DNA of 64,000 nt. It comes from Selaginella moellendorffii. Its lineage: Eukaryota; Plantae; Lycopodiophyta. Made by a program: the position numbers and the translations under genes. Of this stretch, positions 1 to 64,000 are shown piece by piece. The stretch lies in assembly GCF_000143415.4 (NCBI RefSeq), contig NW_003314345.1, positions 514,574 through 578,573 of the forward strand. Direction: 5' to 3'. The notes under the pieces are model-generated. The model saw nothing but the letters and a program-made list of their open reading frames with translations, was not told where the DNA came from and searched no databases. Position 1 is the first letter of the stretch. Every line of letters begins with the position of its first letter.

Positions 1-60
1 TTCCCTCTATATTTGAACCTCATGGATCGTCTTTCAAGTTATTCTCATTGGTTGCTTACA
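1..60 (-). repeat. Part of the 3' LTR of the chimeric element
   Basis: ttccctctatatttgaacctcatggatcgtc...ggttgcttaca is near-identical to 3157-3216 and to the right end of the solo LTR 25448-25642. Confidence 0.9.
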
Positions 61-263
61 ATTCACCACGCTTCCCTACAAGTTCATGCCCTCATGAACG
101 GAAGTTGAGAGCCGTAGCTGTCCTGAGAGCCCTACTCTCTTGACACCCTACCCCTCGGGTCGAGCCCAGTGGGAGCAAACTGGACTAGTCAGATGTCAAT
201 CAACATATGGTGTGATTCCCCTAGCCAACTAACAGAGTTAGACCCGAGACCACTTCGATACCA

Positions 264-2963
264 TCTTCCCTTTTCCCGTTTGGTCCATTAAGGGCTGGGT
301 TACTTTCGAATAGTGTTTGATAAACTTTCGGTAGTAGTTGCATAGCCCCAAGAATGCCCTTAACTTGTGTACATTCGATGATCGCTCCTAATCCTGGATC
401 ACTGGACCTTCTCAAGGTCCACCTTGAGCCCATCTTTGCCCATCACATGCCCGAGAAACTTTACCTTTTGTTGAGCAAAGTCACATTTGCTCTCTTTAGC
501 ATACAACTGGTATTCCCTTAGTTTCTCAAACACCTTCTTCAAGTGTTTGGCATGCTCCTCTAGCGTTTCGCTATAGATCAGGATGTCGTCGATATAGATG
601 ACCATAAAGTGATCTAGATAGGGTACAAAGATGTGGTTCATCAACGCTAAAAATGTTTCCGACGCGTTGCATACCCCGAAGGGCATCACCAGAAACTCAA
701 AGCTCCCAGACCTTGTTCAATAGGTTGTCTTCTCGACATCTTCCTCTGCTACCTTGATTTGGTAGTATCCTGACCTTAGGTCAATTCTCGAGAAGTATTT
801 TGCCTTTCCCAACCTATTGAATGGGTCCTCAATCTTTGGCAAAGGGTACTTGTTCTTCTTTGTATACTTGTTGAGAAACGTGGTAGTCTATGCACATGCG
901 TATAGATCCATCTTTCTTTTTCATAAATAACACCGGTGCCCCATATGGTGACTTGCTCAACCTAACATACCCTTTGTCCACCAACTCCTCTAGTTGGCGC
1001 TTGAGATCCTCGAGTTCTTTCTCGTTCAAACGATAGGGGGGACGAACCACCGCCTAAGTACCCTCGACCAGCTCAATCTTATGTTCTATCGGTCGTGCGG
1101 GGGGCAACCCTGCCGGTAGCTCCTCCGGCATGGTATCCTGGAATTGGTCCAACACCCGCTGGATCACTAAAGGTACTTCTTCCGTTCCTGTCTTTTTATC
1201 ACTCTTCACCGAGAGTAAGCATAAAAATGCTGCCTTAGTTCCTTTAGTGAGTTGTCCTCTCATGGACACTAGGTTTAAGTAGGAATCTTTGGCCTTGCTT
1301 TGCCCTACCTTTAGATCCTAGGCCTCCACCCTAGATCTTCTTCTTTGGGCATTCGCTAGTACCACAAGGTTTCTACCTTGTCCATGTAGGGCTACCACGA
1401 ACCGATTGAACCAATCCATTCCAAAGATCATGTCAAATCCTGCAATGTCCAACATGGTGAAATCCATGTCCACTTTCCATGTCCCTACTTTGACTCTCGC
1501 TTGTCGAAGTACCTCATCGGTGCTTTGGCTACCTTGAACAAACTCTATAGTCTTTGGTTCACCCAGCCGCTGCACCATTAGTCCGGTTTGCCAGACTATG
1601 TCTGCAGCCACAAAATTATCTGAAACACCCGTGTCAATAAGGATCTTAACAAAGCTACCTCCGAGCTTCCCTCGGAGGGCTAGTAGATGTCACGAACAAC
1701 TCTCTACCAAAGTTGCTCGTGTAATGAGTAACTTTGAGTTAGGGACTGAATCACATACCTCAGTTTGGACTTCACCCAACTTGGTGGCTATATTGGCTCT
1801 GGCCTTCTTCGGGTAGGGACATTCCCTTGAAAAGTGTCCTGCTTCACCACAGTTGTAACATACGTTGTTTCCCACGCTGCTCTACGACTTGACCTTCTTA
1901 TCCATGGGTTTGTCTCTTTTCGCTTGACTCCCCCACGTACTCGCTCGTTGGCCACCGGATTTGCCTTTCCAGAACCCCGAGGACTCATTCTTAGAGAAAC
2001 TCCTCTTGAATTTCCCTTTGCTATACGTTCCCCTTGGCTTGGCCCCTTTGCTAAACGTGGACCACGACCCCGACCCCGTCGTGTTCCCCTTTCACAGATT
2101 ATCATTGAAATGCACCTTAATGGCCGCATCCGACACTTCCTTGTAGTTGGGCAGGTTCCACTGCATCACCTCACTGCGAGCCCAGGTTTGCAAGCTTGAT
2201 ATAAAGGCATGGAACACATCCATATCACCCATATCCGTGACCAGTATCCTCTTTACTATAAATCCATTCACATACTCTTGAATGGTTCCGATCTACTTCA
2301 GCCTACTCAGCTCATCCCTTAGGTACATAGTAGCATTCGGAGGAACGTATGTCACGCAGATCCTCGCCTTCCATTTCCCAAGTGGCCACCAGTCCTTCGT
2401 TGGCCTCCGTCGTTCTCCACCAAAACTTGGCATTATCTGCCAAGTATGGTTTTGCACATGGGACCTTCTCCGAGCTTGGTAACCGCAATGTTCGGAAGTA
2501 GTCCTCCATATCATAAAACCAATCCTCCACCACCTTATAGTCGTTCACTCCTTTGAAGACTGATGGGGGCTTTGGTTTGTACTTGGGAACTGCCTGAGGG
2601 ACTAATTCCACTTCAGTCTGTTTGACCTTGTTTGGTTCTGCCTCAGTCCCTACCAAAGGGTCCGCACCTTCTGCGCTATCAGCATCTGTAGTCTTTCGCT
2701 TTTTCTTCCGGTTTTCGTCACACTTTAACTTGCGTACGAAAATCTCCAGCAGAGCATTGGTTTTGTGCCAATTGCCCTTCTAGAACGTCCAATCGAGCCT
2801 TGGACGACCGAACCTCGCCACCAGACTCCTGTTTGGAAGTTTCCTCACTAGAGTCCTCCTCATGCAAGGATTCCTCATACATGGCCTCTTTTTCAACCGG
2901 AGGCTCTAGCTCTGGCGGGGGTTCTGTCTCCGCCTTGGTTCGTTTCTGCCCTGCCTTCGCCAT
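264..2963 (-). pseudogene. Ty3/gypsy (chromovirus-like) gag-protease-reverse transcriptase, frameshifted, truncated in the RT thumb
   Basis: Retrotransposon gag (VEDWFYDMEDYF...AKFWW), CCHC knuckle CYNCGEAGHFSRECP, aspartic protease ILIDTGVSDNF, RT motifs [43 protein letters not shown], then LRAFLGLCNYYRKFIKHYS ending at ~264. Several stops and frameshifts. Confidence 0.93.
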
Positions 2964-3007
2964 CTCCCAGCAATCCCGCTCTATCCTTCGCTAGAACTGA
3001 GGAAAAG

Positions 3008-3019
3008 GCTCCGATACCA
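3008..3019 (-). promoter_or_regulatory. Primer binding site (tRNA-iMet type)
   Basis: TGGTATCGGAGC lies 3 nt downstream of the LTR terminal CA and differs at one base from the canonical plant iMet PBS TGGTATCAGAGC. Confidence 0.9.
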
Positions 3020-3022
3020 AAT

Positions 3023-3216
3023 TGTAAGTTCTTAAGTTTGGACTTCCCGGGATGTCACCTAGCCTAGTACTATTCAAACCCAAGGATGCTTAACCCTAAA
3101 TATCCCAAGACCCTTAACCAATTGGAAAAGGGGGTGCACTCTTATTCATGGGCCCTTTCCCTTTATATTTGAACCTCATGGATCGTCTCTCAAGTCATTC
3201 TCTTTGGTTGCTTACA
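3023..3216 (-). repeat. 5' LTR (194 bp) of Cassandra-type family
   Basis: TGTAAG/CTTACA terminal inverted repeats, same length and sequence family as 24321-24514 and 25448-25642. Confidence 0.92.
3040..3094 (-). promoter_or_regulatory. 5S rRNA-derived Pol III internal control region (Box A-IE-Box C) inside the LTR
   Basis: GTTAAGCATCCTTGGGTTTGAATAGTACTAGGCTAGGTGACATCCCGGGAAGTCC aligns without gaps to the plant 5S segment GTTAAGCGTGCTTGGGCGAGAGTAGTACTAGGATGGGTGACCTCC(C/T)GGGAAGTCC (recalled consensus, about 45-46 of 55 identical by hand). Confidence 0.88.
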
Positions 3217-3375
3217 GCCAGTGGCCTAACGCAAAGATATAAGTACTCCACCAGTTAGCATGGAATGGAACTTATGCTTAGACCCAAGCCAGACAAGAAC
3301 AAGAACAGGCACGCAAACGAGAGCTAGATTATGCCTCAAGTTGGTCAGCTATACCCAACCTACCCACTATCCCTA

Positions 3376-3968
3376 TTATACATTTGGAACCCCCTATAAA
3401 AACCCCCTTACCGTCCCTTCCTTGAGGAACACATGCTTTGGGATTTCACACTAAGTGTCCCTTAGTAACAGTCTCTAAGACAAGCTTGAAAGTTACTAAA
3501 TATGGAATGTCCCTAGATTGCGAATTTCGACACGAGATGAATACCATTGTGTTTAAGACAATCTTTACATTCCATAGATATGTCAAATGAGCAAATTTAG
3601 GCACTTTCCACAAATAACATTTGGGACCAGAATAAGAATAACACAAAAGGCATGATAGCAAGGGTGTTTGGCAGACACAGTAAACTATCATTTAGTGAAT
3701 ATTGAGGGACCAAGCTTAATATTGTGGGGGTTCTTGATACTAACAAGTACAAGCTAATGACACAAGTTTCTCAAACTAGGCTAAGTATGCTCAACAAAAA
3801 ACACATAGGGTTCCTACCTTATGTTTATCCAATTTAAGTGCATAGTCATTGACCAATTTCTCAACTAGCTCAAGTGGGAATTGATAATGGGTCTAGCAAT
3901 ATCAACCTCCTAACGTCGTGGCAGTAATAAAAGAACATTTGAAAGGACCCAAAATCACATTTGCGACA
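3376..3968. repeat. Dispersed ~0.6-kb repeat, copy 1 (unclassified decayed element)
   Basis: Collinear with 27113-27697 (shared tttggaacccc, ttaagacaatctttacattccatagatatg, atcatttagtgaatatt, aatcacatttgc). Confidence 0.75.
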
Positions 3969-3969
3969 T

Positions 3970-5002
3970 TGAGATAGAGATAGAGTTCTCTAAGTTGTAC
4001 AGTTTTTGGAGTTTTGGATTGTCTATGATCCTGTCGGGAGGTATGAAGAGCTCACCAAGGAGCTCCAAAGCTTGGGTGGTTTTGCTCAAAATCTTACATT
4101 ATTTTCGCCATCCAAGGTATGTATAGTTTTCCTAAAGTTTTCTTCTTGGATAAAACTAAAGAACTTTATAACTAGATCAATGTTTTCTTGGGAATCACAA
4201 GCAAGAGACCTAATGGCTACTATGATTTAATATCTCTCTTTCATGTAAGCTTCTGGGTTTTTTTCTAGTTTCTCAAGAAACTTTTCACTCAGGTGATTAG
4301 CCGGGGAGATACTTTAAAGTTTTTAGTCTTTCCTTCTAAAAAGAAAGACTCACAACAAATGTGTTTGGAATCCCACTCGATGACTCAAACTTGGTAAAAC
4401 TATCCATTCATTTGTTTCTGAGGATTTACATAACATTTGTATGATTCTTTTGCAAGGTGATCACAGCTCTAAATCTTTATAAAAAGAAGACTGGGAGTGA
4501 CACATACTTTTGGGTAAGCTCTCAATAACTTTCTTCGATCAAAGCATTTAGTTTTTCTTCTTAAGGTTCATTTGGACAAAAGAGTTTCAAGTGGTGCTAG
4601 CCTTGGAGGTGGCAATATTAATGCTACCACTGTTCTCTGGGCCGCAAACTAGATAAATGGAAACTTTGCTAGTGAAGCGGATCTACAAGAGTCTGCAGAG
4701 ATCGGCTCTGATATTCCTTTTGTTTTCTCGTATGGAGCAGCCTGTTGCATTGGCTGTGGAGAGGTAAACTTAGAAAAAAGATAATTTTTTGCTTGACAAA
4801 ATAAACAACAAGCGCAATTACGGTCAACACATTTGCATGTGACACATGTAACAGTAGTCACCTCCCATTGACTGGGAGCAAACATTAACATAATTATTCA
4901 CTAAGACATGGTTAAAGAAATAACAATTTTACAGTTACCCCCTATCGGACAGCTGCCATTGGCTGGATCCAGCAGCCCAGAAAGTTCAGCACTATTATGA
5001 TA
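3970..5002 (+). pseudogene. ISPE: ISPE/CMK (4-diphosphocytidyl-2-C-methyl-D-erythritol kinase) gene fragment, copy 1
   Basis: Exon remnants IVYDP...LTLFSPSK / INVFLGITSKRPNGYYDLISLFH / VITALNLYKKKTGSDTYFW / VHLDKRVSSGASLGGG...AAN* / EIGSDIPF, with introns retained, an in-frame stop and a frameshift. The C-terminal half is missing. Confidence 0.85.
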
Positions 5003-5943
5003 GATGTTCATTATTTTAATAATATATATACTACTCATTTAAGTTATTTTTAAAACTGATGTTTTGATATTAATAATAGATAAATTGATAACAGTTGACA
5101 TATTTTAGCAAAGATTTATATGACTTAGCAGTTGATCAAATATTCAAAGGAATCCAAGTGTAACAACTTAAATTGACTGAAGTATAACTGCTGATGAGGA
5201 TAATTTAAATACCATGCTAATCATCCTGTCCAGCACAATCATGAGCATAGCACAGCGCCTTCTTCCTTGTGGTGGGCTCTATTTGTCTTATATATAACAT
5301 TGTTCCAGAATTATGTGCCTTAACAATATTTTCTTGACAAAAGATGCTTCACACATATCCACTTAGTAAATTGGAAAAGCAATTGATTTAGGAATTTGTA
5401 AATTTATAATTCTCAGCCTTAGAAAAAATGAGTTTGGTAGAAGGCTTTGCCATCAACCTAATGCACTTTCTGTATTAGATTAATAAAATGGCAAACAAAG
5501 TATAGCATTATTTTGATAAGCTTTAAAACACATAATTAAAGTGATTGAAGTCTAGTTAATGAGAAGTAAACTAAGAGTTTATGAATGACTTTTTGCTTTG
5601 TACATGCTTCCCTGGATTCAGCAGACTATGTTTTTAGCACAGTCTTTGCTGCTACAAGTCTTGGTGACTTGCGAGGTGTGATCGTGCCATAAATTTCTTG
5701 TTTCGTTCATCGGTTCTTTACGAGAAACAATTTCTGAAGCTGTAAGATTGTGAGAAACACCAATTTGAAATACTATATATATGTCATGATTACCGCTCTG
5801 CAAAGGGAAGGAAAAAACCACGCACCTTTTCTTCCTCTTTCTCCACGTACTCGAGAAAAGCCTCAAATCGTTCGTCAGGTTTCTTGAAAAGCCATTTGTA
5901 ATACATCTCTCTGTCCTCAAAATTCTCCCGCACAACATCAGTC

Positions 5944-6330
5944 ATACTTCAGCCGATGTGGATTGCCCAGCCATGGCAAGGAGCAGCAGCAGCGTGATCT
6001 TCCTGAGCATCTCCCAGTAATAGCTTGTCCACGCAATCCCGGAATGCCTTGATGCTACGCTCGTTTCTCGCTGACGCGAACAGCACCGTCCCAGCTCTCC
6101 CCAGCATACTCGTCGACGCCCCAGACGCGAGTGAATCCAAGAAGGTGAATGCCCACATTGTGTACCATGGCCAAGATCCTGCGCACCAAGCTCTCCAAGG
6201 CACAGCCATAGCTGCGCACTTGCCCGATCAAATGCCACACGTCCACCACCTCCATTCTGCCCTAGCATACTCCACCAAGGAGCAAGCAATAGATAAGTTC
6301 GTACAAAACTGTAAAATAGAAGCCGCTTAA
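5944..6330 (+). pseudogene. GC-rich coding-like fragment of unknown family
   Basis: Protein-like ORF tail LRSFLADAN...VNAHIVYHGQ...AAHLPDQMPH...VQNCKIEAA, with stops just upstream. Family not recognised. Confidence 0.35.
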
Positions 6331-6497
6331 ACAAACAAAAGTGTGGTTGAGTTTTCGCTTTTTGTCTCTTGTGTTTATAACTGAGTTAGTGGTCTAAACC
6401 ACCATGCCGTCGGATGACGATCGTGCGGTCCCTGACGATTCTAGGGCGCCACTGCCTCCATATAAGAGGGTTTCAAGATAGGGTTTCAGCTAGCAAA

Positions 6498-8824
6498 ATG
6501 GACGAGAAATTGACTAAGGTGGAAGCTCAAATCGGGCTTCTTGAGCCCCAGATCCAAGCGGCTGGGGAATCTTTTCTCTCTGCCCTTCAGAGTGGCAATC
6601 AATCTCTGGCGGAATATTGGCGGAAGGAGGAAGAGCAGCTGTGGAAGGAGGAAGAGCAGCTGCGGAAGAAGGGAGAGCAGCTGCGGGAGCAAAAACTCCT
6701 CCTCCTCAGAAGTAATGGTAAGTCATTTGGGGCGTGTGTGTTGTGGATATGTGTGCTTCCATGTGGCTATGGCTGCTTTCGGCCATGGTTAAGGATTTTG
6801 CCTGAGGTAGTTTCAATTCGCTTTTATTTTGGGTTGCTGGAAGTGTGGCTAGTTGCTGCTGGCGGGCGCATACTCCCTTGTGGATCCTTGTTTATGGCTA
6901 TGGCTGTTGAGACCCTTGATTCTGGCCATGTTTTCTATTGATAGTTTTTTCTTCCAGATCTAATACTAACTTTGTTATGTTCTGAATGTTACAGTGTCCC
7001 ATGGAATCCGCGGATCTGGTAAGCAATTGTGAAAGCCCTTTGTTTCCTTGCATGTCCCCCCTGTTTTCTCTTTGATCTGTGATGTCGGAAGTCCCAGTTT
7101 TTGTCCAGTTCTTGGTATTCCTGGTGAGGTCTTGCTTCTGATGGCGTCGCTGTTGGATTTGGTCTTGGCTTGTGGTTGTAATTGAATTCATGGCCATCTG
7201 CTTGGTATGTGGCCCCTTGCGTTCTATTAATGCTGTCTGTGTCTTCTTCGGCTTAGAGCTCTTCCCCCTGGGATGACTGTTTTGCCGTCGTTTGAAGTTT
7301 TCCTGCCTCACACTAGAGTTTACTCAGTTCTCCTCACAGAGCGGTATTTGCCTGCTTGTAGCACTTCCTGTCTGATCCGTGCATTCGTATCTTTCTTCAG
7401 GTGTACCAGATGGTGTGGCGGCCCTTGTAAGGGCTACTGATACTCCAGATTCTAAATTCTGGATTTTAGATAGCGATGCACTGCGAAATTATGACAAACC
7501 TTTCCTGCTATGGAAACGAAAGGCGTATGCGAGTCTAGAATCCAAAATCCAGGAGCGGCTCAGCAACTTCACTTCCTTCATCGTCCTAGGCACTGCAGGG
7601 ATAGGGAAATCGTTCTTTGGCTATCACTGGATTATTAGGCTGGGCCAAATGGGGCAAGAAAAGGCGTTATACAAGGTTGGCGAGGTTGTTTACATCCTGA
7701 ATTTGCGAAGCCGATATGTTGAAGGTGGTTATGACGTGAATGGCCAAATTATACGCCAAATGCTGGACGATCCGTCAATGTGGCTAGTGATAGATGGGCA
7801 GCAGGAGACGCCTTTACCTGGCAAGTGTCGAGTTCTTTTGGTTTGCTCATCTAACAAGACAAACTACGATGAGTTTGGCAAGGGGGGACTTTGTTGCATG
7901 CTTTATATGTCGGTGTGGTCCAGGGAGGAGATTGGGAAATTCCTTGACGACTTTGAGCCTTACCGAACTAGTTACAGGAACATGAATGTGGTGGACAGAA
8001 AGGAAGGGCTTGACAACTTCGATTATTTGGGTGGAGTTCCTAGGTATGTACTGCGTGCAACAAAGGTGAACGAGGGGAAGTCCAGCGCCCAGAGTGCGGT
8101 TGAGTCGTTCGGATCAAGTGTATCCAAAGCGGCTAAAATTTTGTCAGGAGGGTACGTGAAAAATGTCAGTGACTGCATTCTGCACATCGTGGCAACTGAG
8201 GACCACAGCGAAATGACATATCAGTTTGCAAGCGAGGCTTTGATGACAGAGCTTGGGAATCAGTATCTGCGTGCTGGAGCTGTGCCTGTGGTGGGATTTC
8301 TGCAAGAAACATTCAGCTGCCCTTGGGTGGGGGCTCTGTGGGGGAAGCTTTATGAGCCTCTTGTGCATAGGCTACTGTTGAAGGGTGGTGATTTTGTTAT
8401 CAAGGCAGTTTATGCTAATGGAAGCTCCGATCCTGAGACTTCCGTTCATATTGGACCTCATATCATGCTGGAGGCAAGTTCTGCGGGTGAGTTTGGAGGA
8501 AAGATGGGGACGGGCAAGTACGTGCAACCAACTTCTGAAGTCTTTCCGAGCATTGATTCTGGTATGGATGAAGACATTCTCATTCAGGTCTTCAAGAGAA
8601 TGGATGGAAAACACAGCTTTGAAGCGAGTGGCTTAGAAATGGTGGATGCTGCGTTGAAGAGACCAAGCTACAGGTTGTGGTCGTGTGTTCCAAAAGAGAC
8701 GTTTCCGCGAACTGGATGGCAGCAATACAAGAATAATAATGATGGAGACTATGGGAGTGGAAATGCAGTATTTGGGAAGATGCGGCAGTTTGTTGTTCAA
8801 GTGGACTACGAGGATGCACGATGA
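6498..8824 (+). CDS. Crinkler/RHS (CR)-type protein: coiled-coil header + P-loop NTPase + PD-(D/E)xK-like nuclease (~547 aa, exons 6498-6717 and 7401-8824)
   Basis: Header KEEEQLWKEEEQLRKKGEQLREQK. A phase-1 GTAAGT...TTCAG intron joins the two ORFs in frame. Walker A GTAGIGKS, Walker B WLVIDG, LYMSVWSREE, F.YLGGVPRYV, FAS, G.LYEPLVH and YVQPTSEVFPSIDS...LIQV are typical of CR NTPase+REase proteins. Confidence 0.8.
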
Positions 8825-9339
8825 AGCTTCTGTTTTTTTTATATATATACTTACAATATAAATTTCTCAGTAAATCAAAGTTTTTAATACAATACTGGAA
8901 ATTGCCCAGCAAAAAGCAGGTGGGGGAAGTACTTTAAATCTGAGCTAAAAAAGACAAATACATTGGCCAAGAGTTTTATGTCACAAGTATTATAGCTTTG
9001 AGATTTGAGCATTTCGTATTATAGCTTCGAGATTTGAGCATCATGGTTTCGTTGCCAGTATTAAAATAAAACTGTTAAGTTCAAAGCATAAGAATACTAA
9101 TCATTGTGTTATGTGATTTTTAGTTTGCATTTTTTTTTCTTTTCCTGTTGGATAACAAAGGAAAAACTTTTGGTGAGATTTTCTTTTCTTCCACAAATGG
9201 AAGCATGATACTTATTCTCAATTGGAGCAAATTATCTCAACCTAGAAGCTGCCTAAACTTTGGGAAAGAAGACACGAACATCACTTTTGACATAATTTAA
9301 ATATTATTTTTCCATATTTTTACATATTGTACAGTGTTA

Positions 9340-10492
9340 TGAGCTTGGCGCTATAGCTTTCTCCACTGCAATGGCGGTCTTTTCTCAATTGCTTCCTTCT
9401 GCAACACCAGGGGCAGAAATGCTGAGGTGATGGAGCTCGAATCCTTTGTGTGGCTTGTGAGGTGTGGCTCTACTGTGAGCTTGAGCTCTAGCATCCTCAG
9501 TGTTGATGGTGAACACTACTGAGTTTTTGGTGTTGTCCTTGCTCTTGCTACCATTGTTGTAGTCTTGGCTGTCCTTAAAGTTTGTGTCCCATGTGCTGTT
9601 CTTGTAGGAGATGGCTGTGTCACTGAGACAAGAGCGTGCTTGTTTCTCGATCACTTCCTCAGACTTGTGCAGGGCAGTGTGAACCACAAGCTTCTTCTCT
9701 TCATCTTTGATTTCCAGGATGTCTTTGAGGAGGAGGAACACCTCATTTGATCTTAGTAGACTGCAATGGTTGCCTGGAACCCTATGCCTCGCAGTCGCAG
9801 TGAACCCAACATCCTATGAAGAAAGCAGAGTTCAGAACTGGGTGATAGAAATAGAGGGCTACCTTGGAAGACTTGGATGGTACTGTGCCATCTCCATCCA
9901 CATACTTGAAATCGGCCTCCAAAGTCCAAAGTTTCTTTGAGTAAGCATGAAGAAAGAACTCCACATTACCTTGAGCTCAACTATGAGGCATTTTTTCACT
10001 CCCGTAGCTGGAAACAATGGAAAAACGTTGCCAATGAAAGTTGGCTATCAAGAACGAAGAACACATACCAGACATGAAATGGAGTTTTGCATGAACTGCC
10101 ATAGATGTTGTAGAATTTAAAATCTTTTGGAAGTTTTGCAATGAACCATAGACAGTAGGACTCATTTGCCCACTCAAGAATGCATCTTATTGAAAGGAAT
10201 GGGTATTGTCTTGTCATCATAGCTCAGCTGCATAGAAAATATTTAGTTTACCAGCATAACCAAAGAAAAGAAAAGAGAATTGATATACCATTAACCATGT
10301 TCTCTTTAAGTGCAACTTCCATCTCAAAAACACACTCAATAGGTCCATATGAGTGTATCTATTTTCTTCTCCTTTGTCTTGTTTCTTCCTCATCGTGCCT
10401 ATCATGGCTCCTAGATAAAAATCAAGCTGGAAATTGGAGAGAGAATCCATGGCAAGTCCATCACTCCATTTTGCCGATTCAGCAAGCAATTT
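9340..10492 (-). pseudogene. LCAT3/LCAT4-like phospholipase A, 3' gene fragment
   Basis: ILEWANES...AKLPKDFKFYNIYGSSCKTPFHV, YGSEKMP, YVDGDGTVP and VFLLLKDILEI match the C-terminal half of plant LCAT3/4. Introns retained, frames broken. Confidence 0.8.
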
Positions 10493-10525
10493 GATAGGCA
10501 GTTTTGCTTCATTTCGAGGGCCTAA

Positions 10526-11675
10526 ATGCAGGAGATGGAGCTGCTTGAGAGCTGGCTCCAGAAAACTCGAGGTAAAGGTCTTGAGATAGATATAGAGTTC
10601 TTTGAGTTGTACAGTTTTTGGAGTTTTAGATTGTCTATGATCCTGCCAGGAGGTATGAAGAGCTCACCAAGGAGCTCCAAAGCTCGGGTGGTTTTGTTCA
10701 AAATCTTGCATTATTTTTGTATGTATAATTTTCCCAAAGTTTTCTTCTTGGATAGAGCTAAAGAACTTTATAACCAGATCAATGTTTTCTTGGGAATCAC
10801 AAGCAAGAGACCTGATGGCTACCACAATTTAACATCTCTCTTTCATGTAAGCTTCTAGGTTTTTTTTCTTGTTCTAGTTTCTTGATTAGCCGGGGAGATA
10901 CTTTAAAGTTTTCAGTCTCTCCTTCTAAAAAGAAAGACTCACTTACAACAAATGTGTTTGGAATCCCACTTGACAACTCAAACTTGGTAAAACTATCCAT
11001 TCATTTGTTTCTGAGGATTTATAAAACATTTGTGTGATTCTTTTGCAAGGTGATCAAAGCTCTAAATCTTTATAGAAAGAAGACCAGGAGTGACACATAC
11101 TTCTGGGTAAACTCTTAATAAACTTTCCTCGATCAAAGCATAAACTGTTCTTATCATATAAAAAGATAGTTCTAAAGAGTGAAAGTAGCTACATAACACT
11201 TGCAGTTTTTCTTCTTAACATTCACTTGGACAAAAGAGTTTTAAGTGGTGCTAGCCTTGGAGGTGGCAGTGGTAATGCCACCATTGCTCTCTAGGCTGCA
11301 AACCAGATAAATGGAAATCTTGCTAGCAAAGTGGATCTACAAGAATGGTCTGCGGAGATTGGCTCTAATATTCCTTTCATTTTCTTGCATGGAGCAGCTT
11401 GTTGCACTGGCCGTGAAGAGGTAAAATTAGATAAAAGATTAATTTTTTGCTTGACAGGACAGATGACAAGTGCAGTCACGGTCAACACATTTGCATGTGA
11501 CACATGTCACAACTCCTTCTTCTCTCACCCCATGCAGTTTGGTCACCTGGGAGCAAACATTAGCATGATTATTCATTAAGACATGGTTAAAGAAATAACC
11601 CTTTTATAGTTACCCCCATCGATGGCTGCCATTGGCTGGATCTGACAGCCTAGAAAGTTCAGCACTATTATGATA
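10526..11675 (+). pseudogene. ISPE: ISPE/CMK gene fragment, copy 2 (direct repeat of 3970-5002 plus one more upstream exon)
   Basis: INVFLGITSKRPDGYHNLTSLFH, DLQEWSAEIGSNIPFIFLHGAACCTGREE. Collinear with copy 1 up to gaaagttcagcactattatgata. Confidence 0.85.
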
Positions 11676-12249
11676 TTCTAAATTGAATCAAATATAGATT
11701 TTAGCAGGGAGTGAAGATTTGCCTCTTTTAGGATGCATCCACCTCATTGCTGCTGATTCTGACTTTTATGAATGCTAGTTAACACGTTGAAGTCTAGAAG
11801 TGTGCCTTGCATTTACTATCAATGAGTGATTTTTGGATAGATGCAACATGTATATATACATTACTCAATGTCCCTTAGAGATTAATACAAAAAGGATTGC
11901 TACTCTTAACAATACCATCTTGTTATCTCCTACCTAATGGTGATTGCTGCATTCCAACAGGGGCTGTTGTGGTTGTCTCCTCAAAGCATCCAATGCCAAA
12001 TTGGCTTGTTTTGCCTCATTTACTATAGTGTATGGTGGTTTCCATTTTCATTTGATACTTCCCTCATATTCCCCTCCATAGCAAAGGCTCCATTGTCATT
12101 GCCAAGCTTCTAGTGCCTCTCTTTTTCCAAATTCCTGGAGCAGCATGTCCCTGAGATAGACAGCCACCAATGTGAGCCTCCACCAGTTCACCCTGATTGC
12201 CAATATTGGAACATTCTGTCCCTTGAAGTGACTGTGGTTCCAAGTGAAT

Positions 12250-13200
12250 TTTGGATAGAATCCCAACATGGTGTCATGGACCTATAGAATGTGTAAAAGT
12301 TTTCTTGATTTGAATGCCTGTTAAGTAGCTTGATCTCATTGAACATGGTGCTTTCTATGATTGTTGGAGGTTCAAACTATGGACATAGGTTGAGACCAGT
12401 GTGATAAAAAGCTGCAGCATTGCTGATGATCGAGTTTGCCATCTCTTGGATGCACAAGTAAATTGATCAATCTCACATGTTTTCGAGGTCCAAAAGAGAC
12501 GCACTCTTGTTGGAGAGAATGCTTGCTAGATACTGCAGGAAAACATATGACACAACCCAAATCTTTAACAAGTTGCCCCAACAGAGCATTCTCTCCATGA
12601 CTGCCCACATATGCCCATTTAGGACATATTGATCATGGAAAACAAACGTTTGATTCCATTTCGTGCTTGATCTTGAATGCTGGCAGCTTTTGGCCAGAAG
12701 AACTTTGAAGGGGAAAAAGCTAATTTTTGGCCTGGCAAGAAGAGCATATGTATGAAACAAAGGCTCTTTTTCATCAAGCGACCCAAATCTTTATCAAGAT
12801 GCCACAGCGGAGCCTCACGATTGCAACGTGAATGGTTGTTGGTGTTGAAACTCGTCCAGGTGGTGGGAGAAACTCGTTCTAGGTTGAGACAGAGTGGACA
12901 AAGTTGGATCATGCGAGGAGCTACTGATGGTGGACAGCAGCAAAAGCCTTGCTTTCTTATTGAAACAAATTATGTGTTTGCAATAAAGATTAACCAGCAT
13001 GGCTCATGTATACGCAAAGTCTGGAAGCATGGAGGACATTGCAAGTTTTATCTAAGATGAAGCAGACTTCCATGATCTCAACTTAACAGGAGAACCAAGC
13101 AAGCTCCAATGCTCCAGCTTGACAAAGTGCCAGAAGGAGAGCAAAGAATGAACAAGATCTTTTCAAAAGGAAATTGGAAACAACTGCTTCATAAAAGAAG
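12250..13200 (+). pseudogene. Decayed PLS-class PPR gene
   Basis: Fragments PNMVSWT, QIFNKLPQQSILS, YAHLGHIDHGKQTFDSI, QIFIKMPQRSL, VYAKSGSMED in shifting frames. Boundaries approximate. Confidence 0.6.
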
Positions 13201-13344
13201 AGAGAAACACTAGCTATATACTAGCTACATCCAAAATTTTCTCCTGAAATTTGCCGCTGAATGTGGCCCTTGATCTCCATGATTCAGGACACTTATCACA
13301 CCTTAGATTTCGGCTCCAACTAAAGCCAAAGGTGTGACTGCTAC

Positions 13345-16300
13345 TGTTACCTCCTCCTCAGTCAAGGCTTGGCCACGACTCCAATAGAATTCTTGTGTTC
13401 CACAAATAGAACTTTAGCCAAAAGTTTTGTAAAGATGTCAACAAGTTGTTGTCAAAAAGAAACATGTTGAACCGTTAGCAAACCTGTGTGTACTAAATCC
13501 TTGACATAGTGATAGTGTTTGGCAACATGTCAAGACTTCCAATGTTGCATTTCACTAGCTCCCTTGTTATCAACATGGAGAGTAATTGGTGTGGAGGATT
13601 GCCCAAGAGCTCCAAGAAATTCTTGAAACCAAAGAATTTCCCTAGAAGCAGCTGAGGCAACAAGATACTCTGCTTCTGTGGAAGAAAGAGCAATGTGAGT
13701 TTGTTTCTTGTTAGCCCAAAGAACAAGACTTGTTCCAAGCTGGAAGCAAAACCCTTATTGTGGATTTTTGGCTATCTCTATCATCTGACAAGCTGCTGTC
13801 GCTATAAGTAACAAGAGAAAAACCACCACGTGAGCCAATAGTCCAAAAGCAAGAGTTTTCTTTACATAATGCATCACAAATTTGGCCATATCCCAATGTT
13901 TCTTGCCAAGATTAGCAGAAAATTGGCTAAAAGCAATGACAACATAAGCTAAATCTGGACAGTTGCACACCATAGCATACATTAGACTCCCAAACAAATT
14001 TTGAAATGGTACATTTGCCATAACTTGATCCTCTTCCTTGTTGGAAGGACACTTAGCTTTTGTCAAGAACTTGATGTTACTAGGCTCCATGGGCAAATGA
14101 GAAGGATTGCAATCAATATATTCATAACTCTCAAATACCTTTATTAAATATTGTTGTTGAGAAATGTGAAGGGACTTTATTTTCCTGTCACGATGAATCT
14201 CAAGACCAAGAAAATATCAAGGTTTTCCAAGGTCCTACATTGCAAAAGCTGTTCCAAGCTTAGCCTTGAAGATACTTGTAGTCATTGCTAATCAAGAGTG
14301 AGTCATCAATATAGAGAGCAACAATAAGTAAAGACTCCCCTTCTTGCTTGATGTAGATGTTGGATTCAGAAGTGATGGGAGAAAATCTTTCAGCTTTGAA
14401 GAAAGCATCGATTTTCTGCCACCATGCTCTCAAGGCTTGCTTAAGGCCATAAAGAGCTTTTCTGAGTTTCCATACGAGATGTTGCTTCCCAAGCTAGGTG
14501 TTGCCATCTGGCTGTTGAATGTAGACATCTTCTTGCAAGTCTCCATTCAGGAAAGTAGTCTTGATGTCAGTGTGATGAATCTCAAGATCAAAGTAAGCAG
14601 CAAAAGCAAGCAAAATTTGAACACTTGTCATTTTTACCACTGGAGAATATGTCTCGAGATAATCCATGCCATATTGTTGTTTGTAGCCTTATGCAATAAA
14701 CCAAGCTTTGTGACAGTTGATAAAACCATCGGGGTTGAGTTTCATTTTGTAGACTCATCGACTACCAAAAGTTGTAGCTCCAACTGGAAGAACCATTTCA
14801 TCAAAAGTGTGTATACGAGTGATGGACTCAATTTCTTGGTCCATTGCTCACTTTCAATGACTTGCATTTGGACTAGCCATAGCTTCCAGGAATGAGGAAG
14901 GCTTGAGTGTACATACGGTTGCACAAAACTCTAACAAATCAAAGGCAATAGCATAAGAGTATTCAATATTTTCAAGAGCCTTTCTACTTGGAATTTTCAC
15001 CCTTTTTCCTCGTCCAAGTGGCTCAAGAGTAGCCTTGTTGAATGCTGGAGATGCCATCAAAGTCAAAATAATGTCAGATCTTGGAGGAGAAAGTTAAGCT
15101 AGGACTTTGATGATTGCATCAATTCCTCCCTATGCAAGTGCTTCTTCGTGTTGAGCATCATCCCAAAACTTAGCATCAAGAATAGCATCATTCCAAAACG
15201 AAGAATTTAGAAAATTCACAAAATCAAGATCAAGAATAGAAAAGGATTGAGAGAAAAAAAAGGGTTTCCTCAAAAAATATCACTTCTTCTTGCCTACAAA
15301 TGTGAACCGTGGCTATCACAGGATCCATCAATCTGTAAGCATGAGAACTAGAATCAGATATACCAACAAACATGAGCTTTTCCCCAATCGGACCAAACTT
15401 GGTGCATAGCTCTTATGGAACATGCTAATATGCCATGCATCCAAAAATCCGTACATGTGCCACGTCAAGCTTGCTATGCGTAAAGCATTCTTCCGGAGTT
15501 ATCTCCTTAACTGCCACAGTAGGTTGATGGTTAAAGAGAAATAGCATACCTAACTGCCTCTACCCAAAACTTTTAGGGAGCATGAGATTGAGCTAGAAGG
15601 CATTGTGTTGTGTCCACAATGGTGTGATTCTTGCACTCTGCCACCCCATTATGCTAAGCTATGTATGGTTTGGTGAGCTAATGTTGGATTCCAGGTTGGG
15701 AACAAATGCTATTAAAAGCATTGTTCACAAATTCACTGCCATTGTCCATGCGTAGCTTCTTGATTTGACAACTAGTTTGGTTTTCTACCAAGGCTTTCCA
15801 ATCTACAAAAAAATCCAAGATCTTAGATTTCTTCTTTAGAAAATAAACCTAAGTCTTGCGACTAAGATCATCTATGAAAGTCAGGAAATACTTAGCCTTC
15901 TTGAAAGATGGAACTTGTACTGGACCACAAACATCAGCATGGACAAGCTCAAACAAATTGCTTGCTCAACTTCCAATCATTTTAAAATGCTGACGATGGT
16001 GCCTTCCAAATGCATATGCTTCACATGGAGCAAGAGTTAGCTCATTAGATACATCCAAACTATTTACCGTGGAAATCTTAGACAATGAGCAATGGCCAAA
16101 TTGCTTATGCCATAGATCACATGTGCCTTTACCAATAGAGGCAAGAATCAAAGAGCTAGTTATGAATTTTCTTCCCTAGGAGCTATAGCAACCACATCAT
16201 GAGTTTGTGCATTTTGAATGACATAAACTTAATGATCAAAACACCCCATATCAGCAATCTTAGTAATAGATAGCAAATCTTTGCAAAGAGTAGGAACATA

Positions 16301-16550
16301 TATTACCCTAGTCAGAGTTAAGTTGCCATGAGATGTCTGGATGTTGATGTCACCAATGCCATGAGCACCATGCTCACTATTGTCTCCTAGTTGCACAGCA
16401 TGCTGGCCAAGACAATTTCTATACTTGACAAAATGATCTTTGTGCCAAGATAGGTGAGTAGTAGCTCCAAAATCAATCACAAAAGAGTTAGTTACCATGG
16501 CATTGTTGCAAAGCTCAGTTTTGACTTCAGCAACACAAGCTTCATCCAAA
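13345..16550 (-). mobile_element. Decayed Ty1/copia retrotransposon (protease-integrase-RT-RNase H, gag missing)
   Basis: Copia domain order: FVIDFGATTHL (protease), LWHKQFGH (GAG-pre-integrase), LVHADVCGP...YFLTFIDD (integrase), FGSLMYAMVCNCPDLAYVV (RT), DIFTK (RNase H end), then purine tract GAGGAGGAGG at ~13350-13360. Many stops. Confidence 0.9.
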
Positions 16551-16552
16551 AG

Positions 16553-17388
16553 TCATCCATAGTGAGCCATAAGTTTTGAAGATTTGAAATCCTCCAGCTG
16601 TTGTTGAAGGTGTTTCATCTTCAACCTACATCCAGACTCCTTGTAACAGTATGACATGACCTCCCACTTCTCTCCCCTCCTCTCAGAGATGATCAGTCCC
16701 TCACTAAAGTTTTCAATTACCAACAAAAGCCGGTCCTGATCCAGCTGAAGGTAGCACCACCTATAAAATACCAGATCCAGCTTCTTGGCATCAACCTGAA
16801 AATCTTGCCAGGAACCATCCCACAGGTTGTATTTTGCAATCTTCTGGGGACCTGTGCAAAACACCACCACTTCACCATGATCCCGCATCGTATAAAAGGC
16901 CTTCTCATTGATATATGAGAGGGAAGGCGCGTTGAAGTTAGCAGCGATGCAGAACTCTCGCGTTAATCGATCCCTCTCGCTGTTGTACACCACCATGCGC
17001 ATTCTATTGTTGGTCACTGGCGGCAAAGGAACTCTCACCGGGGAGGAGTTGAGATGAGGATGGCCGCTTGAAGTACTCAAACGTGGCCAGGCACAGCAAG
17101 CCGGCGTCGCTGCTGGCGATCATCATGCCCTTTGGGAGCGTCTGGAAGTGGTGCCACTTGTTACGCGGGGAATTCTCGACTGGCTTGACAAAGAGAGAAC
17201 CAGAGGCGACATGGAGGAGCGAGTGTACCCTTCTCATCCATCCAGCCTCCAAGCTCCACGGTAGAAAATTCCCGAATTCCTGATCATTGCCACTCACGGC
17301 ACATACAGCTCACGTGGCACAGATCGATTGCAGATAGCCTGAAGAAGACAAGCTCCAAGAATTCGCCGCTGGCAATCCTTTGCGACAT
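16553..17388 (-). pseudogene. F-box protein pseudogene A
   Basis: MSQRIASGEFLELVFFRLSAIDLCHVSCMCREW (F-box) then a stop and frameshift. The downstream propeller-like region is paralogous to 18647-19570 and 30096-30575, and its 3' end abuts the copia. Confidence 0.7.
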
Positions 17389-18646
17389 CATGTGTGCATG
17401 GCTGCTATGCCCTTTATTGACGATAAAAGGTGGAAGAAAAAGAGCGGGCTTATTTGAAATGCTATTAGATCGAATCGAGAATGCGGGCGATCCAATCGAT
17501 CGCGGCGGGCATCGGCAGTTATCGCGCTCCCACTGGCGTCATCGAGGTAAGAAATTTCGCTCTAGTACAGGGTTTTCAATCTCGTTTTCTTTCAAATTCC
17601 AGGAATTTCGTCGGCGTTGCAGCAGGCGCAGCGATTCCGGGCGTCGGTATTGTGCTTGCTGCATTGTTGATAGCGTGCAGAAACTCGCGAGACCTCCAGA
17701 CAGGTGAGCGAGTCTTGCCCAGCGAGCGAATTACTAATGTTCAAACAGCGTGTCTCTGCTGCTGCATATGTACGCAGAGTGTGGAAGCATGGAGGATGCG
17801 TTGCATCACAGACTGGGGAAGAGGAGTTTGCTCTTGTAATCGGCAGGGTGTGTGGCGGATCGTGTGACTGGCAACTTTAAGAACTTGCTCTACCTTGACG
17901 GTGGCAGGGGCATCAAAAGAAGCACTGGGAACTGCTGAGAAAGAAAAGCTCGTAAGGTTCAGGCACAAGTGTCTCGAAAGAGGAGCGCGCATCCATTCTT
18001 AAGCTGGAACGCTGGACCTTGCACTGGCAAACTCTCTGATCGATCTCTACGCGGAGAGTCTGCGTGAAAGTGGGCTCGTCGCATCGCTCGTCCAGCATGC
18101 GCAAGGCCACCGCTATGTGGCCGTGAGTGATCCGCGAGCCTCCAGAGCGTGGGGAAGGCGCCGTGTCTTTGGAACTCTACAGACAGACGTCACAGGCTGT
18201 GCTCCAGAGGCGGGAACTTTTTGAAAGCTTGCTCCAGCTTCGGAGTCCGGGAGACCAATCCCCTCTGTGCCGCATTTTGCGAAGAAGCAAACTGCGTATT
18301 TAGCTGCCTAACCTCACAAATTCAAACAGGTTAAGTACTAGCTACGCAGTCACTCCTCTTAACTCCTTGATCCATCGCGCCTTGACCGTTAATGCCCGTA
18401 TCTGAATCCTCAAATCCCTGCCACCCATCCATCTTGAGCTCCCAAGTATACCTCCGCTTCATGAGCTTGGTGAGATCTGGAAGATTGGGCGAGAGATAGG
18501 GGCGGAATAGTTACATCGCTATATTCCGTCAAACATGCGTGGTGGCAATAATAGTTGGTTTCAGGCGTGCTCTATCTTCTTAGAGATGGAAAAAACTCTG
18601 GATGGAAAAGCAGTGAAGATCAACATAAAAAAAAAAAACAAGCTTA

Positions 18647-19570
18647 TTAACAAGAGAACCAAGCAAGCTCTGGTAGTCCTCGAGCTTCCCTCAAAGCATC
18701 GGGCGCATCCACCTCTGACCAGCTCTTGGAATCGACTCCATAGCGCACAATACACGACTTGGACACCAGCCATATACTGTTCTTCCCATCAGTGCATGTT
18801 AAGTTATCCCGCACCAACGGATCATGAAACTCCTCGTCAGTGCTTGACAGATCATGAAACTCGTCGCCAGCGCTTGACAGATCATTAAACGCCTCACCAG
18901 CATCATGACACTCCTCGCCAGCGCTTCACAGATCATTAAACTCCTCACCAGCGTCATGAAACTCCTCGCCAGCATATGACACAATCTCCTTGCCTCTCAG
19001 CGACGATCAGTCTCTCAAAATTTTCGGTCACCAGCAGAAGCCGGTCCGGACCCAGCTGAAGGTAGCACCAGTTACAAGCTTTCGCCAGCTTGCTGCCATC
19101 AACCCAAAAAATTTGCCAGGAACCAAAGGTTGTATGTAGCAATCCTTGAGGGCCTCGTGCAAAGCACCACCACCTGACCGTGATCCAGCACCGGATAGAA
19201 GGCTTTTCTGTCCATCCTACACCATCCTTCTTTATCTGGGCATTCTTTGCACCTAAACCACTCGCCCCAAGCCGAGTCGTAGCTGTATATCAAGAGCAAA
19301 CGCCTGTCGAAGCTAGCGGCATAGAACTCTCGCGTTGATCGATCCCTCTCACGGCTGTACACCACCAGGCGTGTTCCATTGCCGGTCACTGGTGGCAAAG
19401 GAACTCTCACCGGGGAGGAGTTGAGGTCGCTTGACACGGAGGCAGAGGTGAGGCATGCAGTGGTGGGAGCGCACGTACTGTTTGCGGAAGCTGGGATTAT
19501 CGACTGTTCGTTGCCACTCATGGCTCACGCACCTCGCTTAGCACAAATATGTTGCAGACTCCAACTCCGT
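18647..19570 (-). pseudogene. F-box protein pseudogene B with internal acidic minisatellite
   Basis: LC*ARCVSHEWQRTVDNPSFRKQY (F-box tail). LNSSPVRVPLPPVT...YSRERDRSTREF and WCYLQLGPDRLLLV are shared with copy A. Several frameshifts. Confidence 0.7.
18820..18974. repeat. Minisatellite of 30-nt and 21-nt units (gatcatgaaactcctcgccagcgcttgaca)
   Basis: About six imperfect units with lengths that are multiples of 3. The minus frame reads AGEEFHD AGEEFNDL*S AGEECHD AGEAFNDLSS AGDEFHDLSS TDEEFHD. Confidence 0.85.
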
Positions 19571-19829
19571 TTCTCGTTTGCCTGTACTATCTTTTTATAC
19601 TCAATAATTAACCTAAAGTTGGTAAAAACCCACCAAATAAATATCTTTTTAAAAACCTAGGTGGAAAGTGGAAAGTTCAAGAACGGGCCCAAAGGAGTTT
19701 CGTCGATTTATGACGCGTTGTGTGTTTGCCGCATTGACAAACTTGCGAGACCTCCAGAGTCCATGAAGCATCGGAGAAAGAGTAAGAAAATGCAGTATCT
19801 AGGAAGTGAGGGCGCCCTTGTTGGATAAC

Positions 19830-19960
19830 TGGGATGTCGTTTCGTGGACTTCCATAATCTCGGGCTACGCATGGCGTTCTTCACACGCATGCAAGAAGAA
19901 GGTTGTGAGCCGGATCGTGTAACGGTTAAGGCATGTTCTAGCTGTGCAGAGAGGGAAGAA
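19830..19960 (+). pseudogene. Short PPR relic
   Basis: AFFTRMQEEGCEPDRVT.KACSS is a PPR L-motif-like fragment. Confidence 0.5.
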
Positions 19961-20248
19961 GCTTGATCGATCCAGGAATATCGTGTTAACTTACAAGAAG
20001 CAATCACTTATCACTCTTGATACTTGCGGATCACGGAGAAGAAGAAGAAGAGAGAGCTGAATAGTATTAAAACAGAAACAGAGATTTCCAATCCATCAAA
20101 CAGGTTTGAAGAGATTTTCTCATGAAGCCATTGCGTGGCTAACTGCGATCAAACGAACAGGTCTTGCGATGACGATGAAGGAATCCGGATCCAAGAGTAC
20201 GTGCAGAGAAACAACTACAATGTCAAGCAAAGAATTTTAGTATTGGAT

Positions 20249-21784
20249 CTAGCTGGGAGCGGCCATCCTCCTCAGCGTGCAAGCCACAAAGTTACTGGGA
20301 CCAGTAAGAAACGAGAACCTCGTCTTGGCATGAGACGATGTAGCAGGACCTCGAGCAGCCAGCGCTGGAGGACCTCCTCGCCTCCTCTCCAAATCCATGC
20401 CCGCCGCCACCGCCACCGGCGAGTCCACCACCACCACCACCGCCTCGCGGGCGCTCTGGAGCATCGAAGCCCCGGGAGCCGACACCCTGCGGCACTTCTT
20501 GATCTTCACCTTGACGAGACTCGGGCATCCGGCGGCGATGGCCTCGAGCCCCACGTCGGAGATCGGGCAGCTCTTGATGCACAGCTTCTTGAGCTCGCGG
20601 CAGCGAAGCACCGCGCACGACAGCTCCGCGTCGCCAAAGCTCTCGCTGTTGCAAATCGCCAGGCGCTCCAGCCCGAGCGCGAGGCTGGCGGATCTCACGT
20701 TGAGCCGGATCAACACCAGCTCCTGGAGCTCGGGGCACCGCTGCCCGATCGCCGCCAGCCCCTCGTCGCCAATCCGGCCCACGAAGCAGCCATCGAGATG
20801 GAGCTTGCGGAGGCTCCGGCAGCCGTGAGCCAGCGCCGAGAGCCCCGCGTTAGTGCACTGGGGACACTTGACCACGTAGAGAACCTCGAGAGCTTTGCAT
20901 GCCGCGGAGATGGCGGCCAGGCCAGCGTCACCTACGTGGATCTTCTCCATCCGCAGCTCCGTGAGGCGGCGAGGAATGGCGGCCAGGAGCTCGTCCCAGT
21001 CGCCCGAGAGCCTGGCGAGGACGAGGCTGTGGAGCTGCGTGGATCCGGCGATGAGCGGCTGGAAGACGTGGGCGTTGGCGAGATCCTTGAGGCAGAGGCG
21101 GCGGAGCTTGCCAGCGCCGGCGCGCACGGATGCGTCGGGCTCCTGGAAGAGATTCTTGAGCCTCTTCACCGAGAGATCCTTGAGAAGCTCGCAGTTGGCG
21201 AGGATGGCGTCGAGCCCGCGAGCCCCAAATCCGCAAGAGCCGCACGAGAGCTTGCGCAGCGACGGGCAGAGCTTGGAGAAATCCTCCAGCCCCTGGTCGG
21301 TGATTTGCTTGCAGCCCTTGAGCTTGAGCCTCTCCAGCTGGGGCGCGTATCTCCCCACCAGCAGCAATCCGCCATCGTCGATGCTGGCCGAGCTTCGATC
21401 GCATCTCAGGGCGAGCTTGGTGATGTGCTTGAAGCGGTGGAGCAGATCTGGGAGATTGGGCGAGAGATTGGCGTTAGCCGAGAGGAGAAGGAGCTGCCGC
21501 GACTGCGCCTCTGCCCTAAACCATCTCTGGCAAACCAGCGAGCAGCTCCTGCGATCCTTGAGCGGCAGCTTCTCGAGCACCAGCTCCAGGCAATCGTCGG
21601 TGAGGCGAGTGGTGAGATCTGTGGCTTCTTCTAGCCAAAAAAATCTCTCACTAGAGCTACCAGATTCCGGGGCAACCGAGCAAAGAGTGATGGATTCGGC
21701 AGCTGGAGCGCTGATTTCCTCGCTGCCCCTGGCGATCTGAAGATCGGCTTCCCGTCGGGCATGGATCGATTGTGCACCCCCCAT
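20249..21784 (-). CDS. F-box/LRR protein, VFB/SKIP2-like (511 aa, single exon)
   Basis: LTDDCLELVLEKLPLKDRRSCSLVCQRW F-box, RFKHITKLALRCDRSSASIDD, KLSCGSCGFGARG and LKKLCIKSCPISDVG are diagnostic of VIER F-BOX proteins. N-terminal MG...S. Confidence 0.92.
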   Translation of the reverse strand: MGGAQSIHARREADLQIARGSEEISAPAAESITLCSVAPESGSSSERFFWLEEATDLTTRLTDDCLELVLEKLPLKDRRSCSLVCQRWFRAEAQSRQLLLLSANANLSPNLPDLLHRFKHITKLALRCDRSSASIDDGGLLLVGRYAPQLERLKLKGCKQITDQGLEDFSKLCPSLRKLSCGSCGFGARGLDAILANCELLKDLSVKRLKNLFQEPDASVRAGAGKLRRLCLKDLANAHVFQPLIAGSTQLHSLVLARLSGDWDELLAAIPRRLTELRMEKIHVGDAGLAAISAACKALEVLYVVKCPQCTNAGLSALAHGCRSLRKLHLDGCFVGRIGDEGLAAIGQRCPELQELVLIRLNVRSASLALGLERLAICNSESFGDAELSCAVLRCRELKKLCIKSCPISDVGLEAIAAGCPSLVKVKIKKCRRVSAPGASMLQSAREAVVVVVDSPVAVAAGMDLERRRGGPPALAARGPATSSHAKTRFSFLTGPSNFVACTLRRMAAPS

Positions 21785-23738
21785 TGGAAACCCTAAGCCT
21801 AGTTAGCACAACCATATCTATTTGGAAAGTAATGTACATTTCATTTTGTAGCCACTTTAATTATTTCTTTTGCCGTGATTTTAATATTCGCAAAACACTA
21901 ATGTACTTTAGTTTGTGAAGTTAATCTTAAACGTTGACTAATGCAATAATAAAATAAAATATATATCAATTCATAAGAAACAAGAAATTACATTTGTAGT
22001 GTAGCTGATAAAATTATTAAGATTGGTTTCCCATAATCTAGCACTAATTAAATATATATATTGAATAGGAAATCTAAACATGAAAGGATTTTTTAATATT
22101 ATTTTTGTAAGGGATTAATGTTCCTATATTATATATCATTTAGATTTTTTCAAGCATAATAAATAGTAATTTTTATACAATTTGTGTTATCTTTACTATT
22201 CTTTCTTGAATAAAACTCTTTCTTGAATAAAGCAAATATAAAAATAAATAAAAAAATTAAATATGTTACTTTAAAGTCTTTATTTAACTATGAACTATAT
22301 ATATATCAATACTTTTATTAAAAAAGAAAAAGGAAAAGAATAATATAACTTTCACAATCTGCAATTTTAATTAATTTTTAATTAGTTAATTCAATATTTT
22401 ATTAAATGTTTTTAATAGTAAAAGCATTAGTGAAAGATTTTTTTTTTCTCAATGTTAGAAATGGACAATACAGATTATAGATGCTCAAATGATGTGTTTG
22501 AACTAAAAGCTAATAAATTTAACTCATTTATGTTTATATGCTTATATATTTAACCATATTATATAAAACTTTAAAATTTCTTTGGAAATTTTAAACAAAA
22601 ATAAGTATAAAAGACTAAAATTTTTATTTTAACTAATGATTTATTGACAAAGTAAAATTTTCTCAACTAACATTTGTGAAGTCTTTAATTTTTTCTTTGT
22701 TAATACTCTTTTAAAACATTATAAACACTTCATCTAAAGTTCACCAATAGTTAATTTCTTTATATGAGATAACACCTCTATAGTGTAAATTTTATTTAAA
22801 ATATAATAATTTTTAAAAATATATTTTATAATTGAAAAATCTTTAGTAAAGTTTTATTAGTATTGTCAAATCTAAGTGCACAACTACAATGTTATATATT
22901 AATATTAATATAGTGGGATTTTGATAGCCATTGGATTGGTTTCAATTTAATCATATATATAAATTAAGTTTTTAGACTAACTAAAAATGTATATTTCTGT
23001 ATTTCATTTTTATATTTTACATCAGTGGAGATCTAAGAAGTGCTTGGATTTATACTTTTGATTTAGATATAGCTTTTGCATTATTTAAATCTCATTTTTC
23101 CTATATCTTTTTAATCTTTTTCATTTTTATTTTTCTTATTTTCATTCATCTTCATCACAAAGTAGCAACTTTCTCATTTGTTAACTCGAGAGAAGCAATT
23201 AGTGCAATTGCTTGATATTATTTGATTACAATTGAACAATTAAATTTAGTTGATAGTAATATTCACATCACATGGTATAGCTCCTTCTGCTTTTGTGCCA
23301 ATCCTTTATTCGATTAAAGTTCTTTTATGGAAATCTTAGGAATAATGTATACCATTGGTTTAATCACTTTACTATGATTGCTATTTATTATTTTTGGGAT
23401 AATGTTTAGTGTCTACACAAGCTTCTCATGTATCTCTAAAGGACGACATTGTAGTGGTACAATGGTTTGAGTGCAACTATTTATGCAAATTGAAACATTC
23501 TCCCAAATATCTTCAAATGTGCATTTAGACATATTGATGATTGTGATATGTCTTTCAACAATTGCATTGTTTCTATAAGAGTTGTTTAAATTAGTGATGC
23601 AATTTAGTGTTCACTTTCGAAGCCTCTTGCTTTATATAGAGCCAAATACATTTGTCATTATATATACTTCAACTCCACTTTACATGGGTGATGATTTTGT
23701 TCCAATGAAAGTTAACATTGTTGTTACCCATATTCAAG

Positions 23739-24514
23739 TGTAAGTAACTAAAGGGAACGATTTGAGAGACGGTCCATGGGGTTCAAATATAGAGGGAAAG
23801 GGCTCATGAATAAGAGTCCTTTCCAATCAGTTAAGGGTCTTGGGGTTAATCGTCCTTGGGTTTGAATAGTACTGGGCTAGGTGACCTCCCGGGAAGTCCA
23901 AACTCAAGAGCTTACATTTGGTATCGGAGCGGTCTCGGGTTTGAATAATACTGGGCTGGGTGACCTCTCGGGAAGTCCAAACTCAAGAGCTTACATTTGG
24001 TATCGGAGCGGTCTCGGAAACTCAAGAGCTTACATTTGGTATCGGAGCGATCTCGAGTCCGACTCCCTTGGTTGGCTAAGGGAATCACACCACATGTTGA
24101 TTGACATCTGGTTGGTCCAGTTCGCTCCCGCTGGGCTCGACCCGAGGGGTAGGGTGCCAAGAGAGCGGGGCTCTCGGGAGAGCTATGGCTCTCAGCTTCC
24201 ATTCATCCCGGGAAGTCCAAACTCAAGAGCTTACATTTGGTATCGGAGCGGTCTCGGGTCGGGCTACGGCTCTCAGCTTCCGTTCACGAGGGCGTGAACT
24301 TACAGGGAAGCGTGGTGGATTGTAAACAACCAAAGGGAACGATTTGAGAAATGGTTCATAGGGTTCAAATATAGAGGGAAAGGGCTCATGAATAAAAGTG
24401 CATCCCCTTTTTCAATCGGTTAAGGGTCTTGGGATATTTGGGGTTAATCGTCCTTGGGTTTGAATAGTACTGGGCTGAGTGACCTCCCGGAAAGTCCAAA
24501 CTCAAGAGCTTACA
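23739..24514 (+). mobile_element. Cassandra-type TRIM, tandem-array form with four PBS copies and a 5-bp TSD TCAAG
   Basis: TCAAG 23734-38 | LTR 23739-23916 | PBS 23919-30 | LTR 3' fragment 23937-95 | PBS 23998-24009 | LTR end 24018-34 | PBS 24037-48 | internal ~24049-24205 | LTR end 24206-35 | PBS 24238-49 | short internal | PPT 24304-20 | LTR 24321-24514 | TCAAG 24515-19. The 5S core is present in both full LTRs. Confidence 0.92.
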
Positions 24515-25447
24515 TCAAGGTCAAAGATAGGGTCATATACCAAGTTTATTTTCTATTACTCAGTTTGTTACTATATGTTGCCATGTATAGTTACATCGTC
24601 TGGCAGACTCAGTCTTCATTCTTTATGGCAATGGCCATATACATGCATATGTGGGGGATGATCCTAAGACCTAACATTGGCAACTCTTGGCAATTATGAA
24701 AGTAAGCTCAACTGTATTGGTAATATTGAATCATGCTTATATAGAAGTTTTTATAGTGAAGCATTAATGAAACTTTATACAAAACAAAGAGATAACAAAT
24801 AACCATCCTAATCTGAATGTTGAAAGTTCCTTTAAAGATTAAACAAGTTGTTCCACCAAACCATTTATCTGTGGATAATAAGCACTCATGAAAATGTGGC
24901 ATATCCCCAAATATGAAATGCCTCAATCATAAATATAGAACTATTATTTGAAAAAATTTACTCAGAATAAAATGTTGGAACATCACTCAATTGAGGAGGA
25001 GGTATCCAACAACAATCATTGATGCACTAGCAAGAATATCAACTTCCATCTAGTGAGTCAAGTAGTCAGAGGTAATAATAATGTACTCATTGCTAACAAT
25101 TAACTATGGAAAAAGCCCTATCATATCAAATGCCACTAACTCAAATAAGTGGGAAATTGCAATCAACTCCAACTATCCTTCTACAGCACAAAGGGGAGTA
25201 TTATGAGCTTGGCACCAAACACAATTATATATATACGAGATAACATCATATTACTTTTCTGACCTATATAAAGTTTCTCAATAATATACTAATGTCCTTT
25301 ATACCCCTATAAAATAGGAGAGTCATAATAAGTATGGAGAAGGTATGAAATAAATATCAAAGGCACCACCATATGTAAATGATCATCAAGATCAATCCTA
25401 ACAAAATAAAGAAGGTTGTCTAAAATGATAAGTCATCAACAAGTGAT

Positions 25448-25642
25448 TGTAAGTTCCTGAGTTTGGACTTCCCGGGAGGTCACCCAACCCAGTACTATTC
25501 AAACCCAAGGACACTTAACCCCAAGTATCCCAAGACCTTTAATCGATTGGAAAAAAGGGTGCACTCTTGTTCATGGGCCCTTTTCCCTCTATATTTGAAC
25601 CCCATGGATCATCTCTCAAGTCGTTCTTTTTGGTTGCTTACA
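25448..25642 (-). mobile_element. Solo LTR of the Cassandra-type family with 5-bp TSD GTGAT
   Basis: GTGAT 25443-47 | TGTAAG...CTTACA (195 bp) | GTGAT 25643-47. No adjacent PBS or PPT. Confidence 0.93.
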
Positions 25643-26019
25643 GTGATGCAAGATTTTTAAAGTCTTTAGATCCACAGCTCAACTTTTTAAGCTTCATGAA
25701 CTTTGTTAAGAAAAGGTAAATTTTGCTTTACACTTTGTGGATACTAAATATCATATGTAATAACTACCAATGGCACAGAATCCTCATTAAAAAAATTCAT
25801 TGATGCTGAAATAGCAAGTTTGTCAAGAACAAGAGAAGAGAGTGAAGAAGGGAAAGGAGCTTGAGAAGGGGCATTAGCATTAGCGATAAAACTTCTAAGA
25901 CAGTGAGCAACCTCAAAATCATATATTTAAAATTTTAGAGCATATTGAGCAGTACAACCAACTAAATTCTTCCACTTCAATAACAAAGTAATTATAGAAT
26001 AGTCACCTATTAGTAATGT

Positions 26020-26430
26020 TCAAAAACAATACAAATATGTATGAAGCTTCTCAAAACCCCAAACTGTTGCTAAACACTCTTTATCTATTGTGGAATAGTT
26101 CATCTCTATTGATTGTAATATGTAGTTGATGTATGCAATAGGATAGTGTTGACTAAGCACACTCAAACTCTTTTGCATTAACACACTTTTAAGACTAATA
26201 TAAAAAAAATTCATGTAGAAAATGAAAAGTTGAGTATAGTCAGGATACACCAAATTATAAGTGTTGTCAATAGCACTTTGAAATTTATAAATGCCTATTC
26301 ACAATCCATAAACTAGATGAAAGATGATATTGATAACTTTAATAATGCTCGTAATAGTGTAATATAATAAAAAAAATTGATCAATAAAATGACTAAGATA
26401 TTGCGTCTTGCCTAAGCTTTCACAAGAAAG
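26020..26430 (-). mobile_element. Old Ty3/gypsy RT-RNase H relic
   Basis: VYPDYTQLFIFY...YPIAYI...NYSTIDKECLATVWGFEKLHTYLY is a gypsy RNase H signature, heavily AT-shifted. Confidence 0.8.
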
Positions 26431-27022
26431 GATGAAGTAAAAAATTTGACTCAACACCACCTATAATGATTGAAGTTTAAACTTTAAATATCTCACATAC
26501 ACAGTTAGGTCTGCCTTATCTCATACACATGTATGTATATGATCATTGCTATAAACAATTGAAGACTAGTTTTACCACATAACACAACTGGAAATGGAAA
26601 CATGTGGCAACAGACTGAGCAATAGAAGATAAACTCAAGCTTGTATCAATCAACATGGAGAGAATAATAAAAGACCTTTTGATATAAAAATAAGTTTTAG
26701 AAAGTAAACATTGGATGAACTAGTGCTAAGTGAACCCCTTGATGGTACTCTTTAGAAAAAGATGGAGGGGTCATTGACTTATTCGCGCAAACACATTTCA
26801 CTATATGTGTGACTCTTCATTTCTTAAAAAAATCTTTATGTCAAGACCTTCCACTATAGCAATACTAATAGGTCATTGTTGACACCAAAGCTTTCACCTA
26901 GAAAATAGAGGAATCTAGAAAATGCCAACAATGCTAATATATATGGTCAACCTCATCACACATTTAACAACAAATGTGTAGCACATATGGTTTTCATTCT
27001 TTATCCTATAGTGGTTTTCCAT

Positions 27023-27111
27023 AATCGGTAAAGGGTTGGGATATTACATCCTTAAGTTTGAATAATATTGAGCTAAGTGACTTCTTAGGAAGTCTAAATT
27101 CAAAAGCTTAC
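27023..27111 (+). repeat. Decayed 3' fragment of Cassandra-type LTR
   Basis: ccttaagtttgaataatattgagctaagtgacttcttaggaagtctaaattcaaaagcttac is the LTR 5S core with mostly G>A and C>T changes. Confidence 0.75.
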
Positions 27112-27112
27112 G

Positions 27113-27697
27113 ACTATATATTTGGAACCCCCCATAACTTCCTTGTTAAGGAATGCACACTTTGGGCTTTCACTCCAAGTCACAGTTAGTACTAGGAGTT
27201 GGTCTTCAGGATAAACTTGAAACTTACTAGTTAAATTGCAAATTTGGATATGGGAACAATACCATCGTATTTAAGACAATCTTTACATTCCATAGATATG
27301 CCAAATTAGTAGATCTAGACACTTTCCATAATAGCAATTAGAACCAAACATGACTAACACAAAGGGCATAATAGCAAAGTGTTTAATAGATATGGTAAGT
27401 TATCATTTAGTGAATATTAAAGGACCAAACTAGGGGTTCTTAATACTAGCAAGTGCAAGTCAATAAATAAGTTTCTTTAATCAAATCATGTATGTTTGAC
27501 TAATAACATTAAAAAATTTGTCCTTATGCTCTTATAGCCAAGAGTACATGCAAAGACCAATTCCTTAACTAGCTCGAGTGGAGATTAAAAAAGGGTTTAG
27601 CAATATTAACCTCTTGCTATCATAGCAATAAAGAAAGAATATTCAAAAAGACTAAACAATAAATAACTTTCAATACTTGCAATCACATTTGCTACAA
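27113..27697. repeat. Dispersed ~0.6-kb repeat, copy 2
   Basis: Collinear with 3376-3968. Confidence 0.75.
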
Positions 27698-28699
27698 GAT
27701 ATCATAACCATGATGTGGGAAATCTTTCCCACTGAGAACAAATCCATCAGGCTCATCTACAAGCACCCACGAGCAACAGCATGGCCGAGCATGTTAGAGA
27801 AAGGCTACAATGCACAGAAAACCTAATGTGAGTGGCATCTATTGAGTTCCAGCTTATATCTCACAGGAACAGGGCATTCAAGTGGGCATGTCCTGGACTT
27901 TTTCAAGGATGCCGTTGTGTGAGCCCTGTTAGGAGCCCTGCCCATAGTGTCTAGCTCGGGCATTGCAAAGAACAAGCTTTTGACCTGGTCTATGCTGGGC
28001 ATAGAACACTAGGACAAGGTCTCGTTCTCGAAAAACAATAAGGCTTGCTCGATCTTACTGCTGTTGAAAATCAAAGTCTAGGAGATTGTGTATTTGTGTG
28101 TGTAGAACCTAATGTCAAGGATTGCGCCACTGAAAGTCATTGAGCTACCTACAGCCACAATACTTTCAACTTTTAATCGGTTTTGCATAACCGTGCACCC
28201 ACACAGCTAGGGTTTTTTTTGTATTTTTTAATTTTTGAGAAAAAAAAGTGAGCGTTTGCAGTTACCCTGCGGATATTACCTCGAACATGGCCTTTGATTC
28301 TTCAACGCTCCTGTTTTGAGCGTGTATAGAGAGCATTGTGTTTGTGGTTGGAAAAGAAGCATCGCTTCCACAACTTGTCCAAGTTCCATGTGTAAATGTC
28401 TCGCTGGGTATCTTGTCGAAACTGGCAATGCTGGCAATATCCTGCCAGAAGGGTGCAGATTTGATACTCAGGCCAGAAAATCGAGTTATGATTCTTTTGC
28501 ACGACTAGCATCGTATGAAGAAATGCTGTGACCAGGCATAGCATCTAAAGAATTAACCAGATGCTCACACATGGCATATGCCGAAAGAAATGTGTTCAAC
28601 GTCATCTATCGTGCTTGCTGTTGAAAAGCTTATGGCTTCGGCCATCTCTAAAAGAGCGGCATTACATGTAACAAGATCGCCGGAGAGGGACATTGAAGC

Positions 28700-28930
28700 T
28701 GGCGGCGACCAGGCAAGTTTTTGACGAGATGCCCGGCAATGGTACGGAGATCCGCAGGAAGCCAGGAGAATCCTGAATGAGGCAATGGCGGAGTACAACA
28801 TCTACTGCTGGAATACGCTGCTGGCAAGCCTGGGCAAATCTTTTATGCAATGCCCCACTGGGACCTGGTCAGCTGGACACTTCTCTTCTCGCTCGCCCAG
28901 CACGGCGGTGACCTCAATCAAGCTCTTTGA
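28700..28930 (+). pseudogene. PPR relic
   Basis: ATRQVFDEMP, EARRILNEAMAEYNIYCWNTLLAS, FYAMPHWDLVSWT. Confidence 0.6.
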
Positions 28931-29716
28931 TTCCCCGTTCACTACCTAGCGTGTATGCTCCTCCCACTTGATTTTTTATTTTGCGGAAAGATTTTTGAAG
29001 CCGAGCAAGTAAACCAACTGGATCAGCCCGGTCCACGGAAGGAAGAACCCCAAATCTCAAGGTTTGGCATTACACACACACCCACACAAAATGTGTGACA
29101 CAAAGGGATTGCATATTTTTACAAGGGTTAAAGAGAGGATGAAATCTCAATTTCCTCCGGTTCTTGTATGTAATGAAATGCATAGTACTCACTAGACGTC
29201 TGCTGAAGAGGATCTTGCTTCCTGCCATGCACTGGAGAAATCCGTAGTGAGGAACCAGATTTAAAATGATAAAACCTAGACATACCATATGGTAACAAGA
29301 ATCATCCTTGCTTGAGCTTAAGCCTTACCAATCTTGAGGACACTTAACATACTATATCCTTGGGTTTGTGGGCGTGCCTGATTACTATTAAGGATTTTGC
29401 TTTGGTCCTTGAATGGTGCAACTATAGATTTACACGCCTCATTCAAGCCTTGAAAGGATGGAGCACTGTTCAAGCAAAGTATACACCTCATCATCTACGC
29501 CACTTTGCAATCCATCTCCTCAATGTAGGTACTAGATACTGATCTGTGGTTGTAGACATTATAACGGGCTGAGTGTTCAATTTAAACAAACCCTAACTGA
29601 GTGTTGATGTGGTAAGTGAGTGTGCTTGGGTGTTGTGTTCTTGAGCATCAGGATAAAACTTTAGTATCTTTTGTTTAGACAGTTACATCAATACTATAAA
29701 TATATTCCCAAGATGC

Positions 29717-29990
29717 TTGTATGAATATGCCCACAATGGGCATATTCCTGATGCAAAAAGAATTTTTGCCGAATCCAGAAGATTCTTTGAGAAGATCTTT
29801 CGCTGGATGCTGGAGAGGAGCCTGATCTCTCTGGTGGCGGCGTATGGCTACCGGACAAGATATCCGAGATTGACGCAGCGATGGTGGGAGCGATCGGTAG
29901 GAGAATCCTGAACAAGATACTGCTCGGCGGGAGTGAAGAAGAGCCTGGCGGCGCCGCCTGCGGCCCAAATCTTCAATGCAATGCCTAAAC
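29717..29990 (+). pseudogene. PPR relic
   Basis: YAHNGHIPDAKRIF, IFRWMLERSLIS, QIFNAMP. Confidence 0.55.
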
Positions 29991-30095
29991 GGTATCGATT
30001 GGCTTACCGGTGGCTTTCCTACGAATATAGAAGGAGATGAAACTCAGTTTGCGAACTCTAGCACTTGATTCCTATCTCAAAACCGTTCGGAGGCT

Positions 30096-30575
30096 TTATG
30101 CAAGGCTCTTAGCACTTGAGGAACGCAGGTGGAGGCAGCCATGGAGGTCTAAAACGAAGGGAAGCCCGAGTGCCTGAAAAAGAAACAAACCATTCCACTT
30201 CTCTACCACTATGATCATCCCGAGGACGGTCTTAAGCTCACGGATAGAAGGCCTTGATCTCGTCGATTCTAAAGGAGAAGAAAGCAGAAGGAAGGTACGG
30301 GCCTTCCCGCCTGAACCACTCGCCCGAGTCATAGATGTCTACTGTTGAAGCTAAAACTCTTGCCTCTTGCGGCTGCACACGAAGATGGAGGTGAGCCGCA
30401 CAAAGTCCACGAATTCGAAGGTGGCCAGGCAGAGCAACCCGGCTCCTGTGCAGGCGATCGTCATGCCCTTACTGGCTTGACAAAAAGGCATCCAGACTTG
30501 AGATAGAGGGAGTGTGCGTACCCTTTGCGGAAGCTTGAAGAACACAAGCTCCAAGCAATCGCTCCTGTTCACCAC
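30096..30575 (-). pseudogene. F-box protein pseudogene C
   Basis: DCLELVFFKLP and KGMTIACTGAGLLCLATFE are paralogous to copy A (FLELVFFRL, KGMMIASSDAGLLCLATFE). Confidence 0.65.
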
Positions 30576-30794
30576 ATTATGTGTGCCATACAGAAGGATA
30601 TTTATACTCCCTCAGTGGTCATGTCATTTGGTCATGTCATTGTTTGACATGACTTTGGAAGATCAAGAGACTGCGATTGCATTTGCAATACAAATGTCAC
30701 TTTGATTGATTAGAAAGCTCTTTCATAGAGCATTGCAAACCAAAGGTGCAATAAAACTTTTGTCGTTGTTTTGTCTCTTAAAAATTTTTGCTGT

Positions 30795-31869
30795 GTGAAG
30801 GCCGGATCCTCGCCCCCGTATTTCCCATCCAGCCCGATTCCAAAGCCTCTGCGATCCACAAACGTTCTCCAGGAGCTGGCTGTGAGCTGGAAGAAGCGAC
30901 ACGTCCGCAAACTCCACAGCATCCTCCACAATCTCCTCAATCTTTTTTTCGATGGCTTTCAACTCCGCCTCACTGGCCAGTCTTTCTTCCAGCAAGTACT
31001 TTTTGAAAGGAGCGATGGGATCGCAAGCATCATACTTGCTCTTTTGCTCTGGACAGAAAGAAAGACCAAAATTTAGCTTCCAAAGAACCAAATAAGAGAG
31101 TGAAGAACAAAGTGAGGCAGGCTTGTAGAGCTCGTCTGAATCGGTGAGAGAATAACCTCTATATACTGATAAGTCTCACACTCCAGTAATGTCGGGCCGT
31201 CACCCTCCGAGCTCTTGCAATGGCTTCCTTGGCCACCTCGCCGACTTTGAGCACATCCATTCCATCGACGTGAACTCCATGCATAGATCTACGGCACTGA
31301 CATAGCTTGGAAGTGGTCCATGCCGATCGCCCAGAGGTTGTTCTCCACCACGTGGACAATCGGCAGCTTCCACAGCACAGCCATGTCCAAGCACTCCAAG
31401 AACTGCCAATTGTAGATCCTTGAGAACTTGCTGCAAGAACTTGGTCGAGAAGGATGCTCCAGTTGCCACGGGGATCCCATTACCGATGAAAGCAAATCCT
31501 CACAGCAGCAGAGAACATATGCAGGGATCCACCTTGGCCGCGGCAGCAGCTAGTGGATTTGCCGAAGAGCTCGCTCATCACTTGCCTGGCAGGGACGCCT
31601 TTGCTCAGCGCGTGGACGTGATTGCGGTAAGTGCTGCAAATGTAGTCCCCTTGAGCGCCTTGATGAATCCCGTGGACACGGCCTCCTGTCCACTGTTGGA
31701 CGAATACAAACATCTTGCTCCTATAATACATCTGCCCAAGGATCATGTCCTCGTAGAGCCCCAATCCCTCCTCCCTCGTCACGAGCTGGAGAGATTCCTT
31801 GACAGGGGCCGCTGTGGGGCCGGCGGCAGCACAGCTGATCCATGGAAATCCTGGCCCTCCTGCCTGCAA
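30795..31869 (-). pseudogene. PDH-E1A: Plastid pyruvate dehydrogenase E1 alpha pseudogene
   Basis: [121 protein letters not shown]. Internal deletions and frameshifts. Confidence 0.9.
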
Positions 31870-32322
31870 ACGCGCTGCTCCTGGCTACCACACTGGAAGA
31901 TTGCATATAAGAATGTCTGCCAAACCAACCATAGCAACATATCAGCCGCACTACCTTTCTCCTTTCAAAGCCGATGGTCTTTGCAATGTATTGAAAATGC
32001 CAAAACATACCTGTAGTTACAAAAAAGAACTTTGACACTTTTATACATATGAATTCCTCAAAAGCACTGCTGCGAGGTTAGAGTGGGAAACCAAACGTGT
32101 TTGTATATTTGTGATTTATAGCTAAGGGGCACAGTGCTGCTCTTTTGAGACAAAAGTGGCTTCTAAGTCGAACCAGTAGAGGGCCTGTGCGACCGTGATA
32201 CAGTTGAGTGTGGTCGGGGCGACATCCTTATGTCAAGCATAAAATCTTGATTCTATTTCTTCTTCTTTTTTCATAACTCTTTAGTAGAGAGATCATATAG
32301 GTCATTTGATGGAGGCAAACTA

Positions 32323-35201
32323 AACCCTAAGCGAATATGCTAGCGCTTTTAATAATCCTTTACTCTTCTCACTCCTCTTTTTGCTCAAACGCTTGGGCTC
32401 TTCATCAACACTCTCATCTTGCTCATTACTAGGTAAAACCTACAAATAAAACATAAAAAATAATAATAAAAGCATTAAAATAACTTACCAAATGGATATA
32501 AACATTCATGAACCTTTGGCACAAGCACAACCATCTTTTCAGATTTTTTGACTTTGGAAATCAATGCTTGATCAGTCATAAAAACCATGGCGTAATTCCC
32601 ATCTGAAAAGATCCACAATTACCACCCACAAATAGAAATTAAGTACCTTCCATCCATTGCTCTATTGTCCATATTTTCTTCTGAATGTCTTCTTCACACT
32701 TGGCTTGCTGTCCTTCCCAAACATCCCTGTTACATTACATTACATTACATTAGGCATTTTATAAAGGTTTTAATACCTGTGTTTACTCTCAATAAATAAA
32801 AAGAAGTCCTGCAACTTGTTCTCAACATCCACCAGCTGCAGATGGATGAAGCTATCAGGTCCGTGGCTCCCAACACCAACCCAATAAAATTGCTGACGGT
32901 TGTCTTTTAGAAAGGCCTGAAATACGTCTGCTGTATGTATCTGACGAGGCTGACGTGTTGGACGTCCAAAGTTTGCACCAGCTGGCAGCCGGAACTTCAA
33001 AGCTTGCATACTTCCAGGAATGTGGAAATTGGAGGGAAGAATTTCTTTGAGCCTGAACTCAAATACTGTTCCCTCTCCCTCACGATCATGAAAAAGCCGC
33101 AACATATGTATCATCAACACAATGGACATCAGATCAAATACCTCCTTGTCTATGGGATTAGAGCTTAGTTTAGGTGGACACAAATCGAGCTCTGCCACAT
33201 GTAGGTTCTCAACGAGATGGTAAATGAGGAATGGAGAGAACATGATGGAGAAAGACCGCGTTCCATCAGCATCTTCATCTTTTGATAATTTAATCTTCTT
33301 ATTAGATGACAGCTCCTGTACATTGACACCCCATAAGTTTTGCAATAACTCTGAAATATCAAAAAAGCACCTCATTGCGTAAGAGTCCAACTAAACCGCA
33401 AGACTCTAAAGACCCCCACTTATCTTCGTATTTGCTACCTGGCCAAACTTGTTCTTCCCGACTGATCAGGGTCCCCAGCAGCGCAACATAAAAAGCTCGC
33501 AACACCAACAAATACCTCTCGTCCTTAAGGTACCCAAAATAAAAACCACGTCTGATATTACCCCATGCAGTCCTTATTGTCTCAAGGAGATCGATTTGGG
33601 TGAGATCTTGATTCACCTGTAATAAACATAGAAATTTCACATCACATCAAGGGAAAAAACAAAAACAAAAAACAAAAAAGAACAGAAGAAACCTTTTCAT
33701 AAAACTTCGAAGCATCCAAAGAAAGGTGGTCAGGCATCAACCCTCTCAAAAGGTGAACAAGCATGCGAGGATTCCCTCCTGATAACTTTATCAGGTTCCT
33801 TAGTCTGTCCTTCAGCTCAAATGGTTTCTCCATGTCCAGAGTATTTCCTAGTCGTGTAAGGAAGATTTTCGTAACTCTAACCACCTCCGTCTCTTTCAAA
33901 GGCCTGATAGGTATAAAAATACTTGTAGCCTTCGTGTAGCGCATTGTGGCCGTGGCAAATTGGGTCGTTGCTGCTGTAAGTATAGGAAACGTCAGGCTAC
34001 CTCGGGTATCTTTGATATGTTGAACGTAGGCCGAAAAAGCATCATGAATCCAGGACGATGCAGGTGGGCGGCTGGGCTCAGGTTGGGCCTTGTTGACTTC
34101 ATCAAAAAACCAAGATAGGAAAATTCGCTTATCCGCAGGAACCTTAAGACCAGTTCGAATGAAGTCGATCACATCTCCCAAAGTCAGCACATTCCTCAGG
34201 CCTGGAAATTTGCCATCCAACTCCCTGAGAAAGCAGCCATAACCAGTAGTATTCATTGGACAAAGAGCTGCATGAAGGCACCGAAGGGCCAAAACCTGTT
34301 TGGCTGCCAGGCCGTTCTCCAGGTGAATTACATGCCCTGCCCTAGTAGTTTCAACCGAATGATACATTGTAAGATCTTTGCCGGTCTCCAACACGTTGTT
34401 CACCATTTCTTTGAACTGCTTTACAAGCCTTTTGTCGCCTAGCTGATCCTCTAGAAGGCCATCTATATCCCCTGTTTTAGTGTCCCTCTCCCACGCTACT
34501 CTGAGAAGATCTGAGAGGCATGTCCCGACAGTTGTTTTACCTGCGCCGGGAAATCCGATGAGCATCAACAAGAACTCTCTTTGTTCAATATCCGAGGCAT
34601 TGGCCGTCGTGTTCATGAAAGTTCCAAACACCCTTGCAGCGGCTGCCATGAGATGCTGAATCGTCTCCTCCCTTCCGACCAACGTAAAATATTCTCCCAA
34701 GTCCGTATGTAAACACGGCGGCCCACCGTTGTCCAGAAGAGGCAACTTGCAGGTTGACACCCTCGTCTCAGGCATCCCGTGAAAACACCTTGCGCGCTGC
34801 AGTTTTTCTCCGTATACATCCAGCAACTTCGACACTACAACACAAACCGATGCAAAACGAACTCATTATAAAACAACGGAAGAGAAACCATACAAGTGGA
34901 AGTGCTTACCTGGCGCAGCTTGAAGTGTTATTGCCGAAACAGAAATGTAAACTTGTCAGTTAGGCAAATACATAGCCACACACATGGAAACAGGCGCAGC
35001 CAGAGAATCCAAACATAGAGGAAGGCAAGTCAACCACTTACTCTCAAGCTCCCGCAGCCTTTCATCCCACAGCTGCTTCTTTGCCTCCCGCAGCTGCTTC
35101 TTTTCCTCCCGCAGCTGCTTCCTCTTCCTGGTATCTTTTTCCTTTTCGATTTGCTTCTCGACTCCTTCAATTTTCTCCTCTACGCTCTCATCCAGCTCCA
35201 T
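32323..35201 (-). CDS. Second Crinkler/RHS (CR)-type protein: coiled-coil header + P-loop NTPase + PD-(D/E)xK nuclease, multi-exon (3' end uncertain)
   Basis: Header exon 35201-35042 (RKQLREEKKQLREAKKQLWDE, phase-1 GTAAGT), a small exon ending at 34910, a large exon 34834-33692 with LVGREET, GFPGAGKTT, WFFDEVN, IPIRPL and SGGNPRML, then GSHGPDSFIHL...LFIESKH nuclease motif. A ~55-nt intron at ~33317-33371 reconciles the frames. Confidence 0.72.
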
Positions 35202-36871
35202 GCTGGGGAGATCCACTTCCACACTGTTAACCCTAGCCACCCTTAAATCTTTTACAATCCTAAAGAAACTAGTGGAAACGCTAAAAAAGACGAATTATGG
35301 TTTATATTAAAGATACTTAACAAAGTAAGATTAAACACTAATTACAAATGAATTAGTAAAAAATCAAGGTGGTGATACTCCTCTAGCATAGATTGAGGAC
35401 CACTACCATAACATAAAGCAGTTTATGCAAAAGTTAAAATATATAATAGAGTAGTCACCTTTCTTTGGCGAATAATGAGTGGTTTAGACATGACATAGTA
35501 TTAGATAGTATGACCATTTTTTCAGAGGAATTTAGGTAACATTGTTATAAGGTTTTTGTAACAATGGTTTTGTGCATAAATATATAATAACATACAATTA
35601 TGAAGATAGTCTTTTATATATATTATGGCGCCGATCCAAGGCCTTAAACATCATCTAACATACTCCCTTTTGTTGCATGAGCAATCCTATTAATGTGATG
35701 GTATGCTCTAAGTACATATGAAAGCTTTCTACATTACTTTGGTTATATATATGATTGCAAAGGCGTAGTAACTCTTTGAAAAATAAAACTACTATGTGCA
35801 TCAACAATAAAGAGGGACTTTACATATGTATCTCATGAAAAAATCTTAAAGTGAGGTCATATTGGATAGTATGACCATTTTCATACTATGTATAGTTATG
35901 CTAGTATGTAAAATCCCTAGCATGACTTTACATAGTATGACGTATAGTTATATTACCCAATGATACTTCATACTATAACCATGAAATATGTAAAGTCATA
36001 CTAGCATATGTATAACTAGCCTATGTCCACTTTAATAGGAAGTGGACATATTGAAACACATGTAGAGAATTAACTCTTTATGAAACTCATTCTAGCCAAA
36101 TATAAACCACAACAACTCTTACCATTTTCTAATTGACTCTATTTCCTACATCTTTTAATTTTTCATTGACATACATAGTCCTTTATATCATCAAGTTCTC
36201 ACATTGAGGAGGCTACTTATAAAGCACATGAAATATTTCACACTCTTGAGGGGATACACCCATTCAAAGTCAATGCTCTTGAGATAATGGTGCAATATGC
36301 ATTAGTCCATTCCAAATGAAGTGGCAAGATTTTCATTTGGTAACCTTCCTTGAAGTTGGTACTCAACCACAAAAGAACTTCCTCACTCATTCATTTATTT
36401 ATCTATACCATGAATATTCAGGTATATTGTTGGGAAGGCATGACTCCATATTTGCCAATTGCAATGTTTAGTCATAGTCAAATTTAGACAAACTTTTAGC
36501 CTATTTGCAACATATCTACATTACATAGATTTTATATTTGGAATCTAAATTAAATTTGGAGTATTAGCTTATGAGAAGCTTATTATGTGGACATGGACAA
36601 AAAACTAAAACTCATAGATGTGGTTGAGATGAGAAATTACATTTCACCACTACTATATGCATATATCCTCACCTTGTAGGTTGTTAGAGGTTGCTCAAGC
36701 TTACATTCACACTAAGTCATGAAGAAACTTCATATTGCTACCATGTGTTGCATGGAGCTATTACCTCACTTACTTAGAATATCCTCCTTGAACATCCATC
36801 TCCTCATGTAGGGCTTTGTTTTTTACCTCTTTATATGGAGTGCTTAGAGTGGAGATCTTGGTATAGGTAGT

Positions 36872-37106
36872 TATAAACAACTAAAGAAAATAACTCAAAA
36901 AATGATTTTTTGAGGTTCAAATATAAAAGAAAAAGGCCCATGAATAAAAAAGAGAATGACTTGGATGACAATTCATTAAAATTTAAATATAAAAGGAAAG
37001 GGCCCATAAACAAGAATTCACCCTCTTTTCCAATCAGTTAAAAGTTTTGGGATATTTGAGGTTAAATGTATTTAGGTTGGGGTGGGTCCAAATTCAAAAG
37101 CTTATA
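36872..37106 (+). repeat. Highly decayed Cassandra-type LTR with internal duplication and eroded 5S core
   Basis: tataaacaactaaag...gaggttcaaatataaa...aaagggcccat...ttttccaatcagttaa...gggatatttgaggttaa...tccaaattcaaaagcttata follows the LTR 24321-24514. Confidence 0.7.
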
Positions 37107-38330
37107 ATAGCATCCACTTTCTAATGTCTATGAGCTTGAAGTGTTCACTTCACAAAAATGTTAAAAATGTTAATTGTTTGGAGCTTCCTTCTACACTATA
37201 TTATATAAAGCCCTCTTCACCATCACCTTCTGCATGTGTGGAGGGGTTCCTCCATAATATTACAAAAAGGCTTAATATGAACTAGCCCAAAACCCTTTAT
37301 TAGGTAAGGGATATTGTTCATTTCATTAGTTTTAGAGGGAGATTCAAGTCTTTTGAATTTGTGATGAAATATTCTAGAGAAGATTTTAGAAATCAATGGA
37401 GCTAATGCCTTACCACAGTTGTAATGAAGTCCAATTGATCACTCAAAACCACCAGAACACCCTAAAAATTAATAGAGCTAATGTTTTCTCATGGTTCAAT
37501 TAATCACTCAAAACCATTGCAGTTTTGTCACTTTATAGCCTAGATTAAGATATCACACCCATAATAGCTTAGCAGATCTTTCCATTAATCAGGGTGTGAC
37601 ACCTATAGTTAATATTGCAATCATGATAGCTCATCTCTTTCCACTATATCTATCTTGGTGGCATGTTATCTATGAAAATGCCATTGCCAAATGATTGGAA
37701 GGTGAATAGAGGCTCTATGAGATTAGAGCCCACACAAAAGGAGGGAAATGGTCATAATCAAAACATCATAAATTTGCATTCAATGAGACATGAATGAGAC
37801 AAATGTTAAATTGTAATAGTTGTCATATTATTAGTTAGTTTTGCATATTATAGGCAATTTAAGTTAGATTCATATATAAGATACCCCACATCAATATGAT
37901 ATGCAATAAAAAATTAAAATTAAAAGAAAGATATACCCATATGCAATCATATTTTTCTTGCCATATCTGCTTAGTATAATTTAATACATAAGATATTAAA
38001 ATAAAAAGTAAATCTGAACAGTTCAATTCAAAATGAATGAATGATACTTTTAAACACGCTTAAAAACTATTTAAATATGTTATGAATAACCTTTAAAGAA
38101 GCTTCTAATGTATTTTTAAAGAAACTTGTTTTATTCACTTTTATAATAATAAGAACTAAATGTAAAGCTGGAGAAAATGGAAATGTAATAGAACTGAAAA
38201 TATAGTTCATAACAAGTGTAAAATCATGAAAATAATTAATAAAATAAAAAATTAATATATTTTTTAAAATTAAACAAAACAATCATTCTTAAGAAATATG
38301 TTAACTATTCTTTAACTAAACAAAACAGCT

Positions 38331-39067
38331 TTACATCATGTGAAACACTGGGGTCTTGGTGAAAAATTCCGTGACCACCAACGCCAGGAATCCAAGCATG
38401 GCCGTCCGCCCATTCCAGCGCTCGGCCATGGCTCTAAACGGACCCAAAGATCGGCTATCAGGGCTCTCTCCCTTAAACAGGGGAACCAGCGACGCATACG
38501 CAAAGAGCTGTGCCACCGCCAAGAAATTAAACAAGCCAAAGTTGCCCGGCGCGTAGAGCTGCTCGGCCACCGTTTGTCCCGTCATCCTCTCCACCGCAAA
38601 TGCCCACAAGATTCCAACCATTGCCTGTACAATTAGAGATCAATCAATCCAGAAACTTAGAACAAAGTTGCATAGATCTCCAAATTGAAGGAAGAACTTA
38701 CCAGTCTGCCATTGATCGTCTCTGGGCCAGCGCCATCAAACGCCATCAAGCTCGCGAACGATCGATCGCCCGTCTCCGGCCGCCTCTCAATCTCCGGCCT
38801 CGGCCACAATGCTCCGGACGATGGCACCGCTCCAAACACAGACCGCTTCTCCGACTCGTTCTCGGCCTGGTTCTTGAGAACATCCTCGCGGCTGATCTCC
38901 TTCTTGGTCTTGTCCAAAACGCTGCTGATTCCATCGCCTCGTCCATTGTCCGAGGAAGCTCTCACTGGCAGCAGGATCAAGGAGCGATTGGATCGAGACT
39001 TGGGCGCGGCGGATTTGGAGAGCCAGGAAGGGATTGTTGCAATGCTACTGCCTGCTGCGAGTGCCAT
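38331..39067 (-). CDS. ELIP: Early light-induced protein (three-helix LHC family), exons 39067-38702 and 38624-38331
   Basis: Transit peptide, AFDGAGPETINGRL|AMVG and AERWNGRTAMLG chlorophyll-binding motifs, YASLVPLFKG, in-frame GT-AG intron. Confidence 0.93.
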
Positions 39068-39192
39068 TTTGCAGAAAAATCGCAAAGTAGTGAAAGATCG
39101 CTCGAAAAACCGCTAGAAAAGCTTGGAAGAACTTGGCTAGAACTTGTGAATGAGCTATGGAACGATGTGCTTCTTCTACTACAGGGCTTGGG

Positions 39193-39247
39193 TTTTATAT
39201 ACAAAAGAAATACAACACGTGGCAACGCCCAATGCTTCATACACGTC
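39193..39247 (-). promoter_or_regulatory. ELIP promoter: TATA box plus G-box/ABRE
   Basis: TATATAAAA (minus, 39201-39193), ACACGTGGC 39215-23 and a second ACACGTC 39241-47 in the ELIP/PPR divergent spacer. Confidence 0.6.
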
Positions 39248-39411
39248 GTAGAAAGAATTTTGCAATGTGTCGCGAAATATGCGGTAAAACGTACCTTTAA
39301 TACTCCTCTCTTCTGCCCTACAGGCGATTGTTTTAAATTTGCTAGAATATGCTCACTATCACATCCACCGTTAAAATCTCAACGATGGGATTTAGGGTTC
39401 CTTGATGGAGG

Positions 39412-41475
39412 ATGCTATGGCGGCATTTGCAGCCGCTGAGGAAGAAGCGAGCCCTAGCGGCAGCGGCCGTGGACATTCTTGCGCAGCGCAATCCTGCGCC
39501 CAGATCTTTGCCGCCATGGCCGGATCACGGCGGCGACCACGGCGGCGATCGCCAGCAGCCTCGCGCCCAGGTGAATGTCATCCACATCTTCGCGTCTCTC
39601 CTCCGGAAATGCGACTCCCCAGCGGCGCTGGAGCACGGCAAGCGCATCCACGCACAGCTGATCGCGGCGTGCCCCCAAAATCTCTCCCAGAATCTCTCCA
39701 TGGCAGTGCTGCTCATCAGAATGTATGGCAAGTGTGGCAGCCCCGGCGATGCCAAGGCCGTCTTCGACGATCTGTGCGTCAAGGACGGGAGATTGGCAAG
39801 AGAGATCTCGCTCTGGAACAGCCTCCTCACGGGATTCGTCCACAATCGCAAGAACAAGGAGGCGCTGAGGGTCTACAAGGAGCTGTGTGATCGCGGCAGG
39901 GATCTAGATCTAGAGCCAAGCGCCGGGACATTGGTCCAGGCGCTGGTGGCGTGCTCTAGCCTGCGTGATCTCGGCACTGGCAAGGCGATCCACTCGCGGG
40001 CGATCGCGCTGGGCTGCGATCGCCAGGTTGCCGTGGGCACGACGCTCATCGACATGTATGCCAAGTGTGGATGCATCGAGGAGGCGCGGCGGATCTTCGA
40101 GAAGATGGAGTCGCGGACGCTGGCGACCTGGAACGCGATGCTCGCTTGCTATGCCCAGAATGGGCATCTGGAGGAGACGATGGGGCTCTACCGGAGGATG
40201 GCGATCGAGGGCGTCGCCGGCGGCGCGGATGCGTGCACGCTCTCGATCGTCCTCAGCGTTTGCAAGCTCGGGGATGCGCGCCAGATCCACGCGCGCGCGA
40301 TCGTGAGTGGATTGGAATCCCACGCGGTCGTGGGCACCGCGCTGGTTCGATCGTATGGGCGATGGGGGAGCGTGGGCGAGGCGATGGCCGCGTTTGATCA
40401 AGTGGAGAGCAAGGATGTGGTGTGCTGGACGGCGATCATGGCCGTGCTGGTCGCCCGGGGATTGCCCGATCGAGCAGTGGAGCTCTACCGGGGCGCGATC
40501 GCGCGGGGCGTGGAGCCGGATTGCTACACTCTCTCCACGATCTTGGGCGCTTGCCGGGATCTAGAGACCGGGCAGGAGATCCATCGCGTGGCCGCGGCTA
40601 GGGCTTGCGATCGCGATGCCGTCGTGGGCACGGCGCTGGTCGCGATGTATGGGCGATGCAAAAGGATCGACGAGGCCAAGAGGGCGTTCGATCGGATCCA
40701 GGGAAAGAATGTGGTGTCCTGGAACGCGATTCTAGCGGCGTATGCCGAGGCCGGATTGGATGCCGGGGTGTTGGAGCTCTTGGATTCGATCGATGTGGTG
40801 CCGGATGTGCTCGTCTTCTCCAAAGCCCTTGCGGCGTGTGCCAGTCTCGGGGATCTTGCCGTGGGGCGGCGGCTCCACGACTGGATCGTCGCCCAGGAGC
40901 TGGAATCCGAGACCACGGTGGAGAATGGATTGATCAGCATGTATGCGCGGTGTGGGAGCTGGGGTCGCGCAAAGGCAGTGTTTGCTCGGCGCGCTAGGGA
41001 CGATCCGGTGTCCTGGAACGCGATAATCTCCGCGGCGGCGCGATTCAATCAGCTGGATCTGGTGCTGGATCTTCTCCGGGAGATGAGCGGCGATGGCGTC
41101 GACGCGGGCGAGATCACATTCACGAGTGTCTTGCACGCTTGCGCCCACGCCGGCGTGGCGATGGAGGGCGTGGAGATCTTCAAGCTCGTGGAGGAATTTG
41201 GCTGCGAGGCGATTCCGGATCACTTCCACTGCCTGATCGATCTGTTTGGGCGGCTGGGGATGATGGAGGAGGCCGAGGCGCTCATCGATGGGATGCCATT
41301 CGAGCCGGATCTGGTGGCGTGGACGAGCTTGGCTGGGGCTTGCAAGCTCCACCGGGATCTCGATCGCGCGGCTCGCTGCGCTGAGAATGTGGCGGCGCTC
41401 AACATGCGTATCTCTGGGCCTTTTGTTCTTCTTTGCAGCATCTGGAACGATCCCGACGAAGAGATTCTCTCTTGA
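39412..41475 (+). CDS. PLS-class pentatricopeptide repeat protein with E domain (organellar RNA editing factor type), 687 aa
   Basis: Repeated MYGKCG/MYAKCG...A..FD...VSWNA motifs, HFHCLIDLFGRLG...MPFEPDLVAWTSLAGACKLH E-domain, no DYW. Confidence 0.93.
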   Translation: MLWRHLQPLRKKRALAAAAVDILAQRNPAPRSLPPWPDHGGDHGGDRQQPRAQVNVIHIFASLLRKCDSPAALEHGKRIHAQLIAACPQNLSQNLSMAVLLIRMYGKCGSPGDAKAVFDDLCVKDGRLAREISLWNSLLTGFVHNRKNKEALRVYKELCDRGRDLDLEPSAGTLVQALVACSSLRDLGTGKAIHSRAIALGCDRQVAVGTTLIDMYAKCGCIEEARRIFEKMESRTLATWNAMLACYAQNGHLEETMGLYRRMAIEGVAGGADACTLSIVLSVCKLGDARQIHARAIVSGLESHAVVGTALVRSYGRWGSVGEAMAAFDQVESKDVVCWTAIMAVLVARGLPDRAVELYRGAIARGVEPDCYTLSTILGACRDLETGQEIHRVAAARACDRDAVVGTALVAMYGRCKRIDEAKRAFDRIQGKNVVSWNAILAAYAEAGLDAGVLELLDSIDVVPDVLVFSKALAACASLGDLAVGRRLHDWIVAQELESETTVENGLISMYARCGSWGRAKAVFARRARDDPVSWNAIISAAARFNQLDLVLDLLREMSGDGVDAGEITFTSVLHACAHAGVAMEGVEIFKLVEEFGCEAIPDHFHCLIDLFGRLGMMEEAEALIDGMPFEPDLVAWTSLAGACKLHRDLDRAARCAENVAALNMRISGPFVLLCSIWNDPDEEILS

Positions 41476-41547
41476 GGCGCTCTTGCGAGTTTAAAATGAC
41501 CATAAACCCTATTTTCTTTGTGCATTTGCGGGGGAGAAAGGAAGAAG

Positions 41548-43745
41548 ATGGGAGCGAGGCTGTCAGCTGGTAATGCCGCTTCTTCCCAGCGAATTTCTGG
41601 AATCGCCTTGCAGGATCAAGCGCCGACGCTCAAGAGTCGACCGATCGAGGCAGCGACATCGACAGGAAGAAGATCTCAACTGGTAATGCCGCTTCTTCGC
41701 AGCGAATTTCTGGAATCGCCTTGCAGGATCAAGCGCCGACGGTCAAGAATCCACCGATCGAGGCAGCGACGTCGACAAGTCAACTGGTAATGCCTCTTTT
41801 TCCCAGCGATTTTCTAGAATCGCCTTGCAGGATCAAGCGCCAACTCTCAAGAATCGACCGATCGAGACAGCGGCATCGAAATATCGTCACGATGGAGCCG
41901 TTATCGAACGTGTTGCGGGATATTTCGGCTCTTCTTCGCTTGCGGAGCTCCTACGAATGACGATCCTTCTCTATCTTCGTCGACATCTTCGTCGACATCC
42001 AATGAGGAAACCGGTATCTCGCTATCGTCTTGCTCGTGTTTGATCCTAGTTCTTCTTGCTATACGTTTGTCCAAGTTGCTGGAGCCGAGCACAAGGATTG
42101 CAAGCAAACCACTGGTAAGCGCATCGTTTTCATTCTCAATCCGGTTGATCACTCACTCGAAGCTAACTGATATTACCAGAGCCCGATAGTTCCAAGGTAT
42201 GGAATCTGCTCAGCTTTGCGAAAAGATCTCTACGTCGGGTTTCAAAGAAGAAGACCTCTTCTTTTGCCGCTCGGGAGCTTCATCGCTTGGGCTTCTTCTT
42301 CGACTCGGATCTTCGGCTCAGGGATAGCCTCTCAGGTAAAGATATATAAGATCGGATCTAATTGTTTTTTCACTCTTTCGCAGAAAGGCTTACCCTGGAA
42401 AAGTTTAACAAGGTAATGCGTGTTACATGGTTGTTCGTTATAAACATGCATTGTAACAGGAAGCTGGCTACAAGAAACTCGTCGATGCGGTCGCGGATTA
42501 CATTCAAATGCTCATGGTCGAGGTTGGAGCTGATTTCCTAGGAACTTTCTAGCGCTCAAAAACTATCCGTGATGTCAGACTTATGGTATGACGCGGGAAA
42601 CATTCACTCTGAAAAGGACTTTAGCTTTGGCTTATGGTGGGGTAAGTACACAATTCACAACAGTAACCGAGCCTAACTTCTCATTACGCAGGTGGTCCAG
42701 AAAATGGAAAGCACGGTGTTCCTGTCACCTAATGCTAAGACAGCACGGGCGCTGGTTATCCTTTTGTGTGGGCGTGGAGAATTGAAGTACGTTTTTCACT
42801 TAGCCCAAAGTTTTCTGACTTTCGGTTTTACAAACAGTGCTGGCCAGTGGTCGAGGAGCCTCTGTCTCACGGTGATATGCATTCTCTAGTATTCTAAAGT
42901 TTTGGTTTTGAATTTGTCCAGGACTCTCTTCGTACAGGCAGCGTTTTGCCATTTCTGGGTAATGTATCAATGCCTGTATGATCTTCTTAACTGAACCTTT
43001 CATATTCAGAGTGGGCTCATGAGCTTGATATTGCGGTGCTTGTCCTGAACCCAAACGAGGTGATGCTTAATGGAAAAAAGGTATAGCTTACCGTATTTCC
43101 AGCGAACACGTCGAATTGACAGAGAAAAGCAACTTTCAGCAACAAGCAAGCTTTGAAGCTCTTCTTGACCACGTTTTGTGTGCCTGGGACCTTGTGTCTG
43201 CGACTTTCCCTGACAAAATGCTGGCGTTGGTTGCGCACGCCTATGGGGGAACACTCGCTATCGAGCTTCTAAAGCACCGAGGTTTAAAATGACGATCAAT
43301 TGTCTTGTTTTACATCTCCGTGTTTCTGGCAGGATGGGGAGCACTCCAGCGACTGAGATGCATTGGATTCTGTGATGCACAAATTCCAGATGGTTCATTA
43401 CGAGTAAGTTTCCTTCCTTGAAAGTTTACGAGATAGTAAAGTGTTCACTCTTAGGTGCTTTCGTACGATCAACTCAAGTTTCTTGAAGGCAATGCCGTCA
43501 ACTGGGTTTCAAGCCAAGAACCACTCGACAAAAGACTGTGTGGTGTTTCTTCTCCGGACCTCTTCGGCACCATAAAGAAGAACCCGATGGAGCATCTATC
43601 GTCGGGAACAACGAAGGGAGATGGAGTCGTAATGTCCGCCTTCGATTCGCTTTGCAACTTCATCCTGTCGAAACTAGATGTGCCAGACGATGCTGACCGT
43701 GAAGGTAGAGATGAACAATCAGAATCTTCGGCGCAAGGAGTGTAA
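41548..43745 (+). CDS. FAM172/ARB2-domain protein (multi-exon, 3' end approximate)
   Basis: STVFLSPNAKTARALVILLCGRGEL / AGQWSRSLC, AVLVLNPN, AHAYGG, IGFCDA, AVNWVSSQEPLD...SSGT resemble FAM172/Arb2 motifs. The spliced N-terminus starts MGARLSAG. Exon structure not fully verified. Confidence 0.65.
41563..41879 (+). repeat. Triplicated intron+exon unit (periods 113 and 104 nt)
   Basis: Three copies of the 44-nt GTAATGCC...CCTTGCAG (41570-613, 41683-726, 41787-830), each followed by GATCAAGCGCC. Confidence 0.88.
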
Positions 43746-44285
43746 GGTAAGTATCTGTGGGCTGTATCAACTGATTCGACTTTTAAGTTTTTTCTTGCAG
43801 TCTCATGGAGCTTGTAGCTATATACTGATTCGACATTTTGGTGGTCAACTGGATATATAATTCGATATTGCGATATTTCGTCGTGCCCATTCGTATCTAC
43901 GGTGATTTGCTACTAGAGGTATGAGCAGACTTTTGAACAGAGAGGTTGACTTCCTGACGGTGCGTTTGTTGTATACAGCTTCACTGGATTATGAAAATAT
44001 GTTTTCGTAGATCTTAGCACTAGACTGTTCTATCTGAAAAGTAAGTATACTTCTGACCGTTTGGTCGAGTTCTCAGACCGTGAGCGAGGCCTCGTGGCTT
44101 GCTGAACTTGTCAAACATGTTTATGTCAACCTTCTGCCTCGAGAGGACAGTAATGTCTCAGGTAACAGTACTCGTTTGTTGAAATACTCGTTTACTGAAA
44201 TACTTGTTCTAATATATGTTTATACCAGCCTGCTGGTCAATTTAAACGGGAAGGCGTCGTCTTCTCGCGCCTAGATGCGCACACG

Positions 44286-46210
44286 CTAGGTACTGGTTTG
44301 CATGCACCTCGCTTGTCCCTTTGCAATGACACTGCTTTCCAGAATGCTCACAACCTTGGGGTCTTTGGCACATCTTGGCGTCTTATACTGTCCGTAGCTC
44401 GCTCCGCCATTCTGTACCACATGGTCCATTATTCTGTCAAAAGTTCCCTGCCGGACAAGCTTGATCTCTAATGGGCCTACGCTTCCTTCTCTTCGGTTTC
44501 GGCGATACACCACGCTAAGCGATTCTTCAAGCTCGAAGCAGCACACGTCAAGCTCGGGAATCAGAGGATCTGGGAAGGCCTCCCAGTAGATGACATAGTG
44601 ACCGGGCTGGGACGACAAGTCGACTCGACTGGTGTAGTCCACCAGCCGAATTTCGCTGTGCTCCTGATGACGATTCCAGGCTTGCGTCACTGCCTTATGT
44701 AGCTCAAGCTCGTCAGTCTTGTCCATGTCAACGCTCAGAAGCACACCGGCCCTCCGGACAAAAGCGAATTGAGGAGCATCATTGTGGAACTTGACGACCT
44801 TGAGAATATCGCCGACCCTGTACCGATATAAACCGGCCTTGGTGGTAAGTACCAGCTCGTACTCGTCTCCGACTTTGACATCTGCTAGTTTTACCAGGTT
44901 GTCGCAGGAAACGAAGCTCCGTTCTTCCCGCCCTTGGTCTTCGTCAGGGGCCGATAGTCGGTTTTCCAAGGGAAGGAACTCAAAGTATGCAAAGCACGGG
45001 AACAACGTGTACAGAACTTCAGATGCTGGACATACTGGATCCAGGTTGACACCCAGGCTGCTGCACTCCGAAGACGCATACAGGGACGAAGCAATCGGAA
45101 GACCGTCGGTCAGCATGTCGATTATGGAAACGTATTGCTGCATGGTGCCGGTTATTATCGTCTGGACAAGTCTAGCCTCGGGCCACAGGCGTCTCACTAT
45201 CCCTCTCCAGTTCCCGCCACAGCATTCCTTTCGTATGGCATCAGCAAGCTCGATATCCGGCCGGAGGATGGCATTGACAGCGTTTCTGACCGGAACGCTT
45301 GTGACAATCCTGCTATTCACCGCTCCCTCGGCGATGTCCTGGCAGATATCTTTCCACTGGCACTTCAGAGATTTCAAGCTCCTTACGAACGTTGATGCGA
45401 AGACCGAGCCGATCGATACAACTTGGTGCCTTTGAACGAGGCCGCAGAGAAGATGGCAGTAATTAGCCTGGGTGTAGTCAACGCACTGGAGAACTTGGTC
45501 GGGGGAGGTGTAGCTCGTCGCCGGATCAATCTTTCGGTTACGAAAAGCCGGGCTGGTGAAGTAGCCACTGAGGCCGGAGGAGAGCTTCACACCGCCGGGG
45601 GTCACTTCGGGATTCCTCACGTAGATGAAGTGGAGGGACTTGCCAGTGTTGAAGGGACCTTGCCTGGAATGCCGTCGGTCAGGACAGGATGAAAATCGGG
45701 CCTCTCTCTGGACGGAACGAACTTACTTGTTCAAGGCAGCACGGGCAACTCTGTTGAGGACGAGGAACTCGGGGTCGTAGTCACTGAGCTTTGGAAACAG
45801 CTTTTGGCGTCCTCCAGAGGTACCGGAGCTGTGATCAAACGAGCTTTCATCAAGTTAAGAGAGTCGCGAGCTGGGAACTACCTCTTGAGAACTTCTCGCA
45901 CTGGACGAGCGCACAGGATCTTGGCATGGCCATCCTCGTCGCCGCTGGCTATCCTCGCGACGTCGAGCTCGATGTCCTGGTACGAGATGAGCGGCAGCCG
46001 CGAGTGGAAGTCCTCGGCGCTGGGAACTCCAAAGAGGCCGTGCCTGTGGAAGTAGGCAACGTCGGCATTGTCCGCCAGGATTTGCTGGAGGAGCTCCGAC
46101 TGGATGCTCGCGACGTCGCTGGTGATGGCCTCCACGAAACGGAGAACTTGCTCGTCCGTGTCCAAGGCGGAGAGAATGCGGTGCGCGCTTCCCAGTCGCG
46201 GGGGATCCAT
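44286..46210 (-). CDS. GH3: GH3 acyl acid-amido synthetase (3 exons)
   Basis: SSGTSGGRQKLFP, YASSEC, GLYRYRVGDIL, DKTDELEL, PGHYVIYWE, GPLEIKLV, QYKTPRC. Confidence 0.94.
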
Positions 46211-46850
46211 GTCGTCTTGATTATATCGATCGTGCGGGGGATTTTAAAGGAGGAGAACTTCCAAGTGTGTGTGAGGGGGTTGGTCGAATGGTCGTCTTCG
46301 TTGATCAGCGAAGCTGGGAGGAAGTTTTGCTCGCCAAAACTTCTCTAGCGTATAAGTGTGTGTCATGTAAGTGTCTTGAGACACACCTAGCCTAGCTTCT
46401 AACTTCCGCGTGCTTTGTAGGAGAACTTTCAAAGTCGTAGAGGCCAAAAACGAGATTTCAAAGAGGAGCGAATATTCTCGGAATCTCCCTAAAACCCTAA
46501 ACCCTAGGGCACTTTAATTTGAAAAGCTCCGTTAAGTTAGCGGAAGTTAACGGAGCCCGGTTAACCGGGGCGGGCCATTCTCCACTATCAAGGCTGTTTT
46601 GTCTGTGCGCTCGTCGGCGTCATCCCTGGGCGGGACAGGGCGGGGAGAGAGCGAGGCGCGCATTGTGCCAAGGGCGCCCCAATCTCGCGCGACATCGCGC
46701 CATCGCCGCCTTGGAGGGATCGGCGCCAGGTCTTTAGAGGTACTGTAGAGCTAGAACTCGCGGCCGTGCATGCGCAGGGAAGGGATTCCAGCTCGAATAT
46801 CGGCAATGCGGCACGATCTAGGCGGGGTGTAGATCCGGAAGCGAGGGATT

Positions 46851-49003
46851 ATGGCGGTGTCGGCGTTTAGATCCACGACGAGGAGGGAATTTCAAGAAAA
46901 CCAGGGCCAGGGTCATAGAAGAGGGAGCAGCCACTCGGAATCGGGGTCCGTGCTGGACAGCACTAGCAACTATCAGGATGCGTCGTCTCAGAGGGATTCG
47001 GACCAGGAGAGCTACGAGCCCGGGCCTTACAATCGCCATCTTGCCAGTGACTCAGAGGTGAAGTGTCTCTGTATTTTAATCTCACTGGAGTATGGTTTGA
47101 TGATTGATGCGTACTTTATGTTTTTTTTTTCCTTCTTAGAGTGAAGCTTCGAGTATCATCGATAGGTTCCGACAGACTGAGATAAGTCGCAATGCCGCCA
47201 CCATTCCACGGTTCCAGCAAAGTACTGCAAGCGCACGAGGGAGGCAGAGAAGTATAGAGCCCAGCCGGAGGAGTGACTCGAGAGGTCCGGAAGTGAGGCG
47301 TAGAAGCGAATCGCAAGAGCCTGGTCTCAGGCGGCAAAGTAGCGACTTTTCAAGGCCCAGGAGGAGTGAGTCGCAGGAGCCTGGTCTTCGGCGGCAGAGC
47401 GTGGAACCATTGGGTGGCAGGCAAAGTTCCAGCGAATTACTGCTAAATAGTAGTGACTCCGGAGTCTACACACGAGGTCGGGAGACAAGTTTGAGCCGGC
47501 AAGGAAGAAGCCAATCCAAGGAACCAAGCATTAGACGCGAGTCACAGGAGCCTCGGCAAGGCAGAAGCAGCTCGAAAGAACCCGGTGCGAGGAGCGGAAG
47601 AAACGAGGAACGTGACAGAAGCAGCTCGAAAGAACCCGGTGCAAGAAACGGAAGAAACGAGCTACGTGAACTTGCGGGGAACAGGGATGAGGAAGACGAG
47701 TCAGAACGACGAGGCAGAAGTTCTCAAAGAGCAGGCATTGTTTTTACATCCAGGAGTACATCCCAAGAGCCAAGGAGGAGCAGTTCCTCAAAGGAGCCTA
47801 TCGGTAGGTACAGGAGAAGTGAGTCGCAAGGCCCGGGGCATCGAGGCGGCACTGCTGGGGAACACCCTGGAACTGACATCCAAACCGAGGAAAGAACAAT
47901 CAAGCTGTGCATGCACAATTGAAGGTCTGTGTGTATTTCTTTTCTTTGTCCGTGTTTACTATTTGTTCTGACTTTGTTTCGCAGCCAATGGATCCCCCGG
48001 CTGGAGATGTCGATGAAGCCGACCTCTATGGGGTAATGCGTGAAGAAGTCCGCAAAGCTGTAGCCGATCTTAAGGCGGAAATCGAACAGGTATATGTAAT
48101 TTTTATGAGCAAAAATATTATGCTAACACACGCACAGTCTTTAGAGAAGGATATGCTAACGCTGGTTGCATCGAAAGGGGATGTAGCGGAGTCAGACGTT
48201 CGACAAAAGTATGCAGAAAAATTGGAGCAGGTACATTTGTTTGTTTTGTTTTTTGTGTTTTTATTTTTAATTAATTTTTTTCTACTTATAGTCGGAGATC
48301 AGAACTCAGGAGCTACTGTCACAACTTGCTAAAGAAGAAGAAACGCGTCATGAACTTGCCAAACTAGTCAAAGGCAGACCTTCACATGATAAGCCCGCCG
48401 AGCAGCCAAAACGTAAAACTAGAAGGGTAAAAGCTTGTATACTTTTAAAACGACCCACTAACATGGTATTTTGTACAGGGTGTTGAAGAAAGAGCAACTA
48501 TATCGAAGGCCCTTGATGAAGAAGCACAAAAGTACTTTGAAGAGTTTGCTTCTATTTCGACGTCCGAAACAGAAGAATCACTGGATGGAAGACCGTCGAA
48601 GTCGGGAAAGAGGCCTGTTGCTCAAAGTTCCAGGAATGCCACAAGCCACAGGAAATCGCCGTCAAGAAAGCAGGTGCCTAGCCGAAGTGAGGAGTTTCCT
48701 CGGTGGAAAACAGGGGCAGTGGCAGTAAATACAGATGGCGTAGTGACCCCTTGGTTGGATTGGGAAACAGATTCGGCAGATGTACGTTCATTTCGGGTAC
48801 TTGGTGGTGTACTGACGCAACTTTTGGACTTCCAGGCAACTGCAACTGCTATATCAGATTTTAACTGGGACTCACTAGGTCCGTCTTCAAGTCTAGCTGA
48901 CTTTGACAGCGTTCGTGTGTCCGAGGAGCCCGCGCTACAGAGAATTCGATTTGAGGGAAGGATAGGAGCAGGCAGGATACATCTTTGCAGGACTGAATTT
49001 TGA
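46851..49003 (+). CDS. Uncharacterised plant protein with RS/SQEP-repeat region and coiled coil (multi-exon)
   Basis: MAVSAFRSTTRR start, repeated RRSESQEP/SSSKEP, LYGVMREEVRKAV, DGVVTPWLDWETD, C-terminal RIGAGRIHLC, plausible GT-AG introns. Confidence 0.72.
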
Positions 49004-49678
49004 AACGTGAGACCAGTGGCTTAGGCATTGGTCCCGAAATAAGCTCGTCAAAAATATTTCTTATATGATGATTCTCTCCACGTTTTTCTTAGTGTGTTGG
49101 TGACAGTTAATTCAGGCGCAAAATCTGGATCTGTAGTAGACACAGCCGCATTGACGACAGTTCAGGTGATATTTAAAAATCCATACCTTGACTGACATAT
49201 CATTGAGCAGCAAAGTCGTGATACGACAAAACGACGAGCATGATTCCAAGCGTACAAACTGTCTGGGGAAAAGCGAAGGACAGTTTTATGGCCGGTTTGT
49301 TTCTTGAAGTGTTTGTTTCTCATCTGCTTTGCTGTCTAAAATGTTCACTTTTCGTACAGATTCTGAAATGGAGGGTTGCCAAGTGTTCGCTTTCTGTATC
49401 TGGCTTTCAAGTTGTAATCACCTGCACATTAGCGTAAGCGTCATATATTGCCGAACAACTAACTATTGCAATCTTTTCATGGATGGTGAAGCAGCTGTAG
49501 TGTTCTCTTCTCCACATCACCACGACTTATTTGACGCGGTTTATGCAAAGATGCAGACGGCTGTGACGGAAATCTCAATGACAGTCACGACAAAGATCTT
49601 TTCAATTAAATCTCTTGTGCTTTCTGCTCAGCCGTTTGCAGCCGATGCTGCAGCATCTCGTAATTGTTCAAGCTGGGG

Positions 49679-51894
49679 ATGGATTTCATCTGGATCTGCT
49701 TGCTGGTTTTGGGGATGGCGAGAGCTCAAGCACAAGGTACTAAATCTCTCTCTGTACACAAAGTTCTGATATATTTCTTCTTGTGCCAGTTTGTCCTCTA
49801 AACTTCAGCTCCGTTCGCTACACTAAGCTCGACAGCTGCTCGTCGGAACCGGACAGTGGCTTGGAGCCATCCGAATGTTGCAAAAACGCTTTGGTCTACT
49901 TGTCTCGAGTGATTGCCGTCTACACCAACCAGACAGGAGGTTCCTCATTGTTTTTGAATGAAACACTGAGTCAAGCTTGTTGGGAAGCCACACACAGCCT
50001 GGACTTGGGAATTAGCTACGACTACTGCAACTTCGCGCCACCCCGCTATACTGCTTACCAGTTACCCTGCAACTTCGGTACCATGGGCGAGCTGCTGGGT
50101 AACTTGACAACGGCACAGGTGACTTTCAATGATGTCCTAAGCTCTTGCACGCGGCCCCGAAACGATGCCGGATGCCTTCATAACTTCTCGACTAGCGCCT
50201 TGGAACTGGCACGCAACCTCAACGATTCGGTGGATAACTGCGCAACCTCTCTCCTTGTTGGCGTGATCAGCAGAGATATCTGGAACGAGTCTTGGGCCAG
50301 CTTCTTGACTCAACTGAGTGTGTTTGGTAAGGAGCTTACAGAAGCGGACTCTATTTCTGATCCTTGCGTTTCCTCTTTATCAGGAATTCTTTCTTCTCCC
50401 AGCCATAAACGAGGTACATAATTCCGAGTTTAAGTTTATGATCCTCATAGCCTTTTCTGTGCCGTGTGCAGAGGTAGTATTGGAAACGTCGTTGATATTT
50501 GTCTGCAGCTTTATAGCAGTTGGAGGAGCTCTCGTATTGCTTTCGTTTTTTTGTCGGAAGTATGCATCAAAGAAGGAATCGGACAAAATCGGGTCCAGCA
50601 GCTTCGAAGGTATCGTCAAAAAAATAAAATCAGCCAACCTCATGCTGATTGTGCGTCGTTTATGTAACAAACAGAGCCAAAGGACCAAGGCAAGTTGCTG
50701 CACACTGAACTTTACAGATTTTCCAGGAAAGAAATCTGGAAGGCCACCCGAAACTTTAGCAGTGAAAACTATCTTGGCTCAGGAAGTGCTGGACTGGTTC
50801 ACAAAGGTGTTCTTCCCAGCGGACAGCTTGTGGCCATCAAGCACATCGACAAAGAGAAAAAGGCGGACACTTTCTTCCAGGAAGTAGAGAGCTTGTCCAA
50901 AGTGAGACATCCGAACTTGGTGAGCCTCCTGGGCTACTGCCAGTCCTTTGAGGGTTATTACCTCGTGTATGAGTTTTGTGCCAACGGGAACCTGTGGCAA
51001 TGGCTATTTGGTAAGGTAGCTTTTTTCATGGATCGTTTGCTGATTATTTTGCGTAGGAGACAGACCTCCTCTGACATGGGAAGAACGTCTCAATATTGCT
51101 GTCGGAAGTGCTCGAGGACTGTTTTTTCTTCACACCAACGTGGGAGGAGCAATTATTCATCGGGATGTCAAGGTTTGGAACCTTCTTCTTTGTAGCTTCT
51201 GCGAAAAGAGCTCATCTTTGCTTCTTCTTTTTCTATGCAGCCAACCAACATACTTCTCAATGACAATATGGAAGCCAAACTCTCTGATTTTGGTTTGTCA
51301 AAGTTCATAACGATGGAGGAATCGCACGTTTTCACAGAAGTCAAGGGAACATCTGGCTATCTGGATCCGGAGTACATGTCAAGGGGGCAGCTCACGCTGG
51401 CGAGCGATATCTATAGCTTCGGAATCGTTCTCCTCCAGCTTGTTTCCGGAAGAAGGTCGATTGACTTTGCTCTACAACACCGTTACTCACTCGTCAGAGC
51501 TGTAAGTGGAAACCACTTCACGCAAAGTTCGTTACCTTTTCTTCTTTTTCAGGCCCAAAGAGTTGCCGAGAGAGGATCAGACATCCACAAATTCGCTGAC
51601 CCGCTGATGGATAGGAAATTCTCAGCCGCTGCAGCTCTAAAAATCGTGGAGATCGCCGTGTTTTGTACCGCCCAGAGCAGCTACGATCGTCCAACCATCA
51701 AGGAGATCAACGAAACGCTCGAGGCAGCCGTGAAAACATCAAAGGCCGACTACGTGAGTAGAAGTTTTAGCTCTTTGCTTGATATACATAAGCGGTTTTC
51801 TCTCTTCCAGGAGTTGCAAGATAGCAGCAGGACGCATTCATCACCGTCTAGGACAACTCTCCCTCTCCCTCCAAATCGAGTTCTTCCGAGGTAA
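49679..51894 (+). CDS. Receptor-like kinase with Cys-rich SPARK-type ectodomain, URK-2 (ARK/KIN3-like) kinase
   Basis: Signal peptide exon MDFIWICLLVLGMARAQAQ (49679-736), ectodomain VCPLNF...C...ECC...C, TM LIFVCSFIAVGGALVLLSFFC, kinase LYRFSRKEI, GSGSAG.V.KGVLPSGQLVAIKHI, HRDVK, MEESHVFTEVKGT, ASDIYSFGIV. Confidence 0.85.
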
Positions 51895-52252
51895 GCGCCA
51901 TAGATCTTCGCATTCCCAGTATCTTTTGCTCACATTTTTGTACAGGTTAACGATCTAATAAGAGTGTCCTACTTAGCGCAAAGATACTGTACCACGTGGG
52001 GGAATAGTCTAAGAATCTATTGCCGAGGTCGTGGGTTCGAATCGCATCGTGGCGAGGATCTGGGCGATTGATTTGCTTGGGCCCAGGGGAAAGGCATACT
52101 CTAGAGAGAAATCCCATCTCTAGGCCTTGATCTTGGCACGATCGAACCACAAAGGGGGTCCCAATTTCAGCGTTTTCTCTCGCGACGTGGAGATTTCCCT
52201 TGAATCTTTCTATTGAGCGCAAAGTCAATATACGTGTTGTGAGGTCTCCCTC

Positions 52253-52256
<4 letters not shown>

Positions 52257-52286
<30 letters not shown>
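52257..52286. repeat. (CT)n microsatellite upstream of the DUF3511 gene
   Basis: About 15 CT units. Confidence 0.9.
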
Positions 52287-52291
<5 letters not shown>

Positions 52292-52357
52292 ACATTTCTT
52301 CCATTCCTCTCTCTCGATCAGGTACTACTTCTAATCCTCGATCGCCCCACTCGATCG

Positions 52358-52690
52358 ATGGGGGCTATGGATGTCCAGCCTTACGCGCCAGAATCCAGCT
52401 ACAATTACCCGCGGCACTACTTGCCCAATTCGCATTCCTATTCCTATGGCTATGCCGGCGACGACGCGGACGATCGCGGGCAATCCAAGAGGGCGGCCAA
52501 GACGAAGAGAGGCGGATCCCTGCGGCTTGCGAGCCTGGGGTGGAATTCCAGCGATCCGGAGGCAAAGAGGAAGCGGCGCGTCGCGGCGTACAAGCGATTC
52601 GATTCCAGGAGGCGAGTGGGCGATTCGGTGAAGAGGGGCGTGCGGTGGATCAAGATTAGATGTTTCCGCCTGTGCTACCGCTGGTGGTGA
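52358..52690 (+). CDS. DUF3511 family protein
   Basis: C-terminal W.SSDPEAKRKRRVAAYK.F....RVGDSVKRGVRWIK motif. Confidence 0.82.
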   Translation: MGAMDVQPYAPESSYNYPRHYLPNSHSYSYGYAGDDADDRGQSKRAAKTKRGGSLRLASLGWNSSDPEAKRKRRVAAYKRFDSRRRVGDSVKRGVRWIKIRCFRLCYRWW

Positions 52691-53173
52691 TCGAGCGGGC
52701 GAGCGAGAGCTAGAGAGAGAAGGAAGAACCCTAAAAACAGAGCATCCGCGAAAACGAAATGTAAAGACTCTAAAATAAAATGTGAAAAGCTTTTAGGGCT
52801 TTCTAATGTTGGGAGTTCTTGTCCGAAAATTAGATAAACAAACGATCAGCATGTAAGTGTGTTGAGAGATCCAATCAGATAGAGCTTTTTTCTTTTTGTT
52901 GTAGGCTGGTAATCGATCGATCCCATGGATTCGATCCCAGCAGTATAAACTTGCAAAACTTGGTGTGTTCTAAAGGATATTTGCCGCGAGGCGAGATAGC
53001 AGTAGCAAGCGTTATCATCGTCTTGAATCTTCAAAGTCATTGATCACATTGATAAGTTCTTCTTTTTTCCCCTTTTGTGAAAACAAATGTTCTATAAACA
53101 TCTCTGAAGTTAGAAATATCTACATGAAAACTCATCGTTTTGCGATATTTATGATTGACCCTGCCGATCTTCT

Positions 53174-54963
53174 TCACCCCGTTCGATTTTGAAGCCTTTG
53201 TTTCACCAGTGGTGCCAGCGACTGCACAACATCGATCATGAGCGGCCGATAGTCCGCCTCCGGTTGTATGCACATCGCAGCAATTGCCGCCACCTTTACG
53301 TAGCCACACAACAAAATCAAAACCTTGTCAAGGTATTCTTTATCGAGAAATCACCTGGATGAGTTCTTTCATGGAGTACTGCCCTGCCAGAGCCTGATCC
53401 ACCATGCCCACCAGCTTATCCCTGTCCGTCAACCTGGGAAGCGCCTGCAAAGTTCCACATAAAATGTGATGCAAATTGCTTGAGTTTCATGTCGAGAGCC
53501 TACCCAAGAGACAAGCACGCCTTCCCCAGCAGGTCGTTTCATATCGACTGGCACACGGCCAGTAAGAATCTCGAGCAACACAACTCCAAAGCTATAAACA
53601 TCGGATTTCGTTGTCAAGTGTCCTGTCAACACATACCTGGACAAGACAAAATCACCCAAGTGAGAAAAACTAGTGAAACCACAATGGAAGAATGCTCCAG
53701 TTCATACTCTGGAGCAACGTAGCCATGGGTTCCAAGAACCCTGGTGGAGACATCGCCGTTCACTTTGTTGGATCCCACTTTGGCCAGCCCAAAGTCCGAG
53801 AGTTTCGCGTTGAGCTTGTCGTCGAGGAGGATGTTGCTACACTTGAAATCCCTGTGGATTATCGGTGGGGTGACGAACTCGTGCAAGAACTCGAGACCCT
53901 TGGCAGCATCCAAGGCGATCTTGAGCCTCGTCGTCCAGTCGAGTGGAACAAAGCCATGGTCATCGTCTGATAGAAAGAGAGATCAAAGAATCAAAGCTAA
54001 GTTCACGCACTCTGTACCGTCCGGATAGAGATGCTGCTGGAGATTCCCTTTGGCCATGTATTCGTACACGAGTAGCCTGTGCTCGTCCTCCGTGCAGTAG
54101 CCCAGCAGCTCCAGCAGCTTTGGAGCTTGGACTCGGCTCAGCATCTCGATCTGGCAAAACCCATCAGTTTCTTTGGCATGAATTCCACGATCGATCGATG
54201 AGAAGATTGAGTACGTAATGGATGATTCAAGCACGAGGAATGTGGGAAGAATGTGATATACCTCGACACGGAATTCCTCCTCTCCCTGCTTGCCCTCGAG
54301 ATCGAGCTTCTTGATCGCCGCCACCCTCCCATCCGCGAGGATTCCCCTGTAGACGCAGCCAAATCCACCACGGCCGATGATGTTGCGCTCGCTAAAGCTG
54401 TTCGTGGCGATCTGGAGCTGGTGGAAGGAGAAAGGCTGTGGTCCAGGCCGCTTGATGGCGATGTGATCGCGCTCCTCTCCTCCGGCGCCGGAGCAATTGT
54501 TTGGAGGAGGGGAGATTTGGAGAGTTAGCAGCGATGGAGGCGGCAAAACGGGACGAGGAGTTGGGGATGGCGAGCTATAGGAATTGTTGGAGGAGTGATT
54601 CATAAGCATACACTCTGTGGTGCTCTTGTCCGACCCTGTGGCAAATGCGAACCGATCGATCGATCAAAATCTCTCACGAATTCCTGGAAAGAAAAACTCT
54701 AAGTACATACGCTGTGTCATGAAATCCTCTGCCGCAGTGAAATCCCCCCTGCTCGTCCTCCTCCTCTTTCTCCTGTGCGAGATCTTCTGGTAGATGAGAA
54801 GGAGCAGCATTGCAATGGCGGCGAAGGACGAGATTCCCAGACCCACGGCCAGCATCGTCGTCGTCGTGAACTTCTTCCCTGCTTGGTCGTGAGGCTGATC
54901 ACGATACTCCTGCGCTAGATCATGCGAGGATGGACTGATACTAGGACTAGAGCTTTGATCCAT
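53174..54963 (-). CDS. Membrane-anchored RLK/Pelle Ser/Thr kinase (At3g58690/PBL7-like), multi-exon
   Basis: N-terminal [77 protein letters not shown]. Confidence 0.9.
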
Positions 54964-56125
54964 AAATATCAATCCTCCTCCTTCCTCCTCTTCACTCCGG
55001 AGCAAAGCAATTACGATCAATGCCGCATTCTTCCTCTTCCCACCATAGTTCTCAACGTCCTTCCTGGTATGAAAGGGAGAGAGGGGCGAAAGTGGAAGAT
55101 GGGCGAGTGCGCAGTGGAGGGAAGAAGGAAGCTCTCCGAAAATTAAATGCGCGAGGTACACAAGGACTGGGCGAGCGTCCAAGTCCACCCCGGGTTTAAG
55201 ACACCAGCCAATTACGCGAAGCAAGAAAAGAAAAGAAAGAAAAGAAAGCGGCTAGAACGCTCGAGGCAAGGTGGATGGAAGGACCACACGGCGGATGAAA
55301 TCCAAATGCTCCAGAGCTAGAAAAGAAAGGAAGAGGAGAAGAAAAGGCTGTGGGCACTGGCGATCTCTGGCATCGCGAAAGCAACAAGAGCAAGGCAACA
55401 AACTTTTGAGATGGAAGTGACGCTTCTCTCTGTCCTGGTGGAATCGAATTCGAATGGGAAGAGATTTGGAAGCTCATGGAATTGGATCAAACAGCGCGAA
55501 AATTCCCCACCATTTTTTACTAGTTTTTCTTTCTGGCGCTCTTCCCTCCCAGAAGAAAAACACGCCACCATGCACATGGAAGAAAGATGGAAGAAAGCAT
55601 ATTTAATTTTAAATTCGAATATCCCTGCATGACGTGGCGAGATCTCACTGGGCGAGCCCGATTCGCGGCATATGTCCCCGCCGTAAGAACTGGACTTCCC
55701 ACATGCCTCTGGATTGACTCTTCGCATTTCTTCGCGTTTTTTACTCTGGTCTTCGCGGTTTTTTACTCTGGTCTTGCCTCCTCCCAGATATCATATACTA
55801 CTTACAACAAGATTTTTTTTGGTTCCATTTTTTTTTCTCTCCCGGGATCTTAGCTCAGTAGCGCCATCACGTAGCAAAACTGTTACTTTTGACAAGGCAA
55901 GCTCTTGGATCTCACTTCCTCCATTGTTTTCTCGAAGAACTTCGCCATTGTTTTGTCAAAGAACTTCGCTCCTAACATGTGCCCGAGTTGCCTGGCGTCC
56001 AGAAAAGAAGAATGAAAAGAGCTCGCTGCCACTGCTACCACCGCCAGATTCTCCTCCGTGGATTTATACACATATTCAAGTCTTTTGCAGCCTGGTAGAG
56101 AATATTGTCAGGACGATAGCATAGC

Positions 56126-57723
56126 TTACAAGGCAAACAGCGCATACCTGAATGACAAGTTCGGTGTCAATGTCCTCTGGAGCTTGGAGCTATCGCCAGA
56201 GTTTCCAGAAAGCGCATCGGAGATGAACTGGAGTTCCTGACGATGGAAGGGCTAAGTAGCAAAGACGGAGGTTTGGATTTTTCTACTCTACCTTCAGTCC
56301 TGAACCAGTAGCGGATGCCGATCGCTCTAGACGTGCTTTAGGCAGCGGAGGTAGCCCCTGCAACAACGAACGAAAAGAAAAAGTTAGATTCCAGTTACAA
56401 AGGTCCAAGAAAAACCGAATTTTCTTGCCTGTAGAATGCTGTCGACACCGCTAGCGGGCTTGGCTTCACCGTTCTGCAAACTCAAGATGGGAGAAATCTA
56501 GATAGAGATGTCATGTCATCCTCACGCGCAACAGTTTTAATAAAGGCTACGTACCCCAGGCAGTTCTTGGCGCCTAGTCTCTTCCCATCTCCTTGCAAAT
56601 TGACAAAGCAAGATAATCCCTTGGTTTGTAAAGTCCTGTAGATCATACTTTACTATCAAAGAAAACAACGAAGAAAGTGAAAGACAAACCTGCTTGGTTT
56701 GTACATCGTCGAGCTGATTGCCCAAGCCCTCGACAATTTGTTGTACAGCTCCAATATCCCCGCCAACACGAGCCACATCTCCACGAATTTCAAACACCTG
56801 GCCAGTAAACTCGTTAGCAAGATGTGCAAGCTACAAAGGACGCGCTTCCCCAACCTCGTTCTTTATCAATCCCTGAACCGCAACACTGTCGTCCAGAGTT
56901 TTCGAGACCGAATCAATCCGTGAAGTTAGATGCCGTTTCGTTGCCTGTGAGAAAATTATAGAGGGTCACGGACGATCCAAACTTACCGTAACAGCGGCCG
57001 AGACTTGATCTAGTTGCTTTGACACGCTCGCAACCACATTCGACATGTTTCGACGGGTGACATACATGACATCCGTCCATGACCAGCCCTGCAAGCAAGC
57101 AAAGCTCAATCAAAAGCTTCTTATGCTCGAGAAAGTACTTGCCTTCCACCAAAAGTATCCATATCCAGCAACACCAATGACGAGCGCAGGCATGGCGAGA
57201 GAGGAAAGATTACCTGCATAGAATTCCAAGTTAAAACGCGTGAAAGAAACTACTCTCGATCATACTTGACTGCCCAGAGGTGCCAGGAGCATTCACAACC
57301 GTGATGTTCCTGGAGCCAGCTAACTGTCTTAGATCGTTGGTCAAGCGCTGGACCTACAAACAGTGGAAAAATTCAGCAAAGAAGAGATTTTTCTTTGTCA
57401 CATACTTGCTGTGCCAGCGTTTCCGTCACTTCATCCTTGTCATCCTCTTTCAAGTGCTTCGAGAAAACCTGCGATTGCAAGGACAAAAAAGGAAAACACG
57501 AATTTGCCACGCCAATCCACCAAGAACAGCACTAAAAACCTTGCTAAGATCCTTGAAGAAATCCGAGAGCTTCCCATTCTTTATAAGAATCGAGCCAGTC
57601 ATCCCTGCCAAAGACGACGAATCAATCAATCGGCCGATCACAGCTCCAGCGCCGGGGCGATCGATTACCTGCTCCAAGGAGAATGATGAGCTTGGATGTC
57701 GCCATTCCGGCCTGCACTGCCAT
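56126..57723 (-). CDS. DUF1664 family protein (multi-exon, 3' end approximate)
   Basis: IILLGA|GMTGSILIKNGKLSD, GYGYFWWK, MYVTRRNMSNVV.SVSKQLDQVS, KQDFTNQGIILLCQF. Confidence 0.85.
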
Positions 57724-57832
57724 CCAGCAAGGCGCTCGATCGATAAACCCTAAATTGCCATTCGCGATTAGGTCAAGCTAAGAATTTTCAATGCTATCCC
57801 CTTCATCGTGAGCCGTTCATTGAGCTCTGGCT

Positions 57833-58551
57833 ATGGCGTCTTTAGCCTCCGCCTTCTCGGGCCTCTCTCTCGGATCTTCGCGCTTCTCCGGCAGCGATGG
57901 CGCGCTCCAGCGCCGGAATCGATTCCTAACGGCGCCGGCGAGGCTGCCGCTCTTCATCCACGCCGCGCACAAGAAGGGTACCGGCAGCACCAAGAATGGG
58001 CGCGACTCGCAAGCGCAGCGGCTGGGCGTCAAGGTGTTTGGCAGCGAGACTGCCAAGCCGGGATCTATTATCATCCGCCAGAGAGGAACTAAGGTAAGAG
58101 CGCTCTCTCCCTCGATTGGATTGATTGATGGATTTAGCTCTAGAGAGGAAAAAGAAGCGCTAATTCTGTGTAGGCTGCCAGTTCCATCCAGGCAACAATG
58201 TAGGACTGGGAAGAGACTACACGATCTATTCCCTGATCGATGGAGTCGTCAAATTCGAGAGGCTCTGGCCTGACAAACAAAAGGTAAGTTCCTGTTCGTC
58301 GATTGCTCGCTCTCGAGGTTCCATAGCTTGTTCGATCTCTGTTCGTCCAGGTGAGTGTCTATCCCAAGATCGAAGTTCCCGAGAATCCCAACAGCAGGAG
58401 AGTGAAGAAGCGCGACCACTTTCGAGCGCTTCGCGTGAAGAGAAAAGCGAAAGAGCAAGCCAGAGTTGCGCGGCTCGTCGAGATCTACAAGAGACCAGCT
58501 CGATTCGCGCAGCCTCCGGCGATCGCTGTAACTTCAAAGCAAGACGAGTAA
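57833..58551 (+). CDS. RPL27: Plastid 50S ribosomal protein L27 (3 exons)
   Basis: Transit peptide, then [15 protein letters not shown]...RLGVK...[11 protein letters not shown] | [21 protein letters not shown] | VSVYP...ENPNS. Confidence 0.95.
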
Positions 58552-58706
58552 AGTTCTCACAGTTCTTATAAGAAGCTTACCACGGTCATAGTGCCGCGAT
58601 GTGTACAACCAACATTCCTGGTGGAAAGAAAGGAAGAACAAAAGGAAAAAAATTTGCATCTAGAAGAGATCCTTCTTACAAGTACATGGTTGCCGGATGT
58701 TATTCT

Positions 58707-60209
58707 TCACGCAGCAGGCTGCCTCTTGGCATTCGTTAAGCGTCGCCGCCTCTCCTTTTTGCGAAGAAGGCATTCTCCACACCAAGCGGAGAAATCCCTC
58801 TGATATTTTTTGAGCTCGCGGAACTCAGAGCTAGCAGAAAAAACGAACTTTTAGAACACTGCTCGCAGAAAAAACAATTTTTTTTCTTCACTCACCTCCT
58901 GCACCAAAGGATCAAGTTTGTTCTCTGGCCGGAAGTGATGGCTTTCGCACCGTGTCGATGGCGTCCGGCATGTAGGATTGCTCGGCCGGGGACGTGAGAG
59001 TATTCCAGCATTTCCTGCGGGTGATGCTCAATCAAAGATATCGAACTCGAGTGAACTCCTCGTACCTCCGAGCGAGCTTCTCCGTTGACGTGAGCATCGC
59101 ATCGAACACCGCGGAAGAACAACTCGCCGCCATCGAATTCCTTGCCGAGGCACACGTTTAGCGTAACTTCGGAGTCGTCCACGTGAAAACCTGAAGTAAG
59201 ACTCATGTCAAATGCTACAATTCATCACTTTCACTGCTCACCAAGATCGAGATCTCCCCCAATACTGTATTCCACCACAAAGCCATGGTGCGTGTCAAGT
59301 GTGGCACCTCCAACGTTAAAAAAGAGAACTGCGACAAAGACACGACTTAAGAAGACTGTAACCACAAATGTTCCTGACATACGTGCTGCAAACGGACGAA
59401 TAAACTTCATCATCAACTGGTCCAGCATCGTCTCCATGCCGATATCGTCCAGCACAGCTCCATAGTTGTTCATGGTGTTGGGCCGGAGCACACTAACTTT
59501 GACCTCGTGTGCCCACTTTTCAAAGTGCGCAACCTGCGGAAGAACAAAATTAAGCCGCAACTAAAACGATATGAGGTAAAACACACCTCCTCTAAGACTT
59601 TCGAGCAGAAGCCGGGCTGGAGCATGGTAAACGTAAAAACTCCCGGAGAATGCTCGGTAAGGATCTCCCTCAAGGCCGCCTCGGAGCCATTCTCGACTGC
59701 CTTCCTAAAAGGCTCCACAAAGATTTGATCCGGGTCTAGAGTGTAAAGATCCTCGTGAAGACGCTGCCAGCACAAGCTCAACTTTAGATCTCGGAAAGAA
59801 CAAACAAAAAAGGAACAGTACCTTATACTTATCCTTCACTCTATCCCTGTACTCTCGATGCTTCTGGATAGAATGCTGCGTAAGAAACCACGGAGATGAA
59901 ACAAAAACAATTTTTTACCCTGGCACGCTCTCCATTGGGACGATACTTGACGAGAACACGATCCATAAACGCGAGCTTCTTGTCCCTGGGAGCCGTGAGC
60001 ATATGCGAAGGGAGGTACTGCTCCATAGTGCTGTAAAGAGAGGGCGGGTACTCGATGTTGACGAGATCATCGTAGTTGTCCGGGGCGTGTGAGAGATTGG
60101 GCTCCTTGAGAAGGCGAGGAATCACCCGCTCCTTGCTCTCGTTGGCCAGGCCATTGGGATTGTGCTTCCTCTTGTTGTTGGGATGGGCATCGGCGGCAGC
60201 TTCGGCCAT
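58707..60209 (-). CDS. 2-oxoglutarate/Fe(II) dioxygenase, PKHD-type (ICU11/CP2-like), multi-exon
   Basis: RPNTMNNYGAVLDD, LDTHHGFVVEY, GFHVDDSEVTLNVCLG (HxD), HAGRHRHGA, RTNLILWCR, FRELKKYQRDFSAWCGEC. Confidence 0.9.
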
Positions 60210-60546
60210 CTCCCATACAATGCCTCCAAAACCCCAAAACCCTAATGATCGCACAGCGGGAAGATCAAGCCCGACCTAAGGAAGAGGAGGAGGGAGCGCG
60301 AGAGATCTCACCTTCGCACGCTACGCGCGCACGGATTTGAGCTCCAGAAGAGGAGAATCGACCGGAATGCGCGCAATCTCACTGAGCACGCGCCATGTCT
60401 GTCACCTCCCAAAAAATCCCAAATGCCCTAACCCTAGACACTTAAGAGCTCTGTTTTAAAAGCCACGTGGACAAGAGTTTCGTCTCAACGGTCGGATCGC
60501 TTTCCGTATATTTAGATTCCGACGGCCGGGATCCCCGCCGTACGCA

Positions 60547-60970
60547 CTAGTCGTCGTCTAGATCAATGTAGTTCGTGTTGGTCGCCACCAGGAACTCGCA
60601 GGGGTTGCCGTGATCGATGAAATTCGGCTCGAGGGCGTGCTGCTGATCGCTTGAATCGGTCTCCAGCAGCGATTCCCCCATGGGCGTGGAGATTTTCTCC
60701 AGCATTGCCACGCGATCTCTCAAAAATCTGACCAAAACAAGGATGTATCGATCACTCAAATCAAACCAATCGATCTAGCGACAGCCACCTGACTTCCGCC
60801 AGGAGCAATCGCTTGTTCTGCTTGGCGCGGCGGAGGAGCGCAGTGATTTCCAAGCTCTCCTGGGCGATCCATCCAGAATTTCAATGGATTCCATCATCGA
60901 TAGCGAAGAAGATCGATCAAACCTTTTGTAGCTCCGCGTACTCTTCCTCCAGCGTCGCGCATTTGTCCAT
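60547..60970 (-). CDS. Small coiled-coil protein of unknown function (3 exons)
   Basis: Spliced reading MDKCATLEEEYAELQK|ESLEITALLRRAKQNKRLLLAEVR|FLRDRVAMLEK... with in-frame GT-AG introns. Confidence 0.6.
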
Positions 60971-61045
60971 GGATGGATCTTTTTTTCTCCCCTTCTCCTT
61001 TTAAAAGCCCTAAAGGTATATGCGCGGGGAATCTAGGGCGGTCCA

Positions 61046-62055
61046 ATGATCGTCTCTCGTCGCCTTGCTTCTTCGTCTTCGTCTCTCCTCCACCAGGTAG
61101 GCGAGAGAGAGGGTTTAGGGTTTATGCTCCATCGATCTCTCCATCCATCGCGCTAGCTGATCCACATTTCTCTGTGCCGCTGCTAGTCATGGCGGAGCGG
61201 CGGCGGAGCGAGCGCATTGCAAGCGCGGCATGTCAAGAAGCTCCTCCAGGTCATTCTCACGGAGGTCTGTGCTCGATTCATCGCTCTTCTCCTTCGGTTT
61301 TGAGAGATTTCTTCGATTTTGGCAGCCCGTGGATCGGCTGGGGGAGGCTGGAGACATTGTCAAGGTTTCCGCTGGCTATGCGCGGAATTATCTTTGTCCA
61401 CAGCTCAAGGCCATGCCTGCGATCGAGAAATACGTTAACTTGGTCAAGCAAAATCTCAAGGTAGAAGAAGAAACACTGCTCATGTGGATTGATCTCTCCT
61501 TTTCTTTTTTCCAGTTCTTTCCACCAACAGTCGCCAAAGAGGACGAAGAACAAGCCGAGAGACAAAAGCAGGACAAGATCCAAAGGAGGGACATCGAGAG
61601 AATGCTCCATCGATTCGATACCCGTGGCCTGGTACATCCACTCTCTCGTTTCCTCATTTCTTTTTGTGTAAATCTTTTCCCAGGTTCTCTACAAGATCAT
61701 CAAGGATCCCACCACACTGCGATTCCCCGTCACTGCTCGCGACTTGGTACCCGAGGTAATCCAAGCACCACTTCCAAAAAAACTCTCATCTAAACCATGT
61801 ATGGATCGAAACCAGGTAGCGAGGCAACTCCAGATCGAAGTGGTGGAGCGGCACTTCGATCTCCCGGAGCCGCTCACGCAACTCGGCCACTTCCAAGTAC
61901 CAATCCGGCTACCACCCGACTTGCCACTCCCGGGAGGTAAGCGCACCATGTTCCTCAAAGTGAGAATTCGCAGGAAGAACTACCTCCACGACCGGGTCTA
62001 TCTCCCACCAAAGTATCCAAACGGTGCTCCTCCATCCAAGAAACCCAAAGACTAG
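61046..62055 (+). CDS. RPL9: Mitochondrial-type ribosomal protein L9 (multi-exon)
   Basis: Presequence MIVSRRLASSSS, LQVILTE|PVDRLGEAGDIVKVSAGYARNYLCP (bL9 N-domain), VARQLQIEV...LPEPLTQLGHFQVPIRLP. Confidence 0.88.
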
Positions 62056-62207
62056 AAATAAGCTCTCTCTTTTTTCTTCACATAAATCAAACCATATTAT
62101 TTTGATGATCAAAGCCACAACGTTTACAATGTTTAACGTTTAAGCCTACTATATGTTGATATCATTCATTCTATGATACCAAGCTTTTAGAAACTCCGAG
62201 CCATCGT

Positions 62208-63989
62208 CTAGTATCCCGGACCCGCGACTTCTCCTTCGTTCTCGCCATCGTAGCCGCCACCGCCACCACTGCCCGACCCCGACCCGGATCCATATCCACT
62301 GCCTCCATTTCCACCATAGCCAGATCCCGAGCCAGTGCCAGCGCCGGAGCCGGAGCCATAGCCACTCCCTCCATTTCCACCAGTTCCATAGCCAGAGCCG
62401 GAACCAGAGCCGGAACCGTAGCCACTTCCGCCACCATTTCCCCCGCTCCCATAGCCACTTCCAGTTCCAGAACCAGAACCATGGCCTTCGCCACCTTTGG
62501 CACCTTCGCCATAACCAGAGCCAGAGCCAGAGCCCGAGCCATATCCACTTCCAGCACCGTGTCCCGGAGCATATCCATCGCCACCTTTGGCACCCTCGCC
62601 GTAGCCAGAACCGGAACCAGAGCCCGAGCCATATCCACTTCCAGCACCGTGTGCCGGCGCATAGCCGTCACCACCTTTGGCACCTTCGCCATAGCCAGAG
62701 CCTGAGCCTGAGCCTGAGCCATATCCACTTCCAGCGCCGTGTCCCGGAGCATAGCCATCGCCATGTCCCGGAGCATAGCCATTGCCGTAACCAGAGCCGG
62801 AACCAGAGCCCGAGCCATATCCACTTCCACTTCCAGCACCGTGTCCTGCACCCGCACCAGAGCCATAGCCGCTTCCACTTCCAGCACCGTTTCCACTGCC
62901 ACTTCCACTCCCATAGCCGCTTCCACTTCCAGCACCGTGTCCCGCGCCACCTCCATAGCCAGAGCCGGAGCCAGAGCCACTTCCAGAGCCACTTCCATAG
63001 CCGGAGCCGGCGCCAGTGCCTTTACCATATCCCGAGCCACTTCCACTTCCAGAGCCAGCTCCATATCCGGTCCCAGCACCGTAGCCTTTACCGGCGCCAG
63101 AGCCGCTTCCACCACCGTAGCCAACTCCAGCGCCGAGTCCAAGCCCGGCACCCGAGCCACCACCTACGAGTCCGTCAACCACGTTGCCAACTCCGTTGCC
63201 TACATGGCGAGCAATGTCACCGAGCAGACCGTCGGGTTGAACGCCAGCAGTGGAAGCCGGGTGGCCGGGCTCGTGGTTCTCCGTGTGGATCCCACCAGTG
63301 TGACCAGGAATGTGGTTGTCCGTGTGAGCATCACCGTGACCAGGCTTGTGGTGCTTCGACGAGAAGTCCTGATGACCAGGCTTGTGGTTGCTTGTCGAAA
63401 CATCCGCAGCTACAGTGGCAAAAGATTGAGCGACGGCATCACCGTGACCGGGCTTGTGGTTCTCCGTATGAACTCCACCAGTGTGACCGGGCTTGTGGTT
63501 CTCCGTAGAAACTCCACCGGTGTGACCAGGCTTGTGGTTCTCAGTCGAAACTCCACCGGTGTGACCAGGTTTGTGGTTGTCAGTTGAAACTCCACCAGTG
63601 TGACCAGGCTTGTGGTTGTCAACGTGAACTTCTGGCTTGTGATTGTTCGTTGACGCGTCCGAGTGACCGGGCTTGTGATTTTTCGTTGACATCTCTCCCG
63701 CTGTCCAATACGGCGGTATAGCTGCGTCAGGCTTGTGGTTCTCTGTGTGAAACCCACCGGTGTGCCCGGGCTTGTGATTGTTCGTCGACACGTCCGAGTG
63801 GCCAGGCTTGTGATCATCTGGCTGGACCACGCCATGCCCGGGCTTGTGGTTCTTCACGGAGCCTCCAAACTCAGGGTGATCGTAAGAGTCTGCATTGCCA
63901 ACCAACGTCTTGTCGCGAGCTTCAGCAACCTGCAGGACGAGGATCGACAAGAGACAAGTTAGCACAACAATCGGCTTGAGTAGCTCCAT
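62208..63989 (-). CDS. Secreted repeat protein: 15 (N/D/H)HKPGH-type repeats followed by a Gly/Ser/Tyr-rich domain (593 aa)
   Basis: Signal peptide MELLKPIVVLTCLLSILVLQVAEA, single open ORF, STENHKPGHTGGV repeats, GSGSGYG/GAGSGS repeats. Confidence 0.88.
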   Translation of the reverse strand: MELLKPIVVLTCLLSILVLQVAEARDKTLVGNADSYDHPEFGGSVKNHKPGHGVVQPDDHKPGHSDVSTNNHKPGHTGGFHTENHKPDAAIPPYWTAGEMSTKNHKPGHSDASTNNHKPEVHVDNHKPGHTGGVSTDNHKPGHTGGVSTENHKPGHTGGVSTENHKPGHTGGVHTENHKPGHGDAVAQSFATVAADVSTSNHKPGHQDFSSKHHKPGHGDAHTDNHIPGHTGGIHTENHEPGHPASTAGVQPDGLLGDIARHVGNGVGNVVDGLVGGGSGAGLGLGAGVGYGGGSGSGAGKGYGAGTGYGAGSGSGSGSGYGKGTGAGSGYGSGSGSGSGSGSGYGGGAGHGAGSGSGYGSGSGSGNGAGSGSGYGSGAGAGHGAGSGSGYGSGSGSGSGYGNGYAPGHGDGYAPGHGAGSGYGSGSGSGSGYGEGAKGGDGYAPAHGAGSGYGSGSGSGSGYGEGAKGGDGYAPGHGAGSGYGSGSGSGSGYGEGAKGGEGHGSGSGTGSGYGSGGNGGGSGYGSGSGSGSGYGTGGNGGSGYGSGSGAGTGSGSGYGGNGGSGYGSGSGSGSGGGGGYDGENEGEVAGPGY

Positions 63990-64000
63990 ATGATCATGCA

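What the first reader, a model, noticed from the sequence alone, without database searches (positions are those of the whole stretch)
1..3216. Cassandra TRIM / Ty3-gypsy chimera fused exactly at a PBS: possible record of the autonomous helper of 5S-carrying TRIMs
Seen: 5S-bearing LTRs flank PBS-gag-PR-RT. The pol frame (...LRAFLGLCNYYRKFIKHYSKVTQPLMDQTGKGK) breaks at 263 into TGGTATCGAAGT-GGTCTCGGGTC. That is a second PBS (10/12, G>A and C>T changes) followed by the same 11 nt that follow a PBS in the TRIM array (24250-24260), then the TRIM internal domain, PPT and LTR. Established: Cassandra elements are non-coding TRIMs with a 5S Pol III core that must borrow enzymes, and to my knowledge their autonomous partner is not settled. 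During reverse transcription, minus-strand DNA runs off its template at the PBS because R-U5 has been degraded. Inference: minus-strand synthesis on a TRIM RNA ended at its PBS, switched onto a co-packaged gypsy RNA inside RT, copied back to the helper PBS, and plus-strand transfer via the shared tRNA-iMet PBS gave two TRIM LTRs. This would name a chromovirus-like gypsy as the helper. Alternative: this is a deleted copy of an autonomous gypsy that itself has 5S LTRs, with the TRIM as its deletion derivative, which would also be notable.
Basis: partly seen in the sequence, partly recalled or inferred. Interest (0 to 1): 0.9.

Follow-up and report, generated by a model that had tools for sequence, protein, structure and literature searches.

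The report
Cassandra-like TRIM fused to gypsy genes
In the spikemoss Selaginella moellendorffii, one decayed insertion joins the ends of a tiny gene-less 5S-carrying retrotransposon to the gag, protease and partial reverse-transcriptase genes of a larger gypsy element, with both joins at tRNA primer-binding sites; it most likely records the two RNAs being copied in one particle, which is a lead, not proof, to the tiny element's unknown helper.

Summary
On the minus strand lie a 194-nt 5S-bearing LTR (3216-3023), ATT, an exact tRNA-iMet PBS (3019-3008), broken gag/zinc knuckle/protease/RT (to 264), a second, decayed PBS (263-252), a complete Cassandra-like internal domain and PPT, and the first 60 nt of a second LTR, cut by the window edge.

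The window is Selaginella moellendorffii scaffold GL377649.1.

Relatives of the coding part carry a different, non-5S LTR. This shows in 48 read contigs and in a 78%-alike contig from another run. That argues against an autonomous gypsy with 5S LTRs.

That native LTR shares with Cassandra only its last six bases and the PBS; in the related contig it also shares 12 of its first 14 bases.

Best reading (about 0.58): a recombinant cDNA made when minus-strand synthesis ran off a TRIM RNA at its PBS and switched onto a co-packaged gypsy RNA. It is a dead-end fossil.

The helper claim is an inference (about 0.45).

Not tested: the target-site duplication (outside the window), the native RT sequence at the join, and the copy number of the join.

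The scan has flagged many similar chimeras elsewhere in this genome. No paper found names a Cassandra helper, or reports Cassandra in lycophytes.

The parts
3023..3216 (-). 5' LTR of Cassandra type, 194 nt, TGTAAGCAACC...CTTACA. The 5S-like segment lies at 3113-3026.
   Evidence: 87-89% identical to the LTRs at 25446-25642, 24321-24514 and 23739-23916. Rfam 5S 23.1 bits, E 0.14. 86 read contigs run on into unlike flanks at 3216.
3020..3022 (-). Spacer ATT between LTR and PBS. This is the gypsy type; the TRIMs here have TT.
3008..3019 (-). Primer-binding site TGGTATCGGAGC (tRNA-iMet type), exact match.
2092..2963 (-). gag remnants in three frames, with stops. The 5' UTR and gag are 78% identical to L001 from 3028 onward.
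   Evidence: The closest protein is P0002, 71% identical, Pfam PF03732.
1816..1866 (-). gag zinc knuckle (CCHC).
   Evidence: Pfam zf-CCHC, E 3e-9.
1318..1680 (-). Aspartic protease (DTG site, RVP_2).
   Evidence: Pfam RVP_2, E 3e-9; translation.
399..1050 (-). Reverse transcriptase core (YIDD), in two frames with one in-frame stop.
   Evidence: Pfam RVT_1, E 2e-19. The best database relatives are only 55-59% identical.
264..390 (-). RT thumb (LGLCNYYRKFI...GKGK), cut short about where relatives read K.V.W.
252..263 (-). Second PBS, TGGTATCGAAGT, with two transitions. It marks the 3' join between pol and TRIM.
   Evidence: One junction-spanning 31-mer occurs in read contigs.
77..251 (-). Cassandra-like internal domain, complete and non-coding, with no T>=4 run.
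   Evidence: 86% identical to 24037-24206 and 24263-24320.
61..76 (-). Polypurine tract region GGGAAGCGTGGTGAAT.
   Evidence: Aligned to 24305-24320 of the TRIM.
1..60 (-). First 60 nt of the 3' LTR. The rest lies beyond the window edge.
   Evidence: 56/60 identical to 3216-3157.
3217..3221 (.). Flank next to the 5' LTR (GCCAG on the + strand), the candidate target-site duplication. The flank belongs to a repeat that in other copies runs on without the insertion.
   Evidence: loose end at 3243 in X2.

Best explanation
This is a recombinant cDNA made inside one virus-like particle from two co-packaged RNAs. One RNA came from a Cassandra-like, 5S-carrying TRIM. The other came from a high-copy Ty3/gypsy element, probably a chromovirus, that normally has its own roughly 1.1-kb non-5S LTR.

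Inferred steps:
1. tRNA-iMet primed minus-strand DNA on the TRIM RNA.
2. After the first jump, that DNA copied the TRIM U3, PPT and internal domain down to the 5' edge of the PBS, where the RNase H-trimmed template ends.
3. Reverse transcriptase then switched onto the gypsy RNA inside the RT thumb and copied back through RT, PR, gag, the gypsy PBS and its spacer.
4. Plus-strand strong-stop DNA from the TRIM PPT paired with the shared CTTACA-(A)TT-PBS stretch, which gave a TRIM LTR at each end.
5. The product was integrated once and has since decayed.

It cannot be copied as a TRIM is, because its interior is full of Pol III terminator-like T runs. It is therefore a fossil by-product, not a working element.

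Shown: the anatomy, both joins, the separate existence of both parents, and the shared LTR ends and PBS. Inferred: the order of events, co-packaging, and that this gypsy family supplies Cassandra's enzymes.
For: - Homology to the TRIM starts exactly at the PBS and covers a whole internal domain, the PPT and the LTR.
- The gypsy part starts at or before the other PBS. It is 78% identical to L001 from the shared CTTACA onward.
- Both visible LTR parts are Cassandra type, 56/60 identical.
- The native LTR of the gypsy family is not 5S-type. 48 contigs in run X1 run on with one consensus (agreement 0.94) at 3028. L001 has the same LTR end and no Rfam 5S match. A native-type solo LTR also lies in S. 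moellendorffii locus L006.
- The two families share ends...CTTACA plus a PBS matching at 11/12, and in L001 an LTR start TGTAAGGAACCAAC against Cassandra's TGTAAGCAACCAAA.
- The TRIM interior has no T>=4 run. The chimera interior has 8, the first of them 2 nt after the PBS.
- The Cassandra array at 23739-24514 shows repeated switching next to the PBS inside a single TSD.
- A junction-spanning 31-mer occurs in read contigs.
- Several frame breaks are private to this copy, so the coding part was more nearly intact when the join formed (table 4).
Against: - The TSD could not be checked, because the 3' end lies outside the window.
- The native RT sequence at 263/264 is unknown.
- A plain transfer on the PBS alone predicts the spacer TT, not the ATT seen.
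- No high-support loose end was listed at 264. Most loose ends were not shown, so this is weak either way.
- Earlier scan notes report dozens of Cassandra-gypsy chimeras in this genome. This copy could therefore descend from an older chimera that spread, rather than being a primary product.
- Co-packaging does not prove that the gypsy family is the helper. A third family's particle could have held both RNAs.
- The shared LTR start comes from a contig of another run that is 77-78% alike, not from S. moellendorffii itself.
Confidence: 0.58

Rival explanations
1. This is a descendant of an established chimeric family. An older Cassandra-LTR::gag-pol element, itself once formed by recombination, spread in the genome by read-through or Pol II transcription. 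This copy is a later derivative that lost the rest of pol, through a deletion or a second recombination with a TRIM.
For: - The scan lists 62 notes on Cassandra-chromovirus joins in this genome, with lengths from 3.7 to 7.8 kb. These notes are unchecked.
- One read contig in each of three runs joins the Cassandra LTR end (3023) to 2873 in gag. That is a second form of the LTR-gag link (table 5).
- Rice OsajLTRA10 has the same duplicated-PBS layout and was read as a working progenitor of its TRIM.
Against: - A T4 run lies 2 nt after the PBS, and 7 more lie inside. These should stop Pol III.
- Roughly half of the contigs that cover the 5' UTR run on into the native, non-5S LTR.
- The second PBS together with a whole TRIM interior is what a fresh switch at a template end predicts, not a random deletion.
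Confidence: 0.2
2. This is a DNA-level rearrangement. Separate insertions of a Cassandra element and a gypsy element were reshaped by ectopic or illegitimate recombination, gene conversion or break repair.
For: - Cassandra elements recombine often (pear).
- A 21-nt stretch, CTTACA-(A)TT-PBS, is shared by the two families and could support homologous exchange on the 5' side.
- The chimera sits in a repeat that shares a block with native-type gypsy LTRs, in the same orientation.
Against: - The 3' join has no homology, yet it falls to the base at the PBS edge.
- No single deletion or exchange turns a nested pair into LTR-PBS-gag-PR-RT-PBS-internal-PPT-LTR.
- Both LTR parts are of one type and alike.
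Confidence: 0.12
3. This is an assembly artefact. Sanger reads from a gypsy copy and a TRIM copy were joined at their shared PBS in the 2011 two-haplotype assembly.
For: - Both joins lie in a sequence that is shared by many repeats.
- The assembly is old, and the region is rich in repeats.
Against: - One of four sampled 31-mers that span 263/264 is present in the contigs of three 2024 runs.
- The second PBS carries two private changes, and the flanking sequence on both sides carries this copy's own changes.
- A mis-join at a 12-nt match is unlikely for 700-nt reads.
Confidence: 0.05

Closest known systems
Cassandra TRIMs (Kalendar et al. 2008; 'TRIMp3' of Kojima 2024, PMC10886601)
   Same: Short LTRs with a 5S rRNA-derived segment, a tRNA-iMet PBS, a PPT, a small non-coding interior, 5-bp TSDs and tandem arrays. 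All of these are seen in the window's TRIM copies.
   Different: - This insertion is over 3.3 kb and holds gag-PR-RT remnants.
- The 5S match lacks model positions 23-58.
- The host is a lycophyte, a group for which I found no Cassandra report.
- Whether it descends from the fern and angiosperm Cassandras or is a separate 5S capture is open.
Rice OsajRetroS10 / OsajLTRA10 (Gao et al. 2016, PMC4717578)
   Same: A large coding element with TRIM LTRs. Its coding part is flanked on both sides by a duplicated short stretch that holds the iMet PBS.
   Different: - The rice element is copia, intact (1,577 aa) and expressed, and was read as the TRIM's progenitor.
- Here the coding part is gypsy, cut inside RT and decayed.
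- Its relatives carry a different LTR, so capture is the better reading.
Recombinant LTR retrotransposons made by template switching (Sabot & Schulman 2007; soybean SNRE/SARE LTR swapping, Du et al. 2010; both cited in PMC4079214, and further cases in PMC10853983)
   Same: An exchange between two co-packaged RNAs during reverse transcription, integrated as one unit.
   Different: - Those cases join members of one family, or partners that already share LTRs.
- Here a Pol III-driven TRIM is joined to a Pol II-driven autonomous element.
- The two share only LTR termini and the PBS, and one join lies at the template end.
Plant chromoviruses (Galadriel and the unclassified Selaginella chromoviruses of Neumann et al. 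2019, PMC6317226)
   Same: Gypsy domain order, a tRNA-Met PBS, and no extra RNase H between PR and RT.
   Different: Integrase and chromodomain are absent from this copy. No RT tree was made. The RT core is at most 59% identical to anything found.

Membership tests
Cassandra / TRIMp3 | TRIM build: two short LTRs, PBS, PPT, a non-coding interior, and a total under about 1 kb | tested here: not met
   - The window's plain copies meet it. The unit is about 590 bp: 194-nt LTRs plus a 203-nt PBS-to-PPT module.
- The reported insertion as a whole does not. It is over 3.3 kb and holds coding remnants.
Cassandra / TRIMp3 | 5S rRNA-derived segment in the LTR | tested here: met
   Rfam 5S_rRNA gives 39.1 bits (gathering score 38) in the solo LTR at 25451-25538. 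The homologous stretch of the chimera's LTR gives 23.1 bits.
Cassandra / TRIMp3 | Working Pol III promoter boxes and terminator; transcription by Pol III | tested here: inconclusive
   - The match lacks model positions 23-58, while the box C region is well kept.
- The TRIM interior has no T>=4 run.
- No expression data were laid.
Cassandra / TRIMp3 | Common descent with the fern and angiosperm Cassandras | not tested
   No reference Cassandra sequences were at hand. Cassandra LTRs are only about 44% alike across plants (PMC10853983).
Ty3/gypsy chromovirus | gag, PR and RT in gypsy order, with RT of the Ty3/gypsy type | tested here: met
   Pfam zf-CCHC, RVP_2 and RVT_1 lie in that order with no integrase between PR and RT.
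Ty3/gypsy chromovirus | Chromodomain at the integrase C-terminus | not testable with these tools
   RNase H and integrase are missing from this copy, and no full-length relative could be fetched.
Ty3/gypsy chromovirus | PBS type of the lineage | tested here: met
   The PBS is an exact tRNA-iMet match. Neumann 2019 finds tRNA-Met in most chromoviruses and in no non-chromovirus.
Ty3/gypsy chromovirus | Placement in an RT/RH/INT tree | not tested
   No named reference domains were available. The nearest RT cores are 55-59% identical.
Reverse-transcription recombinant integrated as one unit | One target-site duplication around the whole unit | not testable with these tools
   The 3' end lies about 134 nt left of the window (scan note s1-420578). 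Attempts to fetch that DNA failed.
Reverse-transcription recombinant integrated as one unit | Joins at places that the replication cycle predicts | tested here: met
   The 3' join lies at the 5' edge of a PBS. The 5' join lies within the shared CTTACA-spacer-PBS stretch.
Reverse-transcription recombinant integrated as one unit | Both parents exist as separate families | tested here: met
   Plain TRIM copies lie in the window. Gypsy relatives with their own LTR appear in the reads and in L001.

The most novel reading that the evidence does not exclude
Cassandra-like TRIM RNA is routinely packaged into the particles of this one chromovirus family in Selaginella. The many differently built chimeras in the genome would be independent by-products of that packaging. 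The matching LTR termini and PBS would be the recognition signals the TRIM mimics. This would be the first identified helper of a 5S-carrying TRIM. It would also place such TRIMs in lycophytes, pushing their origin before the lycophyte-euphyllophyte split or showing a second 5S capture.
Probability: 0.4. Interest if true: 0.8.

Novelty: new variant of a known kind. Interest (0 to 1): 0.6.

Why it matters
Cassandra elements occur across ferns and flowering plants. They are copied by enzymes they do not encode, and reviews up to 2024 state that there is no indication of which autonomous family does this (PMC7215508, PMC10886601).

A cDNA that fuses a Cassandra-like RNA to a particular gypsy RNA at the points where reverse transcription stops and jumps is physical evidence that the two RNAs shared a particle. 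With the matching LTR ends and PBS, it gives a concrete, testable candidate. Test it by expressing this family's Gag-Pol and asking whether a marked TRIM moves.

It also documents a 5S-carrying TRIM in a lycophyte. A single decayed copy proves neither point, and the value lies in the genome-wide series.

Tried and rejected
- **Close relatives of the gag piece.** The full 1.84-billion-protein scan gave only P0002, 71% identical, from a 6-kb Logan contig (L001); all other hits were under 50%.
- **Close relatives of the RT piece.** The best hits were 55-59% identical. The metagenome scan also reached only 55%. Full-length polyproteins could not be reached because of the length window of the search.
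- **Other gag-pol copies in the window.** There are none.
- **Random sampling of 80 kb of other S. moellendorffii loci (L005, L006).** This gave Cassandra LTR fragments and one native-type solo LTR, but no gag-pol copy.
- **Fetching the DNA left of the window through neighbouring annotated genes.** The F-box gene reached only window 10249. P0272 and two ORFs of the window are not on record.
- **Findings search by sequence, spanning the join.** It was blank.
- **The direct-repeat pair 3969-5002 / 10581-11675.** I asked whether it shares Cassandra's ends and PBS. It does not.
- **Repeat X (3377-3948).** I asked whether it is the native LTR. Only a 46-85-nt block is shared with native-type LTRs, so this stays open.
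- **Rejected: the TRIM as a simple deletion derivative of this gypsy.** The gypsy 5' UTR and the TRIM interior are unlike from the first base after the PBS.
- **Not done.** No complex prediction was run, because no binding claim is made.
Full report
**Where the window comes from**

A PPR gene at 39412-41475 finds a Selaginella moellendorffii protein. The locus fetched for that protein, GCA_000143415.2 scaffold GL377649.1, is 100% identical to window 29412-51475. The window is therefore GL377649.1:514,574-578,573. The host is a lycophyte.

**Anatomy (minus strand)**

Reading from 3216 downward, the parts are:

- **5' LTR, 3216-3023 (194 nt).** It runs TGTAAGCAACC...CTTACA and is 87-89% identical to three other LTR copies in the window. 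Its 5S-like stretch (3113-3026) scores 23 bits against Rfam 5S. The same stretch of the solo LTR at 25451-25538 scores 39.1, above the gathering score.
- **Spacer and PBS.** The spacer is ATT. The PBS is an exact tRNA-iMet match at 3019-3008.
- **Coding remnants.** gag, a CCHC knuckle, an RVP_2 protease and an RVT_1 reverse transcriptase follow in gypsy order. They are broken by at least four frameshifts and eight stops.
- **The join.** The RT thumb ends at 264. Bases 263-252 read TGGTATCGAAGT, the PBS with two transitions. The next 11 bases equal those after a PBS in the TRIM array.
- **TRIM module.** Homology to the TRIM (84-86%) runs on through a whole internal domain, the PPT (76-61) and the first 60 nt of an LTR (60-1), where the window ends. 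Upstream of the second PBS there is no likeness to the TRIM.

The two LTR parts that can be compared are 56/60 identical, K2P 0.07.

**Is the join real?**

All thirty 31-mers of window 234-293 span 263/264. One of the four sampled is present in the contigs of each of three 2024 runs of one sample. This is weak support, but it does not depend on the 2011 Sanger assembly.

**What relatives of the coding part look like**

Read contigs laid at 85% likeness show a very large family: 18,000-41,000 short contigs over the 3.6 kb. They also show that this copy carries many private changes, with G/C-to-A/T changes in excess.

At 3028, 48 contigs of run X1 leave the window sequence with one consensus (agreement 0.94). 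On the element strand this reads ...AAATTGGAAAGGAAAAATTTGTGG, followed by the shared CTTACA-ATT-PBS. About 86-89 contigs cover the nearby 5' UTR, so roughly half run on into this non-Cassandra LTR.

The only close protein relative, P0002 (71% identical in gag), lies on Logan contig L001. There:

- The gypsy 5' UTR and gag (78% identical to 3028-1965) are preceded by ...AAATTGGAAAGGAAAAATTCATGG-CTTACA-ATT-TGGTATCGAAGC.
- Rfam finds no 5S.
- The LTR seems to start at 1687, where homology to a second, inverted gypsy copy stops. It starts with TGTAAGGAACCAAC, against TGTAAGCAACCAAA in Cassandra.

A native-type solo LTR also lies in S. moellendorffii locus L006.

So the gypsy family has its own long LTR. 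That LTR shares with Cassandra only the terminal bases and the PBS.

**Mechanism**

The 3' join sits exactly where a minus-strand DNA copied from a TRIM RNA runs out of template. That point is the 5' edge of the PBS: the R-U5 and spacer RNA beyond it has been degraded, while the PBS is protected by the tRNA. This is established retroviral and LTR-element biochemistry. A switch onto a second RNA in the same particle, followed by plus-strand transfer from the TRIM's PPT-primed strong-stop DNA, gives the observed order and two TRIM LTRs.

One detail does not fit the simplest form of this model. The spacer beside the 5' PBS is ATT, as in the gypsy. The TRIM has TT in the four PBS copies of the array and in one read contig. 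Three explanations are possible:

- The gypsy-derived strand reached into its own U5 (shared CTTACA), and a one-base bulge was resolved its way.
- The parent TRIM had ATT.
- A base was gained later.

The chimera is unlikely to have been a working element. The TRIM interior has no run of four or more T. The chimera's interior has eight, the first two bases after the PBS. Such runs stop Pol III, which drives Cassandra (Kojima 2024).

The TRIM array at 23739-24514 lies within one TSD (TCAAG). It has four PBS copies, each followed by 8-11 nt and a jump back into the LTR end. This shows that switching next to the PBS is common for this TRIM.

**Lineage of the gypsy part**

The order is PR then RT, with about 90 residues between them and no extra RNase H, so it is not TatI. 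The PBS is of the tRNA-Met type. Neumann et al. 2019 report that type in most chromoviruses and in no non-chromovirus. They also report Galadriel and unclassified chromoviruses in Selaginella. This is an inference from the literature; no tree or chromodomain could be examined.

**Helper claim**

Three things fit a parasite-helper pair: co-packaging (inferred), the matching LTR ends, and the same PBS. They do not prove it. The LTR start comes from a related contig, not from S. moellendorffii. tRNA-iMet PBSs are common. A third family's particle could have held both RNAs.

**Known and new**

- Reviews state that the helper of Cassandra is unknown.
- I found no report of Cassandra in lycophytes. 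Gao 2016 lists Selaginella TRIMs, and its SmoRetroS4/SmoLTRA4 pair has 104-nt LTRs, so it is a different family.
- Recombinants made by template switching are well known.
- Rice OsajLTRA10 has the same duplicated-PBS layout, read there as a progenitor.
- This scan has already flagged dozens of Cassandra-gypsy joins elsewhere in this genome, of varied build. I could not check them.
- One neighbouring note places the end of the TRIM part 134 nt left of the window. That would make the 3' LTR 194 nt, like the 5' LTR.

**Limits**

- The TSD, the native RT sequence at the join, the number of copies with this join, and the full native element in S. moellendorffii were out of reach.
- The read tool could be used once and printed only the best-supported loose ends.

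Noticed in passing
window 23739-24514: A Cassandra-like array lies inside one 5-bp duplication (TCAAG). It has two full LTRs and four PBS copies (23919, 23998, 24037, 24238). Three of the four PBS copies are followed by 8-11 nt of internal domain and then a jump into the LTR's last 62 or 17 nt (or, for the fourth copy, into the interior's 3' part); the third runs on through ~157 nt of interior before a jump into the LTR's last 30 nt. This looks like repeated template switching beside the PBS.
   Followed up: partly
window 25446-25642 (-): A solo Cassandra-like LTR with the TSD ATCAC. It is the only 5S-like stretch in the window that passes Rfam's gathering score.
   Followed up: partly
window 27015-27113 and 36874-37078: Old, strongly decayed fragments of Cassandra-like LTRs. 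Further fragments lie in other S. moellendorffii loci (L006 20019-20368 and 51747-51866).
   Followed up: no
window 3377-3948 and 27115-27652: A repeat, about 69% alike between its two copies, abuts a Cassandra LTR at both places. A 46-85-nt block of it (3455-3360) is shared with native-type gypsy LTRs (L001 2030-2120, L006 41615-41553). At the chimera it lies in the same orientation as the chimera. Its nature is unclear.
   Followed up: partly
window 3969-11675: Direct repeats of about 1 kb (3969-5002 and 10581-11675, 82-88% alike) enclose a 481-codon ORF (7379-8824) with a P-loop motif and no Pfam hit. The repeat ends and the sequence after the first repeat are not of the Cassandra/gypsy type.
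   Followed up: partly
L001 29-1686 and 1687-3839: In the related Logan contig, a gypsy copy with a ~1.1-kb LTR holding tandem ~24-nt repeats is inserted into the gag of an inverted copy of the same family.
   Followed up: partly
window 62171-63989 (-): Long ORFs made of degenerate glycine/serine-rich and histidine-rich tandem repeats (periods of 12-90 and 39 nt), with no Pfam hit.
   Followed up: no
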